In this document: positions 1 through 64,000 of the stretch, in pieces
Layout: every line of letters starts with the position of its first letter
Numbering within the stretch: the stretch's first letter is position 1
Source: an uncultured Gemmatimonadales bacterium
Lineage (GTDB): Bacteria > Gemmatimonadota > Gemmatimonadetes > Gemmatimonadales > GWC2-71-9
NCBI GenBank assembly: GCA_963777835.1
Contig: CAVZRK010000006.1
Span: 1,186,155 to 1,250,154 of the forward strand
Direction: 5' to 3'
Length of the DNA: 64,000 nt
Translations under genes and position numbers: made by a program
Notes under the pieces: model-generated
What the model was told of the DNA's origin: nothing
Seen by the model: the letters and a program-made list of their open reading frames with translations, nothing else
The model's database searches: none

Positions 1-233
1 ACCTGATCCTCTCCGACCTGCGAATGCCGCGGCTCACGGGGCGCGAGTTCTTCGAGGCGCTGAAGCAGCGGAACCCGGAGGCCGCCGGCCGCGTCGTCTT
101 CAGCACCGGCGACACCGTCCACGGCGACACCACCGCGTTCCTGGAGTCGCAGCCCCACCCCTTCCTGAACAAGCCGTTCAGCCTCGCGGAATTGCGCGCG
201 CTGCTGGCCCGCGCGGTGGCGGCGCCGACATGA
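1..233 (+). CDS. response regulator receiver domain, C-terminal fragment (5' end outside window)
   Basis: The frame is open from the window edge (codon phase starts at nt 3). The translation LILSDLRMPRLTGREFF...FSTGD...LNKPF shows the receiver phospho-acceptor Asp, the conserved S/T and the Lys. Stop 231-233 overlaps the next ATG (ATGA). Confidence 0.6.
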   Translation, partial: LILSDLRMPRLTGREFFEALKQRNPEAAGRVVFSTGDTVHGDTTAFLESQPHPFLNKPFSLAELRALLARAVAAPT

Positions 234-1300
234 CCCTCCGGATCGTGCATGTCGCGTCCGGGCGCGAATGGCGAGGTGGGCAGCGGCAGGTGTGGCTGCT
301 GGCCCGCGCGCTCGCCAAGCACGAAGGGATCAGCCAGGTCGTGGTGACCGGGCGCGGGAGCGAGCTCGCGCGCCGGCTCACGAACGATCGCATTCCCACG
401 CGCACGCCTGCCTGGGACGGCGCGCTCGACCTGCGCGCCCTCGCGGCCACGCTGCGCGCCGCCGACCGGTCGAGCATCCTGCACGCCCACGACAGCCACG
501 CCCTGACCCTGGCCGGCCTCGCGTCGTACGTCACCGGCCGCTTTCTCGTGGCCAGCCGCCGGGTCGACGTACCGGTGCGCCGCACCGGCTTCTGGGGCCG
601 CGCCGACAGGATCATCGCCGTCTCCGAGGCGGTCCGGCGCGAACTCGTGGCGACCGGGACCCCCCCGGCCAAGGTGACCGTGGTCCATTCGGGCATCGAC
701 CTGGCCGACCTGCAGCGCACCGTTCCCTACGACGCCCGCCCCGGCCTCGGACTCGCCCCCGGCACGCCGCTCGCCATCACCACCGGGGCGCTCGTGGGTG
801 TCAAGAACCACACGACCCTCGTTCGGGCGGCGGCGCTCGCCTCCGCCCGGCGCCCCGACCTGCACTGGGCCATCGCTGGCGAGGGACACCTGCGGCTGAA
901 GGTGGAGTCGCTGATCCGCGAGCTCGGGCTGCAGAGTCGCGTCCACCTCCTCGGCCACGTGCCGGAGGGGGCCCGGCTCGTGGCGGCCTCGGACGTGTTC
1001 GTGATGTCGTCCATCCAGGAGGGGCTGGGGACGTCGGTCCTCGACGCGATGGCGCTCGGCATCCCGGTCGTCGGCACCGCCGCGGGGGGAATCCCGGAAC
1101 TGCTGCGGGGTGGCGCGGGCCGACTCGTCCCGCCGCGCGACCCCGTCGCGCTCGCGGAGGCGGTGCTCTCGGTCCTCGCGGATCCCCAGGCCCGGGCGGC
1201 CCAGGTGGCCAGGGCCAGGGAGGCGGTCCGGGAGTTCAGCGACGAAAGGATGGCCGAGGGCGTCCTGCAGGTATATCGTTCCCTCAACTCAGCCCATTGA
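230..1300 (+). CDS. glycosyltransferase, GT-B fold, family 4 (group 1)
   Basis: 356-aa ORF. The C-terminal half reads VFVMSSIQEGLGTSVLDAMALGIPVVGTAAGGIPELL, the typical GT4 E-x7-E region. G/C-ending codon bias. Confidence 0.8.
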   Translation: MTLRIVHVASGREWRGGQRQVWLLARALAKHEGISQVVVTGRGSELARRLTNDRIPTRTPAWDGALDLRALAATLRAADRSSILHAHDSHALTLAGLASYVTGRFLVASRRVDVPVRRTGFWGRADRIIAVSEAVRRELVATGTPPAKVTVVHSGIDLADLQRTVPYDARPGLGLAPGTPLAITTGALVGVKNHTTLVRAAALASARRPDLHWAIAGEGHLRLKVESLIRELGLQSRVHLLGHVPEGARLVAASDVFVMSSIQEGLGTSVLDAMALGIPVVGTAAGGIPELLRGGAGRLVPPRDPVALAEAVLSVLADPQARAAQVARAREAVREFSDERMAEGVLQVYRSLNSAH

Positions 1301-1306
1301 CGAGCA

Positions 1307-2017
1307 ATGCTTTACATATGCATTCCCAGCCGTAACGAGGCCCAGACCGTCGGTCTTCTGCTCTGGAAGATTCGCCAGGTCTTTACCGCCACTCCCCGCG
1401 AGTATCACCTCCTCGTGGGAGACGACGCATCCACCGATGCGACGCCGGACGTGCTCGCACCGTACTCGAAGGTGCTGCCGCTCACGGTGCTCCGGCAGGA
1501 TCGGCACGCCGGCTACGCGCGGACGGTGGAAAACCTCCTTCGTCACGCGGTCATGCTGAGCGACCGGCCCCGGCGCGACGCCGCCGTCGTGCTCCATGCC
1601 GACTTCCTCCACGATCCCGCCACCATTCCCGAGTTGCTGAAGAAATTCGACAGCGGCGCCGACCTCGTCGTGGCGGAAAGCCAGGGGGAAGGGGCGCCGA
1701 CACGCGGCCACCGCCTCCTGAGGCGGTACGCACCGCTGCTTCTCCGCCGGCGGGGGCGTGTGGCCGGGGTCCGGGACACGGTGAGCGGATTCCTTGCGAT
1801 GCGCCTCAGTGTGGCGAAGGACGCGTTGCCCGGGACCGGGCCCGTCCTGACGTCCGACGGATGGGCCGCCAACGCCGAACTCATCGCGCGGGCGGCGGCG
1901 GTGTCCCGGAAGGTGGACGGAGTGGAGACGCGCGAGCGGTACGACCTGCTGCAGCATCCGCTCGATTACGACCCGTGGGCTGCCGCGAAGGCGCTCTGGC
2001 GATCGGCGGGCAGATGA
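1307..2017 (+). CDS. glycosyltransferase family 2 (GT-A)
   Basis: 236-aa ORF. The N-terminus ICIPSRNEA...LLVGDDASTD matches the GT2 IPxxNE and DDxSxD motifs. Confidence 0.75.
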   Translation: MLYICIPSRNEAQTVGLLLWKIRQVFTATPREYHLLVGDDASTDATPDVLAPYSKVLPLTVLRQDRHAGYARTVENLLRHAVMLSDRPRRDAAVVLHADFLHDPATIPELLKKFDSGADLVVAESQGEGAPTRGHRLLRRYAPLLLRRRGRVAGVRDTVSGFLAMRLSVAKDALPGTGPVLTSDGWAANAELIARAAAVSRKVDGVETRERYDLLQHPLDYDPWAAAKALWRSAGR

Positions 2018-2784
2018 TCGCTGCCGCGCTGCTCCTCGCCCTGCAGGCGCCCATCGGGGCGCCGACCGCCGCCCCGGCGCCGATCCCGAGCTACCCGTTC
2101 GCCGTCGGCGAACGGCTGACCTACGCCGCCAAGCTCGGCATCGTCTCGCTCGGCGAGGGACGGGTCGAGGTGGTGCGCACTGACACCGTCCGCGGCGTGG
2201 ACGCCTTCCTCTTCCGGTTCACGCTGGCCGGGGGCGTACCGCTGTACAGCCTCGACGACACGCTCGAGTCATGGACCGGGGTGCAGGATCTCCTCTCGCG
2301 CCGGTTCGTGCAGCGCCAGTTCGAGGGGGGGAAGACGCGGTTCCGCCACTACGAGATCTTCCCCGACTCGGGCGTCTGGCACGAGCTCTCGAGGCAGCGG
2401 ACCGGCGAGTCCTCAAGGTTCCCGACCGACGACGCCGCCTTCCTCTACTTCGTGCGGGTCACGCCGCTCGAGGTCGGGAAGACCTACGAATTCGACCGCT
2501 ACTTCCGGAAGCAACTGAACCCCGTCGTGCTCAAGGTGCACAAGCGGGAGGAGATGGAGCTCCCTGACGGAACCAAGGTGATGTGCCTGGTGGTGCAGCC
2601 GATCGTGGGCGAGAAGGGCAGCCTCTTCGGCAAGCAGTCCGACACCCGCGTCTGGCTGACCGACGACGAGCGGCGCATTCCGGTGCAGATCCGCATCCGA
2701 TTCGTGTTCGGCACCATCACGATGCGACTGAAGGAGATGCACCTGCCGCCCCTGCCCGCGACGAAGGCGCCGTCTCCCACATGA
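2014..2784 (+). CDS. DUF3108 family protein with signal peptide
   Basis: The internal ATG at 2014 (ATGA overlap with the GT2 stop) gives MIAAALLLALQAPIG. YPFAVGERLTYAAKLGIVSLGEGRVEVV resembles the DUF3108 N-terminal signature. The upstream part of the 1861 ORF is Arg/Gly-rich read-through. Confidence 0.6.
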   Translation: MIAAALLLALQAPIGAPTAAPAPIPSYPFAVGERLTYAAKLGIVSLGEGRVEVVRTDTVRGVDAFLFRFTLAGGVPLYSLDDTLESWTGVQDLLSRRFVQRQFEGGKTRFRHYEIFPDSGVWHELSRQRTGESSRFPTDDAAFLYFVRVTPLEVGKTYEFDRYFRKQLNPVVLKVHKREEMELPDGTKVMCLVVQPIVGEKGSLFGKQSDTRVWLTDDERRIPVQIRIRFVFGTITMRLKEMHLPPLPATKAPSPT

Positions 2785-3734
2785 GCTACCGCGAGCCGGA
2801 CCTCTCGAAGATCCGCACCGTGCCCGTGGCGGGGCGCTCGAACAAGGTGGAGCCGGCGCTCCTGGCCCACCCGCCGGCCGGCGACCGCTCCTTCCGCGCC
2901 TTCCTCGACAGCCTCCCGGACGTGCTCGCAGCCCGTGACCTCCGGACCACCGCCGATGCCGTCGTCTCCGCCGCCCGTGCAAAGCGGGGCGTGGTGCTCC
3001 TGCTCGGCGGGCACGTCATCAAGGTGGGGCTCGGCCCGCTCATCGCGGACTGGATCCGCCGCGGCATCGTCACGCACATCGCGATGAATGGCGCGGCCGC
3101 CATCCACGACTTCGAACTGGCCGCCTTCGGCGGCACCAGCGAGGATGTGGCCGCGGGACTCGGCGACGGCACCTTCGGGATGGCGGAAGAGACCGGGCGG
3201 GAAATGAACGCCGCGATCTCGGCCGCCGCCCGGGACCACCGGGGGATGGGGGAGGGACTCGCCCTCTACCTGTCCGCGCGCCCGGAGCGCCCCGGCGACG
3301 ACGTGTCGGTCCTCCTCGCCTGTCACCGGCAAGGCGTCCCCGTCACCGTCCACACCGCCATCGGCGCCGAGATCATCCACCAGCATCCTGCCGCGGACGG
3401 CGCCGCCATGGGCGCCACCAGCCAGCGCGACTTCCTTCGGCTGGCCGGGTCGCTCCCCGACATCGATCAGGGCGGCGTGGTCATGAACTGGGGAAGCGCC
3501 GTCATCATGCCGGAGGTCTTCCTCAAGGCGCTGACGGTCGCGCGCAACCTCGGCGGCGGAAAGCCGACCCACTTCCTGGCGGCCGATTTCGACATGCAGC
3601 GGCACTACCGCCCGAGGGTCAACGTGGTGCAGCGCCCGACGCTGGCCGGCGGCACCGGGATCCAGGTGACAGGCCACCACGAACTGATGTTCCCGTTGCT
3701 GTACTGGGCGGTGCTCGAACAACTGGCGGGATGA
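2781..3734 (+). CDS. deoxyhypusine-synthase-like (DHS-fold) protein, putative
   Basis: ATG 2781 overlaps the upstream stop (ATGA). LLLGGHVIKVGLGPLIADWIRRGIVTHIAMNGAAAIHDFE resembles the DHS-family core. The assignment is from memory only. Confidence 0.4.
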   Translation: MSYREPDLSKIRTVPVAGRSNKVEPALLAHPPAGDRSFRAFLDSLPDVLAARDLRTTADAVVSAARAKRGVVLLLGGHVIKVGLGPLIADWIRRGIVTHIAMNGAAAIHDFELAAFGGTSEDVAAGLGDGTFGMAEETGREMNAAISAAARDHRGMGEGLALYLSARPERPGDDVSVLLACHRQGVPVTVHTAIGAEIIHQHPAADGAAMGATSQRDFLRLAGSLPDIDQGGVVMNWGSAVIMPEVFLKALTVARNLGGGKPTHFLAADFDMQRHYRPRVNVVQRPTLAGGTGIQVTGHHELMFPLLYWAVLEQLAG

Positions 3735-3760
3735 GCGCGGCGAGGCCGCCGAAAAAGCAG

Positions 3761-3786
3761 GACGCGCCCGGAATGCCGGGCGCGTC
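3761..3786 (-). terminator. rho-independent terminator (possibly bidirectional) between convergent genes
   Basis: Perfect 11-bp stem GACGCGCCCGG / CCGGGCGCGTC with loop AATG. On the minus strand it is followed by CTGCTTTTTCGG (T-tract), 27 nt after the stop of the 3813-4028 gene. Confidence 0.7.
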
Positions 3787-3812
3787 GGGACCTGAAGGGG
3801 TGGCCGCCTGGT

Positions 3813-4028
3813 CTAGGCGGAGTGCTTGCCGGAGATCGTCTCCTTCACCTTGTCCGCCGTGCCCGGGCTGAAGACCCGCAGGACGAGGTAGATGATGAAG
3901 CCCCAGAAGGCGAAATAGATGATCGTGCCGATCAGGCTGAGCACGATGCCGAACACCGAACCGAGAATCTTCAGGACGATCATGGCGACGACCGCGAACG
4001 CGGCGAAGCCTACCAGTGAGCGTACCAT
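3813..4028 (-). CDS. small integral membrane protein (71 aa, two hydrophobic helices)
   Basis: The ATG at 4028 is preceded by GGAGGGG 8 nt upstream. MVRSLVGFAAFAVVAMIVLKILGSVFGIVLSLIGTIIYFAFWGFIIYLVLRVF is strongly hydrophobic. The rest of the 337-aa ORF is read-through antisense to thiO. Confidence 0.55.
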   Translation of the reverse strand: MVRSLVGFAAFAVVAMIVLKILGSVFGIVLSLIGTIIYFAFWGFIIYLVLRVFSPGTADKVKETISGKHSA

Positions 4029-4101
4029 CTTGCACCCCTCCAGGTTGACGGACGTGACAGCCGTACGCCGGTATGTTTCAAAAAGTTTCGTGGAGCGGTA
4101 A

Positions 4102-5211
4102 GTGACAACTGGACATGATGTTATCGTCGTCGGTGGAGGCGCAATCGGCGCCGCGTGCGCCAGGGAACTGGCGCGCTCGGGCCGGTCAGTGGCCTTCATG
4201 GACCCCGACCTCGATGACGGTCCTGCCTGGCGGGCCGCGGCCGGAATGCTGGCGCCGGAGGTGGAGACCAGGGAAACCGACGACCCGATCGTCGCGCTCG
4301 GCGTCGCGGGCCGGGATCGTCTCGCCGTCCTGGCGGAGCGGCTGAAGGAGTCCATCGGCGCGGACATCGGGATGTGGCAGGAGGGGATCGCGCACGTGGC
4401 CTTCGATGAGGCCGAGGAGACGAGGCTCCGGGCGCAGGTGGCGCACCAGCGGCAGCAGTCGCTCCATGTGGACTGGCTCGACGCGGAGGAGGCGAAGGCC
4501 CGCTGGCCGTGGCTGGGGCCGGCACGAGGGGCGCTCTGGGCGCCGGCCGGCGGCGGGGTGGATCCCCAAAAACTGGTCCAGGCGCTGCGGGCGGACGCCG
4601 TGCGACTCGGCGCCACGCTCATTCCCGACCGGGCGGTCGCCATCGAGCGCCACGGTGACCGGGTGGCGGCGGTACACGGCAAGGCCCGCCACCCGGCGGG
4701 TGACGTGGTCATCGCAGCGGGCGCCTGGTCGGGCCTGCTCGAGGGGCTGCCGCGGCCGCTGGCCGTGGCGCCGGTGCGGGGTGAGATGGCGGCGCTGCCC
4801 GCACCGGAGGGGATCGGGCGCGCCATCGTCTACGGGAAGGGCGCCTACCTCGTGGGCCACGACGATGAAGTCACCGTCGGCTCGACGATGGACTACGCCG
4901 GCTTCCGCAACGAGGTCACCGCCGCGGGGCTCGCGCGGATCTTCGCCGGCGCGAGCCAGCTCTGCCCGGCGCTCGCGCGGCTTCCGGTCATCCGCACCTG
5001 GTCGGGACTCCGCCCCGTCTCCGCCGACGGGCTGCCCCTGCTGGGTGCCGACCCATCGCTCGGCGGGCTCTGGTACGCCACGGGACACGGCCGGAACGGC
5101 ATTCTCCTCTCCGGCATCACGGGAGTGCTCATCCGCCAGCTCCTCGCCGGAGAACCCACGGTCATCGAGGATCTCAGCGCCTTCGATCCGGGCAGGTTCT
5201 GGCAGTGGTAA
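4102..5211 (+). CDS. thiO: FAD-dependent glycine oxidase / D-amino-acid oxidase family
   Basis: GTG start. The N-terminal DVIVVGGGAIGAACARELA Rossmann motif and the C-terminal ATGHGRNGILLSGITG are typical of ThiO-type DAO enzymes. Confidence 0.6.
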   Translation: MTTGHDVIVVGGGAIGAACARELARSGRSVAFMDPDLDDGPAWRAAAGMLAPEVETRETDDPIVALGVAGRDRLAVLAERLKESIGADIGMWQEGIAHVAFDEAEETRLRAQVAHQRQQSLHVDWLDAEEAKARWPWLGPARGALWAPAGGGVDPQKLVQALRADAVRLGATLIPDRAVAIERHGDRVAAVHGKARHPAGDVVIAAGAWSGLLEGLPRPLAVAPVRGEMAALPAPEGIGRAIVYGKGAYLVGHDDEVTVGSTMDYAGFRNEVTAAGLARIFAGASQLCPALARLPVIRTWSGLRPVSADGLPLLGADPSLGGLWYATGHGRNGILLSGITGVLIRQLLAGEPTVIEDLSAFDPGRFWQW

Positions 5212-6032
5212 GGGTATTCTCCGGCTCATTGCTTCTGCTCCTGACGGCGGCTGGGAGCGTCTCGGCCCAGGAGTCCTCCGCGCTGGCCGCCGAGCGCCGC
5301 GCCTATTCCGAGTGGCTCTCCACCTCGACGACGAGTCCGCTCGCCGCCGTCGCGATGCAACGACTCGAGGGGCGCGTCACCCTCGGCCCCGACACGGCGG
5401 ACATCCCCCTCCGCGGGTTCGGACCGGCCGTGGTGACGGAGCGCGACGGGCTGGTGACGTTCACGGGAGCGGACGGGAAGAGCCGCCCGCTGCCTCGTGG
5501 CCGACCGGTAGCCATGCCGCCGTGGACTCTCCAGGTGCTCGGCACCGGACGCGGCACCGTACTGATGGTATTCGGCAAGCCCTCCGGCACATCACCCGGA
5601 TGGTACGGCGTGGACCCGAAGCTCACCTTCACGGCCTCCCTCGAGGCGCCGGCCAGGCGGGAGCGGCGCAGGGTCCTGACGCTCGACGGCATCGAGGTGG
5701 AGGCCGAAACGGCCGGATCAATCAGGGTCCCGCTCGGGGCCGCCGGCACGCGGCTGCTCGTGATGCGGATGCCGGTGCCAGGCACCGAGGAGACCGAGCT
5801 CCAGGTCTACTTTCGGGACCAGACCAACGACCGGGGCACCTACCCGGCCGGCCGGTTCGTTGAATTGACCCCGGCCCCCGATGGCACCTATCGGATCGAC
5901 CTCAACCGGGCGCGCAATCCCTTCTGCGCATACAGCTCGGTGTATCCCTGCCCTGTCCCGTGGTCCGGCAACACCATTCCCACCCCTGTCGAAGCGGGCG
6001 AGAAGTACCTGCCGACCAAACCCGGGAGCTAG
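5205..6032 (+). CDS. DUF1684 domain protein with signal peptide
   Basis: GTG start overlapping the thiO stop, with signal peptide LLLLLTAAGSVSAQE. The C-terminus FRDQTNDRGTYPAGRFV...NRARNPFCAYSSVYPCPVPWSGNTIPTPVEAGEK is the DUF1684 signature. Confidence 0.7.
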   Translation: MVRVFSGSLLLLLTAAGSVSAQESSALAAERRAYSEWLSTSTTSPLAAVAMQRLEGRVTLGPDTADIPLRGFGPAVVTERDGLVTFTGADGKSRPLPRGRPVAMPPWTLQVLGTGRGTVLMVFGKPSGTSPGWYGVDPKLTFTASLEAPARRERRRVLTLDGIEVEAETAGSIRVPLGAAGTRLLVMRMPVPGTEETELQVYFRDQTNDRGTYPAGRFVELTPAPDGTYRIDLNRARNPFCAYSSVYPCPVPWSGNTIPTPVEAGEKYLPTKPGS

Positions 6033-6051
6033 CCTGACGTCCTTCACCGCA

Positions 6052-7218
6052 GTGCTCGTGGCCGCGCTCCTCTCAGGCTCGGCCCCGCTTGCCGGCCCGT
6101 GGCGCGCCACGCTGGATCTTTCCGGCGGCCCGCTCCGCTTTTCGATCGAGGTGGACAGCGGGTCTGCGCCGCTCGCCGCCCGGCTCTGCAACGGCGGCTC
6201 CTGCCAGCCCTTTTCCGGCGTGCGCACGGCTGGGGACACCGTGGTCTTCGAGTTGGGCGACTACGCCGCCTCGATCCGCGCCGTCCGGGTGGGCGACTCA
6301 CTCGTCGGCGCCTACTCGAACGTCGGCAACCGTGGCCCCCGGACCATTCCGTTCAGGGCCTCCCCGGGGCGGTGGCCCGCCAAGCCGGGCAACCCCGCGC
6401 TGCTGGGCGAGTGGAACGCCTGGTTCGGCGCCGAGGGCCGGCTCTCGCCGCGAATCCTGGACTTCAGCAACTCGGCCGAGGGGCTGATGGGGACGGTGCT
6501 CTCGAACTCGGGAGACTACGGCGCCTTCTGGGGAGAAGCTTCGGGGGAGAAGTTCTCGATCGGGCACTTCGACGGGTCGTTCGTCTACCTCATCACCGGG
6601 GCGGTGGAGGGCGACAGCCTGCGGGGCATCTTTCACGCGGGCCTCCGAAGCCAGACCCCCTTCACGGCCACGCGCGCCACCGGCACCCTCCATCTCAGGC
6701 CGCCCACCGAAGTCACGACGGCGGACACGACCGCCCCGTTCCGGTTCGCCTTCCCTGACCTGGAAGGAAAGCTGGTCACCAACGATGACCCCCGGTTCCA
6801 GGGGAAGATCGTCATGGTGGACATCTTCGGGACCTGGTGCCCCAATTGTCACGATGCCGCACCTACGCTGGTGGAGCTGTACCAGACCTACCATGCGCGG
6901 GGGTTCGAGGCGGTCAGCCTCGCCTACGAGGTGAGCGGCGATCCGGAGGTTGACGGCCAGCTGGTCGCGCGCTTCCGCGACAAGTTCGGGATTCCATGGC
7001 CCGTCCTGCTGGCCGGCGTCAACGACACCGAGCTCACGGCGGCGACGCTGCCCCAGCTGGAGGGGTTTACGGCCTACCCCACCCTGCTCTTTCTGGACCG
7101 GACCGGCCGCATCCGGAAGATCCACGCGGGCTTCTACGGACCGGCGACCGGCGCCCAGTACACGAAACTCCGGGCCGACCTCCATTCGTATGTCGAGGAG
7201 CTCATGGCCGGTGACTGA
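6052..7218 (+). CDS. TlpA/redoxin-family thiol:disulfide oxidoreductase with large N-terminal domain
   Basis: VMVDIFGTWCPNCHDAAPTLVELYQTYHARGFEAVSLAYE contains the thioredoxin-fold CxxC. The start is uncertain (GTG 6052 chosen, just after the upstream stop). Confidence 0.65.
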   Translation: MLVAALLSGSAPLAGPWRATLDLSGGPLRFSIEVDSGSAPLAARLCNGGSCQPFSGVRTAGDTVVFELGDYAASIRAVRVGDSLVGAYSNVGNRGPRTIPFRASPGRWPAKPGNPALLGEWNAWFGAEGRLSPRILDFSNSAEGLMGTVLSNSGDYGAFWGEASGEKFSIGHFDGSFVYLITGAVEGDSLRGIFHAGLRSQTPFTATRATGTLHLRPPTEVTTADTTAPFRFAFPDLEGKLVTNDDPRFQGKIVMVDIFGTWCPNCHDAAPTLVELYQTYHARGFEAVSLAYEVSGDPEVDGQLVARFRDKFGIPWPVLLAGVNDTELTAATLPQLEGFTAYPTLLFLDRTGRIRKIHAGFYGPATGAQYTKLRADLHSYVEELMAGD

Positions 7219-7405
7219 CATACGCCCCTTCTCCTGACCCAACATCCCACTTGAGGTCCGGGGACCTAAATCCCTACCCCCAATACCGGTTATCCCCGGG
7301 TACCCCCTTGCGCATTTGGCACAAATTACCCATCGTGGTAACGTTCAGGTCACACCGGGACGGGGCGGAAGCCCGTCCGACTCAGCCATTTCAGGGGGAG
7401 GCAGC

Positions 7406-7990
7406 ATGACCCGTAGGCTCCGTTTGGTTACTCTGGCTGTCAGTCTTGGTCTGCTGCTGGCTGCCCCCGCCTCCGCCCAGCTTGCCGTCGGCCTCACGGG
7501 CGGCGTCAATTCCGCCACCCTGACCGGAAGCGACGCCGACGCGATCAACGTCGACTCCAAGACCGGGGGAGCCGGCGGGCTCTACGCCAACATCTACCTC
7601 GGGTCGCGCTTCTCGGCCGAGGGGCAACTCCTCTTCCAGGGCCAGGGGTTTCAGGGAGCCGATACCGCCAACGTCGAGTACGACGTGGCGCAGGGGTACA
7701 TCGTATTGCCGATGCTCCTCAAGGTCTACTTCGGGAAGCTCAACATCTTCGCCGGTCCCGCCATCAGCTGGGAAGTCAGCTGCAGCGTCAACGCGGACAA
7801 CACCAGCGGCGAGTGCGACAGTTCGCAATCCGGTCTGTGGAGCGGGATTGCAGGCGCGGGCATCCAGTTCGGCCGGCTCGGCGCGGAGGCCCACTACCAG
7901 TCGGGCTTCAGCGACACCTTCGAGGGCATCGACGCCTCGTACGGGGTCTGGTCGCTGATGTTCAGGTTGGCGATTCTCGGAAGCCGCTGA
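7406..7990 (+). CDS. outer-membrane beta-barrel protein (OMP_b-brl type), paralog 1
   Basis: The ATG at 7406 follows GGGGGAG. Signal peptide LGLLLAAPASAQ, then alternating-hydrophobic beta-strand pattern and aromatic-rich strands. Confidence 0.7.
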   Translation: MTRRLRLVTLAVSLGLLLAAPASAQLAVGLTGGVNSATLTGSDADAINVDSKTGGAGGLYANIYLGSRFSAEGQLLFQGQGFQGADTANVEYDVAQGYIVLPMLLKVYFGKLNIFAGPAISWEVSCSVNADNTSGECDSSQSGLWSGIAGAGIQFGRLGAEAHYQSGFSDTFEGIDASYGVWSLMFRLAILGSR

Positions 7991-8056
7991 GGCGGTACGA
8001 TCGTGGCAACGCCGTCGAGTTGCCAGGCATGTGAACCACCCTTCAAGGAGACCGCA

Positions 8057-8725
8057 ATGCGCAAGCTGTTCCGGATCTCAGTACTCGTCGCCTTGGCGCT
8101 CAGCGTGACCGCCCTGATGGCGGAAGCCCAGCGTGCCAAGCAAGTCGGCATCGTGGCTGGCGTGGACTTCACCGACTTCAGCGGGTGCACGTACGACGGG
8201 ACAAATACGTGCTTCATCTCCGAGGGAACCACCTCGAAGACGGGGTTTGTCGGCGGTCTCTTCGTGGGGCTCCCGGTCGGCGGCGGCAACACCTGGATCG
8301 AGCCCGAACTCCTGTACATCAGCAAGGGCGCCAAGTACGACAACGCCACTTACACCGGCACCGAGACGCTCGACTACATCACGATTCCGATCCTCTTCCG
8401 CTGGAACTCCCAGCCGGACGGCGGGTTCTTCTTCCTCGTTGGGCCCACCGTGAACTTCAACATCAGCTGCAGTGACTCCGGCACGTACAACCCGACCGAT
8501 GAGAGCTACGATGAGAAGTGCAGCGACATCCCCGGGCTGAACGTCAACACCACGATCGGCGGCATGGCCGGCCTCGGCTACGCCAAGGGTCGCTTCGGCA
8601 TCGAGGGCCGGTGGATGAACGACTGGGGCGATGCGGTCTCCTTCACCGACCCGGATACCGACACGGATGTCGATCTCGACGTCCGTAATACTGGTTGGAC
8701 GATCATGCTTCGCTTCACCAAGTAA
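8057..8725 (+). CDS. outer-membrane beta-barrel protein, paralog 2
   Basis: The ATG at 8057 follows AAGGAG. Signal peptide MRKLFRISVLVALALSVTALMAEAQ. It shares the blocks EPELLYISKGAKY, YITIPILFRW and GRW...W with its neighbours. Confidence 0.7.
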   Translation: MRKLFRISVLVALALSVTALMAEAQRAKQVGIVAGVDFTDFSGCTYDGTNTCFISEGTTSKTGFVGGLFVGLPVGGGNTWIEPELLYISKGAKYDNATYTGTETLDYITIPILFRWNSQPDGGFFFLVGPTVNFNISCSDSGTYNPTDESYDEKCSDIPGLNVNTTIGGMAGLGYAKGRFGIEGRWMNDWGDAVSFTDPDTDTDVDLDVRNTGWTIMLRFTK

Positions 8726-8739
8726 CCGTTTCTCGCTTT

Positions 8740-8778
8740 GCGAACAGCCCCCCGGAGCGATTCGAGGGGCTGTTTCGC
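8740..8778 (+). terminator. stem-loop after OMP paralog 2
   Basis: GCGAACAGCCCC ... GGGGCTGTTTCGC forms a roughly 12-bp stem with one bulge, 15 nt after the stop. Confidence 0.45.
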
Positions 8779-8840
8779 AAGATGGATGCAGCACCCGTAC
8801 GACGAAGTCGTCAACACCACCCACTCTTCAGGAGAACGTA

Positions 8841-9430
8841 ATGCGCAAGTTCCTTCGGATTTCCACGCTGGCCGCGCTGGCCCTCGGCGCCACGGCGCTG
8901 ACCGCCCAGGCCCAGGGCGCCAAGCAGTTCGGCCTCCTCGCCGGCGTCGGCTTCGCCAACATGAGCGGCGACGACTTCGACGGCGTCGACCAGTCGACCC
9001 GGACCGGATTCGTCGGCGGCTTCTACTTCGCGCTCCCGGTGGCCGCGCGGATGGCCATCGAGCCCGAGGTGCTGTACTCGATGAAGGGGACGAAGTTCGA
9101 TGACTTCGATTTCGACTCAACAACGACTACATCGAGATTCCGGTCCTCTTCAAGTACAACTTCAACGACGCCGGTGGCCCATACCTGCTCGCCGGCCCCG
9201 CCGTCGGGTTCAGCATCTCGTGCAACGAGACCGACGGCGACACCGAGATCAGCTGCGAAGACGATGGCCTTTCCACGACCACGACGTTCGGCGGCGTGTT
9301 GGGCCTCGGCTTCCAGAAGAACCGGTTCGGCCTCGAAGGTCGCTACGACTTCGACTTCGGCGACACCTTCGACGAGATCGCCGCGAAGAACAACCAGTGG
9401 GCCATCCTTGCCCGGATCATGATCAAGTAG
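8841..9430 (+). pseudogene. outer-membrane beta-barrel protein, paralog 3, frame disrupted near 9117
   Basis: The ATG at 8841 follows GGAGAA. The N-terminal 92 aa (MRKFLRISTLAALALGATALTAQAQ...EPEVLYSMKGTKFDDFDFD) are in one frame. The paralog-like remainder (NNDYIEIPVLFKYNFNDAGGPYLLAGP...NNQWAILARIMIK, stop 9428-9430) is in another. The span is 590 nt, so adding 1 nt gives a whole number of codons. Confidence 0.65.
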
Positions 9431-9456
9431 TTCGTCTCCAGTCGTAGCGGTACGAG

Positions 9457-9484
9457 CGGCCCCCCGGGAGACCCCGGGGGGCCG
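9457..9484 (+). terminator. terminator hairpin after OMP paralog 3
   Basis: Perfect 12-bp stem CGGCCCCCCGGG / CCCGGGGGGCCG with loop AGAC, followed by TTTCGCG. Confidence 0.6.
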
Positions 9485-9633
9485 TTTCGCGACCGCCCCC
9501 GCGCCCTGAATTCCCGAACATTCAGTCGGGAATCCTCGCCCCCTTCCCCATCGCCGAGTCTGGCCGTACTATCCATCCGTTCCGGCCAGACCGGGGACGG
9601 TTTCGGCGGCACTTTCCCAAACCCGAGGCACAC

Positions 9634-10233
9634 ATGCGCACTTGGTTTCGTCGGTGTTCCACCCTCGCCGGTCTGGCGCTGATCGCTCTCGCAATGACCG
9701 CCACCACGGCGTCGGCGCAACGAAAGGCGGACGTCGGCTTCCTGGGCGGCGCGTCCTTCTCGACCCTCATGGGGGTGGACGACTCGGTGTCGGTGCGGTC
9801 CTCCACAGGGTTTGCCGGCGGCGTCTTCGTGGGGATCCCGGTGGCCAAGTCGCTCCTGATCGAGCCTGAAGTGCTCTACATCAACAAGGGCGCCGGCCTC
9901 GAGGACACCGAGGTGAGCCTGAACCTCAACTACATCGAGATTCCGGTCCTCCTCCGCTACGAGTTCAAGGAGGACGGCGGACCCTTCGCCTACGTGGGCC
10001 CGTACGTCGGGTTCGTGGCCGAGTGCAGCACCTCGGCCGACACCCTGTCGTTCCCGTGCGCGGACGACAACATCGAGACGAGCACCGATTTCGGCGGCAC
10101 CATCGGCGTCGGCTTCCGCAAGGACGCCTGGGGCTTCGATATCCGGTACGACTACGGCTTTACCGATGCCATCAAGGACGAAAAGGGGAAGAACTCCGCC
10201 CTGATGGTCCTCCTGCGGGTCGCCATCAACTAG
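9634..10233 (+). CDS. outer-membrane beta-barrel protein, paralog 4
   Basis: Signal peptide LAGLALIALAMTATTASAQ. It shares EPEVLYINKGAG, LNYIEIPVLLRYEF and GFDIRYDYG with paralogs 2 and 3. Confidence 0.7.
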   Translation: MRTWFRRCSTLAGLALIALAMTATTASAQRKADVGFLGGASFSTLMGVDDSVSVRSSTGFAGGVFVGIPVAKSLLIEPEVLYINKGAGLEDTEVSLNLNYIEIPVLLRYEFKEDGGPFAYVGPYVGFVAECSTSADTLSFPCADDNIETSTDFGGTIGVGFRKDAWGFDIRYDYGFTDAIKDEKGKNSALMVLLRVAIN

Positions 10234-10252
10234 CGGCAGACCGACGCGACAG

Positions 10253-10280
10253 CGGCCTCCCGGCATGGTCCGGGGGGCCG
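10253..10280 (+). terminator. terminator hairpin after OMP paralog 4
   Basis: CGGCCTCCCGG / CCGGGGGGCCG (11 bp including one G-T pair), loop CATGGT, followed by TTTGCG. It is a near-copy of the hairpin at 9457-9484. Confidence 0.6.
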
Positions 10281-10475
10281 TTTGCGTTCCCCCTCCCCGC
10301 ATCCTATCCCAAAGCGGCGGAACGTCTTCCGCACCCCTCCCCGGGCGACTAGTTTCCTACCCTGCCGCGGCCGGGGTCTTTCCCGGCCTTCGCCGCCTCA
10401 AGGAGCCGTCGGTGGCCGTTCCGCTCGTCCAGCTGACCAGGACTCCATCCGCCCCCGCCGGCGGCCAGCAGCGCC

Positions 10476-11360
10476 GTGCCCGCCACGCCGGTCCGGAAAC
10501 CGTCCTGGCTCAAGGTCCGGACCCCTGGTGGGCAGAATTACGTCGAAATTCGTGGGATGATGCGGGAGCTCGGCCTCCACACGGTGTGCGAGGAGGCCCG
10601 GTGCCCCAACATCGGTGAGTGCTGGGAGCACAAGGCCGCCACCTTCATGATCCTGGGTGACGTCTGCACCCGGAACTGCACCTACTGCGCGGTGGCCCAC
10701 GGGACCCCGAAGCCGTTCGACCCGGTCGAGCCGGTCCGGCTGGCCGAGGCGGTCACCCGGATGGGCCTGCAGCACGTGGTCATCACGTCGGTGGACCGCG
10801 ACGACCTCCCGAACGGCGGCGCCGAGGCGTTCGCCGGCTGCATCACCGAAATCCGAGCCCGGATGCCGGAGACCTCCGTCGAGGTGCTCATCCCCGACTT
10901 CAAGGGCTCCGAGGAGGCGCTCCAGATCGTGATGGACGCCCGCCCGGACATCCTGAACCACAACCTCGAGACGCCGGAACGGCTCTACCGCCTGGCGCGT
11001 CCCGGTGGACGCTACGACCGGGCTCTCCGGCTCCTCGCCAACGCCCGCCGGATGGGCGGCCCCGATGCCCTGACCAAGTCGGGGATCATTCTCGGCATGG
11101 GCGAGGAGTGGGACGAGGTGCTGGTCTGCATGCGCGACCTCCGGAAGAGCGACGTGAACATCCTGACCCTTGGCCAGTACCTCCGTCCCTCCGGCGGCCA
11201 CCTGCCGATCGCCCGCTACTACACCCCCGACGAGTTCGCCGAACTCCGCGACATCGGCCTGCGGCTCGGCTTCTCGCACGTCGAAGCGAGCCCCCTCACC
11301 CGCTCCTCCTACCACGCGTGGGAGCAGGTGGACAAGGCCAAGGAAATGAGGAGCGCCTGA
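10476..11360 (+). CDS. lipA: lipoyl synthase
   Basis: KPSWLKVRTPGG...LHTVCEEARCPNIGECW...GDVCTRNCTYCAV carries both LipA Cys clusters (CxxxxCxxxxxC and the radical-SAM CxxxCxxC). Confidence 0.9.
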   Translation: MPATPVRKPSWLKVRTPGGQNYVEIRGMMRELGLHTVCEEARCPNIGECWEHKAATFMILGDVCTRNCTYCAVAHGTPKPFDPVEPVRLAEAVTRMGLQHVVITSVDRDDLPNGGAEAFAGCITEIRARMPETSVEVLIPDFKGSEEALQIVMDARPDILNHNLETPERLYRLARPGGRYDRALRLLANARRMGGPDALTKSGIILGMGEEWDEVLVCMRDLRKSDVNILTLGQYLRPSGGHLPIARYYTPDEFAELRDIGLRLGFSHVEASPLTRSSYHAWEQVDKAKEMRSA

Positions 11361-12388
11361 TGGCCGGCACCCGCGCCCAGACCCGCGTGAAGGGAGCGTC
11401 CCGCACCTCCGACCCCGGGGCCAGCCCGGAGCAGTGCCGGAGCTACCTGCGCCAGATGCTGCTCATCCGCCACTTCGAGGAAAAGGCGGGCGAGGCGTAC
11501 AGCCTCGGGAAGATCGGCGGCTTCTGCCATCTGTACATCGGCCAGGAGGCGGTGGCGGTCGGCAGCATCGCCGCGCTCCGCGCCGACGACTACATCACCA
11601 CCTCCTACCGGGACCACGGCCACGCGCTGGCCCGCGGGCTCTCGGCCCGCTCGGTCATGGCGGAGCTCTACGGCAAGGCGACCGGCTGCTCGCGCGGCAA
11701 GGGGGGCTCGATGCACCTCTTCGACGCGTCGCTCGGCTTCCTCGGCGGGCACGGCATCGTCGGGGGGCACATCCCGCTCACCGCCGGCATGGCGTTCGCG
11801 GCCAAGTACCGGAAGACGGACCAGGTGGCGGTCTGCTACTTCGGCGAGGCGGCGGTCAACATCGGCTCGTTCCACGAAACGCTCAACATGGCGGCGCTCT
11901 GGAAGCTTCCCGCTGTCTTCATCGTCGAGAACAACGGCTACGGCATGGGCACCGCGCTCGCCCGGGCCAGCTCGCTGCTCGACCTGGCGCACCGGGCCTA
12001 CTCCTACGAGATGGCGGAAGAGGTCGTGGACGGGCAGGACGTCTTCGCCGTGCGGAGCGCCATGGATCGCGCGGTCGAGCGGGCGCGGCTGGAGTCGCTC
12101 CCCACCCTGCTCGAGATGCGCACCTACCGCTACGTGGGGCACTCGATGTCCGACGCCGCGCACGGGACCTACCGCAGCAAGGAAGAGGTCGAGGAGTTCC
12201 GCCAGCGGGACCCCATCAAGCTGCTCGAGAAGCACATGGTGGCCGCGGGGATGATCGACGAGGCCGGCGTGAAGGCGCTCGACACGGACATCATGGCCGA
12301 GGTGGAGGATGCCGTGACCTTCGCGGAGGAATCGCCGGACCCCGCCCCGGAAGAGCTCTGGACCGACGTGCTCGCGGGAGGACGGTGA
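11360..12388 (+). CDS. pdhA: pyruvate dehydrogenase E1 component subunit alpha
   Basis: ATG 11360 overlaps the lipA stop (TGATG). [35 protein letters not shown] and [10 protein letters not shown] are E1-alpha signatures. Confidence 0.9.
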
Positions 12389-12389
12389 G

Positions 12390-13373
12390 ATGGCGCTCCT
12401 GACCTACCGTGACGCGCTGAACGCCGCGCTCCGCGAGGAGATGGCCCTCGACGACCGGGTCTTCCTCATGGGCGAGGAAGTGGCCGAATACGACGGCGCG
12501 TACAAGGTGAGCCGCGGGCTCCTGAAGGAGTTCGGGCCGCTGCGCGTGGTGGACACCCCGATCGCCGAGCTGGGGTTCGCCGGCATCGGGGTCGGCGCGG
12601 CCATGGTCGGGCTCCGCCCCGTCATCGAGTTCATGACCTGGAACTTCGCCCTGCTGGCCATCGACCAGGTGGTCAACTCGGCGGCCAAGATGCGCTACAT
12701 GTCGGGCGGGCAGGTGGGCTGTCCCATCGTCTTCCGCGGCCCCGGCGGCGCGGCGCTCCAGCTCGCCGCGCAGCACTCGCAGTCGTTCGAGTCGTGGTAC
12801 GCGCACATCCCCGGCCTCAAGGTGCTCACGCCCGGCACGCCGGCGGACGCGAAGGGGCTCCTCAAGAGCGCCATCCGGGACGACGACCCCGTGGTGTTCA
12901 TCGAAGGGGAGATGCTCTACAACGTGAAGGGCGAGGTGCCCGAGGGCGAGCACCTGGTCCCCATCGGCAAGGCCGACGTCAAGCGCGCCGGCACCGACGT
13001 GACGCTGGTCTGCCACTCGAAGACGGTCACCGTGGCGCTGAAGGCGGCGGAGCAGCTGGCCGACGAGGGGATCAACGCCGAGGTGGTGGACCTCCGGACC
13101 ATCCGGCCGCTCGACACCGAGACGGTGCTGAACTCGGTGGGGCGGACCCATCGGTGCGTGGTGGTGGAGGAGGGCTGGGCCTTTGCCGGGGTCGGCGCCC
13201 AGATCGTGGACGTCATCCAGCTGCACGCGTTCGACGAGCTGGACGCGCCGGTCCTCCGGGTCACGGGGTCCGACGTGCCGATGCCGTACAACAAGCATCT
13301 CGAGCGGGCGGCCAAGGCCGACCCGGCCAAGGTGATCGCCGCCGTCAAGCGGGTTCTTTACACCGGGATCTGA
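12390..13373 (+). CDS. pdhB: pyruvate dehydrogenase E1 component subunit beta
   Basis: 327 aa. [49 protein letters not shown] is the typical E1-beta transketolase-like core. Confidence 0.9.
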
Positions 13374-13376
13374 CGC

Positions 13377-14614
<1,238 letters not shown>

Positions 14615-14653
14615 CGGCCCCGGCCGCCCGACCTGATACCGAGGAACCTCACC

Positions 14654-16049
14654 GTGGCTTCATTCGACCTCATCATCCTGGGCGGCGGACCGGCCGGCTA
14701 CGTCTGCGCCATCCGCGCCGCCCAGCTCGGCCTCAGCACCGCCGTCGTCGAGAAGGACAAGCTCGGCGGCGTCTGCGTCAACATCGGCTGCATCCCGACC
14801 AAGGCCCTGCTCCACAGCGCGTCGTCCATCAACCTGATCGCGCACCAGGCCAAGGAACTCGGCATCGAGGTCGGCACCGTCAAGACCGACTACGGCGTGG
14901 CCATGAAGCGGAGCCGTCGTGTGTCGGAGCAGAACTCCAAGGGGGTGGAGTTCCTGATGAAGAAGAACAAGGTGACGGTCATCAAGGGCACCGGCACCCT
15001 GCTGCCGGGCCGGAAGGTGAAGGTCGGCGCCGACGTCCACGAGGCGAAGAAGGCGGTGGTCATCGCCACCGGCTCGCGGGTCAAGGGGATTCCCCAGATC
15101 GGGCTCGAGATCAACAAGACCACCGTCATCAGCTCGGACGAGGCGCTCTTTCTCGAGGCGGCGCCCAAGTCGATGATCGTCGTCGGCGCCGGCGCGGTCG
15201 GTTCCGAGTTCGCCGACATCTTCAACGCCTTCGGGACCAAGGTGACGCTGGTGGAGGCGCTGCCCCGCATCCTCCCCATCGAGGACGCCGAGTGCTCCGA
15301 CGCGCTGGCCAAGTCGCTTCCGGAAGCGCGGCATCGAGGTCCTGGCCGGCGCCAAGGTGCTCAAGGCCACGGTGGGCAAGGACTCCGTCACGCTCGACAT
15401 CGAGGCCGGCGGAGAGAAGAAGTCCATCACCGCGGACAAGGTCCTGATGGCGGCCGGACGGGCCGTCAACACCGAGGAGATGGGGTTCAAGGAGGCCGGT
15501 GTGCAGCTCACCGACCGCGGCTTCGTCAAGGTGAACCTCGCCACGCTCGAGACCACCGCGCCCGGCGTCTACTGCATCGGCGACGTGGCCGGCCCGCCGA
15601 TGCTGGCGCACAAGGGGAGCCGCGAGGGCGCCGTGGTGGCGGAGCGGATCGCCGGGCACAAGCCGCACGCCATCCGGTACGACAACATCCCGAGCGTCAC
15701 CTACTGCCATCCCGAGGTGGCGAGCATCGGGCTGACCGAAGAGCAATGCAAGGAGAAGAAGCTCGACTTCCAGGTCGGCCGCTTCCCCTTCAGCGCCAAC
15801 GGCCGCGCCCGGGCGTCGAACGAGACCGACGGCTTCGTCAAGATCATCCGCGAGAAGAAGTACGGCGAGATCCTCGGCGCGCACATCGTCGGCGGGCACG
15901 CCTCCGAGATGATCCACGAACTCGCGGTGGCCCGCGAGAACGAGTACACCGTCGAGGAAGTGGACCTGGCCGTCCACGCCCACCCCACCCTGTCGGAAGC
16001 GATCGCCGAGGCGGCGCTCGATTCGATGGGGAGGGTGATTCACACGTAG
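14654..16049 (+). pseudogene. lpdA: dihydrolipoyl dehydrogenase (E3), frame disrupted near 15316
   Basis: The GTG start follows GAGGAA. GGGPAGYVCAIRAAQLG...GGVCVNIGCIPTKALL (redox-active CxxxxC) is in the first frame. From 15320 the protein continues in the next frame (RKRGIEVLAGAKVLKAT...HAHPTLSEAIAEAA). The span is 1396 nt, and removing 1 nt gives 465 codons. Confidence 0.85.
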
Positions 16050-16069
16050 GCCGGGCCGCGAGGCGGGGT

Positions 16070-16113
16070 GGCAGGGAGGCAGGAACCGCCTCCACGTAGA
16101 CTGCCTCCCTGCC
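16070..16113. repeat. perfect 13-bp inverted repeat GGCAGGGAGGCAG / CTGCCTCCCTGCC (18-nt loop); probable terminator or REP-like element after lpdA
   Basis: Read directly. It is followed by CTGCCCCC CTGCCCTG CC, which runs up to the ATG at 16135. Confidence 0.6.
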
Positions 16114-16134
16114 AACCTGCCCCCCTGCCCTGCC

Positions 16135-16581
16135 ATGACCGACCGCCCTCAACACTGGAACCCCCTGGCCCCGGCCGAGGACTATGTCCCCCTGGCCGGT
16201 GCCTCCATCGGGTTCGGCATCCTCCTCGGCACCGCACTGGTGGCGGCCGTGCTTCTCGGCGTCCGCGCGCTCGTGGCGCAGGGCCCACCGACCGACCAGC
16301 CCGACCCGAACCAGCCCGCCGCCGTCTTGCTCATCTTCGGCACCCTCGGTGCCTGCGGCGTGGCCGCCCTGGCCTGCTGGACCGCGCTGGCACCCGTTCC
16401 CCTCTACCGACGCGGCGGCCTGAGCCTGGTGACCGCCTTCGCCACCTTCGTCATGGCGCTGCTCCTCACTCCCGTGAACGAACTCGGCGGGGCCGCAGGC
16501 CTCGGGCTGGCGGCGCTCGCCTGCGGGGTCGGGGCGTGGGCGCTGGGGCGGCGGATTCGGCGGCTGCGGGCAGGCAAGTGA
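16135..16581 (+). CDS. hypothetical integral membrane protein (148 aa, about 4 hydrophobic segments)
   Basis: ORF with an ATG start. Hydrophobic stretches include GASIGFGILLGTALVAAVLLGV, AVLLIFGTLGACGVAALACW and LSLVTAFATFVMALLL. Its stop overlaps the lipB GTG (GTGA). Confidence 0.5.
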   Translation: MTDRPQHWNPLAPAEDYVPLAGASIGFGILLGTALVAAVLLGVRALVAQGPPTDQPDPNQPAAVLLIFGTLGACGVAALACWTALAPVPLYRRGGLSLVTAFATFVMALLLTPVNELGGAAGLGLAALACGVGAWALGRRIRRLRAGK

Positions 16582-17291
16582 GCGAGGCGCGTCGGCTGCT
16601 CGTGGCCGAACTCGGCCGGCGTCCGTACGGCGAGGTGCTCGAGCTCCAGCGCCGGCTCTGCCGCGCGCGCCAGGAGGGGGAGACGACGGAAGACCTGCTC
16701 CTCCTCGTCGAGCACGACCCGGTGGTCACGCTCGGCCGCGGGACCAGGGAGACCAGCCTTCCGCTTTCCCCGGACCAGATCCGTGCGCGGGGCGTCGAGG
16801 TGTTCGACGTCGAGCGCGGCGGCGACGTGACCTTCCACGGCCCCGGGCAACTGGTGGGCTACCCGATCCTCGACCTGTCGCACCACCGACAGGACCTGCA
16901 CTGGTATCTCCGCACCGTCGAAGAGGCGCTGATCGTGGCCCTGGGCTCGTTGGGCATCCCCGGCGAGCGGAGCGCCGGGCAGACCGGCGTCTGGACGAAG
17001 GGGAGGAAGATCGCGAGCATCGGGATCCACGTGAAGCAGTGGGTCACTTTCCACGGATTCGCGCTGAACGTCTCCACCGAGCTCGACTATTTCGACCTGA
17101 TCGTGCCCTGCGGGATCGCCGGCGTCACGATGACCAGCGTCCAACGTGAGCTCGGATCCGCCGCCCCGGCAGATCTGGCGGCCGTCACGCGCGACGCCGT
17201 GACGGAGGCCTTCGGCCGGGTATTCGACCGCACGCCGCACCCAGCGATGTTCGAGGATTGGAACCTGACGGCGCCGAGGTTGCCTTTCTAG
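16578..17291 (+). CDS. lipB: octanoyltransferase (lipoyl(octanoyl) transferase)
   Basis: GTG 16578. LLLVEHDPVVTLGRG, ERGGDVTFHGPGQLVGYPILDL, KIASIGIHVKQWVTFHGFALNV and PCGI are LipB signatures. Confidence 0.85.
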   Translation: MSEARRLLVAELGRRPYGEVLELQRRLCRARQEGETTEDLLLLVEHDPVVTLGRGTRETSLPLSPDQIRARGVEVFDVERGGDVTFHGPGQLVGYPILDLSHHRQDLHWYLRTVEEALIVALGSLGIPGERSAGQTGVWTKGRKIASIGIHVKQWVTFHGFALNVSTELDYFDLIVPCGIAGVTMTSVQRELGSAAPADLAAVTRDAVTEAFGRVFDRTPHPAMFEDWNLTAPRLPF

Positions 17292-17798
17292 GTGGGCTCC
17301 GCCAATCTCCACTCCATGGCGGACATTCTTCCCAAGCGCACACCGCAGACGATCGCGGACGAACGCGTGACGCAGATCCTGCGGGCCGCCGACAGCTGGG
17401 CCGCAGACGTACCGGCATCGCTGACGCCGGCGGTCCGGGCCGTCTGCATCCGGCTGGCCGAGATGATCGCCGACGCCAGGCATGCCCATCGACCGAATCC
17501 CGACCAGCTCGATCCCGATGCCTCGCAGGCGCTCGACCTGATCGCCGCCCGGCTTCGTTCGCCGGCCACGATCCGCGGCCTCGAGGGGGAACTCGAGGCG
17601 CTGAGCGCCCTGGAACTCCGCGCCACCGGGTCGTGGGCCGTCGTGCCGTCGGCGCAGTCCGAATGGACGGCCACCGCAATCACCTACCTGGAACAGCGCG
17701 CCGCCGCCCTCCCCGCCTCCGAGCACCCCGGTGACTACTGGGCCGACGACCTCGTGGCCGGGGTGATCGCCTCGATCAGGGCGCTCGTGGCCGGTTGA
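17292..17798 (+). CDS. hypothetical protein
   Basis: 168-aa ORF directly abutting the lipB stop. Coding-like codon bias, no motif recognised. An alternative ATG lies at 17316. Confidence 0.4.
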   Translation: MGSANLHSMADILPKRTPQTIADERVTQILRAADSWAADVPASLTPAVRAVCIRLAEMIADARHAHRPNPDQLDPDASQALDLIAARLRSPATIRGLEGELEALSALELRATGSWAVVPSAQSEWTATAITYLEQRAAALPASEHPGDYWADDLVAGVIASIRALVAG

Positions 17799-17802
17799 GG
17801 CG

Positions 17803-19179
17803 TCACCGCTTCGTCGGCTTCTCCTCCGCCATCATCTCGAAGAATCGTCCGAAGACCCGGATCCCGTCCCAAATCTGCTGAACGGCGATCTTCTCGTTCG
17901 GAGAATGCAGCCCGTCGTCGGGCAGCCCGACGCCGGTGAGCAGGACCGGGGCGCCCGTCATCCCCAGTTTCGGGACGATCGGGATGGAACCGCCCGCCCG
18001 CACTGAAACGGTTCGGCGCCCCACCACCTCCTCGAACGCGCGATCCAGGACGGCAAACGCCGGGGCGTTCACGTCCACCTCCACCGGGTCCGCCCCGTGG
18101 AGCGGCCGCACTTCGGCCTTGGCCCAGGTCGGCGCCAGCGCCTGCACCGTCTTTTCCAGCGCCGCCTGCACACCGTCGCGGGTGAGCCCGGGCACGAGCC
18201 GCAGGCTCACCTTGGCCGCCGCCTTGGCGGGAATGACCGTCTTGGCCCCCTCGCCGGTGAAGCCGCCCATGATCCCGTGGATCTCGAAGGTCGGCAGGGC
18301 CCAGGTCCGCTCCAGGATCGAATACTCCTTGAGGCCCGTGAGCGCGGTGGAGGTCACCTCCTCCTTCATGTACTCGTGCACGTTGAAGGGGAGCCCCCTC
18401 CACGCCTCGAGCTCGGCCTCCGTCGGCGGCACCACCTGGTCGTAGAGGCCGCGGATGTGAATGCGGCCGTCCACCCCCTTCAGGTCCATCAACAGCCGGC
18501 AGAGCGCCTCCAGTGCGTTGGGCGCCACGCCCCCATAGGTGCCGGAATGGAGGTCCCGCTCCAGCGTCCGGAGATGGATCTCGGCGTAGCACATGCCGCG
18601 AAGCGCCGTGTAGACCGCCGGGATGCCCGGGGCGTAGTAGCCCATGTCGGCCACGAGCACCGCATCCGCGTGGGTGCGTTCCGGCTCGAGGTTGAGGCGA
18701 TCCACGATCACGTCGCCGCCGCACTCCTCCTCCCCCTCGATGATGAAGTTGACGTTCAGCGGCGGCCGGCCGTCGGCGTCGAGCACCGACTCGTAGGCCT
18801 TGAGCAGGGTGAACACCTGGCCCTTGTCGTCCACCGCGCCGCGCGCGTACAAGTTCGGCCCGCGGATGGTCGGCTCGAACGGCGGAGAGATCCACTCGTC
18901 GAGGGGATCGGGCGGCTGGACATCGTAGTGCCCGTAGACCAGCACCGTCGGCTTGCCGGGGACGCGGGGGCTCTCCGCCCAGACGATCGGGTGCCCCTTC
19001 CCCTCGAGCAGGGTGACCTTGGCGCACTTCAGCCGCTTGAACTCGTCCACGAGCCAGTCGGCCGCGCGCCGGCAGTCCGCCGCGTTGGCCGGCAGGGTGC
19101 TCACGCTCGGGATGCGCAGGAAGGTGAACAGTTCGCCCAGCAGGCGCTCCTGTTCGCGGGTCACGAATCCGGTGTCCAT
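17803..19179 (-). CDS. M20 family dipeptidase / peptidase
   Basis: Start taken at ATG 19179 (MDTGFVTREQ...). LVYGHYDVQPPDPLDEWISPPFEPTIRGPNLYARGAVDDKGQVF and IIEGEEECGG are M20 metal-site motifs. Confidence 0.8.
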   Translation of the reverse strand: MDTGFVTREQERLLGELFTFLRIPSVSTLPANAADCRRAADWLVDEFKRLKCAKVTLLEGKGHPIVWAESPRVPGKPTVLVYGHYDVQPPDPLDEWISPPFEPTIRGPNLYARGAVDDKGQVFTLLKAYESVLDADGRPPLNVNFIIEGEEECGGDVIVDRLNLEPERTHADAVLVADMGYYAPGIPAVYTALRGMCYAEIHLRTLERDLHSGTYGGVAPNALEALCRLLMDLKGVDGRIHIRGLYDQVVPPTEAELEAWRGLPFNVHEYMKEEVTSTALTGLKEYSILERTWALPTFEIHGIMGGFTGEGAKTVIPAKAAAKVSLRLVPGLTRDGVQAALEKTVQALAPTWAKAEVRPLHGADPVEVDVNAPAFAVLDRAFEEVVGRRTVSVRAGGSIPIVPKLGMTGAPVLLTGVGLPDDGLHSPNEKIAVQQIWDGIRVFGRFFEMMAEEKPTKR

Positions 19180-19325
19180 GGGGAGACGTCCTCGGAAGGG
19201 CCGACGGTGATGGGCGGGCAGAACAGGGGAAAGGTACACGGAACCCGGCGGGGCGCGAGGCCGGCGCGACAGGCCCCGATGGCGCCCCCTCTGGCGCGAT
19301 TCCGTCCGGCCGATACATTCGCGAC

Positions 19326-20438
19326 ATGTTCACCACATCCCAGTTCCGCGTGTTCGCCACCGAGCCCAGTGAGCGTGCCCTGGCCCGGGCGCGGCACCTC
19401 CTCCGCGACGCGTCGCTCGATGAGGCGGAGGAGGCGTACCTCGAACTCATCGACCGGCAGCCGGACCTGAAGCTGGCCTGGTGCGAGTACTTCGAGATGC
19501 TGCGCGGCCAGCGCCGCTTCGAAGAGGCGCTCGCGCTCTCGGCGCAAGCCGCCGACCAGTTCGGCGAGTCCGCGCTGCCGCTCGCCCTCAAGGGCGCAGC
19601 GCTCGTCGAGCTGGGCCGGTACCGCGAGGGGCTGGTGGCGCTGGAGCAGGCCGCCGCGCGGAATCCCGACTTCGCGATGGTCTGGCACGAGGCGGGCTAC
19701 GCCGCGTACCGGCTCGGCGAGCACGACCGGGCCCTGCTGGCGCTGGACCGCGCCTTCGCGCTCGAGCCGCACAGCGGCACGCTGCACCTGCGCGGGAAGA
19801 TCCTGCGCGGCGCGGGCCGGTACCTGGCCGCCGAGGTGGCCTTCACCGGCGCGGTGGAATCGGCCGAGTTCCCGGAGCAGCGGGCCGAGGCGGAGCGGCA
19901 GGTGGCCATCACCCGGCGGTACGCGGCGTTCTCCGGCCGCCGTCCCGCCGACCTCACGCCGACGCAGCGCTGGTTCGGCGACCACGGGGCGTCGCTCCTC
20001 ACCCGCTCGGACGGGGAGCACCATCCCTCGCCGGAGCGCCTGGTGCAGGAGTTCATCACGGTGGTGCGGGAGGAGGAGTGGAAGTTCACCCACCTGGTCA
20101 CGACGGACGAGTGGGACGGATGGGTGGCTCTGGCCGCCGCGCTCTCGCTGCCGGGTCACGACGGAAAGTCGCTGCCGACCGAGGCGGTGCCGCTCGTGGT
20201 GGGGCTCCGTCCGGGCGGGGCGGGGTCGTCCTGGGCAATGGCCACACGGCAGATCCTGCGAAGCGAGGAAGGGCTGAGCTTCGCCGTCTTCCAGCCGGTC
20301 TCTGGACCGGTGGCGGATGTGGCGGGGATCCTGGAGGGCTCGGGGCGGGTGCGCGTGGACCTCAGCGTCGCCGAGGAGGCCATCCGGCATCCGCAGGGCC
20401 GGTTGCGGGGCCGACGCCTACGGGGTCACGCCGACTGA
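19326..20438 (+). CDS. TPR-repeat protein with uncharacterised C-terminal domain
   Basis: The N-terminal 190 aa show repeated TPR-like A/L/Y/G patterns (EEAYLELIDRQPD, GRYREGLVALEQAAARNPDF, GEHDRALLALDRAFALEPH). The C-terminal half has no recognised motif. Confidence 0.6.
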   Translation: MFTTSQFRVFATEPSERALARARHLLRDASLDEAEEAYLELIDRQPDLKLAWCEYFEMLRGQRRFEEALALSAQAADQFGESALPLALKGAALVELGRYREGLVALEQAAARNPDFAMVWHEAGYAAYRLGEHDRALLALDRAFALEPHSGTLHLRGKILRGAGRYLAAEVAFTGAVESAEFPEQRAEAERQVAITRRYAAFSGRRPADLTPTQRWFGDHGASLLTRSDGEHHPSPERLVQEFITVVREEEWKFTHLVTTDEWDGWVALAAALSLPGHDGKSLPTEAVPLVVGLRPGGAGSSWAMATRQILRSEEGLSFAVFQPVSGPVADVAGILEGSGRVRVDLSVAEEAIRHPQGRLRGRRLRGHAD

Positions 20439-21533
20439 CGTAACCGGCTCCCCACCCCCGCGGAGCGCGGCCTCCAGGCGGGCGAACGCAGAATCGCCTT
20501 CGGCTCCAGCCACCACCGGCTGGAGCCTTTCTACTGACAGCCGGATGTCCGCCCCGTTCAGCTGGTACCACTCCTCGAACCAGGCGGAATGCGCCCGGTA
20601 GATGCGCGCCGCGATGAGGCGCGCGTTGTTCACCGGGCGGTCCGCCATCCGCCCCACCTGAATCGTCCGCAACTCCGCTCCCACCGGCCCCTCGAGCTGC
20701 TCTCGCGACCAGCGCCCCGCCTCGGCGCGCCCCGCGGCGAGCGCCGCCGAATCCGGCCTGGACGCGTACAGCGTGTCGAGCCTCGCCGCGAGGGAGTCGT
20801 AGAACGCGGCGAGCACCAGTTCGTCGTGCCAGCGATCCGCCGCGCGCGCGGCAAGCGCGCTGTCCCCCCGCCCGCGGAAGAACGCCTCGGCCGACCGGTA
20901 TCCCACCATTTGCGCGAAGGTCTCGTTGAACGGCGTGGCACTCTTCACGTAAAGGGTGTTGTGGGCCACCTCATGGAAGACGAGAGCCGCGATCTCCACC
21001 GAATCCCCGCCGAGCGCCGTGGAGAGGAGGGGATCGTTGAACCACCCCAGGGTCGAGAACGCCCCCGATGGGCGCAGGTAGGTGTCGAGCCCCTGGTCGT
21101 CGAGCTTCTCCGCCGCGGCGCGCGCCATCTTCGGGTCGAAGAACCCCTTGTAGGGAACCCGACCCACGATCGGATATTTCCAGGTGACCGGGCAAAGACA
21201 GTCGGGCGGCGAGGCCGAGAGGACCAGCAGGAGGGTGTCCCGCCCGACGTCGGTGTACTGGGTGTAGGTGTCCTCGGCCTCGAGCCCGAGGCCGGCGGCC
21301 GCATCCCGCGCCTGGAGCACCAGTTCGAGCTGGCCGCGGACGGCGGGGTCGAGGTCGGGATTCCGGAGGACCTTGGCGATCGGCTTCCGCTCCGTGAGGA
21401 TCTGGGTCTCCTCGAGGCCCGCACGGGTCAGGTACCGCACCTCGCCGCTGGACACATACGCCGTGCTGAACCCGATCATCAGGACGGCCACGATGGCGAC
21501 GATCACGCGGACAGGGCTCCATCGCATTCCCAC
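20418..21533 (-). CDS. putative aminopeptidase (PF10023-like, HExxH)
   Basis: N-terminal TM anchor. WKYPIVGRVPYKGFFD and AALVFHEVAHNTLYV...FNETFAQMVG match the predicted-aminopeptidase family. Confidence 0.7.
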   Translation of the reverse strand: MGMRWSPVRVIVAIVAVLMIGFSTAYVSSGEVRYLTRAGLEETQILTERKPIAKVLRNPDLDPAVRGQLELVLQARDAAAGLGLEAEDTYTQYTDVGRDTLLLVLSASPPDCLCPVTWKYPIVGRVPYKGFFDPKMARAAAEKLDDQGLDTYLRPSGAFSTLGWFNDPLLSTALGGDSVEIAALVFHEVAHNTLYVKSATPFNETFAQMVGYRSAEAFFRGRGDSALAARAADRWHDELVLAAFYDSLAARLDTLYASRPDSAALAAGRAEAGRWSREQLEGPVGAELRTIQVGRMADRPVNNARLIAARIYRAHSAWFEEWYQLNGADIRLSVERLQPVVAGAEGDSAFARLEAALRGGGEPVTSVGVTP

Positions 21534-21534
21534 C

Positions 21535-22404
21535 TCACGGGGTCAGTCGCAGGCCGAAGGAGTGCATGGCGTCGCCGAAGAAGTTCTGGTCCTGGTAGGC
21601 GTAGTCGAGGCCGAGCCGCCCGAGCAGCACGCCGCCGCCGAAGGTCCATCGCCCTTCGGTCGGGCCGAGCGGCGCGGGGCCGTAGCCGGCGCGCACCACG
21701 ACCCCGGCGCCCTTGATCACCGCCCCCGCCTCCACGCCAACGAGGAAGCGCGTGTCCCGCCCCTCGGTCCAGACCCATTCGATGGTGCCGAGCAGGCGGC
21801 CAGTGCCCTGGGGATCCACCAGGTTCAGCATGTACCCCAGGTGCGTGGTGGTCGGCAGGTTCACGCCGAGCCCCGAGAGCTGCTGGTTGCCGATGTTCTG
21901 CACCGACACCGCCAGCGCCATGATGTCGAACACCGCCGCGGTGAAGCCGGCGTCGGTGGTGAAGGAGCGGTTGACCTGTCCGCTGGTGTCCTCCGCCGAT
22001 ACGTACCTGCCCGAGGCGCCGATGGAGAGGAGCCCGAAGCGGAAGTCCGCGGACCCGACCCACGTCACGTTGTCCACGTAGGCGGAGGTGTCTGGCAGCA
22101 GGAGGTACGCGGCGCCGCCCCCGAGGTTGAACTGGCCCAGGCGGAAGGCTCCCGCCGCCTGCCAGAGCGAGGCGCCGCCGGACAACGGGGCATACGCACC
22201 CTCGAGGCTGAGCACCTTGATCGTGGCGAGACCGGACGGATTGATGAAGACGCTGCCGGCGTCGCCGATGAGCGCCACGCCGGCGTCGGCCATGGCGGCG
22301 GAGCGGGTCGAGGGGGGGAGCGTGGTGACGATGGCCGGCGGCGCCTGCGCGACGACCGGGGCGGCGAGGGCCGCCGCAAGGGTGGCCAGCACGATGTGCC
22401 GCAC
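21535..22404 (-). CDS. outer-membrane beta-barrel protein (PorV/FadL-like N-terminal motif)
   Basis: Signal peptide MRHIVLATLAAALAAPVVAQA. RSAAMADAGVALIGDAGSVFINPSGLA resembles the xAxGGAxxA...NPAGLA motif of such barrels. The C-terminal strand is SFGLRLTP. Confidence 0.55.
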   Translation of the reverse strand: MRHIVLATLAAALAAPVVAQAPPAIVTTLPPSTRSAAMADAGVALIGDAGSVFINPSGLATIKVLSLEGAYAPLSGGASLWQAAGAFRLGQFNLGGGAAYLLLPDTSAYVDNVTWVGSADFRFGLLSIGASGRYVSAEDTSGQVNRSFTTDAGFTAAVFDIMALAVSVQNIGNQQLSGLGVNLPTTTHLGYMLNLVDPQGTGRLLGTIEWVWTEGRDTRFLVGVEAGAVIKGAGVVVRAGYGPAPLGPTEGRWTFGGGVLLGRLGLDYAYQDQNFFGDAMHSFGLRLTP

Positions 22405-22415
22405 CCGGATCCCCG

Positions 22416-24134
22416 TCAGCGAATCCGCACCACGCCGAAGCGCACGCCCCGGTCATCAGGGAAGCCCTCGCCGCTCTTCCGGGCGAGCACCACGTCGACG
22501 CCGCTGGCGCCGGCGGACTGCAGGATTCGCAGGTGGCGGCCCGACCCCCCGCGAAGGGTGCCGGTGCGGCTGTACGTGCCCGTCGTGGTGCTGTCCGGCC
22601 GCAGCGGGTACGGGCGCGAGACCAGGTCGGGGCGCTGGGCGTTGAGGGTGTCGTAGATGTACCGGAAGTCCCAGCTCGGGTACTGCAGCTTCTCGTCCGC
22701 CGGCGTGAAGGCGGGCAGGTTGTCGAGGTAGTTCGCCAGCTGCCAGAGCGGGACCATCGTGCTCATGGTGGCCCCGGTCGCGGCCTGCACGTTGGCGCTG
22801 CCCAGCAGCGAGGTGCCCACCAGCTGCCGGGTCAGGCTCGTGCCCATGGTGTCGACGGCGTAATGGTCGGCGAGCCACCGCACGAAGAGCCAGTTGGCGC
22901 CGCGCTCCTGCAGCGTCCCGGTGGAGTTGTCCGGCGTGATCAGGAAATGCGCCTCGGGATCGAGCAGGTAGTCGTTGGCGTTGAGCAGGTTGGGGATCAT
23001 GAACTGCACGAGCCGCGTCGAGGCCAGGCCCTGGCCCGGTCCGTCGCCCAGGAGGCGGCCACCGAGCTCCTCGGCAAAGTGCGAGAGCCCCTCGTTCAGC
23101 CAGACCTCCTCCCCGCTGACACCCGGGCGGACCAGCACGTGCTGGTTGTAGGAGATCATGTGCTGAAACTCGTGGATGAACACCGGGGCGATCTGCTGCT
23201 TGACGAAGTTGAGCGAGACGGCGCACCCGCCGGTCGTGTTGGGCACCAGTCCGTAGAAGATCTCGGCCTCGTTGGAGCCGGGATTGCCGCCGGTGCGTGG
23301 GAGGAGGTCGCCGCCGTAGAAAAAGCCGAGGATGATGCTGCCGCCGGTGCAGCTGCCGCTCAGGTCGTTCACCGCGTCGGTGAGGAGGAAGATCACTTTC
23401 CCGTTGGCGTCGATGTCCGATTCGCGCCCGAACGCCGTGGTGTCGATCTGGTACATGTTGGGCGCCGTGCCCGCCACGCCGCCATCGAAGAGGATCCCGA
23501 GGGTGTCGATGTCCGCCTGGGTGAAGCCACCCGCCGGCACCACGTCGTCGAGGAAGATGGCGCCCTTGGGCCCGACGTACTTGGCGGTGGCGATCACCGT
23601 CTTGAACGACGAGCAGGTGGTGGTGCCACAGACCTGGAAGGTGTCCTTGGTGCCGACCACGGGTGGAACGGACTGCACCGGGGGAGCGCCCGCACCGAGG
23701 TGGGCGCCGGGCGAAGCGGCGAGCGCCCGCTCGCGGATCCGGAGCATGGCGTGAAAGTCCTCCGCCGTTCCGGCCGGGCGCCAGGCTTCCAGCAGCGGGG
23801 AGGGGAGCGGCGCGACGGCGGCGGCCGCGGCGCTGCTCCCCTGCATGGCGTAGTCGATCGTGACCCCGGTCGACGTCACCTGGCCGGCGGTGGAGAGCGC
23901 CGCCACGAGGTACTCCGCGCCGGACGCAGCCGCCGCCGGAAGCCGGAGGCAGCCTTCGGAGAGGTTGGGATTCAGGATGCGATACTCACCCGCATTCATG
24001 ACCGTCGGCGCCGGGCCCGGGCTGCAGCTGAGATCGGGGACGGTCGGGCCGGTCCCACCGTCTCCACCGGAGCAGGCGGCAATGCCGGCAAGGAGGCACA
24101 GGGGCAGCGTGGCGCGGCGTCGAAAGGACTTCAC
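22416..24134 (-). CDS. secreted lipoprotein zinc metalloprotease (HExxH; M30-like)
   Basis: GTG 24134 gives VKSFRRRATLPLCLLAGIAACSGG (lipobox LAGIAAC). VFIHEFQHMISYNQH plus WLNEGLSHFAEE form a zincin active site. The ORF could extend to 24209. Confidence 0.6.
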   Translation of the reverse strand: MKSFRRRATLPLCLLAGIAACSGGDGGTGPTVPDLSCSPGPAPTVMNAGEYRILNPNLSEGCLRLPAAAASGAEYLVAALSTAGQVTSTGVTIDYAMQGSSAAAAAVAPLPSPLLEAWRPAGTAEDFHAMLRIRERALAASPGAHLGAGAPPVQSVPPVVGTKDTFQVCGTTTCSSFKTVIATAKYVGPKGAIFLDDVVPAGGFTQADIDTLGILFDGGVAGTAPNMYQIDTTAFGRESDIDANGKVIFLLTDAVNDLSGSCTGGSIILGFFYGGDLLPRTGGNPGSNEAEIFYGLVPNTTGGCAVSLNFVKQQIAPVFIHEFQHMISYNQHVLVRPGVSGEEVWLNEGLSHFAEELGGRLLGDGPGQGLASTRLVQFMIPNLLNANDYLLDPEAHFLITPDNSTGTLQERGANWLFVRWLADHYAVDTMGTSLTRQLVGTSLLGSANVQAATGATMSTMVPLWQLANYLDNLPAFTPADEKLQYPSWDFRYIYDTLNAQRPDLVSRPYPLRPDSTTTGTYSRTGTLRGGSGRHLRILQSAGASGVDVVLARKSGEGFPDDRGVRFGVVRIR

Positions 24135-24369
24135 GGATGCGGCTCCGGGGTGGCGTCTCGGGCAGGGGGTCAGGGCTGCAAAATAAGACGTCACAACGGC
24201 TTTTGACAATCACATCCCCGGCCGATAGCTTCCCTCCCTCGACGGGTTTCGTGCCTGCGTCCCGCGCCCGGGGCGAGGGGCCAGACCCTCTTTCAACGCG
24301 TCGTTGCGCCGCCCCGCAGGTGTCCCGCCGGACGCCGGCGGCCCCCGAGCGCGACACGTTCGGCAGGCC

Positions 24370-27300
24370 ATGGCGTTCGCCCACCTCCATACCCACAGCG
24401 AATACTCGCTCCTCGACGGCGCCAACCGCCTCGATGCGCTGGTCGACCATGTCCGCGGGATGGGCATGGACAGCCTGGCGGTCACCGACCACGGCAACCT
24501 CCACGCGGCCTGGTCGTTCTACGAGGCGGCCAAGGCCGCCAAGATCCGCCCCATCCTCGGCTTCGAGGCGTACCTCGCCTTCGGCTCCCGCCGCCAGCGC
24601 GAGAAGCCGTCCGGCGCTCCCGCCTTCTACAGCCACCTCGTTCTCCTGGCCCAGAACCGCACCGGCTACAAGAACCTCATCAAGCTGAGCTCGATCGGGT
24701 TCACGGAGGGCTTCTACCGCCGCCCGCGGATCGACAAGGAGGTGCTCGAGGCGCACTCCGAGGGGATCGTCTGCCTGGCCGCCTGCCTCTCGGGCGAGGT
24801 GTCGCTCTACCTGCGTCAGGGCAACTACGAGGAGGCGCGCCGGAGCGCGGCCTGGTTCGCCAAGTGCTTCGGCCCGGACCGCTTCTGGCTGGAGATCCAG
24901 AAGCACGGCATCCCCGAGGAAGACCTCGTGACGGAGGGGATGCTCCGGCTGGGCCAGGACCTGGGTCTCGGCGTGGTGGCCACCAACGACGCGCACTACC
25001 TCCGCCGCGAGGACGCCGAGGCGCACGACGTGCTCCTGGCCATCGGGACGGGCGCCGACCTCGACGACCCGAAGCGCTTCCGCTTCACCGGGCAGGAATC
25101 GTACGTGAAGTCGGAAAAGGAGATGCGCGCCCTCTTTCCCGACCACCCGGAGGCCATCGACAACACCCAGCGGGTGGCGGACCTCTGCGAGCTCGACTTC
25201 GAGAAGCGCTACTTCCTCCCGAGTTTCCCGCGGCCGCGCGAGTACGCCACCGACGAAGCGCTCCTGGACCATCTCGCCCGGGAAGGGACGGCGCAGCGCT
25301 ACGGCACCCCCCTGCCCCAGCCGGTGCTGGAGCGGCTCGAGTACGAGCTCGGCGTCATCAACACCGCCGGCTACGCCGGCTACTTCCTGATCGTGCAGGA
25401 CTTCATCGCGGCGGCGCGGGAGCGCGGCATCCCGGTCGGACCGGGCCGCGGTTCCGCGGCCGGCTCGCTGGTGGCCTACGCGCTCCGCATCACCGACGTG
25501 GACCCGCTCCGGTTCGACCTGCTGTTCGAGCGGTTCCTGAACCCCGAACGCGTTTCCATGCCCGACATCGACGTGGACTTCTGCTTCGAGCGGCGCGGCG
25601 AGGTGATCGAGTACGTGCGGCAGCGCTACGGGCGGGAGAGCGTCGGGCAGATCGTCACCTTCGGCACCATGAAGGCGCGCGCCGCCGTCAAGGACGTGGC
25701 CCGCGTCCTCAAGATCGCCCCGGGCGACGCGGACAAGATCACCAAGCTGATCCCCTCCGGTCCCGGCTTCAACGTGACCATTCCCGAAGCCGTGAAGAAG
25801 GTGGACGAGCTGCGGGAGCTGGTGAAGAGCAACCCGGTGTACGGCCGGCTGATGGACCTGAGCTCGCGGATCGAGGGGATTTCGCGCCACCTGTCGGTGC
25901 ACGCCGCCGGCGTCGTCATCGCGCCGGGCCCGCTGCCCGACTACGTGCCGGTCTGCACCGCGCCCACGAAGGGGGCCGGCCAGTCCGCCGGCGGCGAAGA
26001 CGTGATGATCACGCAGTACGAGATGGGGGCGCTCGAGAAGGTCGGGATGCTGAAGATGGACATCCTCGGCCTCAAGACCCTGACCGTGATCCACGACGCG
26101 CTGGCCATGATCCGGGCCCGCCACGGCACGGCGCCCGACCTCGACGTCACCACGTTCGACGACCCCAAGGTGTACGAGCTCCTCCGGCAGGGCCGCACCG
26201 CGGGCGTCTTCCAGTTCGAGTCGGCGCTCGCCACCGAAACGTTGCGCGCCATGCGGTGCGACCGCTTCGACGACCTCGTGGCCACCAACGCCCTCCTCCG
26301 GCCGGGGCCGCTCGATGCCGGGATGCACACGGTGTTCATCCGCCGGAAGCTGGGGCAGGAGGCGGTCACCTACCCGCACCCGTCCCTGAAGGGCATCCTG
26401 GAGCCGACCTACGGCGTCATCACCTACCAGGAACAGGTGATGCGCATCGCGAACGTGCTGGCGGGGTTCAGCCTGGCCGAAGCCGACGTGCTCCGGAAGG
26501 CGGTGGGCAAGAAGGACGAGGCGCTGATCAAGCAGGAGGTCGGTCGCTTCGTGGACCGCGCCATGGCCCAGGGCCATCCACGGCGGCTGGCCGAGGAGCT
26601 CGGCGCGCAGATCGAGACCTTCGGCCGGTACGGCTTCAACAAGTCGCACTCGGTCGCGTATTCGGTGCTCTCGTACCAGACGGCGTGGCTCAAGGCGCAC
26701 TACCCCGCCGAGTTCATGGCGGCGCTCCTCAGCTCGGAAATCGGCAACACCGACAAGGTGGTGCAGTACATCAACGAGGCGCGCGAGCTCGGGCTCGAGG
26801 TGCTGCCGCCCGACGTCAACGAATCGGGCTTCAAGTTCACCGTCGTCGGCGAGAACCGGCTGCGCTTCGGGCTCGGCGCCATCCGCAACGTGGGCGCCGG
26901 CGTGATCGAGTCGATGATCGAGGCCCGGCGCGACGGCCCCTTCCACGACCTCTGGGACTTCGTCGGCCGGATCGACCTGCGGCTCGGCAACCGTCGCGTC
27001 ATCGAGTCGCTGATCGTGGCCGGCGCCTGCGACGGGCTCGGCGGGCATCGCCGGCAGTACCTGGAGGCGCTGGACGCCGCCCTCGGTGAGGCGCAGCTGC
27101 GGCAGCAGGAGCGGGACGCGGGGCAGTCTTCCCTGTTCGGCGAGGTGCTGCCGACCTCCCGGCCGGCCGGGCACAACCTCCCCGACGTCCCCCCGCTGCC
27201 GGAGGCCGAGCGCCTGGCCCGGGAGAAGGACGTGATCGGCTTCTTCATCTCCGGGCACCCGCTCGAGCGGTTCCGCGCGGAGGTGGAGCTGTTCGGCACC

Positions 27301-27852
27301 CGCACGACGGCCACCCTCCACGAGTGGAGCGAGCACGAGGTGAGCGTGGCGGCGGTGGTGACGGGGCTCAAGCGGCAGATCTCGAAGAAGACGGGCAAGG
27401 AGTACGCGCGGCTCACCCTCGAGGACTTCCACGGGACGTCGGAGGCGATCGTCTTCCCGGAGGCGTGGGCCAAGCTCAACCAGGTCATCCGGGCCGACGC
27501 GGCCATCCTCCTGGGCGGCGGGTACAGCGCGCGGGACCGGGGGGAGGACCGGGCCCCCTTCGTCGTGGAATCGGCGCGCCCGCTCGAGGAGCTGCGCGCG
27601 AGCGGCGCCCTGGGGGTCAGCCTCCGCTGGCGGGCCCCGGACGCCCCGCCCCCCGACGCCGTCAAGGCCGCCGCCGCGCTCTGCGCGTCGCACCCGGGGC
27701 CGGCGCCGGTCTATATTGAGTGGAGCGACGGCAACGGCGAGGCCCTCCGGCTCCGCGCGCGCCGTCTTCGCATCGCCCCCGACGACGACCTCCTCCGGGC
27801 CCTCCGCGACCTGCTGGGTGCCGGTGCCGTTCACTACGTGAAGGCGGGGTAG
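24370..27852 (+). CDS. dnaE: DNA polymerase III subunit alpha
   Basis: [18 protein letters not shown] (PHP domain), [41 protein letters not shown] and SVHAAGVVI. Length 1160 aa. Confidence 0.95.
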
Positions 27853-27854
27853 CC

Positions 27855-28818
27855 ATGGCCACGGCGTACACGCTGGAATTCGAGAAGCCGCTCCAGGAAC
27901 TCGACCGCCAGATCGAGGAGCTCCGCCGTTCGAGCACCGAGCGGGGCACCGACCTGACCGACGAGATCCAGGCGCTGGAGACGAAGCTCGCCGCCCAGCG
28001 CGACGAGATTTACCGCAACCTGACGCCCATCCAGCGCGTCATGGTGGCCCGGCATTCCCGCCGGCCGTACACCCTCGACTACCTGAGCAGCATCTTCACC
28101 GACTTCATCGAGCTCCACGGCGACCGCCTCTTCCGGGACGACCCCGCCATCGTCGGCGGCTGGGCCCGGCTCGGCGGCCACACCGTGATGGTCATCGGCC
28201 ACCAGAAGGGGCGCGACACGAAGGACAACCTCCGGCGCAACTTCGGCATGCCGCACCCGGAGGGGTACCGGAAGGCGCTTCGCCTGATGAAGCTGGCGGC
28301 CCGGTTCGGCGCGCCCGTCATCACCCTGATCGACACCGACGGCGCCTATCCCGGCCTCGGCGCCGAGGAGCGCGGGCAGTCGGAGGCGCTGGCGCGGAAC
28401 ATCCTCGAGATGTCGGTGCTCCCGACCCCGATCGTGACCATCGTCATCGGCGTCGGCGGATCGGGGGGCGCCCTGGCCCTCGGCGTGGCCGACCGCGTGC
28501 TCATGCTGGAAAACAGCATCTACACGCGTGATTTCCCCCGAAGGCTGCGCCGCCATCCTCTGGAAGGACGCGTCGCAGCGCGAGCGCGCGGCGGAGGCGC
28601 TGAAGCTCACGGCCGCCGACCTCCTCCGGCTCAAGGTCATCGACGAGATCATCCCGGAACCGCCGGGCGGCGCCCACACCGACCACGAGGCGACGGGCGA
28701 GGCGGTGCGCGAGGCGCTGCTCCGGCACGTCGGCGAGCTCCGGAAGGTCCGCCCCGAGAAACTGGTTCGCCGTCGCGCCGAGAAGTACGGCGCCATGGGC
28801 GCGTACAGCGAGGCCTGA
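27855..28818 (+). pseudogene. accA: acetyl-CoA carboxylase carboxyltransferase subunit alpha, frame disrupted near 28524
   Basis: [24 protein letters not shown]...[23 protein letters not shown] is in the first frame. [28 protein letters not shown]... continues in the +1 frame to stop 28818. The span is 964 nt, and removing 1 nt gives 321 codons. Confidence 0.85.
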
Positions 28819-29888
28819 TGCCGCAGACCGTGGAGGTCCGGTTCAAGGGGAACCGGAAGGGGCTGTTCGACTGGGCGGGGGACGAGGACCTGCTGCGGAT
28901 GCGCGACCCGGTGATCGTGGACGCCGACCGCGGCCAGGACCTCGGCCGGATCAGCGCGGTCGGGGAGACGGCGCTGAAGAAATGCGGCTCCAGCTGTGGC
29001 GGGTGCGCCTCGGGCGAGGCGCCCCCCGGCGACCGCGCCCCCATCCTGCGCCGCGCCTCCCGCGAGGAGGTCGCCTCCCACGAGGAGTTGCGCCGCTCCG
29101 AGGAGGACGTCCGCCGGCAGATCATCGAGCGGGTGCGCGCCCACAACCTCCCGATGAAGATCAGCGACGCCGAGTGGCAGTGGGACCGCAAGAAGCTCAC
29201 GATCTACTTCACGTCCGAAAAGCGGGTGGACTTCCGCAACCTGGTCCGCGAGCTGGCCGGGCAGTTCAAGACCCGGATCGAGCTGCGCCAGATCGGCGTC
29301 CGCGACGAGGCGGCGCGCCTTTCCGGCGTCGGCCGGTGCGGCCGCGAATACTGCTGTTCCACCTGGCTCACCGAACTCTCCCCCGTCAACCTGGGGCTCG
29401 CCAAGGACCAGCGCCTTTCGTTGAACCCCTCCCAGATTTCCGGCGGGTGCGGGCGCCTGCTCTGCTGCCTCAAGTACGAGCACGAGTTCTACGTGACGAC
29501 CCGGAAGCGCTTCCCGAAGGAAGGCCGGATGGTCGTCACCTCGCGAGGCCAGGAGAAGGTGGTGGCGGTGGACCTCTTCCGCGAGCGGGTGTTCCTCCGG
29601 AACGAGGAGGGCCAGCGGATCGTGCCGCTGCTCCAGCTCAAGGAGGAAGTGGAGGCGGCGGGAGGCTCCGCGCCGCTGGCGGTTCCTGCGCCGGCTCCGG
29701 CTCCGGCACCCCGCCCGAGTCCGCCGCGCCGGGAAGCGCCACCGGCCGAGGCGACCGTGACGCCGCCCGCGGACGAGGCGGCCGCAGCGGCGCCCTCACG
29801 GTCGAAGCGCCGCCGGCGCGGTCGGCGGCGGCGTGGCGGGGGCGGCCCCGGGGGCCCCGAGAGTCCTTCGCAGGACGGCGGGGGCTGA
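28818..29888 (+). CDS. ricT: PSP1 domain protein (RicT/YaaT family) with Pro/Ala- and Arg/Gly-rich tail
   Basis: The ATG overlaps the accA stop (TGATG). [40 protein letters not shown]...[13 protein letters not shown]...[13 protein letters not shown] is the PSP1 C-terminal domain. Confidence 0.8.
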
Positions 29889-31415
29889 GTGTCCCGCTTC
29901 TACATCACCACCGCCATCGACTACGCCAACGGCGACCCGCACCTCGGACACGCCTACGAGAAGATCGGCGCCGACGCGATCGCCCGATACCACCGCCTCC
30001 GCGGCGACGACGTCTGGTTCCTCATCGGCATGGACGAGCATGGCCAGAAGGTGGCCCAGGCGGCCGCGGCGGCGGAGTTGACGCCGCAGCAGCTGGTGGA
30101 CCAGGTGGCGGGGCGGTTCGAGGGGATGTGGGCGCGGCTGGGGATTTCCCACGACCAGTTCATCCGCACCACCGCCGAGGAGCACAAGGCGGGAGTGCGC
30201 GAGCTGATCGAGCGGATCTTCGAGCGCAACCCCGACGACTTCTACGAGCAGTCGTATCGCGGCCGCTACTGCGTCGGCTGCGAGTCGTTCAAGCAGGACG
30301 CCGAGATCGTGGACGACCGGTGCGAGCTCCACCCGACGCGCACCCTGGAGTGGGTGGAGGAGCAGAACTGGTTCTTCCGGCTCTCCCGGTACCGCGACTT
30401 TCTCCTGAAGCTGATCGAGGACCATCCCGGATTCGTGCAGCCCGAGAGCCGGCGCAACGAAATCCTCGGGCTGCTGCACCAGGGACTGGACGACATCTCG
30501 GCGAGCCGCTCCCGCTTCAGCTGGGGCGTTCCCTTCCCCCGCCTCACGAGCCAGGGGGAGCAGCAGACCACCTACGTCTGGTTCGACGCCCTCCCCAACT
30601 ACTGGACCGCCACGCGCGCCCCGGCGTCCCGCGCCACGTGGCCGGCACAACTGCACGTCATCGGCAAGGACATCACCCGCTTCCACTGCGTGATCTGGCC
30701 CGCCATGCTGCGGGCGGCGGACCTGCCGCTGCCCGAGCAGGTCTGGGCCCACGGGTTCGTGTATTTCCGCGGTGAGCGCTTCAGCAAGAGCGCCGGCACG
30801 AAGCTGGATCTCGGCGAGGCCATCGACCGCTTCGGACCCGATGCGTTCCGCTATTTCCTGCTGCGCGAGATCCCGTGGGACAGCGACGGCAACTTCACCT
30901 GGGACCGCTTCCAAGACGTGTACACCGCCGAACTCGCCGACGGGCTGGGCAACCTGGCCAGTCGCTCCCTGGCGATGCTGGCGAAGTATCGGGACGGCGT
31001 GGTCCCGATGTCCGAGCCGACCTCATTGGACCAGGCTGGCGCCGATGCGATCCAGGCGTACGAGGCCGCGATGAAGTGCAACGACTTGCGCGGTGCAGCT
31101 GATGCGGCGTGGCGAATCGTTACGGCAGCAAACCAGTACATCGTGCAGACTGCTCCATGGGTGCTGGCCAAGGGGGGCAAGGATGCCGAACTCGACGCCG
31201 CCCTGGCCTCCCTGGCCCGCTGCCTGTACCGCATGGCCATTCTGGCGAGTCCCCTGATGCCGGGCAAAGCCGAGGAACTCTGGGGGGTCCTCGGGCTACC
31301 CGGAGAGGCGGCGTCGGCCAAGTGGGGCACTCTGGACGCCCCTCCGGTGACGGGGGCGCGCACCCGGAAGCCCGACGGGCTCTTCCCTCGCCCGGAACCA
31401 ACCGTAACTAGTTGA
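29889..31415 (+). CDS. metG: methionine--tRNA ligase (short form)
   Basis: GTG start. FYITTAIDYANGDPHLGHAYE (HIGH region), CVGCESF...CELH zinc knuckle and RFSKSAGTK (KMSKS-like). Confidence 0.9.
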   Translation: MSRFYITTAIDYANGDPHLGHAYEKIGADAIARYHRLRGDDVWFLIGMDEHGQKVAQAAAAAELTPQQLVDQVAGRFEGMWARLGISHDQFIRTTAEEHKAGVRELIERIFERNPDDFYEQSYRGRYCVGCESFKQDAEIVDDRCELHPTRTLEWVEEQNWFFRLSRYRDFLLKLIEDHPGFVQPESRRNEILGLLHQGLDDISASRSRFSWGVPFPRLTSQGEQQTTYVWFDALPNYWTATRAPASRATWPAQLHVIGKDITRFHCVIWPAMLRAADLPLPEQVWAHGFVYFRGERFSKSAGTKLDLGEAIDRFGPDAFRYFLLREIPWDSDGNFTWDRFQDVYTAELADGLGNLASRSLAMLAKYRDGVVPMSEPTSLDQAGADAIQAYEAAMKCNDLRGAADAAWRIVTAANQYIVQTAPWVLAKGGKDAELDAALASLARCLYRMAILASPLMPGKAEELWGVLGLPGEAASAKWGTLDAPPVTGARTRKPDGLFPRPEPTVTS

Positions 31416-31590
31416 TCCAAAACAACTTATACTGTTACCATGCCTCCTTGACTTCGGCTGTACCCGGGGTCATTTTTCGCGCTTCTGGAAAGTCCGGACC
31501 TGCGGCGTGGCTGCATTTCCGGATGGCATGGCGGAGGGGCCCGTGGATTGCGTATCCTCTGCCCAGACTCCCATCACATAGGTCGGTGGA

Positions 31591-32517
31591 ATGGCAGATC
31601 GCCGCTGGACGTTCATGGTGGTACCCGAAGGCACGGGCGCGTCCCGGGCCGTCCAGGTTTCCCAATCGGTCCTGAAGGTCGGGGCGCTTGGGCTTGGCCT
31701 GTTCGTCCTGCTGGCGCTCGTCCTCGGCTACGCCACCGTGAGCCGCAGCGTGGACCTGTCGCGCGCCGCCCGCCTCGAGCGTGAAAACCAGCAGCTCGCC
31801 GCGACGCTGGGCCAGCTCAACGCGCGCATCGCCTCCCTCTCCGACACCCTCGGCCGGATCACCCAGCGCGACGCGCGGATCCGGCTGCTGGCGAACCTCG
31901 AGCCGACCGACCCGCAGGTACTCCAGGCAGGCATCGGCGGACCGGCGCCTGCCGGTATCGCCCCGGGCGCCCCGCGCAGCGAACTCGTCCGCCAGGCCAC
32001 CGAAGTCACGGTGGACCTCGACGCGATGATCCGGCGCGCCAACCTGCTCGCCTTTTCCTTCGGCGAGGCCGCCGATAGCCTGGAGTCCCACAAGGACCGG
32101 CTCGCCGCGCTGCCCTCCATCCTGCCCACCCAGGGCTGGCTGACGAGCGCCTTCAGCTCCATGCGCGAGCATCCGGTGCTGCACGTCGCCCGGGCCCACG
32201 AGGGGATCGACGTGGTGGCCCCGATGGGCGCCCCGATCGAGGCCCCGGCCGCCGGCACGGTCATCAGCGCGGGCTGGGAAACCGGTTACGGCTACTCCGT
32301 CTCGATCGACCACGGGTACGGCATCACCACCCGCTTCGCGCACGCCTCGAAGCTGCTGGTGCGCCGGGGCGAGCGGGTGGAGCGCGGCGAGCGCATCGCG
32401 CTGGTCGGCAACACCGGCCTCGCCACCGGCCCGCACCTCCACTACGAGGTGCACGTCCGCGGCCGGGCGGTGGATCCGCTGAACTATGTGCTGCCGTCGG
32501 GGGTGGTGACGGACTAA
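31591..32517 (+). CDS. M23 family metallopeptidase with N-terminal TM and coiled-coil
   Basis: HEGIDVVAPMGAPIEAPAAGTV...GYGYSVSIDHGYGITTRFAHASK...GNTGLATGPHLHYEVH carries the HxxxD and HxH motifs of LytM/M23. Confidence 0.85.
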   Translation: MADRRWTFMVVPEGTGASRAVQVSQSVLKVGALGLGLFVLLALVLGYATVSRSVDLSRAARLERENQQLAATLGQLNARIASLSDTLGRITQRDARIRLLANLEPTDPQVLQAGIGGPAPAGIAPGAPRSELVRQATEVTVDLDAMIRRANLLAFSFGEAADSLESHKDRLAALPSILPTQGWLTSAFSSMREHPVLHVARAHEGIDVVAPMGAPIEAPAAGTVISAGWETGYGYSVSIDHGYGITTRFAHASKLLVRRGERVERGERIALVGNTGLATGPHLHYEVHVRGRAVDPLNYVLPSGVVTD

Positions 32518-32518
32518 G

Positions 32519-32550
32519 GGGCGGGGCAGCGGGGCAGCGGAGGCAGGGCC
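32519..32550. repeat. octamer array module: CGGGGCAG CGGGGCAG CGGAGGCAG GGCC
   Basis: Read directly. It is nearly identical to the string inside pdhC at 14065-14092. Confidence 0.85.
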
Positions 32551-32578
32551 GAATCTCGGGCCATTCCAGGATGCATCA

Positions 32579-32603
32579 AGGGGCAACCATGTCGGTTGCC
32601 CCT
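32579..32603 (+). terminator. stem-loop terminator candidate for the M23 peptidase gene
   Basis: Perfect 10-bp stem AGGGGCAACC / GGTTGCCCCT with loop ATGTC, followed by CGTTGTT. Confidence 0.55.
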
Positions 32604-32612
32604 CGTTGTTAC

Positions 32613-32685
32613 CGCCCTGCGGCTGCCCCGCCGTCAATTCACCTCACCCCCTGTCCCCCTCTCCACGATGTGGAGAGGGGGGACG
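32613..32685. repeat. REP-like module, copy 1: ...GCTGCCCCGCC...CCTCACCCCCTGTCCCCCTCTCCAC-GA-TGTGGAGAGGGGGGACG
   Basis: The core 32642-32685 contains the hairpin CCCCTCTCCAC / GTGGAGAGGGG. By my hand alignment it differs at about one position in 44 from 47563-47606. It sits 5 nt beyond the lemA stop. Confidence 0.85.
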
Positions 32686-32690
32686 TCTGC

Positions 32691-33260
32691 TCAGAACTGG
32701 ACTTTAGGAGTTTCCGCAGCGGCTTCATTGGTCAATTCGAAGTACTCCTTCGGCCCCGACGCGCCAAACATCTTCGCGGTCAGGTTGTAGGGGAAGGTCC
32801 GGACGAAGGTGTTGTACTGGCGTGCGGCCTGGTTGTAGTCCTGCCGGGCCACGGAGATGCGGTTCTCCGTCCCCTCCAGCTGGTCCTGCAGCTGCCGGAA
32901 GTTCTCGTTCGACTTGAGCTCCGGATAATTCTCCACGATGGCGAGCAGCCGGCCGAGCGGGGCGTTCATCGCCTGGTTCGCGTCGGCCATTTCCTGGAGG
33001 TTGCCCCCCTGCACCGCCCCCGCCAGGCGGGAGCGCGCGTCCGCCACCTCGGTGAAGATCGTGGTCTCCTGCTTCGCGAACCCCTTGACCGTCTCCACCA
33101 GGTTCGGGATCAGGTCGGCCCGGCGCTGGAGCTGGACCTTGATCTGGCTCTCGGCGCTGCTCACCTGCTCGTCGAGCGCCTGAATGCGGTTGTACCCGCA
33201 GCCGGCCAGCAGGGGGAGGAGGGCGAGTGCAGGCGCGAGGCGCATGAAGCGGCGATTCAT
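32691..33260 (-). CDS. LemA family protein
   Basis: Lipoprotein-like signal LALLPLLAGCGYN. QVQLQRRADLIPNLVETVKGFAKQETTIFTEVADARS and ENYPELKSNENFRQLQDQLEGTENRISVARQDYN are the LemA signature. Confidence 0.85.
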   Translation of the reverse strand: MNRRFMRLAPALALLPLLAGCGYNRIQALDEQVSSAESQIKVQLQRRADLIPNLVETVKGFAKQETTIFTEVADARSRLAGAVQGGNLQEMADANQAMNAPLGRLLAIVENYPELKSNENFRQLQDQLEGTENRISVARQDYNQAARQYNTFVRTFPYNLTAKMFGASGPKEYFELTNEAAAETPKVQF

Positions 33261-33979
33261 GGACGGTCTCCGGGGGACAGGTTATCGATGTAGCGGACCG
33301 TGGACTCCACGGCCGCGATGTATCCGGCAAAACAGTCGGGCGTGCAACTCCACTCCCCGTCGCCGAGGTGGGCGAGCACCTCGGACAGGTGCGCCGGGGG
33401 AAAGCCGGCGACGAGACTCGCCGTGGCGGCGACGTCCGCCCGGGTGGGCGGCAGCTGCGCGCCCGCCAGCACGAGCGCGCAGCGGAGCAGGACCACCACC
33501 GAGGGCGCCGTGTCGCGTGCCAGCCCCGCCAGGGCGCCGGGATCGGCCGCCAGCGCCACGAACCCCTGCCGCAGCCGAAGGAGCCGCCCCCGCAGGTCCC
33601 GCTCGAGCGCGGCGCGAAGGTCAGCCGGGCGGACGCTCACGTCCGCCAGCGGGTCGTCGCCACGAAGCACGCGGTAGGCGCTCCGGATGTCGGTGATCTC
33701 GACCGGGAAGACGTCGGCGGCGCGGCGCCACTCCGCGCGGGACAGCAGGAGGGGCGGAGGCTGGCGCGACTTGGCCCAGAAGGCGAATGGCGTGGCCAGG
33801 GCGCCGAGTACGTCGGGCGAGGCGGACTCGAGCACGAGGAGCAGGTTCACGTCCGACCAGCCCTCGAGGTACTCCCCGCGCGCCACGGAGCCGTGGAGCA
33901 CGGCGCTGTAGCCGCGGCCGAGGAGCCGGTCGCACTCGCGCAGGAACGGCTCGACCAGGGTCTGCACCACGTCCGCCAT
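33257..33979 (-). CDS. nucleotidyltransferase-domain protein (Pol-beta superfamily) with helical C-terminal domain
   Basis: YSAVLHGSVARGEYLEGWSDVNLLLVL corresponds to the hG[GS]x9-13 D-x-[DE] minimal NTase motif, but reads D-V-N. ATGA overlap with lemA, and abuts the TPM gene stop. Confidence 0.55.
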   Translation of the reverse strand: MADVVQTLVEPFLRECDRLLGRGYSAVLHGSVARGEYLEGWSDVNLLLVLESASPDVLGALATPFAFWAKSRQPPPLLLSRAEWRRAADVFPVEITDIRSAYRVLRGDDPLADVSVRPADLRAALERDLRGRLLRLRQGFVALAADPGALAGLARDTAPSVVVLLRCALVLAGAQLPPTRADVAATASLVAGFPPAHLSEVLAHLGDGEWSCTPDCFAGYIAAVESTVRYIDNLSPGDRP

Positions 33980-34819
33980 CTAGAACCTCCCGCCGGCGCC
34001 GCCGCCACTGAATCCACCGCCGCCACCGAACCCACCGAAGCCGCCTCCCCCACCACCGAATCCGCCCCCGAAACCACCCCCGCCCCAGCCTCCGCCGCCA
34101 CCGCCCCAATATACGTGCGGCGAACGGCGGTGCCGCCGGCCACCGCCCGACGTCGGAGGCCCACCCCCGCGGGCGGCGAGGGCGATCGTCACGACCACGA
34201 TGATGCCGATCACCAAGAGAAAGAGCAGGAGACCCTTCGACACGGGATGCCGGCGGCCCGGCTCGGTGAGCGTGGTGTCGGTGGCACCCAGGCCGCGGGC
34301 GACCAGCGCGGCCAGCAGCCGGCTCCCCGTCACGAGCCCGGGGCCGTACTGCCCGATCCGCAGCTCGGGAATCATTGCGTCCCGGATCCCGCCCGCGGCG
34401 GCGTCGGTGACGATCCCCTCGAGGCCCTGCCCCGTGCTGATGAAGATCTGCCCCGAGTTCGGCTCCCCCTCGCGGCGTGGGACCAGCAGCACCACCACGC
34501 CGGCGTTCCGGCGGGCGTCGCCGATTTCGGCCGCCTGCCCGACCCCCCACGCACGGCCGATGGCCAGCGCAACGTCGGAAGCGGGGTAGTCGCCGATGGT
34601 GGGGAGCGTCACCACCGCCATCTCCGCGCCGGTCACGGCACGGAGCCGCGCGGCGAGCGAGTCGATCGTGGCCGCCGAGGCCGGGTCCACGACACCCGCC
34701 ACGTCCGTCAGGTAGCCGGTGGGCCGGGCCGGGAAGAGCGTGTCCGCCGGCTGCTGGGCGGAGAGCGCCCCGGTGCCGAATGCGAGTTGAAGCGCAAGCG
34801 CGAGCCCGATAGGTTTCAT
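33980..34819 (-). CDS. TPM-domain protein (YgcG-like) with TM helix and Gly-rich tail
   Basis: ATG 34819. LTDVAGVVDPASAATIDSLAARLRAVTGAEMAVVTLPTIG...RRNAGVVVLLVPR...IFISTGQGLEG is the TPM fold signature. The C-terminus is GGGGGGWGGGGFGGGFGGGGGGFGGFGGGGGFSGGGAGGRF. Confidence 0.8.
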   Translation of the reverse strand: MKPIGLALALQLAFGTGALSAQQPADTLFPARPTGYLTDVAGVVDPASAATIDSLAARLRAVTGAEMAVVTLPTIGDYPASDVALAIGRAWGVGQAAEIGDARRNAGVVVLLVPRREGEPNSGQIFISTGQGLEGIVTDAAAGGIRDAMIPELRIGQYGPGLVTGSRLLAALVARGLGATDTTLTEPGRRHPVSKGLLLFLLVIGIIVVVTIALAARGGGPPTSGGGRRHRRSPHVYWGGGGGGWGGGGFGGGFGGGGGGFGGFGGGGGFSGGGAGGRF

Positions 34820-34858
34820 GCGTCCTGTCACCTTTCGATTCCCGCCTTCGAGCCGCCT

Positions 34859-35602
34859 GTGTCCCGCTGGTGCATCGTCCTGCTCCTCCTCGGCGCCGCC
34901 TGCCAGCGGCAGCGCGATGTCACCGTGTTGGCCTCGATCCCCGGACTCGACGCCGCCGGCAATCCCACGGCGGGTTTCTCCTTCGTGGCGCTCCCCTACG
35001 ACCGGGACAGCCTCGTCGCCGTGTTCGAGGGCCGGGCCCGGACCCCCAAGCCCGCCACTGCGGCGCTGGACAGCCTCTTCGCGCAGTACCGGGCGCCGTT
35101 CGCCGCATACACCGCCGTCGTCGCGGAGATCGACCGGTACGGCGACACCCTGACGGCACTCAAGGCGCGCCTCGAGACCATGGACCGCAACAGCCCCGAG
35201 TACGACGAGGCATACCGCCGCTGGGTCGGCATCCGCGACTCGATGCGGGCCATCGACGCCCAGGCGGCCAGGGCTCGCGCCGACCTGAACGCGGCGCGCC
35301 CCGAGTTCGTGGCCAGGAGCGAGTCGCTGCGCGCGCTCATCCGCGACTGGCAAGATAGCACCTACCGCGGCTACGACAGGGCGGTGGATTCGATCGTCCG
35401 TGCCCGCCACCGGGAGCCGGTGGCCGACACCACCGACGCCTCCGGCACCGCGGTGCTGAGGCTCCGCGGCGGCCCCTGGTGGATCTACGCCCGCTCCTGG
35501 GACCCGAACGACCCGAACGCCGAATGGTACTGGAACGTCCCCGTCGCTTCCGACACCGTCCGTCTCGACGCCACCACCGGCGTCAACCGCCCACGCTACT
35601 GA
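34859..35602 (+). CDS. hypothetical lipoprotein
   Basis: GTG 34859 gives VSRWCIVLLLLGAAC (lipobox). The remainder is coiled-coil-like, ending WYWNVPVASDTVRLD. The upstream 1.5 kb of the 744-aa ORF is antisense read-through. Confidence 0.5.
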   Translation: MSRWCIVLLLLGAACQRQRDVTVLASIPGLDAAGNPTAGFSFVALPYDRDSLVAVFEGRARTPKPATAALDSLFAQYRAPFAAYTAVVAEIDRYGDTLTALKARLETMDRNSPEYDEAYRRWVGIRDSMRAIDAQAARARADLNAARPEFVARSESLRALIRDWQDSTYRGYDRAVDSIVRARHREPVADTTDASGTAVLRLRGGPWWIYARSWDPNDPNAEWYWNVPVASDTVRLDATTGVNRPRY

Positions 35603-35615
35603 CCTGGACCCGATC

Positions 35616-36221
35616 ATGCGCCTCGCCCTGCCGCTGCTCGCCCTTCTGGCCCTCGCCACTCCCGCCCGCGCCCAGGATCCGATGGCCGCGCGCACCAAGG
35701 GGAGCGCCTCCGCGCCGGTGACCGTCTACGAGATGTCGGACTTCCAGTGTCCGTACTGCGCGCGGTTCGCGTTGGAGATCTTCCCGACGCTCGATGCGGA
35801 GTACATCCAGACCGGGAAGGTCCGCTGGATCTTCGTCAACTTCCCGCTGCCCATGCATCCCAACGCCACCCCAGCCGCCGAGGTGGCGATGTGCGCGGCC
35901 AAGCAGGGGAAGTTCTGGCCGGTGCACGACCTTCTCTTCCGGAACCAGAAGACCTGGGCGCCGCTCACGGCGCCGGCGGAGTATTTCCTCACCTTCGCCG
36001 ACTCAGCGTCGCTCGACCGCACCGCGTTCCAGGCATGCCTCAGCACCGATGCGACGCTCGCGGAGGTGAAGAGCGACGCGGAGGCGGCGGTCCGCTCCGG
36101 CGCGAAGAGCACGCCGAGCTTCTATATCGAGGGTGGGATCATGGCGGGGGCGCAGCCGCTCACCGTCTTCCGGCCGATCCTGGATTCGGTGTACGCCGCG
36201 AAGACGGCGCCGGCGAAGTAG
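35616..36221 (+). CDS. DsbA-family thiol:disulfide oxidoreductase
   Basis: Signal peptide LALLALATPARAQ. VTVYEMSDFQCPYCARF carries the CPYC active site within a DsbA-like layout. Confidence 0.8.
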   Translation: MRLALPLLALLALATPARAQDPMAARTKGSASAPVTVYEMSDFQCPYCARFALEIFPTLDAEYIQTGKVRWIFVNFPLPMHPNATPAAEVAMCAAKQGKFWPVHDLLFRNQKTWAPLTAPAEYFLTFADSASLDRTAFQACLSTDATLAEVKSDAEAAVRSGAKSTPSFYIEGGIMAGAQPLTVFRPILDSVYAAKTAPAK

Positions 36222-36226
36222 GATCG

Positions 36227-36320
36227 CTGTCATTGCGAGGAGGCCCCGCAGGGCCGACGAAGCAATCTCGGCGGCTGCGATCGAGATTGCTTCGGCCTCT
36301 ACGAGGCCTCGCAATGACAG
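36227..36320. repeat. large imperfect palindrome filling the convergent intergenic gap (CTGTCATTGCGAGGAGGCCCCGCAGGGCCGACGAAGCAATCTCG ... CGAGATTGCTTCGGCCTCTACGAGGCCTCGCAATGACAG)
   Basis: Read directly. Arms are 36227-36270 and 36282-36320. It probably acts as a bidirectional terminator. Confidence 0.85.
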
Positions 36321-36328
36321 AAGTGATG

Positions 36329-37069
36329 CTACGCCAGCGTCAGTGACAGGAACACGTCGTACAGCGCGTGGGTCCAGGCGGTGATGCCGAAGCCGCGCAG
36401 CAGGTAGAGCGCGCTGAACAGCACGCCGGCCACCGCCCGGAAGGTGAACGAGCCGAGTTCGAGCACGTCGCCGTAGGGGCCGATGTAGTGGAAGGCGGAA
36501 AAGACGACCGCGCCGATCAGGACCGCGAACACCCCCGACGCCCAGGGCGCCCACCCGAAGCCGACCCGCGCCAGCCGGGCCAGCAGCGACACGAGCAGCA
36601 CCCGGAAGAGCAGTTCCTCGTAGAGCCCAGCCCCGAGCGAAATCATCATCTGCGTCGGCAGGTCGAACCCTGCCATCGGCCCCGCGCTGAGCGGGGTCGC
36701 CGCGCGGAGGATGAGCCCGGTCAGGGTACCCGCCACCAGCCCGAACGCCAGCGCGTAGACCACCGACTCGGCCATCATTCCCACGAAGTAGCGCGGCGTG
36801 AGGGTGCCGCCCCGCCGCATGTCCCGCCACACCAGCACCGCCGACACCCCAACCAGCGCCAGCCCGAACACGAGGAGCCCGTCCCGGCCCCCGAGCCAGA
36901 GGAATGCGCTCTTGAGCAGGACGTCGGCGCCGTTCCGGACGCCGCTGATGGCGTCGCCGGAGAGCAGGAAGGCCAGCCCCTCGTACGCGAGCAGGAGCGG
37001 GAGCGCGTAGAGGAGGCTGTAGCGCGGGGCGCGGGTGTCCCGCCAGTAGGATGGGGCGGTCGGTGGCAT
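36329..37069 (-). CDS. CPBP family intramembrane glutamic endopeptidase (CAAX protease-like)
   Basis: ATG 37069 (MPPTAPSYW...). Multi-TM protein with GLYEELLFRVLL (EExxxR), FSAFHY and HALYDVF motifs. The 5' part of the 293-aa ORF runs through the repeat. Confidence 0.75.
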   Translation of the reverse strand: MPPTAPSYWRDTRAPRYSLLYALPLLLAYEGLAFLLSGDAISGVRNGADVLLKSAFLWLGGRDGLLVFGLALVGVSAVLVWRDMRRGGTLTPRYFVGMMAESVVYALAFGLVAGTLTGLILRAATPLSAGPMAGFDLPTQMMISLGAGLYEELLFRVLLVSLLARLARVGFGWAPWASGVFAVLIGAVVFSAFHYIGPYGDVLELGSFTFRAVAGVLFSALYLLRGFGITAWTHALYDVFLSLTLA

Positions 37070-37084
37070 GCCGGAATCTAGCCC

Positions 37085-37130
37085 CGAGATTGCTTCGTCG
37101 GCCCCTCGCGGGGCCTCCTCGCAATGACAG
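37085..37130. repeat. third arm of the CATTGCGAGG palindrome family (CGAGATTGCTTCGTCGGCCCCTCGCGGGGCCTCCTCGCAATGACAG)
   Basis: Near-exact reverse complement of 36227-36270 and in the same orientation as 36282-36320. Confidence 0.85.
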
Positions 37131-37140
37131 AAATCACCTC

Positions 37141-37172
37141 CTGCCCCCCTGCCCCGCTGCCCCGCTGCCCCG
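37141..37172. repeat. four tandem octamers CTGCCCCC CTGCCCCG CTGCCCCG CTGCCCCG
   Basis: Read directly. It lies 46 nt upstream of the waaA ATG. The complementary strand has four or more GGGG tracts separated by CAGC. Confidence 0.9.
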
Positions 37173-37217
37173 CCCGAAGGCCTTGCCGAACTCCCCCGAG
37201 GCCGGGACATTCCGGCG

Positions 37218-38525
37218 ATGCCATCGACCTCTCCCCTCTACCGGGTGTCCGCCCGTCTCGCCTCGGCACTCGTGCCGCTGGCGGGCCTCGCGAACGAGAA
37301 GGTGGCGCGGAGCCACGACGGGCGCCGTGGCGCGGTGGACCGGCTGGTGGCGTGGGGCAAGCGCTCGCGCGACCCAGCGCGGCCGCTCCTCTGGCTCCAC
37401 GCCCCCTCCGTCGGCGAGGGGCTGCAGGCCGAAAGCGTCCTCATGGCCGTCCGCCGCCGGCATCCCGACTGGCAGTACGTGTACACCTGGTTCAGCCCGT
37501 CCGCCGAGTCGCTGGGGCGGCGCCTCCCGGTGGATGTCGCCGATTACCTCCCGTACGACCTCCCCGGTCAGGCCGACGCCCTGCTCGCGGCGCTCCGGCC
37601 CGACGTGCTGGCCTTTGCCAAGCTCGACCTCTGGCCCGAACTCGCCACCCGCGCAACGGCCGCCGGTACCCGAGTGATCATGGTGGCCGCGACGGTGGCC
37701 CCTGGGAGCGGCCGGCTCCGGTGGCCGGTGCGCGAGCTCCTCCGACCAGGCTACGCGAGCCTGTCGCTGGCCGGCGCCATCTCCGCCGACGACGCCGCAC
37801 GCCTCCAACAGCTCGGCGCACTGCCCGGGCGGATCCGCGTCACCGGCGACCCCCGCTTCGACAGCGTGGTCGAGAAGGTGCGCGCGGTCCGCCCCGACGA
37901 CCCGCTGCTCCGCTTCGGGAAGGGCGCTCCGACGATGGTGGCGGGGTCCACCTGGCCAGCCGACGAGCGGGTGATCCTCGACGCCTTCGCGCGGCTGCAC
38001 GTGCACCGCCCCGACGCGCGACTCATCCTCGTCCCCCACGAACCGACGGAGGCGCACCTGGCCCCCATCGAGCGCGAGGCCGCCCGGCTCGGCCTCCCGA
38101 GCCCGGTGCGTCTCAGCGCGGCGGGCGACTCCCCCGTCCCCTTCCTCCTGGTGGACCGTGTCGGTGTGCTGGCCGCCCTCTATGCCTCGGCGGGGATGGC
38201 ATACGTCGGCGGCGGGTTTGGCCGCGCAGGGTTGCACTCGGTGTTGGAACCGGCGGCGTGCGGGATACCGGTGGTCTTCGGCCCCCGGTGGCACAACAGC
38301 CGCGACGCGGGGCTGCTGCTCGCGGCGGGCGGGGCGGAATCGCTGTCGGAGTTCGGGACGGAGGAGGCGGGCGAGGCGCTGCACGCACTCTGGCGCGGCT
38401 GGCTCGACAACGAAACGCGCCGCCTGACCCAGGGTCAGGCGGCGCGCGCGGTGGTCGAACAGGGACTCGGGGCGGCCGAGGCGTCGGCGGCGCTGGTGGA
38501 GGAGGCGGCGCGGCGCCCTACCTGA
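37218..38525 (+). CDS. waaA: 3-deoxy-D-manno-octulosonic acid (Kdo) transferase
   Basis: LLWLHAPSVGEGLQAESVLMAV (Glycos_transf_N motif), the DLWPEL block and GGGFGRAGLHSVLEPAACGIPVVFGP are typical of KdtA/WaaA. Confidence 0.85.
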   Translation: MPSTSPLYRVSARLASALVPLAGLANEKVARSHDGRRGAVDRLVAWGKRSRDPARPLLWLHAPSVGEGLQAESVLMAVRRRHPDWQYVYTWFSPSAESLGRRLPVDVADYLPYDLPGQADALLAALRPDVLAFAKLDLWPELATRATAAGTRVIMVAATVAPGSGRLRWPVRELLRPGYASLSLAGAISADDAARLQQLGALPGRIRVTGDPRFDSVVEKVRAVRPDDPLLRFGKGAPTMVAGSTWPADERVILDAFARLHVHRPDARLILVPHEPTEAHLAPIEREAARLGLPSPVRLSAAGDSPVPFLLVDRVGVLAALYASAGMAYVGGGFGRAGLHSVLEPAACGIPVVFGPRWHNSRDAGLLLAAGGAESLSEFGTEEAGEALHALWRGWLDNETRRLTQGQAARAVVEQGLGAAEASAALVEEAARRPT

Positions 38526-38895
38526 CGACGATTCCTTCCGCGGTGACGGTGCGCGGCACGATGATGCCGACGGTCAGCACGGTGACCAGCACGTCGGACC
38601 AGCGGCTCCGCACCTTGATCTTGACGTCCACGAGCGCCTTCCCGCCGACGAGCTGACCGGCGAGCGTCTGGTGCAGCGCCGGGCCGCTGATCGCGGTGAT
38701 CCCCCACAACGCATAGACCGCCTTGCCGGTCACGCTGAAGCGCTCCCCGCCGGGGGGCATCGGCGTGCCCGCGGCGGAGGCCAGCGTGACCGGGACACCG
38801 ACGCGCGTCGCGTCGATGTTCTGGACGCAGCCGCCCAGGAGGACGGCGGCGAGCGGCAGCACCCTCAGCGCGCGCCTCACAGGCCGAACGACCAC
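38518..38895 (-). CDS. Bor-like lipoprotein, putative
   Basis: Signal and lipobox LPLAAVLLGGC. The C-terminus VLVTVLTVGIIVPRTVTAEGIVV resembles the Bor/Iss family. An alternative GTG start at 38880 forms a GTGA overlap with the upstream stop. Confidence 0.45.
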   Translation of the reverse strand: MVVRPVRRALRVLPLAAVLLGGCVQNIDATRVGVPVTLASAAGTPMPPGGERFSVTGKAVYALWGITAISGPALHQTLAGQLVGGKALVDVKIKVRSRWSDVLVTVLTVGIIVPRTVTAEGIVVR

Positions 38896-39521
38896 TTGGC
38901 GCCGACCGACCAGGTCGACGGGTTCTCAGGATCGCCGTCCACCCAGTCGTAGGCGGTGCGCAGGCCGAGCCCGAAGACGAACGCGACGTCGAGCCCAGCG
39001 CTGTAGCCGAAGGCCGACTCGTCGCCGCTCGCCACGCCGGAATAGGAGGCGTAGTCCCACCGAGGCGCGAACCAGGGCTTCAGGCCGAAGATGGGGAGCG
39101 GTATCGTGAGCCCGATGCCCACGCCCACGGGCACATGGGTCACCTTGAGCCCGTCGAGGTCGGCGTAGCCCACACCGGCCTGCAGGTTGACGAAGAACGG
39201 CACCAGGGGACCGCCGATGACGCGGAGGTTGGCGGTCCCGCCGTAGACGCCCGTCGAGGTCCCGCCGTCGGGCTCGGTGCCGCCCAGCGTGGCGGTGAAG
39301 CCGAGCATGCCGAGGCCGATGGCGCCAGTGGCGGCGTAGGTGGTGCCGCCGCCGGCCGCGTCATTCGGGAAGCCGACGTCGCCGGCGACGAGGATGCCGC
39401 GGGGCACGCCGTTGTTCATGACGGGGAGCCGGGGTACCTGCGCCGCCAGGGGCGGGGCGGGCGGCAGCGAGGCAGCGAGGGCAGTCAACGCCGCGAGGGC
39501 GGCCAGCCGACGGATCATCAA
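38877..39521 (-). CDS. outer-membrane beta-barrel protein
   Basis: Signal peptide MMIRRLAALAALTALAASLPPAPPLAAQ, with a Gly/aromatic-rich alternating strand pattern ending WSVGAKWSFGL. Confidence 0.6.
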   Translation of the reverse strand: MMIRRLAALAALTALAASLPPAPPLAAQVPRLPVMNNGVPRGILVAGDVGFPNDAAGGGTTYAATGAIGLGMLGFTATLGGTEPDGGTSTGVYGGTANLRVIGGPLVPFFVNLQAGVGYADLDGLKVTHVPVGVGIGLTIPLPIFGLKPWFAPRWDYASYSGVASGDESAFGYSAGLDVAFVFGLGLRTAYDWVDGDPENPSTWSVGAKWSFGL

Positions 39522-39547
39522 GCGCTCCGTTCGAAGGATCGAGGCGG

Positions 39548-44324
<4,777 letters not shown>

Positions 44325-44380
44325 GTGTGTGGTCGCCTGTGTCACCAGAAGGGGTGAGGAGAATCGGTTCGTCTACAGCT

Positions 44381-44396
44381 TGTGAAAATAATCACA
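44381..44396. promoter_or_regulatory. perfect CRP/FNR-type palindrome TGTGA-N6-TCACA upstream of atpA
   Basis: TGTGAAAATAATCACA, read directly. It lies in a locally AT-rich patch 36-57 nt upstream of the two candidate atpA starts. Confidence 0.45.
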
Positions 44397-44420
44397 TAAG
44401 AGGGTCGGAGGCAACGGGCG

Positions 44421-44458
44421 CCGCGGCAGGGGCGCACAGCCGTGCGCCCCTGCCGCGG
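44421..44458 (-). terminator. 17-bp perfect hairpin after the AraC-family gene
   Basis: CCGCGGCAGGGGCGCAC - AGCC - GTGCGCCCCTGCCGCGG, 14 nt beyond the stop at 44472-44474. There is no U-tract. Confidence 0.5.
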
Positions 44459-44471
44459 GGGTGCCGTACAG

Positions 44472-45242
44472 CTACAGCCTGCTTCTGGTGTGCCCGCGGA
44501 CGAACCGGCTGAGCAGCTCCGCGGGGGTCATCCGCGGCAGTTCTGCCGTCCCGATCCCCGCGATCCGGCGTGCGGTGGAGCCAAGGTGGCTGGAGGAGGC
44601 GAACGCGAGGAGCCCGGCCACTCGCGCCACGGAGTAACCGGGGTTCTGGAGCAGCTGCGCAGCGCCCACCACGCGCAGGAAGTCGATGACCCGCTTGAGG
44701 TTGGGCGCTCCCCCGGCCCCGAACTGACGGGAGAGGTGCTCCCGGGACATGTCGAGCCTCCGGGCCAGGTCGGCGGTGGTGACCGGCTGGTCCACGCTGT
44801 CGAGGAGGAGGTCCCAGACCTGCCGCTGGAGCGGGTCGGCGAGCCGGAGCAGGCGGGGAGCGTCGGCCAGGGCGCGCCGGCGCGAGGCGACGAGGGACAC
44901 TCGGCGCACCAGTTCCCCGACGACCGGGTCGTCCACCCCCTCGACCGCCACCGCGGCGACGCGCTGCCGGCGGCACTCGGCGAGCACGTCCCCGTCGTCG
45001 GGGCGGAACGGGGCGAATGCGACGATGGGGATGCCGGGAAAGTCGGCGCGGAGGGTGGCCCACTCATCGAGCAGGCCGGGGCGCGGGGCGAAGACCACCG
45101 CCTCGACGATTCGCTTCTCGAGCAGCTGGCGCAGGTTCGCGGGCGTCCGGCAGGCCACGACGCCAGGGCCGCCGCGGGGAAGGGAGCGGCGGAGGGCCGT
45201 CACGGCCCCCCGCCCGTCGAGCAGGGCGGCGATGGCCGCCAC
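44472..45242 (-). CDS. AraC family transcriptional regulator
   Basis: C-terminal HTH region VTTADLARRLDMSREHLSRQF...AAQLLQNPGYSVARVAGLLAFASSSHLGSTARR. The N-terminal domain has a receiver-like layout. Confidence 0.7.
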   Translation of the reverse strand: MAAIAALLDGRGAVTALRRSLPRGGPGVVACRTPANLRQLLEKRIVEAVVFAPRPGLLDEWATLRADFPGIPIVAFAPFRPDDGDVLAECRRQRVAAVAVEGVDDPVVGELVRRVSLVASRRRALADAPRLLRLADPLQRQVWDLLLDSVDQPVTTADLARRLDMSREHLSRQFGAGGAPNLKRVIDFLRVVGAAQLLQNPGYSVARVAGLLAFASSSHLGSTARRIAGIGTAELPRMTPAELLSRFVRGHTRSRL

Positions 45243-45244
45243 CG

Positions 45245-45736
45245 TCAGCCCTCCGCGGAGACGGGGGCGGGCTGCTTCTTCGGCCGGCCAGCGCCGACGG
45301 CCACCAGGGTGCGAGACATCTCACCGCCGCGGCGGAGCACGCCGCGCGCGTTGTCGTAGCTGAGCTGCTCCAGCGCCTTTTCGAGCGGCAGCCACTGATG
45401 GTCGGTGATCCCCTCGTCCTCCTGCGGGATCACGTCACCCTCGGGGCTCTCGAAGAGGAAGAAGTGGCAGAACTTGTGGATCGAGCGCCCGCGGAAGCGG
45501 AAGTGCCAGTCGATGATCCGGATCGGGCCGTGCAGCACCAGCGACTCGAGGCCGGTCTCCTCGGCCGTCTCGCGCAGGGCGGCCTCGGCGGGCGTCTCCT
45601 CCTCCTCGAGGTGCCCCTTGGGGAACCCCCAGTGGCGATACGAATCCTTGATCAGGAGGAAACGCGCCTCGGCGCCGAACCGCCGAAAGACGATCCCGCC
45701 CGCACTGACCTCGCGCTCCGGCTTCCGTTTCGACAT
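45245..45736 (-). CDS. NUDIX hydrolase
   Basis: GFPKGHLEEEETPAEAALRETAEETGL matches the Nudix box GX5EX7REUXEEXGU. Confidence 0.8.
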   Translation of the reverse strand: MSKRKPEREVSAGGIVFRRFGAEARFLLIKDSYRHWGFPKGHLEEEETPAEAALRETAEETGLESLVLHGPIRIIDWHFRFRGRSIHKFCHFFLFESPEGDVIPQEDEGITDHQWLPLEKALEQLSYDNARGVLRRGGEMSRTLVAVGAGRPKKQPAPVSAEG

Positions 45737-45740
45737 CGGG

Positions 45741-46748
45741 CTAGAAGACCGAGAACTTGAAGTACTTGCGCGGATTGACCTGGATGTCGGCGATCAGCTT
45801 CCGCAGCTCGACCATCGTGGCGGTGGTCTCGTTGTAGAGGGTGGAATCCTTGGTCAGCATGCCGAGGGTCCCCTGCCCCGCCTGCAGCCGCCCCATGATC
45901 GAGTCGGCGGCCACGAGGATCCGTACCAGGTTGGTCTCGTGCTCGCGGGCCGCGCTGAGCAGGCCGCGGAGGTCGGCGGTGGCGGCGCGGAGGTCGGTGG
46001 ACGATCCCTGCGCCGAGTTGACGATGCTCGCGATCTGCCCCTCGCTGGTGGCGGAGTCGAGGCGGGCCAGCGTGGCGTGGAGGTTCTCGGCCGCGTCGGC
46101 GAAGTCGCGCGTGCCGGCGGCGGCGGTGGTCGAGATGACGTCCACCTTCTCGGTCTGCTTGTTGGCGAACGCCGTCAGCCGGTTGATCATCGCCAGGAAG
46201 TCGTCGAGGCTGTTCCGGACCTTTTCGGCGGTGGTCGAGTCGAAGACGGCGCCCACCCGGTCGGTCAGCAGCGCGATGTCGCCGGCGATCCGCCCCGCCT
46301 GCGCGGTCAGCTGCCCGATGTCGGGGAGCGTGGCGCCGGGCCAGTCCGTCGGTCCGGCGCGCCGGGCGGCCATCAGCTCGGCCACCACGGTCGGGTCGTC
46401 GAGCGGATCGTCGAGGGAGATGATCTTGGCCTCCCACTCGCCGAAGAGGCTGGCGGTCGAGGCGATGACGCCGGGGTTGGCGGGGATCTCGGAGCGTTCC
46501 TGGAGCTTGAGGGTGGCGAGGACCCAGTTGTCGTCGGCCAGCTCGATGGAGTGCACGGTGCCGATCTTGACGCCGCGCAGGGTGACGGGGGCGCCGACGC
46601 CGAGGCCGTCCACGGTGCGGAAGCGCACGGTGACCTTTTCGGGGCGGCTGCCGAGCTGGATGCGGCCGAGCCAGATGGCGGCGGCCACGGTCAGCGCGAG
46701 GGCGACCAGGAACGTCGCCCCGACGATGAAGGCGTTGCGCTGCTTCAC
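45741..46748 (-). CDS. mlaD: MCE/MlaD family substrate-binding protein
   Basis: N-terminal TM, then VTVRFRTVDGLGVGAPVTLRGVKIGTVHSIEL (MCE domain) and a long helical C-terminus. Confidence 0.75.
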   Translation of the reverse strand: MKQRNAFIVGATFLVALALTVAAAIWLGRIQLGSRPEKVTVRFRTVDGLGVGAPVTLRGVKIGTVHSIELADDNWVLATLKLQERSEIPANPGVIASTASLFGEWEAKIISLDDPLDDPTVVAELMAARRAGPTDWPGATLPDIGQLTAQAGRIAGDIALLTDRVGAVFDSTTAEKVRNSLDDFLAMINRLTAFANKQTEKVDVISTTAAAGTRDFADAAENLHATLARLDSATSEGQIASIVNSAQGSSTDLRAATADLRGLLSAAREHETNLVRILVAADSIMGRLQAGQGTLGMLTKDSTLYNETTATMVELRKLIADIQVNPRKYFKFSVF

Positions 46749-47515
46749 GCGCCCCCCCTCGCGAAGGCGGTGGCGCCCCGGGCGTCCTGGATGTCCGGCC
46801 GTCCCTCGATGAACTGTCGCACCACGGGATCCTCCGTCTGCTGAATCTCCTGCACCGTGCCCACCTGGCGGATGCGGCCCTCGTACAGCATGGCGATCCG
46901 GTCGCCCACGGTGTAGGCGCTCCGGATGTCGTGCGTCACGACGATGGCGGTGGTGCCGAGCTCCTCGCGCACCCGGACCATCAGCTGGTCGATGACGGCC
47001 GAGGTGACCGGATCGAGGCCGGTGGTCGGCTCGTCGTACAGAATGTACCGCGGCCGGAGGGCGATCGCGCGCGCGACGCCGACCCGCTTCCGCATCCCGC
47101 CGGACAGCTCCGACGGGAACTGCTTCTCGGTGCCGCTCAGCCCCACGAGGCGGAGGCTCTGCTCGACCCGCTCGTGCATCTCGTCCTCGGAGAGGTCGCG
47201 CCGGGCCAGGCCGAGCCGGAGGTTGTCCTCGATGCTCATCGAGTCGAAGAGCGCGGAGAACTGGAAGACGTACCCGATGCGGCTCCGGAGCGCGGTGAGC
47301 CCCTCCCAGTCGAGCTCGTGCACCACCTGGCCGTCCACGCTCACGCTGCCGGCATCGGGGGTGAGGAGCCCCACCACGTGCTTGATCAGGACGCTCTTGC
47401 CGGAACCGGAGTAGCCGAGGAGGACGGTGGTCCCCCCCTCGGGCACGTCGAGCGAGAGCCCGTCGAGGACGACTTTTTCGCCGAAGGCCTTGTGGAGGTT
47501 CTCGAAACGGATCAT
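46745..47515 (-). CDS. mlaF: ABC transporter ATP-binding protein (MlaF-like)
   Basis: ATG 47515. Walker A GYSGSGKS, signature LSGGMRKR and Walker B ILYDEPTTGLD. Confidence 0.85.
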   Translation of the reverse strand: MIRFENLHKAFGEKVVLDGLSLDVPEGGTTVLLGYSGSGKSVLIKHVVGLLTPDAGSVSVDGQVVHELDWEGLTALRSRIGYVFQFSALFDSMSIEDNLRLGLARRDLSEDEMHERVEQSLRLVGLSGTEKQFPSELSGGMRKRVGVARAIALRPRYILYDEPTTGLDPVTSAVIDQLMVRVREELGTTAIVVTHDIRSAYTVGDRIAMLYEGRIRQVGTVQEIQQTEDPVVRQFIEGRPDIQDARGATAFARGGA

Positions 47516-47533
47516 CTCGCCGTCACCTCGCGG

Positions 47534-47606
47534 CCGCCCTGTCCCGCTGCCCCGCCTCGAGTCCTCACCCCCTGTCCCCCTCTCCACCATGTGGAGAGGG
47601 GGGACG
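47534..47606. repeat. REP-like module, copy 2 (CCTCACCCCCTGTCCCCCTCTCCAC-CA-TGTGGAGAGGGGGGACG with CTGTCCCG CTGCCCCG flank)
   Basis: The core 47563-47606 is nearly identical to 32642-32685 (about one difference in 44 by hand alignment) and in the same orientation. It lies between the mlaE stop and the mlaF start. Confidence 0.85.
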
Positions 47607-47631
47607 CCCGGTGAGATCCCGAAGCGGCAAG

Positions 47632-47666
47632 CCTGCCCACCTGCCCCGCTGCCCCGCTGCCTCGCC
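47632..47666. repeat. octamer array CTGCCCCG CTGCCCCG CTGCCTCG with CCTGCCCAC lead-in
   Basis: Read directly. It closely resembles 37139-37174 and ends at the mlaE stop codon. Confidence 0.85.
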
Positions 47667-48430
47667 TCACAGCAGCACCACCGCCCAAAATGCATCCAGC
47701 ACCAGGATCGCCTCGCAGCCGTAGCACCACGGCCAGCGTGGTGCGCCGGCCGACGCCGGCCGCGCCGCCGGAGGTGGCGAGTCCCTGCAGGCAGCCGAGG
47801 AGGGTGACGGCGGCGCCGAAGCTGGCGGCCTTGACCAGGCCGTACCAGATGTCCTTGAACTTGTAGAAGATCTGCAGCCCCTTCACGAACTCGGCGCTGG
47901 AGAGGTCGAGCAGGTTGAGCGAGGTGAAGTACCCGGCGGCGACGCCGACGGCCACGGCCAGGGCGGTCACGATGGGGAACATCAGGGTGCCGGCGAGGAC
48001 GCGGGGGACGACGAGGTAGGCGTACTTGTCGTAGGCCAGGGTCTCGAGGGCGTCCACCTGCTCGGTGACGCGCATGGTGCCCAGCTCGGCGGCGATGTTG
48101 GCGCCGACCCGCCCGGCGAGCGCCATGCCGGTGAGCACGGGACCGAGCTCGAGCATGATCGACTTGCCGACGAGGGTCCCGACGAAGTAGATGCGGGACG
48201 GCGCCGGTGAAGATGTACTTGCTGAGGAGGGCGAGGACGATGCCGGTGAAGAGGGCGATGAACAGGGCGATGGGCACCGACTCGACGCCGAGGCGGCGCA
48301 TCTGTTCCAGCAGCAGGGGGCCCCAGGTGCGGCGGTCGCGGAGGGCGCGGGCGGCGTCGAGCGTGAAGTTGCCGACGACGGCGACCTGCCGACCCAGGGC
48401 GGATTCCCGAAGGTGCGCGGGGTGGGTCAC
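47667..48430 (-). pseudogene. mlaE: ABC transporter permease (MlaE-like), two frame disruptions (near 48178 and near 47725)
   Basis: Three consecutive frames carry MlaE-like sequence: MTHPAHL...LFTGIVLALLSKYIFTGAV; then IYFVGTLVGKSIMLELGPVLTGMALAGRVGANIAAELGTMRVTEQVDALETLA...GGAAGVGR.TTLAVV; then GCEAILVLDAFWAVVLL-stop. The span is 764 nt, and removing 2 nt gives 254 codons. Confidence 0.75.
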
Positions 48431-48445
48431 CCGTGGAAGGTACGC

Positions 48446-49403
48446 CTAGGCCGCGAAGCTCGCCAGCGCCCGGCCGACGTCGCCCTCGCCGAGCCGCTTG
48501 AGGGCGCGGTCGCGGAGCTGGCGGACGCGCTCGCGGGTCACGCCGAGCATCCCGCCGATCTCCTCGAGGGTGTGCTCGTGGCCGTCGTCGAGGCCGAAGT
48601 AGAGCCGGAGGACGCGGGCGTCGCGCGGCGGGAGGGTGGCCAGAGCGCCTGCTGGATCTCCTCGGAGAGGAACCGCTCCATGGCGCGGGCCTCGACGTCG
48701 CTCTGGCCGTCGGCCACGAAGCGGTCGATGAGGGTGCGCTCGCCGCCGGGGTCGAGGGCGGCGTCGAGCCGGACCTCGCTGGTGTTGAGCGACATGAGCG
48801 CCTGGACCACGTCCTTGGAGAGCGACACCTCGGCGGCGACTTCCTCGGGGGTGGGCTCGCGCACCAGCTTCTGCCGGAGGATTTCCGTCGCGCGGATGAT
48901 CCGGGAGAGGTCGGCGGTGCGGTTGAGGGGGACGCGGACGGTGCGGCCCTGCTTGGCGATGGCGGCGAGGATGGCCTGGCGGATCCACCAGACGGCGTAG
49001 GAGATGAACTTGACGCCGACGTCGGGGTCGAACTTCCGGGCGGCGGTGAGGAGGCCGATGTTGCCCTCGCCGATGAGGTCGGGGAGGGCCATGCCGCGGT
49101 TCTGGTACTTCTTGGCGACGGAGATGACGAAGCGGAGGTTGCGCTTGACCAGCTCCTGCATGGCGTCCTGGTCGCCGGCGCGGACCCGCCGGGCGACGGC
49201 GAGCTCCTGCTCGGCGGTGAGGAGGGGGGTCTTGCTGACCTCGAAGAGGTACTGGTCGAGGATGTCGCGTTCGGCGCCGCCCGCGCCGATGGCGCGGGGC
49301 GGGCGCCGAGCGCGGGCGGCGAGGCAGCGGAGGCCGGGGGCGCAGGGCTGGCGGTATCGGGCGTTCCGATGGTAGCTTGCTTCGCGGACTTCTTGACGGG
49401 CAT
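48446..49403 (-). pseudogene. RNA polymerase sigma-70 family factor (short RpoD/SigA-like), two frame disruptions (near 49300 and near 48650)
   Basis: Region 2 (LVKRNLRFVISVAKKYQNRGMALPDLIGEGNIGLLTAARKFDP...FISYAVWWIRQAI), region 3, and region 4 in another frame (LPPRDARVLRLYFGLDDGHEHTLEEIGGMLGVTRERVRQLRDRALKRL). The probable N-terminus MPVKKSAKQATIG... from ATG 49403 is in a third frame. The span is 958 nt, and adding 2 nt gives 320 codons. The listed ORF start at 49575 runs into tRNA-Ala and is rejected. Confidence 0.75.
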
Positions 49404-49447
49404 TACGGGGCCTGCACCGGGAAAGGTCGTGACTGTGGGGGTTCTGC

Positions 49448-49476
49448 TTGACACACGTGCAGCCCGCGTCTAGGTT
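49448..49476 (+). promoter_or_regulatory. candidate sigma-70 promoter for the tRNA array (TTGACA-N17-TAGGTT)
   Basis: TTGACA at 49448-49453, a 17-nt spacer, then TAGGTT at 49471-49476, about 58 nt upstream of tRNA-Ala. Confidence 0.4.
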
Positions 49477-49533
49477 TGGGTGCTGTCGCGCAAGCGCCTC
49501 GGTTCGGGCTTCGGCGGCAGCGGAATAGATAAT

Positions 49534-49606
49534 GGGGGCGTAGCTCAGTTGGGAGAGCGCGTGAATGGCATTCACGAGGTCAGGGGTTCGATCCCCCTCG
49601 CCTCCA
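49534..49606 (+). tRNA. tRNA-Ala (anticodon GGC)
   Basis: Manual cloverleaf: acceptor GGGGGCG/CGCCTCC with the G3:U70 Ala identity pair, anticodon stem CGTGA/TCACG, loop ATGGCAT, T-loop GGTTCGATCC. No encoded CCA. Confidence 0.85.
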
Positions 49607-49691
49607 CTCCCAGACAGGACCGGGTGGCGGGATGCGCTCGGAGCGGTTGCGCGAGGGCGGGGACTCGGCTAGACTCCCGTCCCTCGTCATT

Positions 49692-49764
49692 GCGGGAATA
49701 GCTCAGTTGGTAGAGCACAACCTTGCCAAGGTTGGGGTCGCGGGTTCGAGTCCCGTTTCCCGCT
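49692..49764 (+). tRNA. tRNA-Gly (anticodon GCC)
   Basis: Acceptor GCGGGAA/TTCCCGC, anticodon stem CAACC/GGTTG, loop TTGCCAA, T-arm GCGGGTTCGAGTCCCGT. No encoded CCA. Confidence 0.85.
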
Positions 49765-49780
49765 CTCCAGAGGAAAACGT

Positions 49781-49854
49781 CGCGGGGTGGAGCAGTCTGG
49801 TAGCTCGCCGGGCTCATAACCCGGAGGTCGTGGGTTCAAATCCCACCCCCGCTA
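49781..49854 (+). tRNA. initiator tRNA-fMet (anticodon CAT)
   Basis: CGCGGGGTGGAGCAG...GGGCTCATAACCC (three G:C pairs closing the anticodon stem), a 1:72 mismatch (C1 opposite T72) and T-loop TTCAAAT. Close to the E. coli tRNA-fMet layout. No encoded CCA. Confidence 0.85.
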
Positions 49855-49954
49855 TTCGGACGGACAGTCAGGGCAGACAGGGCAGTGAGGCCGTGAGACG
49901 TCGCTGGATGGCCTCCTCACCGCCGGTCCCGCTGCCTACTGTCCGTCTGAGTTT

Positions 49955-50028
49955 CGGGCGGTTAGCTCAGTTGGTTAGAGCGCCACGTTGACATCGTGGA
50001 GGTCACAAGTTCGAGCCTTGTACCGCCC
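49955..50028 (+). tRNA. tRNA-Val (anticodon GAC)
   Basis: Acceptor GGGCGGT/ACCGCCC, anticodon stem CCACG/CGTGG, loop TTGACAT. No encoded CCA. Confidence 0.85.
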
Positions 50029-50037
50029 ATGCAGTCC

Positions 50038-50111
50038 GCGCCCATAGCTCAATTGGATAGAGCATCTGACTACGGATCAGAAGGTTAGGGGTTCGAGTCC
50101 CTTTGGGCGCA
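50038..50111 (+). tRNA. tRNA-Arg (anticodon ACG)
   Basis: Acceptor GCGCCCA/TGGGCGC, anticodon stem TCTGA/TCAGA, loop CTACGGA. The 5' coordinate is uncertain by about 1 nt. No encoded CCA. Confidence 0.8.
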
Positions 50112-50123
50112 TAGTTGCAGGGA

Positions 50124-50197
50124 CGGGGCGTAGCGTAGCCTGGTAGCGCGCCTGCTTCGGGAGCAGGAGGTCGCCGGTTCAAATCCGGCCGCCCCGA
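50124..50197 (+). tRNA. tRNA-Pro (anticodon CGG)
   Basis: Acceptor CGGGGCG/CGCCCCG, anticodon stem CCTGC/GCAGG, loop TTCGGGA, T-arm GCCGGTTCAAATCCGGC. No encoded CCA. Confidence 0.85.
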
Positions 50198-50243
50198 TTG
50201 AAGGGATAAATCTCCGAGGATTTATCATCGTAGAGAGCGTCTC

Positions 50244-50317
50244 GGGTCCGTAGCTCAGTTGGATAGAGCGCTTGCCTCCGGAGCAAGAGGTCGCGCGTTC
50301 GAGTCGCGCCGGGCCCA
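50244..50317 (+). tRNA. tRNA-Arg (anticodon CCG), copy 1
   Basis: Acceptor GGGTCCG/CGGGCCC, anticodon stem CTTGC/GCAAG, loop CTCCGGA. No encoded CCA. Confidence 0.85.
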
Positions 50318-50362
50318 TTGAAGGGATAACCTCCAAGCATTTATCATCGTAGGGCGTGTCTC

Positions 50363-50436
50363 GGGTCCGTAGCTCAGTTGGATAGAGCGCTTGCCTCCGG
50401 AGCAAGAGGTCGCGCGTTCGAGTCGCGCCGGGCCCA
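50363..50436 (+). tRNA. tRNA-Arg (anticodon CCG), copy 2 (identical sequence)
   Basis: Same 74-nt sequence as 50244-50317, preceded by a similar spacer. Confidence 0.85.
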
Positions 50437-50498
50437 TGTCGAGCCGATACACGAAGCCCCGTCATCCGAGTGGATGGCGGGGTTTGTGCGTTGGGGAA

Positions 50499-51653
50499 TC
50501 AGGCGGGGCGCGGTGCGATCCGGTCCTTCAAGTTCAGGAAGGGCCGCTCGATCGCATACCAAGATGCGATCGCGGCAAGCAGGGAAAGCCCGAGGACCAG
50601 GACGAGGTACAGGAACAGGCGCATGAGACGGCTCGGCGTGTCCTCCCCGCGTACCACATCGACGAGCACAGGCTCCAGCAGCTGGTGAATAGGCAGGTGG
50701 AACATGTACATCGCGTAGCTGTACTTGCCTAGCACACGAAGCCAGCCGGCGGAGAAGATGCGCTGGGTCGCCCGTGCTGCGGTCGATCCGCCAGCCACGC
50801 ACAGCAGGACAATGTACGCGGAGAGCATACTGATCACGCTCTGGCCGATCACCTGAACCGGGATCTCGGTCGAATTGAACCCCCGCTGAACGACTACGAC
50901 GACGAAGAGCCCCACCCCCGCCAGGATGGCCGCCGGTGCCTGCCAGCGGGCGAGCGCAGCTCGCCCGCCTGGGCTCCTTAGCAAGGCGGCGATCAGCGCG
51001 CCGGCGGCCAGCGCATCCCATCTGGCGACCGTGAACATGTAGGCGGAATACTCCGGCATTCCGGCGAGCCGCATCCCGAGGCGCAGCAGCGGCGTCCCCA
51101 AGATCATGAGGAGGGAGAGACCGATGACCCCGCGCCGGTTGAGCAGCAGAACTACGAGGGGCCAGACGAGGTAGAACTGCTCCTCGACGGCGAGCGACCA
51201 GAGGTGGGACAGGCCGGTGATCTGAACCTCGAACGGGGCCGCCCAGTTCTGGATGTAAAACCAGTACGGCCAGTGATGCAGCCGGACCATCTCGACCCAG
51301 GCCGGGCTCCACGCCACCAACGGGCCGACGAGGACTGTGAGCGCGAGAAATGCGTAGTAGAGAGGGAAGATGCGGAGCGTGCGGCGCAGGTAGAACGACT
51401 GGAAATAGCGCGCCTTGTGCCTGGTGTCGAGCAGGATACCCGTGATGAGAAACCCCGACAGGACAAAGAAGAGCTGCACTCCTACCCATCCCGCCGCCGT
51501 GCCGGCGCCGGCAAGCTTGAGGAGGAACTGCTCACTTTCCCCTGCGATCCAGCCGGCGTTGTGGAGGACGACAATGAGGATGGCGAAGCCGCGGACCCCG
51601 TCGAGGGGCAAGAGGCGCTCGTGGGACGAGGCTGGCGGCGTGCCCGCCGCCAT
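50499..51653 (-). CDS. acyltransferase family 3 (membrane O-acyltransferase, OafA/YrhL-like)
   Basis: ATG 51653 (MAAGTPPASSHERLLPLDGVRGFAILIVVLHN...VQLFFVLSGFLITGILL...YLRRTLRIFPLYY). Multi-TM protein. ATGA overlap with the upstream gene stop. Confidence 0.8.
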   Translation of the reverse strand: MAAGTPPASSHERLLPLDGVRGFAILIVVLHNAGWIAGESEQFLLKLAGAGTAAGWVGVQLFFVLSGFLITGILLDTRHKARYFQSFYLRRTLRIFPLYYAFLALTVLVGPLVAWSPAWVEMVRLHHWPYWFYIQNWAAPFEVQITGLSHLWSLAVEEQFYLVWPLVVLLLNRRGVIGLSLLMILGTPLLRLGMRLAGMPEYSAYMFTVARWDALAAGALIAALLRSPGGRAALARWQAPAAILAGVGLFVVVVVQRGFNSTEIPVQVIGQSVISMLSAYIVLLCVAGGSTAARATQRIFSAGWLRVLGKYSYAMYMFHLPIHQLLEPVLVDVVRGEDTPSRLMRLFLYLVLVLGLSLLAAIASWYAIERPFLNLKDRIAPRPA

Positions 51654-52348
51654 CAAGCGTTCACCCGGGACTTCACCTCGGCCCGCTTTCGGGCCGCGAG
51701 GGGGTACCAACTGAGGAACATCTCGGTGGCGAGCAAGGGGACCACCCACGAGACCCACAGGACAATGGCGGCCCGGTTGACACCGGGGCCGGCAGGCAGC
51801 GGATACTCGACGTACGTGTCGAGGCGGACGAAGACGAATCCGTTCATGAGGACCCAACTGCGCATCATGAACTGCCGGTGCGCCTCGAACCGCCGCCGGA
51901 TGGCCATGAGCAACGCCAGGGCGGTCACGGTGAAGAAGAGAAACGACCAGATAGCGAAGGGTGGCACGCACTCCGGGCAACTGTAGAAGCCGAGGCGAAA
52001 CATGGCGAGGCCGGAGGCGAGCGCACACACGACATAGAACCAACCGACCCCGCGATGAAATTTCGGCCAACGCTGGCGGATCCGGCCGCTGAACTGGATC
52101 GGGGCGACAATCAGGGCAAGGCTCGCGGTCAGGACGTGTGTGGCCAGCATGATCCGCTGGGGCCAGAACCGCCGGTATACGTCCTCAGTCCACTCGAGAT
52201 AACGAAGCGAATCGCGGACGAGGAAGGCAACCCCGAACAGGACAAGGAGCGTGAATCCTCCCCAGATCATGGCCGCCCGGCTCACACCGAGTGCCAGACT
52301 CAGCTGGCTCGGCGACGGGGGCGGCAGTCTAGCGGCGGATTGTGCCAT
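51653..52348 (-). CDS. DUF2306-like integral membrane protein
   Basis: ATG 52346-52348 (MAQSAARL...). About six TM helices with HVLTASLALIVAPIQFS and HRGVGWFYVV blocks reminiscent of DUF2306. Confidence 0.5.
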   Translation of the reverse strand: MAQSAARLPPPSPSQLSLALGVSRAAMIWGGFTLLVLFGVAFLVRDSLRYLEWTEDVYRRFWPQRIMLATHVLTASLALIVAPIQFSGRIRQRWPKFHRGVGWFYVVCALASGLAMFRLGFYSCPECVPPFAIWSFLFFTVTALALLMAIRRRFEAHRQFMMRSWVLMNGFVFVRLDTYVEYPLPAGPGVNRAAIVLWVSWVVPLLATEMFLSWYPLAARKRAEVKSRVNA

Positions 52349-52456
52349 GGCGGCATGTTCCTGTCTGGGGATGAAGGGCATGAAAGGTGCAGAATCTGTG
52401 CCAGTGGCGCCAGCGCCGCGACTCACCTTGAACGGAGCACGGGGGCAAACCCAGCC

Positions 52457-53860
52457 TTGACAGAAACGCCGGGGAGTAATCTCGCGAACTTCGCACGCCG
52501 CTTCCTCGGGGGCGTCGCCGGGACTTCGCTTGCGTTGCTGGCCTACGCCGCCATCCACTTCCAGTCCATCCAGGACCCTCGCGCCCTCTTCTGGTACGGG
52601 GTCGGGATGTGCGGCGTGCTTCTCGGCATCGTCGGGCGAATGCTGCGCCCCCCGGCCGGCATCGGGCTCGCGTTGGCCCTCGTGGCAAGCGCCTCTCTCA
52701 TTCTGGCCACCGAGCTGGTCGTCGAGGGCCTCCAACAGCGCCGCTCACGGCGGGATGCTCTCGCAATCGAGGTGCTCACCGGACGCAAGCGGGATTCACG
52801 CTCCGTCCCCGACGTAGTTCGTGACCTCCGCGCCTCCGGAGTACCTGCCGTCCCGTCAATCGTGCCGCAGGTGATGCTCGATGCCACCGCGCCCGAAACC
52901 CCGCGGAATCGTGCGTTCACCGCCCCGTTCATGCCGCTGGCGGGTGTCTCCCGAGCCGAAACGGTACAACTGTGCAACGAAGACGGCCGATACCACACGT
53001 ACGAGAGCGATCGTCACGGTTTCAATAACCCGAATGCCACCTGGGACGCGTCCGGTCCCAGACTCGTGCTCATCGGCGACTCCTTCACTCACGGGTACTG
53101 CGTCCCTTCGGACAGCACCCTTGCGAGCCAAGTGCGGAAGGTCTGGCCCGCCACCCTCAATCTTGGGACAGGCGGAAGCGGCCCGCTCGCCGAGCTGGCC
53201 ATCCTCACCGAGTACGGCATCGAGGCCAGGCCATCGGTGGTGCTCTGGATCTACTATGAAAACGACCTGCCAGACCTGGCACGCGAGCGGGGCTCCGCCC
53301 AACTGACGCACTACCTCGACCCAGGGCACAGGCAGGACCTCTCCGCCCGCCAGCACGCGATCGACTCGAGCCTTCGTCAGTGGATCGACCTCCGCTACGC
53401 CGAGACCGACGAGCCGAACGGACTCGCTCCACGCGTCAGTCTCCGTGGGCTCGTCACCCTCCGCTCGCTACGGGGACTGCTGGACCAGATCCGCAGCGGG
53501 GAGACTCGCGACCCCCGCGCGCAACTGCCCCTCTTCAGCGATGTGCTGAGGACCGCGAAGAGTCGATCGGAGGCGATGGGCGCCCGTATGGTCTTCGTGT
53601 TTCTGCCGCAGTGGGGCCGCTGCTTTTCCGTAGACCGGCTCCCGTTCGACGCCGCACGACCTGAAGTGCTGGCCGCGGCGAGTGACGCCGGCCTGCCTGT
53701 GATCGACCTGACTCCTGCGTTCGTCGGTCACGAGCGACGGGACCTGTTGTTTGCCCACGGCGACATGGGAGGCGCCCACTACAGCCCCCTCGGCTATCGG
53801 GTGGCTGCCTCCCTGATCCTAGAGGGACTCGACTCGCTGCAACTGCTTCCGGTCGACTGA
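52457..53860 (+). CDS. membrane-anchored SGNH/GDSL-type hydrolase (AlgX/OatA C-terminal-like)
   Basis: Three N-terminal hydrophobic helices, block I LVLIGDSFTHGY (GDS), GTGGSGP (block II Gly) and block V HGDMGGAHYSPLGY (DxxH). The start is uncertain (in-frame TTG 52457, with no ATG nearby). Confidence 0.55.
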   Translation: MTETPGSNLANFARRFLGGVAGTSLALLAYAAIHFQSIQDPRALFWYGVGMCGVLLGIVGRMLRPPAGIGLALALVASASLILATELVVEGLQQRRSRRDALAIEVLTGRKRDSRSVPDVVRDLRASGVPAVPSIVPQVMLDATAPETPRNRAFTAPFMPLAGVSRAETVQLCNEDGRYHTYESDRHGFNNPNATWDASGPRLVLIGDSFTHGYCVPSDSTLASQVRKVWPATLNLGTGGSGPLAELAILTEYGIEARPSVVLWIYYENDLPDLARERGSAQLTHYLDPGHRQDLSARQHAIDSSLRQWIDLRYAETDEPNGLAPRVSLRGLVTLRSLRGLLDQIRSGETRDPRAQLPLFSDVLRTAKSRSEAMGARMVFVFLPQWGRCFSVDRLPFDAARPEVLAAASDAGLPVIDLTPAFVGHERRDLLFAHGDMGGAHYSPLGYRVAASLILEGLDSLQLLPVD

Positions 53861-54172
53861 GATAGGGAGCGGGGCGCAGACGCCACAGATGGGGCGCCCA
53901 TCCGCGATGCCGGAGGGCCCGGTGGCCGGCCGCTCGAGGCCATCGGATGCTCGAGAAGGTCGGTAAGCACCTACAATTCAAATACTTGCGCCCGGATGAT
54001 GCGCCAATCACCGCGGCATCATAACCTTAGTGGGAATTCCTGGTCGTGTGGAACAGGCCAACTACCATCGGCACAGACATTGCTAAGTGGTTGTCCTCCA
54101 TGGCGAAACGCCCCCTCGGCTCACCGGGCGGGCATGTGCGCCGCAGGATCGTCCCTCTACCCCGGTAGGCCA

Positions 54173-55357
54173 ATGTCAGCGCCCAGCCAGATCGCCGCCC
54201 CTGACGGCCGCGAGCTCATCGCCCGAACCCGCCGCATCGCGACCGAGGTGGCCGCGAAGCATGCCGCCGACGTCGACGCCCAGGCCCGCTTCCCGAGCGA
54301 GACGTTCGCCGCCCTCCGCGAGGCGCGGGTGCTCTCCGCTCTCGTCCCCGTCGAACTCGGCGGCTCCGGCGCCTCGATGCGCGACCTCGTCGAGCAGTGC
54401 CTGATCCTCGGGCAGTCCTGCGGCTCGAGCGCCATGGTCCTGGCGATGCACCACATCCAGGTGGCCTGCGTGGTCCGCCACGCCCGCACCTCGCCGTTCT
54501 TCGAGGCGTACCTCCGGGAAATCGCCGACCGCCAGATCCTGATGGCCTCGATCACCTCCGAGGTGGGCGTCGGCGGCGACACCCGCTCGAGCATCTGCGC
54601 CATCGAGCGCGGCAATGGGCGGTTCAAGCTCGTCAAGGACGCCACCACGGTCTCCTACGGCGCCGAGGCGGAGGACCTCCTCGTCACCTGCCGCCGCGCG
54701 GCGGACGCCGCCGCGAGCGACCAGATCCTCGTCCTGATCCGGCCCGGCGACTACAAGCTCACGCTCAAGGGGAAGTGGGACACCCTCGGCATGCGCGGCA
54801 CCTGCAGCCCGCCGTTCGAGGTGGAGGCGGAGGGCCCCGAGGCGCAGATCATCCCCGGCTCCTTCGCGGACTCCTCGGCGCAGTCGATGGTCCCCTACTC
54901 GCACATCCTCTGGTCCGCGCTCTGGACCGGCATCGCGACCGACGCGGTGAACCGCGCCGCGGCGTTCGTTCGCGCCGCCGCCCGCAAGACGCCGGGCACG
55001 ATCCCCCCGACGGCCACCCGGCTCGCGGAAGTGTCGGTCATGCTCCAGGCGATGCGCAGCAACGTCATGGCGGCCGCCGCGGACTTCGACGCCCTGAACG
55101 ACGACCGCGAGGCGCTCAACACGATGGCGTGGGCGCTCCGGTTCAACAACCTGAAGATCGCCTCCTCGGAGGCGGCCCCGCAGATCGTCCATCACGCGCT
55201 GCAGATCATCGGCATCATGGGCTACAAGAACGACAGCCCCTTCAGCGTCGGCCGACACTACCGCGACACCCTCTCCGGCGCGCTGATGGTGGGCAACGAG
55301 CGGATCCTGGCCAAGAGCGCCTCGATGCTGCTGGTGGCCAAGGGCGACCAGGCCTGA
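54173..55357 (+). CDS. acyl-CoA dehydrogenase family protein
   Basis: ATG 54173. ACAD layout: N-terminal helical RFPSETFAALREARVLSALVPVELGGSGAS, middle beta domain TSEVGVGGDTRSS...FKLVKDATTVSYG and a C-terminal helical domain. Confidence 0.8.
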   Translation: MSAPSQIAAPDGRELIARTRRIATEVAAKHAADVDAQARFPSETFAALREARVLSALVPVELGGSGASMRDLVEQCLILGQSCGSSAMVLAMHHIQVACVVRHARTSPFFEAYLREIADRQILMASITSEVGVGGDTRSSICAIERGNGRFKLVKDATTVSYGAEAEDLLVTCRRAADAAASDQILVLIRPGDYKLTLKGKWDTLGMRGTCSPPFEVEAEGPEAQIIPGSFADSSAQSMVPYSHILWSALWTGIATDAVNRAAAFVRAAARKTPGTIPPTATRLAEVSVMLQAMRSNVMAAAADFDALNDDREALNTMAWALRFNNLKIASSEAAPQIVHHALQIIGIMGYKNDSPFSVGRHYRDTLSGALMVGNERILAKSASMLLVAKGDQA

Positions 55358-55362
55358 CGCGC

Positions 55363-56271
55363 ATGACCACCTACGACGCGACCGTGTTCTACGACGACCT
55401 GGTGCGGCATGGACTCGTCGTCCCCGCCGGCCCGCTCGGGGCCTTCGGACGAGGGCCGGTGTTCGAAGATGTGCTCGAGGCGATGGATGCGCTGATCGTC
55501 CGCACCGCCAAAGACGACGGGGTCGAGTCGATGACCTTCCCCCCGGTCATCGACAAGATGATCATCGAGCGCACCGGGTACATGGACTCCTTCCCCACCC
55601 TGTGCGGGGCGATCCACAGCTTCGTCGGGAACGAACGCGAGGCGCGCACCGTGTCACAGCAGATCGCCGAGGGGAAGCCCTGGGGCGGCGCGCTGCAGCA
55701 GACCGACGTCGTGCTCAACCCGGCCGCCTGCTATCCGTTCTACCCGACCTGCACCGGCACCGTCCCCGCCGGGGGCCGACATGTGACGATGCTCGCGTGG
55801 GTCTACCGGCAGGAGCCCTCGCTGGAGCCGACGCGCATGCGCTCCTTCCGGGTGCGGGAGTTCATCCGGATCGGGAATCCGGAAACGGTGGTCGCCTGGC
55901 GCGACCACTGGCTCGCACGCGGGGTGGAACTCCTGGAGTCGCTGGAGCTGCCGGCGAAGGCCGACGTGGCGGCCGACCCGTTCTTCGGCCGGGGCGGGAA
56001 GATCCTCGCCGCCGGCCAGATCGAGCAGAAGCTCAAGTTCGAGGTGCTGATCCCGGTCGTCTCCCTCGAGAACCCGACCGCCTGCTGCTCCTTCAACTAC
56101 CACCAGGACAAGTTCGGCTCGGCGTTCGACATCAAGCTCCCCGGCGGCGAGACGGCCCACTCGGCGTGCCTCGGCTTCGGCCTCGAGCGGGTGGTGATGG
56201 CGCTCTTCAAGACCCACGGATTCGACCCGGGCGCCTGGCCGCCCGGCGTCCGGAAGCGGCTCTGGCCGTGA
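55363..56271 (+). CDS. amino acid--[carrier protein] ligase (truncated class-II, SerRS-like aaRS homolog without tRNA-binding domain)
   Basis: Only 302 aa. Class-II motif 2 FRVREF (aa 162-167), motif 3 GFGLERVVMALF (aa 271-282), and a Cys123/Glu166/Cys269 triad positioned like the zinc site of methanogen-type SerRS. A PPTase and a carrier protein are encoded in the same operon. Confidence 0.7.
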   Translation: MTTYDATVFYDDLVRHGLVVPAGPLGAFGRGPVFEDVLEAMDALIVRTAKDDGVESMTFPPVIDKMIIERTGYMDSFPTLCGAIHSFVGNEREARTVSQQIAEGKPWGGALQQTDVVLNPAACYPFYPTCTGTVPAGGRHVTMLAWVYRQEPSLEPTRMRSFRVREFIRIGNPETVVAWRDHWLARGVELLESLELPAKADVAADPFFGRGGKILAAGQIEQKLKFEVLIPVVSLENPTACCSFNYHQDKFGSAFDIKLPGGETAHSACLGFGLERVVMALFKTHGFDPGAWPPGVRKRLWP

Positions 56272-57278
56272 CCAGGCTGCGCGTGATCCCCGGCCTGGCG
56301 GCCGCGGGGTATCAACGGCACGCCGTGCACGCCCCCGACCGCGACTGGGTCGAGCGGAACTGCTACGTGGACGTCATCATCGAGATGCTCCACGCCCTCG
56401 GACTGGAGCCGCTCGCCGCGCTGGGCGTCGCTGCCGCGATCGACTTCGAGGGCGACAACTTCACCTTCCTGAAGCCGAACCACGAGGATCTCCGCGTCCT
56501 CTTCGGCGTGGATGTCCAGGAGATGAACGTCTGGCTCCCGCTGATCGAGCACGCGCGGCATCACCTTGCCGAGGGGAAGTTCATCAGCACCGAGGCCGAT
56601 TCCTTCTGGCTGCCCGACACGGCCGGGACCGACTATCAGCGCAACCACGTCAAGTCCACTATCGTCCTCGCCGACCTCGACGAGGACGCCAAGCGGCTCG
56701 GCTACTTCCACAACGCAGGCTATTTCGAGCTCGAGGGGGCGGACTTCGACCGGCTCTTCCGCGTCGGTGCGGCGCCCGATCCGACCTTCCTCCCACTCTT
56801 CGCCGAACTGGTGCGGGTGGACCGGGTGGTCCGCCGGCCCCCCGGGGAACTGGCTCAGCTGGCTGCGGCACGACTCGGGGTGTCCCTGGGCCGCCGTCCC
56901 TCGACCAGTCCGGTGCGGCGATTCCAGGCGCGTTTCGAGCAGGACCTTCCGCGCCTGCAGGAGCTCGGCCTCGCGCACTACCACGCCTGGGCGTTCGCGA
57001 CGACCCGGCAACTCGGCGCCGCCGCGGAACTACTGTCCCTGCACCTGCGCTGGCTGGCGGACGCGGGAGGCCATGACGACCTTCGGCCGGCCGCGGACCG
57101 GTTCCAGGAGGTGAGCGGCCTGGCCAAGACCTTCATCCTCAAGGCGGCCCGCGCGGTGAACAGCAGGAAGCCGTTCGACGCGGCCCCCCTCTTCGACGAG
57201 ATGGCCGGCGCCTGGGACGGCGGCATGGCCACCCTCGACCATTGGGCCGCGGCCCAGCCGGCAGGGGCCTCCGCATGA
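56268..57278 (+). CDS. DUF1839 family protein
   Basis: GTG 56268 (GTGA overlap). HAPDRDWVERNCYVDVIIEMLHALGLEP...AIDFEGDNFTFLKPNHEDL...STEADSFWLPDTAGTDYQRNHVKSTIVL...LGYFHNAGYFEL matches my recollection of the DUF1839 signature blocks. Confidence 0.6.
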   Translation: MTRLRVIPGLAAAGYQRHAVHAPDRDWVERNCYVDVIIEMLHALGLEPLAALGVAAAIDFEGDNFTFLKPNHEDLRVLFGVDVQEMNVWLPLIEHARHHLAEGKFISTEADSFWLPDTAGTDYQRNHVKSTIVLADLDEDAKRLGYFHNAGYFELEGADFDRLFRVGAAPDPTFLPLFAELVRVDRVVRRPPGELAQLAAARLGVSLGRRPSTSPVRRFQARFEQDLPRLQELGLAHYHAWAFATTRQLGAAAELLSLHLRWLADAGGHDDLRPAADRFQEVSGLAKTFILKAARAVNSRKPFDAAPLFDEMAGAWDGGMATLDHWAAAQPAGASA

Positions 57279-57679
57279 AGCCGACGGGCACCTGGCGGGT
57301 GGGCATCGACCTGGTGCAGGTGAGCCGGATCGCCGAATCGCTGGAGCAGTTCGGCGACCGCTTCGTGCGGCGCGTCTTCACGGACGGCGAGATCGGCTAC
57401 GCCGCCAGTTCGCCAGCCAGCGCGCCGGAGCGCTTCGCGGCCCGGTTCGCGGCGAAGGAGGCGACGATGAAGGCGCTGGGCCTGGTGGAGGATCCCTGCG
57501 ACTGGCGCCATATTGAGGTCCTCCGCGCGCCCTCCGGCGCCTGCGAGCTGGCGCTCCATGGCAGGGTGCGCGAGGCGGCCACCCGGCTCGGGGCCGAGTC
57601 GTTCGCGCTCAGCCTGAGTCACGAGGGCGATTACGCCACCGCCGTCGTCATCACCACCATCCACGAGACCACGCCCTGA
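57275..57679 (+). CDS. acpS: holo-[acyl-carrier-protein] synthase (AcpS-type 4'-phosphopantetheinyl transferase)
   Basis: ATGA overlap. 134 aa with the VGIDLVQVSRI, FAAKEATMKALG and ALSLSHEGDYA blocks of AcpS. Confidence 0.8.
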   Translation: MKPTGTWRVGIDLVQVSRIAESLEQFGDRFVRRVFTDGEIGYAASSPASAPERFAARFAAKEATMKALGLVEDPCDWRHIEVLRAPSGACELALHGRVREAATRLGAESFALSLSHEGDYATAVVITTIHETTP

Positions 57680-57942
57680 TGACCGATTCGACCACCGCCG
57701 CCCGTACCGACAGCATCCGGCGCATCCTGAAGGAGCATGGGCGGCTGTCCGTGGACGCGGCCGAGCTCGCCGACGACGCCGACCTCTACCAGGCCGGCAT
57801 GACCTCCCACGCCAGCGTGAACGTGATGCTGGCGCTCGAGGGCGAGTTCGACGTGGAGTTCCCCGACCACATGCTCAAGCGCGGCGTGTTCGAGAGCGTC
57901 TCGGCCATCCGCTCCGCCATCGACGAACTCGTCGGGGGCTGA
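57679..57942 (+). CDS. dedicated carrier protein (PP-binding, 87 aa)
   Basis: TGATG overlap. DLYQAGMTSHASVNVMLALEGEFDVEF has an ACP-like helix II, with the candidate phosphopantetheine Ser43 (codon 57805-57807). Confidence 0.75.
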   Translation: MTDSTTAARTDSIRRILKEHGRLSVDAAELADDADLYQAGMTSHASVNVMLALEGEFDVEFPDHMLKRGVFESVSAIRSAIDELVGG

Positions 57943-57949
57943 CGGCATC

Positions 57950-60487
57950 ATGCGCGGCCGGGTGCGCGGGATCTCCGGCCACAGCGCCGAGCGGCTCGGC
58001 GCCCGCTGGGAACTCGCCTCCTGCCCGCCGGGGGCCTTCGACGACCCCACCCGGCTCGACTCCTCCCTCGAATGGATCGCCTGCGCCGGACCGATGACCG
58101 CGGCCGCCGCCCTGCGTGCCGCGGGGCGCTGGAGCCTCGACGGGGCTCCGCGCCGGTTCGACGGCGAGGACTGGTGGTACCGGACGCGGTTCGAGACGGC
58201 GCCAGCCGAGGCGGGCGAGCAGCTCTGGCTCTGCCTCGACGGACTGGCCACCGTCGCGGACGTCTGGCTGAACGGCCAGCGCCTCCTCTCCTCCACGGAC
58301 ATGTTCACCGCGCATGAGCGCCGGGTGGACAGCCTGGTCCGACCCGACAACGAGCTCGTCATCCGCTTTCACTCGCTCGACGCAGCCCTGTCGGCGCGGC
58401 GACCCCGCCCGCGCTGGCGGGCGCCGATGGTGGAGAACCAGCAGCTCCGCTGGTTCAGGACCACGCTTCTGGGCCGGACGCCCGGTTGGTCCCCGCCGGC
58501 GGCCGCCGTCGGCCCGTGGCGGGAGGTGCGCCTCGAGCGGCGGCAGGGTGTCACCGTCAGCGACGTGCGAATCCACACGACGATGGAGGGTGTCCTCGAC
58601 CTCTCCTGCCAGGTGGACGCGATCGATGGCCCTGCCCCGAGGGCCGTTTCGGTCATCCTCGACCGGAACGGGCGGGAACATCGCACGCAGTTGGCGGCCG
58701 GAACCACTGCCGGGCTTTTCCGGGGACGGTTGTCGGTGCCTGCGGCGGCCCAATGGTGGCCGCATACCCACGGCGATCCGGCGCTGTACTCGGCCCGGCT
58801 CGAGATCGCCGTGGGCAAGAGCGCGGTCGCCGTGGACCTCGGTTCGACCGGCTTCCGGACGGTGTCACTGGACTCGACGGACGGGGACTTCGCGGTGAAG
58901 GTGAACGGCGTGCCGGTCTTCTGCCGGGGCGCCTGCTGGACGCCGCTTGACCCTGTCTCGTTCGACAACGAACCAGGAGCGCTCGCACAGGCCTTCGACC
59001 AGGTGGTGGACGCCGGCATGAACATGCTGCGTGTCGGCGGGACGATGGTCTACGAATCCGACTCGTTCCTCGACCAGTGCGACCGCCGCGGGGTCCTGCT
59101 CTGGCAGGACTTCATGTTCGCGAACCTCGACTATCCCGAGGACGACGCCGCGTTCGTCGAGCAGGTGTCCCTCGAGGCCCGCCAGCAGCTGGCCAGGCTC
59201 CAGGGGCGGCCGTCGCTTGCCATCCTCTGCGGCAACAGCGAAGGGGAGCAGCAGGCCGCGATGTGGGGGGCGGAGCGGGCCCGGTGGTCGCCGGCGCTGT
59301 TTCACCAGCACCTGGCCGCCGTGTCCCAGGAGCACGCGCCCGCCACGCCATACTGGCCCTCCTCGGCGCACGGGGGGACTTTTCCGCACCAGGGGAACGC
59401 CGGGTCGACCTCCTATTACGGCGTCGGCGCCTACCTGCGCCCGCTGGAGGACGCCCGGCGCGCCGAGGTGCGATTCGCCTCCGAGTGCCTCGCGTTCGCG
59501 AACATCCCGGAGGAACGCTCCCTCGCGCACCAGCCCGGGGGAGCAGGCATCAAGGTGCATCACCCCGAATGGAAGTCGCGGTCGCCGCGCGACCTCGGCG
59601 CCGGGTGGGACTTCGACGACGTACGCGACCACTACCTGGCGCGGCTCTTCGGCGCGGACCCGGTGGCACTCCGGTATGGGGACCACGAGCGCTACCTGGC
59701 GCTCGGGCGCGTGGTGACCGGCGAGGTGATGGCGCAGACCTTCGGCGAATGGCGGCGCCGGCGCTCGCCGACGCGGGGCGGGCTGGTCTGGTTCCTTCGA
59801 GACCTCTGGCCCGGCGCGGGGTGGGGCGTGGTGGACGCCACCGGCGTGCCGAAGGCGGCGTGGCACTACCTGCGGCGTGCGCTGGCTCCGGTGTCGCTCC
59901 ATCTGTCCGATGAGGGCGGCAACGGCCTCGGCGTGCACCTGGTGAACGACACCGGCGACACGATCACCGGCGAGCTCTCCCTGACCCTGTGGCGCGCCGG
60001 CGAGGTGCGCGTGGGGCACGGGACGATGCCAGTCGCGGTGCCGACCCGGGGCGCGATCGAGCTCAATGCCGGGGAGCTCTTCGAGGAGTTCCGCGACCTT
60101 TCGTACGCCTATCGCTTCGGCCCGCCGGCGCACGACGTGGTAGCCGCCGCCGTCCGGAACGCACAGGGGCAGGAGATTGCGCGAGCCTTTCACTTCACGA
60201 GCGGGTATCCAACCGCACGCGAGCTCGACGTCGGGCTGGCGGCGGAGGTTCGGCCCCTCGGCGGGGGCGACTTCGAACTCTCCGTCAGGACTCGGCGGTT
60301 CGCCCAGTCGGTGCACGTGGACGTCGAGGGGTACGATTGCAGCGACAACTACTTCCACCTGGCACCGGGGGAGAGCAGGTCGCTGCGGCTGACGCCAGGC
60401 AAGGGCGCGGATGCCAGCCGTCCGACGCCCCGCGGATCGGTGCGCGCCTTGAACGCCGAAACGGCCGCCAAGGTGACCAGCGCTTGA
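57950..60487 (+). CDS. glycoside hydrolase family 2-like protein (beta-mannosidase / exo-glucosaminidase-like)
   Basis: 845 aa. N-terminal sugar-binding domain with WWYRTRFE and VWLNG, and a TIM-barrel region FCRGACWTP...GMNMLRVGG...LLWQDFMFAN...ILCGNSEGEQ (acid/base-like NSE). Confidence 0.65.
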   Translation: MRGRVRGISGHSAERLGARWELASCPPGAFDDPTRLDSSLEWIACAGPMTAAAALRAAGRWSLDGAPRRFDGEDWWYRTRFETAPAEAGEQLWLCLDGLATVADVWLNGQRLLSSTDMFTAHERRVDSLVRPDNELVIRFHSLDAALSARRPRPRWRAPMVENQQLRWFRTTLLGRTPGWSPPAAAVGPWREVRLERRQGVTVSDVRIHTTMEGVLDLSCQVDAIDGPAPRAVSVILDRNGREHRTQLAAGTTAGLFRGRLSVPAAAQWWPHTHGDPALYSARLEIAVGKSAVAVDLGSTGFRTVSLDSTDGDFAVKVNGVPVFCRGACWTPLDPVSFDNEPGALAQAFDQVVDAGMNMLRVGGTMVYESDSFLDQCDRRGVLLWQDFMFANLDYPEDDAAFVEQVSLEARQQLARLQGRPSLAILCGNSEGEQQAAMWGAERARWSPALFHQHLAAVSQEHAPATPYWPSSAHGGTFPHQGNAGSTSYYGVGAYLRPLEDARRAEVRFASECLAFANIPEERSLAHQPGGAGIKVHHPEWKSRSPRDLGAGWDFDDVRDHYLARLFGADPVALRYGDHERYLALGRVVTGEVMAQTFGEWRRRRSPTRGGLVWFLRDLWPGAGWGVVDATGVPKAAWHYLRRALAPVSLHLSDEGGNGLGVHLVNDTGDTITGELSLTLWRAGEVRVGHGTMPVAVPTRGAIELNAGELFEEFRDLSYAYRFGPPAHDVVAAAVRNAQGQEIARAFHFTSGYPTARELDVGLAAEVRPLGGGDFELSVRTRRFAQSVHVDVEGYDCSDNYFHLAPGESRSLRLTPGKGADASRPTPRGSVRALNAETAAKVTSA

Positions 60488-62266
60488 GCGCTGCCACAGC
60501 GGCGGCGCCGCAATTGCCCCGCGCCGAGTTCCTGTACTTCGGCCCGCCAGATCGCCCCCTCCTCGGCTGGCTGCACCGGCCACCCGGTGACGGCACCCAG
60601 CGCTCGACCGGCGTCGTCATCTGCAACCCGTTCGGTTACGAAGCGCTGTGTGCCCACCGAAGCCTGCGGCACTTCGCCGAATCGGCGGCGGCTCTCGGAT
60701 ATCCGACGCTGCGGTTCGACTACGACGGGACGGGGGACTCGGCGGGAGAGGACCTGGATCCCGATCGATGGGGCGCGTGGCAGCGGAGCGTGCACCATGC
60801 CGTGGATGCGCTGCGCCGCGAAGCCGGGGTGGATTCCGTGTGCCTGCTCGGCGTCCGGCTCGGCGCCACCATCGCCGCGCTGGCGGCCGCCGATCGCGAG
60901 GACGTGACCGGGCTCGCGGTCATCGCCCCGGTCGTGAACGGCAGGGCGTGGCTGCGCGAGGTGCGGGCCCTGCAGGCGGCCATGGGCCGTGCCGAGCCCC
61001 CGCCGGAGCTGGCCCTTCCCGACGGCGTCACCGAGAGCATCGGGCTCCTGCTGAGTCCGGAGACCCGCGAAGCCATCGGCGCAGTCGACCTGGCGGCGCT
61101 GGACCGGCCGCCCGCCGCCGTCTGCCTGGTCATGGACCGCGACGACCGCGCCCCGAGCGAGGCCTGGTCCGCACGGATGCAGGAACTCGGCGCCCGTGTC
61201 GAGGCCGGGGTGCTGCCGGGGTACGTCGAGATGACGCTCGACCCGCACGAGGCGCGAGTGCCCGGGCAGATGGTGTCGCGCTTCGCCGACTGGCTGACCA
61301 CCCGATTCCCTGCCCTGCGCGCGGAGCGCTTCGTGCCGCCGGCGGCCGGACCCAGCGGGCCTGTGGAGACGGCGCCGGGCGTGGTGGAAAGCGCGCACTT
61401 CCTCGACGGGTCGAGCCGGCTCTTCGGAATCCTGACCGCCCCCACCGCCGCGACCCCCACGCGCGCGATCCTCCTGCTCAATTCAGGCGCCAATCACCAC
61501 ATCGGCAACGGCAGGATGTACGTGAAGTTCGCCCGGAGGCTGGCCCGGGAGGGATGGCTGGTCCTGCGGTACGACGTCTCCGGAATCGGCGACAGCGCGC
61601 CGCATCCGGGCGCTCCCGAGAACGACGTGTACACCTCCTTCGCCGTGGGCGATCTCGCAACGGCGATCACGTTCGTCCGGAATCGGCCGGGCGTCAGTCG
61701 CGTCGAGGTGACCGGACTCTGCTCCGGCGCCTATCACGGATTCAAGGGCGCGGTGGCAGGGCTGCCGATGGACGGCGTGACCGTGGTCAATCCGCTCGTG
61801 TTCTTCTGGAAGGAGGGGATGTCACTCTCATATCCTCCCTTCCAGATGGTGCAAGCCGCGGCGCAGTACCAGCGCTCCGCCTTGCAGGCCGAGAAGTGGC
61901 TCAAGCTGTTCCGGGGCCAGGTGGCGCTGCGGCCGATCATCGAGGTGATGGCCCATCGCGCGGCCGACCGCCTGGCCGGGCTCGCGAGGAACCTCCGACG
62001 CTCGATCGGCCTGCCCCCGAGCGAAGATCTCGGCGGCGAACTGCGCGGCGTGGTCGAACGGGGAACGGCACTCCGGTTCGTCTTCTCGGTCGGTGACCCG
62101 GGAGAAGCGCTGCTTGCGAGTCGGTGCGGGGTGGGTCCTGCCGCGACTTCGGCGGCGCGGCCGCATCCCGATCGCCCACCTGCCAGGGTGCGATCACAGC
62201 CTCTCGTCCGCCTGGATGCACGAATTGTTGTGGCGGGAGCTCGTGCGGGGACTGGAGCAGGCGTGA
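60484..62266 (+). pseudogene. fusion of two alpha/beta-hydrolase-fold domains (resembling exosortase-associated hydrolase 2 + hydrolase 1), frame disrupted near 62115
   Basis: TTG 60484 (TTGA overlap). Domain 1: VVICNPFGYEALCAHRS...FDYDGTGDSAG...LLGVRLGA. Domain 2: ILLLNSGANHHIGNGRMYVKFARRLA...YDVSGIGDS...TGLCSGAYHG. After ...VGDPGEALL the sensible sequence RVGAGWVLPRLRRRGRIPIAHLPGCDHSLSSAWMHELLWRELVRGLEQA-stop lies in the +1 frame. The span is 1783 nt, and removing 1 nt gives 594 codons. Confidence 0.55.
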
Positions 62267-62961
62267 GGCAGGTCGAGGAACGGATCGCCGGGCTCCGCAC
62301 CATCGTCGTGCAGGTGGCCGAGGCGCCGCGCGTCGCCGTGATCGTCCTGCACGGGTACGCGATGCGTCCCGAGGACCTGGCGCCGTTCGCGGGGTCGATG
62401 GGCGCGCCGGGAGTGTTCTACCTGCCCGAGGCGCCGCTCGACGCAGAGGTCGAGGGACGTGCGTGGTGGCCGATCGACCAGGAACGCCGTGCGGCGGCGA
62501 TGGCCATCGGACCCCGCGACCTGGCCGAGGAACATCCGGCGGGAGCGGGGGCGGCCCGGGCGCTGCTCGGGCGGATCATCGAGGAGGTCGAGCGCCGACA
62601 CGCCGGCTGCCCGCTGGTGCTCGTCGGGTTTTCCCAGGGGGGGATGCTGGCCTGCGACACGATACTCCGTGACCGCCCGCGCGTGGCGGGATTGGCGCTC
62701 CTGTCCGCCTCCCGCATCTCGGCCGACGAATGGGCGCCACTGACCGGGGCACTTGCGGGGCTCCCGATCCTGGTGAGCCACGGCACCCACGACCCCGACC
62801 TGGGCTTTCACGCGGGGGAGCGATTGCGCGAGATGTGCGTCGCCGCAGGCGCAGAGGTGACGTGGGTTCCGTTCGAGGGAGAGCACGGCATCCCGCTCGT
62901 CGTGTGGCGGGCGTTGCGGAAGTTCATCGCCGGCGTGTCCGGTTTGCCGCCTACCCCTTGA
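62263..62961 (+). CDS. phospholipase/carboxylesterase-family alpha/beta hydrolase
   Basis: GTG 62263 (GTGA overlap). VIVLHGYAMRPEDL, nucleophile elbow GFSQGG and VSHGTHDPDL (His) fit the esterase triad layout. Confidence 0.7.
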   Translation: MRQVEERIAGLRTIVVQVAEAPRVAVIVLHGYAMRPEDLAPFAGSMGAPGVFYLPEAPLDAEVEGRAWWPIDQERRAAAMAIGPRDLAEEHPAGAGAARALLGRIIEEVERRHAGCPLVLVGFSQGGMLACDTILRDRPRVAGLALLSASRISADEWAPLTGALAGLPILVSHGTHDPDLGFHAGERLREMCVAAGAEVTWVPFEGEHGIPLVVWRALRKFIAGVSGLPPTP

Positions 62962-63817
62962 GGAAGATCGTCCCGTAGCGCCGATCACGGTCCGCGGCCA
63001 GCGCCCAGTACGGCTCACAGCCATAGTAGTAGTCCCACCAGTTCGCCGCGATGTGGCGCCGCGAATACTCATAGATTTCCCTGCCCTTGTAGCCGAGCGG
63101 TTGCAGACCTGCGGCCCGCGTCAACTCCACCCGCATGTCCAATTCCATCCCATCGAGGAAGAGCACCGAGCGCGGTTTCATCGTGGCGATCGCGTTGGCG
63201 AAGGCCTTTCGGGCCAGCGGGGGTGGCATGTGAAACAACACGTTCTGGAGGAAGACGATGTCAGCCTGTGGCATGTGCGCGACCAGCGTGCCATCGAGCA
63301 GGTCAGCCTGCTCGAATGCGACTCTCTGCCGGAGCGCAGGCTTGACCACCCACGCATCCCCCGCCGCATCGAAGGTTTGCTGCACGAAAGCAGCCGGCAA
63401 CCCGGGCCCCTGCGCCAGCTCCTCGGACGAGTAGGTTGCCAGGCGCGCCTGTTGGACAGTGTGGGCATGAAGATCCGAAGCCCGGATCTGCCACCGCAGC
63501 GTCGGCCGACGGTGTGCGAGCTCGCTTGCGACGGTGTATGCCTCGGCGCCGTTGGAACAGGCAAAGATGTTGATCTGGATCGGGCCGGAGTCCGCCCCTG
63601 TGTCAACATGCTGGAGCGCGGGGCCGACCAAGGCCTCGAGCTGGACAGGCGAGCGGAGGAAGCTGGTGTAGGTGTGATTATCCACGCGGGTCGCGACTTG
63701 CAGCAGGCGCCTGTGTCGCATCCGCCCGTAGGGAAGCAACGCCACGCTGCCCAGGACCTTCGACCGGAAGTAGCCCGGCAGGCGGGCGAGGATGTGGCGG
63801 AGGTCACGGCGAGGCAT
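62951..63817 (-). CDS. CheR-type SAM-dependent methyltransferase (orphan)
   Basis: TSFLRSPVQLEAL, INIFACSNGAEAYTVA, IRASDLHAHTVQQARLATYS and DIVFLQNVLFHM parallel the CheR blocks (FFR, WSAGCSTGEEPYS, ATDI...A..G.Y, RNVLIYF). Confidence 0.65.
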   Translation of the reverse strand: MPRRDLRHILARLPGYFRSKVLGSVALLPYGRMRHRRLLQVATRVDNHTYTSFLRSPVQLEALVGPALQHVDTGADSGPIQINIFACSNGAEAYTVASELAHRRPTLRWQIRASDLHAHTVQQARLATYSSEELAQGPGLPAAFVQQTFDAAGDAWVVKPALRQRVAFEQADLLDGTLVAHMPQADIVFLQNVLFHMPPPLARKAFANAIATMKPRSVLFLDGMELDMRVELTRAAGLQPLGYKGREIYEYSRRHIAANWWDYYYGCEPYWALAADRDRRYGTIFLKG

Positions 63818-63823
63818 GCGCGA

Positions 63824-64000
63824 TTACCCTGGCGGCAGGGCACGGCGCAGTGTCCCCCGCCCGCTTGCGATCACGCCCCCTGCCTCATCCACAGCTTCCA
63901 AGTCGCAGGTCGCCACCTCGTCACGTTCCGCGCGCTCGATTCCAGTGACCTGCCCCCGCAGGGTCAGAGTTGCCTCTGGGACAGCGCTTTTCAGCATTCT
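63824..64000 (-). CDS. C-terminal fragment of a hotdog-fold (MaoC-dehydratase-like) protein, 5' end outside window
   Basis: Open frame from the window edge to TAA (63826-63824). The translation ...TLTLRGQVTGIERAERDEVATCDLEAVDEAGGVIASGRGTLRRALPPG resembles MaoC-like C-termini. It is not in the ORF track because it is partial. Confidence 0.35.
   Translation of the reverse strand, partial: RMLKSAVPEATLTLRGQVTGIERAERDEVATCDLEAVDEAGGVIASGRGTLRRALPPG

Follow-up and report, generated by a model that had tools for sequence, protein, structure and literature searches.

A DUF1839 protein as a putative carrier-protein-dependent aminoacyl transferase encoded with an amino acid:carrier-protein ligase

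Gene organization of the locus

[quoted passage not shown] The ORF is translated without internal stops, and its placement between these two genes with an overlap at both ends, as given in the first-pass annotation, was confirmed. The GTG start codon overlaps the stop codon of the ligase gene (GTGA at 56268–56271), and the stop codon overlaps the ATG of the PPTase gene (ATGA at 57275–57278). The GTG start is credible, since the alignment with homologues of equal length begins at residue 1. No hydrophobic stretch resembling a signal peptide was seen by eye in the N-terminal sequence. The comparison with Pfam family PF08893 (DUF1839) matched residues 12–324 to profile positions 2–312 of 313, with an E-value of 9.9e-97 and a score of 324.4 bits (gathering threshold: 22.5 bits). 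The family is large: more than 3,000 matches were obtained in a word-filtered protein search, and they form 880 clusters at 50% identity.

The first gene of the operon encodes a flavoenzyme with the acyl-CoA dehydrogenase (ACAD) fold, and its ATG is preceded by a 310-nt gap of lower GC content. The nearest solved structures are those of true ACADs and of the amino-sugar N-oxygenases DnmZ, KijD3 and ORF36, all with E-values of 1e-12 to 1e-15; presumably, the flavoenzyme modifies the aminoacyl-S-carrier protein. The ligase was attributed to the aa:CP ligases with a score of 389.7 bits against NF005479 (cutoff 357), and it is similar to Bll0957 (PDB 4h2w/3mey; E-value of about 1e-75 to 3e-75 over residues 22–298). 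Downstream of the DUF1839 gene, the start of the carrier-protein gene overlaps the PPTase stop codon by 1 nt. The glycoside hydrolase of family GH2 shows E-values of 6e-61 to 1e-57 with beta-mannosidases from the PDB and keeps both catalytic Glu residues (GNSE and ASEC, opposite GNNE and MSEF of BtMan2A). A homologue from another locus (L001) matches the two-domain alpha/beta hydrolase in frame 1 (60511–62130) and then in frame 2 (62072–62254), and the L001 homologue of the Abhydrolase_2 protein matches positions 62284–62928. Consensus scans of the region 53700–63200 found no sigma-70-like promoter, and terminators were found at chance level only.

Table 1. Genes and sequence features of the operon in the window
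Feature	Position (bp)	Strand	Remarks
ACAD-fold flavoenzyme	54173–55357	+	First operon gene; Pfam Acyl-CoA_dh_N/_1/_2
Amino acid:carrier-protein ligase	55363–56271	+	Class II SerRS-like core without tRNA-binding domain; NF005479
DUF1839 protein, 336 aa	56268–57278	+	Proposed carrier-protein-dependent aminoacyl transferase; PF08893, AlphaFold 2 model, Foldseek
Motif W27-V-E-R-N-C32-Y-V-D35	56346–56372	+	Residues 27–35; conservation analysed in 94 homologues
Cys32 codon, proposed nucleophile	56361–56363	+	Conserved in 93/94 homologues; first residue of helix 32–43
H127-V-K129-S130	56646–56657	+	End of flexible loop and start of strand 129–138; S130 apparently in the slot of the canonical catalytic His
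His148, candidate general base	56709–56711	+	End of strand 143–147 (DSSP of the model); in or near the canonical Asp/Asn slot
C-terminal helical domain, residues 192–329	56841–57254	+	Six helices in the model; R247 and R295 invariant
AcpS-type 4'-phosphopantetheinyl transferase	57275–57679	+	PF01648, E-value 6.5e-19; TIGR00556
Carrier protein, 87 aa	57679–57942	+	PF00550; NF005480, 106.9 bits (cutoff 72)
Carrier-protein Ser43 codon, predicted phosphopantetheine site	57805–57807	+	Within the G-M-T-S-H motif
GH2 beta-mannosidase-like glycoside hydrolase	57950–60487	+	Pfam GH2 domains
Two-domain alpha/beta hydrolase	60484–62266	+	Pfam Hydrolase_4, Abhydrolase_1; two frames in the window
Abhydrolase_2 protein (phospholipase/carboxylesterase family)	62230–62961 (start approximate)	+	PF02230, E-value 7.6e-12

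Conservation of the gene neighbourhood

Systems consisting of a truncated SerRS-like ligase and an adjacent cognate carrier protein were reportedly discovered by Mocibob et al. in 2010. It had been asked in the first-pass annotation whether DUF1839 proteins co-occur with such ligases, and a comparison of 80 genome loci from Gemmatimonadota, Pseudomonadota, Myxococcota, Acidobacteriota and Abditibacteriaceae revealed that they do. The ligase gene is located directly upstream of the DUF1839 gene in 78 of the 80 loci. The ACAD gene was found in 73 loci, always directly upstream of the ligase gene, and the three genes form a fixed trio. Other partners in the same 80 loci are the GH2 enzyme (70), the carrier protein (65) and the PPTase (46). 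The two-domain alpha/beta hydrolase follows GH2 in 51 of the 64 loci with room downstream, and tblastn matches to the Abhydrolase_2 protein were found in 38/84 loci. In addition, the same module, at 36–42% identity, was found on plasmids of Rhizobium, Azospirillum, Burkholderia, Mycetohabitans, Caballeronia and Phyllobacterium. All seven annotated distant plasmid loci contain the ligase gene directly upstream and a carrier-protein gene, and one module lies beside nif genes. A stand-alone carrier protein and its loading enzyme are encoded with DUF1839, which is the gene context of the transacylase class discussed below.

In a clustering of the neighbourhoods by greedy non-overlapping ORFs, the only recurrent partners were the genes already known for the module, and neighbourhood comparison found neither a glycosyltransferase nor an exporter in the module. 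Note that three genes of the module encode hydrolases (GH2 and two alpha/beta hydrolases); the composition of the module looks as much catabolic as biosynthetic.

The genes of the module also occur apart from each other. Two Ramlibacter loci contain DUF1839 and GH2 genes with no ligase or carrier-protein gene nearby, while ligase homologues without DUF1839 were found in Streptomyces, Bacillus and Priestia. An independent case comes from the Bacillus cereus group, where two canonical BtrH_N proteins are encoded in one operon with a carrier protein and a distant SerRS-like ligase. In Priestia, the place of DUF1839 and GH2 downstream of an AcpS-CP-ACAD-ligase cassette is taken by an ATP-grasp amide ligase. 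Three metagenomic gene calls in which the ligase and DUF1839 are fused (P0134, P0141 and P0174) were considered as "Rosetta stone" evidence. As every one of them is truncated and the overlapping genes are in different reading frames, the fusions may have arisen artificially from frameshifts, and they were given no weight.

Predicted structure and fold matches

Modeling of the DUF1839 protein using AlphaFold 2 led to a model with a pLDDT of 91 and a pTM of 0.91. The model consists of a papain-like domain (residues 1–183) and the C-terminal helical domain, and this two-domain organization is that of the BtrH/AsbE/CtaG/CcbD class. Helix 32–43, which starts with Cys32, is the first helix of at least four residues in the model, and it is located ahead of an antiparallel sheet that spans residues 82–183 (DSSP strands 82–86, 105–111, 129–138, 143–147, 152–156 and 179–183). 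A candidate nucleophilic Cys at a helix N-terminus together with an antiparallel sheet is a papain-like feature.

When the PDB was searched by sequence, using the protein, the full-length family profile or an N-domain-only profile, nothing relevant was found; homology to solved structures is visible by fold only. A Foldseek search against the PDB gave E-values below 1e-3 only for AziU2/U3, CtaG and CcbD (probability 1.00, TM scores of 0.52–0.60). The best match was AziU2/U3 (E-value 1e-6, TM 0.59), followed by CtaG (6e-6 to 2e-5, TM up to 0.60) and CcbD with its PCP (5e-4, TM 0.54). The next match appeared only at an E-value of about 0.08, and the weaker matches include the papain-like proteins phytochelatin synthase, AvrRpt2, IdeC and GtgE. 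A 2023 classification paper, which also gives the gene context, places DUF1839 among the papain-like folds as well, and the first-pass assignment to this group is therefore in agreement with both the model and the published classification.

The papain-like fold could also belong to a peptidase or amidase that acts on protein, peptidoglycan or lipoprotein and is only co-regulated with the carrier-protein genes; the functions suggested in the 2023 paper are "fatty acid/phospholipid protein processing" and the processing of cell-wall glycans. However, the fold neighbours are carrier-protein enzymes and classical peptidases are matched only at E-values above 0.07, the N-terminus lacks the signal-peptide-like stretch by eye, the gene is translationally coupled to those of the ligase and the PPTase, and the order of the trio is fixed across phyla. 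We regard a peptidase or amidase as extremely improbable.

Comparison with known carrier-protein-dependent enzymes

Experiments have established CtaG and CcbD as Cys-dependent transacylases that act on carrier-protein thioesters by a ping-pong mechanism, and within the class, a covalent acyl-Cys intermediate with transfer to an acceptor has been shown for these two enzymes only. AsbE, BtrH and MllDE have been described as homologues of CtaG, with BtrH and AsbE reported as structural homologues. The closest chemical match to the role proposed for DUF1839 is CcbD/LmbD (PDB 7YN2, 7YN3, 9DKS), which has a papain-like plus helical fold and uses an aminoacyl thioester on a stand-alone carrier protein as the donor. 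By a ping-pong mechanism, it transfers proline tethered to the carrier protein to an amino sugar, and Arg residues of its C-terminal helices bind the carrier protein. CcbD differs from DUF1839 in its canonical Cys-His-Glu triad, the His slot of DUF1839 being apparently occupied by Ser/Thr, and the identity is about 18%. In addition, the two systems load their carrier proteins with different enzymes, that of CcbD with an NRPS-type adenylation enzyme and that of DUF1839 with an aaRS-like ligase.

The closthioamide ligase CtaG (PDB 9QUZ and others) is organized like DUF1839, with about 180 residues in the N-domain and a helix bundle at the C-terminus. In both proteins, the first helix starts at the Cys, and the His strand comes after a flexible loop, with CtaG residues 105–127 corresponding to the low-confidence loop 111–130 of the DUF1839 model. 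CtaG differs in that it acts between two carrier proteins and uses a Cys11/His128/Asp144 triad, and the identity is 11–12%. Since CtaG is among the top fold matches and joins units of two PCPs, DUF1839 might likewise transfer the group of one aminoacyl-S-carrier protein onto the amine of a second one and thereby form a short peptide bound to the carrier protein; the free alpha-amine of the donor could be the acceptor. The discoverers of aa:CP ligases are quoted as having suggested a link to non-ribosomal peptide synthesis. However, a tblastn search with the carrier protein of the window located one copy per related locus, while CtaG uses two distinct carrier proteins in order, and the conserved GH2 partner is left unexplained by such a reaction. 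We consider it distinctly unlikely.

In butirosin biosynthesis, BtrH (BtrH_N and DUF4872 domains) acylates an amine of an aminoglycoside with an aminoacyl-type group carried by an ACP. When the 94 DUF1839 homologues were scanned against Pfam, seven matched BtrH_N weakly (best E-value 0.043), which was the sole other Pfam family with more than two matches. The protein of the window gave no match to the BtrH_N model (PF14399) even at an E-value of 10. An hhalign comparison of DUF1839 with a BtrH_N clade gave a collinear alignment with an E-value of 1e-3 and a probability of 20–22%; it is weak because the comparison set, obtained from a Bacillus seed by a single query and then a profile, comprised only four sequences. 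Within the confident block, H127 is paired with H113 of the BtrH_N protein, and a D-x-F-x-L-P...Y-x-x-x-H block is also aligned. The extended alignment, of low confidence, places N31-C32 opposite N13-C14. Thus, the first-pass grouping of DUF1839 with BtrH holds at the level of the fold shared with CtaG and CcbD, BtrH being a reported structural homologue of CtaG, but not at the level of the PF14399 profile, and the hhalign probability is low. The DUF1839 protein is BtrH-like in its predicted function and lies outside the Pfam family PF14399.

AsbE of petrobactin biosynthesis, a CtaG homologue, acylates spermidine with a group that is bound to the carrier protein AsbD; it differs from DUF1839 in its canonical triad and its aryl donor. 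According to the 2023 paper, DUF6005 is remotely homologous to DUF1839 and has the same helical bundle, and the published gene order indicates that AsbE is probably DUF6005.

Conserved residues of the putative active site

The conservation of residues was evaluated in 94 DUF1839 homologues with 32–57% identity. The block WVERNCYVD had been described as invariant-looking, and its conserved positions are W27 (85 of 94), E29 (75), N31 (85), C32 (93), Y33 (76) and D35 (94). V28, R30 and V34 vary, and therefore the true motif is W-x-E-[TS]-N-C-Y-x-D. Its Cys had been proposed as the nucleophile, and the near-invariance of C32, its location at the start of the first model helix and its alignment with the N-C motif of BtrH_N make it a good candidate; it would be the counterpart of the conserved catalytic Cys of the BtrH/AsbE/CtaG/CcbD class.

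A Cys-His dyad was also looked for. Two near-invariant His residues, H127 and H148 (each 93/94), were found, together with K129 (91/94) and T/S130 (91/94), but a canonical Cys-His dyad is not evident in DUF1839 from sequence. In the gap-free continuation of the hhalign alignment, which has low confidence, S130 stands opposite H116 of the BtrH_N protein, and BtrH_N proteins keep the His in the canonical slot whereas DUF1839 apparently has Ser/Thr. As judged from these alignments, DUF1839 appears to have a variant active site with Ser/Thr130 in the usual His slot, flanked by His127 and His148. The 2023 paper described a C(T/S)H site for DUF1839, and this family signature is present in the protein of the window as C32, S130 and H148; the role of His148 as the general base is taken from the model published there. 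The base could be provided by His127 and/or His148, with Asp35 or Asp117.

The apparent replacement of the canonical His also bears on AziU3/AziU2 of azinomycin biosynthesis (PDB 8GS1, 7WUW), the single best Foldseek match. These proteins catalyse aziridine formation and not acyl transfer, and they have been described as structurally similar to CtaG and functionally unrelated to it. By comparison with them, DUF1839 could be an enzyme of elimination or cyclisation, or a non-catalytic chaperone of the carrier protein. Such a role is very improbable, since a near-invariant Cys, two near-invariant His and an invariant Asp are hard to explain without covalent catalysis.

In the C-terminal domain, R247 and R295 are each conserved in 94/94 homologues. 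By analogy with the known enzymes, it is proposed that this domain forms a docking surface for the carrier protein and a wall of the substrate chamber.

Proposed function

The fold, the residue conservation and the gene context support the prediction, made already from the sequence, that a Cys residue mediates aminoacyl transfer from the carrier protein. We propose that the DUF1839 protein acts in the cytoplasm as a carrier-protein-dependent acyl transferase of the BtrH/AsbE/CtaG/CcbD class, has a variant active site and passes the acyl group to a second substrate by a ping-pong mechanism (rough probability 60%). Judging from the protein families, the AcpS-type enzyme would prime the 87-aa carrier protein, and the aa:CP ligase would load a small amino acid onto the phosphopantetheine thiol, an activity shown for the orthologue Bll0957. 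The ACAD-fold flavoenzyme may then oxidise the tethered aminoacyl group. By homology with CtaG and CcbD, the carrier protein would dock on a basic face of the DUF1839 helical domain, and Cys32 would attack the thioester to give an aminoacyl-S-enzyme. Finally, an amine, or possibly a hydroxyl, of the second substrate would attack the acyl-enzyme and take the aminoacyl group.

The acyl-enzyme chemistry would be the same if water took the place of the second substrate. In this case, the DUF1839 protein would be a thioesterase, and the (modified) amino acid received by Cys32 would be freed as the acid for other enzymes. Papain-like enzymes are mostly hydrolases and the remainder of the module is hydrolase-rich; however, the characterised CtaG, CcbD/LmbD, BtrH and AsbE all transfer to an amine and not to water, and the two alpha/beta hydrolases of the module could already serve as thioesterases. 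The Priestia variant bears on both sides: its ATP-grasp ligase would depend on a free carboxylate, which implies that there is a release step, but this variant has its own alpha/beta hydrolase for release. A thioesterase is unlikely in our estimation.

For the proposed transferase, our best guess for the second substrate is a sugar-derived amine, because the GH2 partner is conserved and catalytically intact. The conserved acidic residues, of which there are many, point in the same direction, as does the acylation of amino sugars by CcbD and BtrH. It is possible, though doubtful, that DUF1839, with its rearranged Cys/Ser-Thr/His site, puts a small amino acid, perhaps modified by the flavoenzyme, on a mannose- or glucosamine-type sugar. 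The product would be an undescribed aminoacyl-glycoside that is made or remodelled within the cell; soil bacteria from five or more phyla would use the pathway, which rhizobial symbiosis plasmids would carry as well. AlmEFG and DltABCD would be functional analogues, in which an amino acid on a small carrier protein is passed to a cell-envelope glycolipid or polymer. Their loading and transfer enzymes are from families unrelated to those of the DUF1839 module.

The idea of a transferase is not new. In 2010, Aravind's group predicted the same role for the ligase-adjacent ORF Atu2574, and the fold and gene-context assignment of 2023 agrees with this; taken together, the 2010 prediction and the 2023 paper suggest that Atu2574 is a DUF1839 protein. 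[quoted passage not shown] No biochemistry or experimental test of any DUF1839 protein was found in the searchable literature.

If the proposed function is correct, DUF1839 is the missing step of a widespread aa:CP ligase pathway, which could be rebuilt in vitro from five adjacent soluble proteins of the window. It would also add an active-site variant, perhaps without the canonical histidine, to the protease-like carrier-protein-dependent amide synthases, a class that was defined only recently. The module is common, occurring in several phyla and on plasmids of Rhizobium, Azospirillum, Burkholderia and Mycetohabitans.

Organization of the DUF1839 operon

The window has a G+C content of about 70%, and the DUF1839 gene belongs to a tightly packed operon preceded by a 310-nt gap of lower G+C. 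The gene is an open frame without interruption, encoding 336 aa. Its GTG start shares GTGA with the stop of the upstream gene, and its stop shares ATGA with the ATG of the downstream gene. The protein matched the Pfam DUF1839 model over its whole length (E 1e-96), and its nearest relatives were from Gemmatimonadales/Gemmatimonadota genomes.

Genes of the DUF1839 operon and its surroundings (window positions)
Feature	Position	Strand	Assignment or remark
Eight-tRNA cluster	49534-50436	+	Ala-GGC, Gly-GCC, Met-CAT, Val-GAC, Arg-ACG, Pro-CGG, two tandem Arg-CCG; ~3.7 kb upstream of operon
Acyl_transf_3 membrane acyltransferase	50499-51680	-	
DUF2306 membrane protein	51653-52300	-	
GDSL/SGNH-like protein	52400-53860	+	weak, below Pfam cutoff
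Acyl-CoA-dehydrogenase-fold (ACAD) flavoenzyme	54173-55357		Pfam
[quoted passage not shown]
DUF1839	56268-57278	+	PF08893
AcpS-type PPTase	57275-57679		Pfam, NCBIfam
Carrier protein (CP)	57679-57942		NF005480 above cutoff
GH2, beta-mannosidase-like	57950-60487		both catalytic glutamates retained
Two-domain alpha/beta hydrolase	from 60484		Pfam
Abhydrolase_2 protein	to 62961		Pfam
CheR-type SAM-dependent methyltransferase domain protein	62951-63817	-	PF01739, E 2e-24; convergent with operon end

The acyltransferase, DUF2306 and GDSL/SGNH-like genes lie just upstream of the operon and were absent from the recurrent families in neighbourhood clustering of related loci. Pairs of AT3 and SGNH proteins are typical of glycan O-acylation. 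A homologue of the two-domain alpha/beta hydrolase from a related locus (L001) matches frame 1 to position 62130 and then frame 2 at 62072-62254. This frame change (62072-62266) reflects either an indel in the assembly or a genuine frameshift/pseudogene, and it creates a single long ORF in the window (59989-62961) that reaches into the next gene.

Gene context in related loci

The gene neighbourhood was compared among the 80 genome loci closest to the query (54-79% identity), which span Gemmatimonadota, Gamma- and Betaproteobacteria, Myxococcota, Acidobacteriota and Abditibacteriaceae. The aa:CP ligase was found immediately upstream of DUF1839 in 78 of the 80 loci, with the ACAD gene before it in 73; GH2, carrier protein and PPTase genes were present in 70, 65 and 46 loci, respectively, some absences being due to contig ends. 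Thus ACAD, ligase and DUF1839 form a fixed trio, relative to which the [PPTase]-CP-GH2 block can lie on either side or be divergently oriented. The two-domain alpha/beta hydrolase followed GH2 in 51 of the 64 loci with room for it. Neighbourhood clustering of the related loci revealed no recurrent glycosyltransferase, transporter or further partner. The window locus is a typical example of this widespread module.

The same ACP-ACAD-ligase-DUF1839 core was found in seven annotated plasmid loci (36-42% identity) from Rhizobium, Azospirillum, Burkholderia, Mycetohabitans, Caballeronia and Phyllobacterium. In five of them the core is immediately followed by a gene annotated as GH2 or beta-mannosidase, accompanied by an alpha/beta hydrolase in three; in the other two, tblastn revealed GH2-like sequence, which in R. 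leguminosarum is a remnant. On the symbiosis plasmid of Rhizobium gallicum (L085, 218-13529), ACP-ACAD-ligase-DUF1839-GH2 is located between nifDKENX-fdxB and an ACC deaminase gene, a nif-adjacent position that hints at a role in a plant-associated lifestyle.

Two Ramlibacter loci (L047, 1791-5333; L056, 5421-8963) have DUF1839 directly abutting a divergent GH2 gene, and no ACAD, ligase, PPTase or carrier protein gene was found in their flanks. Judged against the remaining loci from Burkholderiales, the intervening block seems to have been deleted; the missing genes could also be elsewhere in the genome. Three metagenomic gene calls (P0134, P0141 and P0174) are single ORFs in which the C-terminal part of the ligase is fused to DUF1839. 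These could be genuine fusions, or artefacts of frameshifts where the two genes overlap by 4 nt out of frame.

Conservation, predicted structure and active site

The DUF1839 family is large: a word-filtered search gave more than 3,000 matches, forming 880 clusters at 50% identity. The WVERNCYVD block, described as invariant-looking in the first-pass annotation, is real, and the homologue alignment defined the family motif as W-x-E-[TS]-N-C-Y-x-D. Among 94 full-length representatives (32-57% identity to the query), C32 was kept in 93 and D35 in all. H127 and H148 were each kept in 93, and K129 and T/S130 each in 91; Y146, D111 and D117 were also near-invariant. In the C-terminal half, R247 and R295 were present in all 94 sequences. 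Many acidic residues are conserved (E85, E109, D111, D117, D138, D159 and E180).

AlphaFold2 modeling with 64 homologues as input led to a confident model (pLDDT 91, pTM 0.91). In the model, Cys32 opens the first helix of at least 4 residues (32-43), which is followed by an antiparallel sheet (strands 82-86, 105-111, 129-138, 143-147, 152-156 and 179-183) and a six-helix domain (192-329). The only internal stretch of low confidence is loop 111-130, directly preceding the long strand.

A Foldseek search against the PDB revealed twelve matches with E < 1e-3, all from just three proteins, AziU2/U3, CtaG and CcbD (prob 1.00, TM 0.52-0.60). The next match had an E-value of 0.08, and classical papain-like proteins (IdeC, phytochelatin synthase, AvrRpt2, GtgE) ranked below it; an unrelated peptidase or amidase role of DUF1839 is highly improbable. 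CtaG, a 'protease-like ligase' with the triad Cys11/His128/Asp144, shares its two-domain build with the DUF1839 model. It uses a ping-pong mechanism via an acyl-enzyme, and its flexible entrance loop (105-127) directly precedes the catalytic His. A CtaG-like condensation of two carrier-protein-bound groups by DUF1839 is quite unlikely. According to the CtaG authors, AsbE, BtrH and MllDE are structural homologues whose donors are carrier-protein-bound. In CcbD/LmbD, proline passes from a carrier protein, gripped by Arg residues of C-terminal helices, to the catalytic Cys and then to an amino-sugar amine. AziU3/U2 is similar to CtaG in structure and different in reaction; a likewise non-acyl-transfer reaction of DUF1839 is very unlikely. 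The activities of these relatives therefore indicate a fold class specialised for carrier-protein-tethered substrates, in which the majority of studied proteins are amide-forming transacylases. The BtrH-type acyl transfer from a carrier protein proposed in the first-pass annotation agrees with this class as judged from the model, its matches CtaG and CcbD being carrier-protein transacylases.

The protein did not match the Pfam BtrH_N model and is therefore not a member of that family. Comparison of the DUF1839 profile with the small family of a BtrH_N + DUF4872 protein from a Bacillus cluster using hhalign gave an E-value of 1e-3 and a probability of just 20-22%, because the profile of the latter contained four sequences. 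One block was aligned confidently (DUF1839 88-128 with 76-114), pairing D111/D99, L115-P116/L103-P104, Y123/Y109 and H127/H113. Greedy extension was collinear across both proteins and, with low confidence outside the block, paired N31-C32 with N13-C14 and S130 with H116. H116 is 16 residues from the following Asp, which is the His-Asp spacing of CtaG. In a 2023 classification of papain-like proteins, the DUF1839 site is given as C(T/S)H, with His and Thr/Ser exchanged and a conserved Asp in the preceding loop. Judging from sequence, the active site appears non-canonical, and His127 and His148 are candidate partners of Cys32.

Proposed function

We consider that DUF1839 probably catalyzes carrier-protein-dependent acyl transfer through Cys32 (probability about 0.6). 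The carrier protein would be primed by AcpS and loaded with a small amino acid by the ligase, an activity known for its orthologues, and the tethered group might then be oxidised by the flavoenzyme. The nearest solved relatives of the latter include both true dehydrogenases and amino-sugar N-oxygenases, with similar scores. The helical domain of DUF1839 would dock the loaded carrier protein, the acyl group would move to Cys32, and the acyl-enzyme would be resolved by the amine of a second substrate. Simple thioester hydrolysis by DUF1839 is unlikely. For the transfer reaction, our best guess, which remains a guess, is a cationic, sugar-derived acceptor, because of the conserved acidic residues, the intact GH2 partner and the BtrH and CcbD precedents.

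The transferase idea is already in print. In a note added in proof, Aravind and colleagues (2010) linked the SerRS-like ligase to an ACP, a redox enzyme, 'a highly conserved uncharacterized protein' and a glycosidase, and predicted that the uncharacterised ORF Atu2574 makes an amide bond to the amino group of a cell-surface sugar. A 2023 paper placed DUF1839 in the papain-like fold and described the same neighbour genes, and a 2022 review still called the role of aa:CP ligases unknown. No experiments on DUF1839 were found in the 2010 note, the 2023 paper or the other literature searched. New here are the structural link to enzymes solved in 2022-2026 (AziU3/U2, CtaG and CcbD), two of them with an established ping-pong mechanism; the wide distribution over phyla and the strict arrangement of the gene trio; clusters in Bacillus coupling a second ligase lineage to BtrH_N proteins; and the displacement in Priestia by an ATP-grasp ligase. 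We class DUF1839 as a variant within a known kind of enzyme, distinguished by an apparently altered active site and by a loading partner that is aaRS-like.

Ligases without DUF1839

Among plasmid records, DUF1839 was found in 65 and ligase homologues in 103. The counts were equal in seven of the eight proteobacterial genera that both searches listed, the exception being Rhizobium (16 ligase versus 18 DUF1839 records); the ligase surplus came from Streptomyces, Bacillus and Priestia. A Priestia megaterium plasmid (L089, 7160-15707) carries AcpS-ACP-ACAD-ligase (38% identity to the window's ligase). After these come genes for a DMT transporter, an amide ligase of the ATP-grasp type, an alpha/beta hydrolase, the alanine permease AlaP and alanine racemase; neither DUF1839 nor GH2 was found in this stretch. 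Thus, a different amide-forming enzyme occupies the position of DUF1839 and GH2, and the gene content hints at an alanine-derived product.

In Bacillus mycoides and three more Bacillus genomes, a carrier protein gene is followed by a gene for a 393-401-aa SerRS-like protein (29% identity to the window's ligase; top PDB match Bll0957), in an operon shared with two BtrH_N proteins. Therefore, an aaRS-like ligase and its carrier protein are coupled to a canonical-triad cousin of DUF1839 in a second lineage, independent of the first. These Bacillus cereus group clusters (L090, 5450-9918; L092, L093 and L094, 8001-12525) contain two BtrH_N paralogues, a Pyr_redox flavoprotein, an 80-aa carrier protein and the ligase homologue, and appear to be uncharacterised. 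Nearby are KASIII-like genes, an aminotransferase and an AMP-binding enzyme in L092-L094; L090 has the KASIII-like genes and aminotransferase, with no AMP-binding gene within the fetched stretch.

A plasmid of Streptomyces sp. NBC_00557 (L091, 6410-11231) encodes a 3-hydroxyacyl-CoA dehydrogenase, a PCP, an ACAD, a ligase homologue (397 aa, 31% identity) and an acyltransferase, adjoining NRPS/PKS genes. The zwittermicin pathway includes a cassette oxidising seryl-ACP to aminomalonyl-ACP. We take the Streptomyces genes to resemble such an aminomalonyl-ACP extender-unit cassette, with an aaRS-like ligase replacing the usual adenylation enzyme. Such a cassette sets a precedent for the action of ACAD-fold enzymes on aminoacyl groups tethered to a carrier protein.
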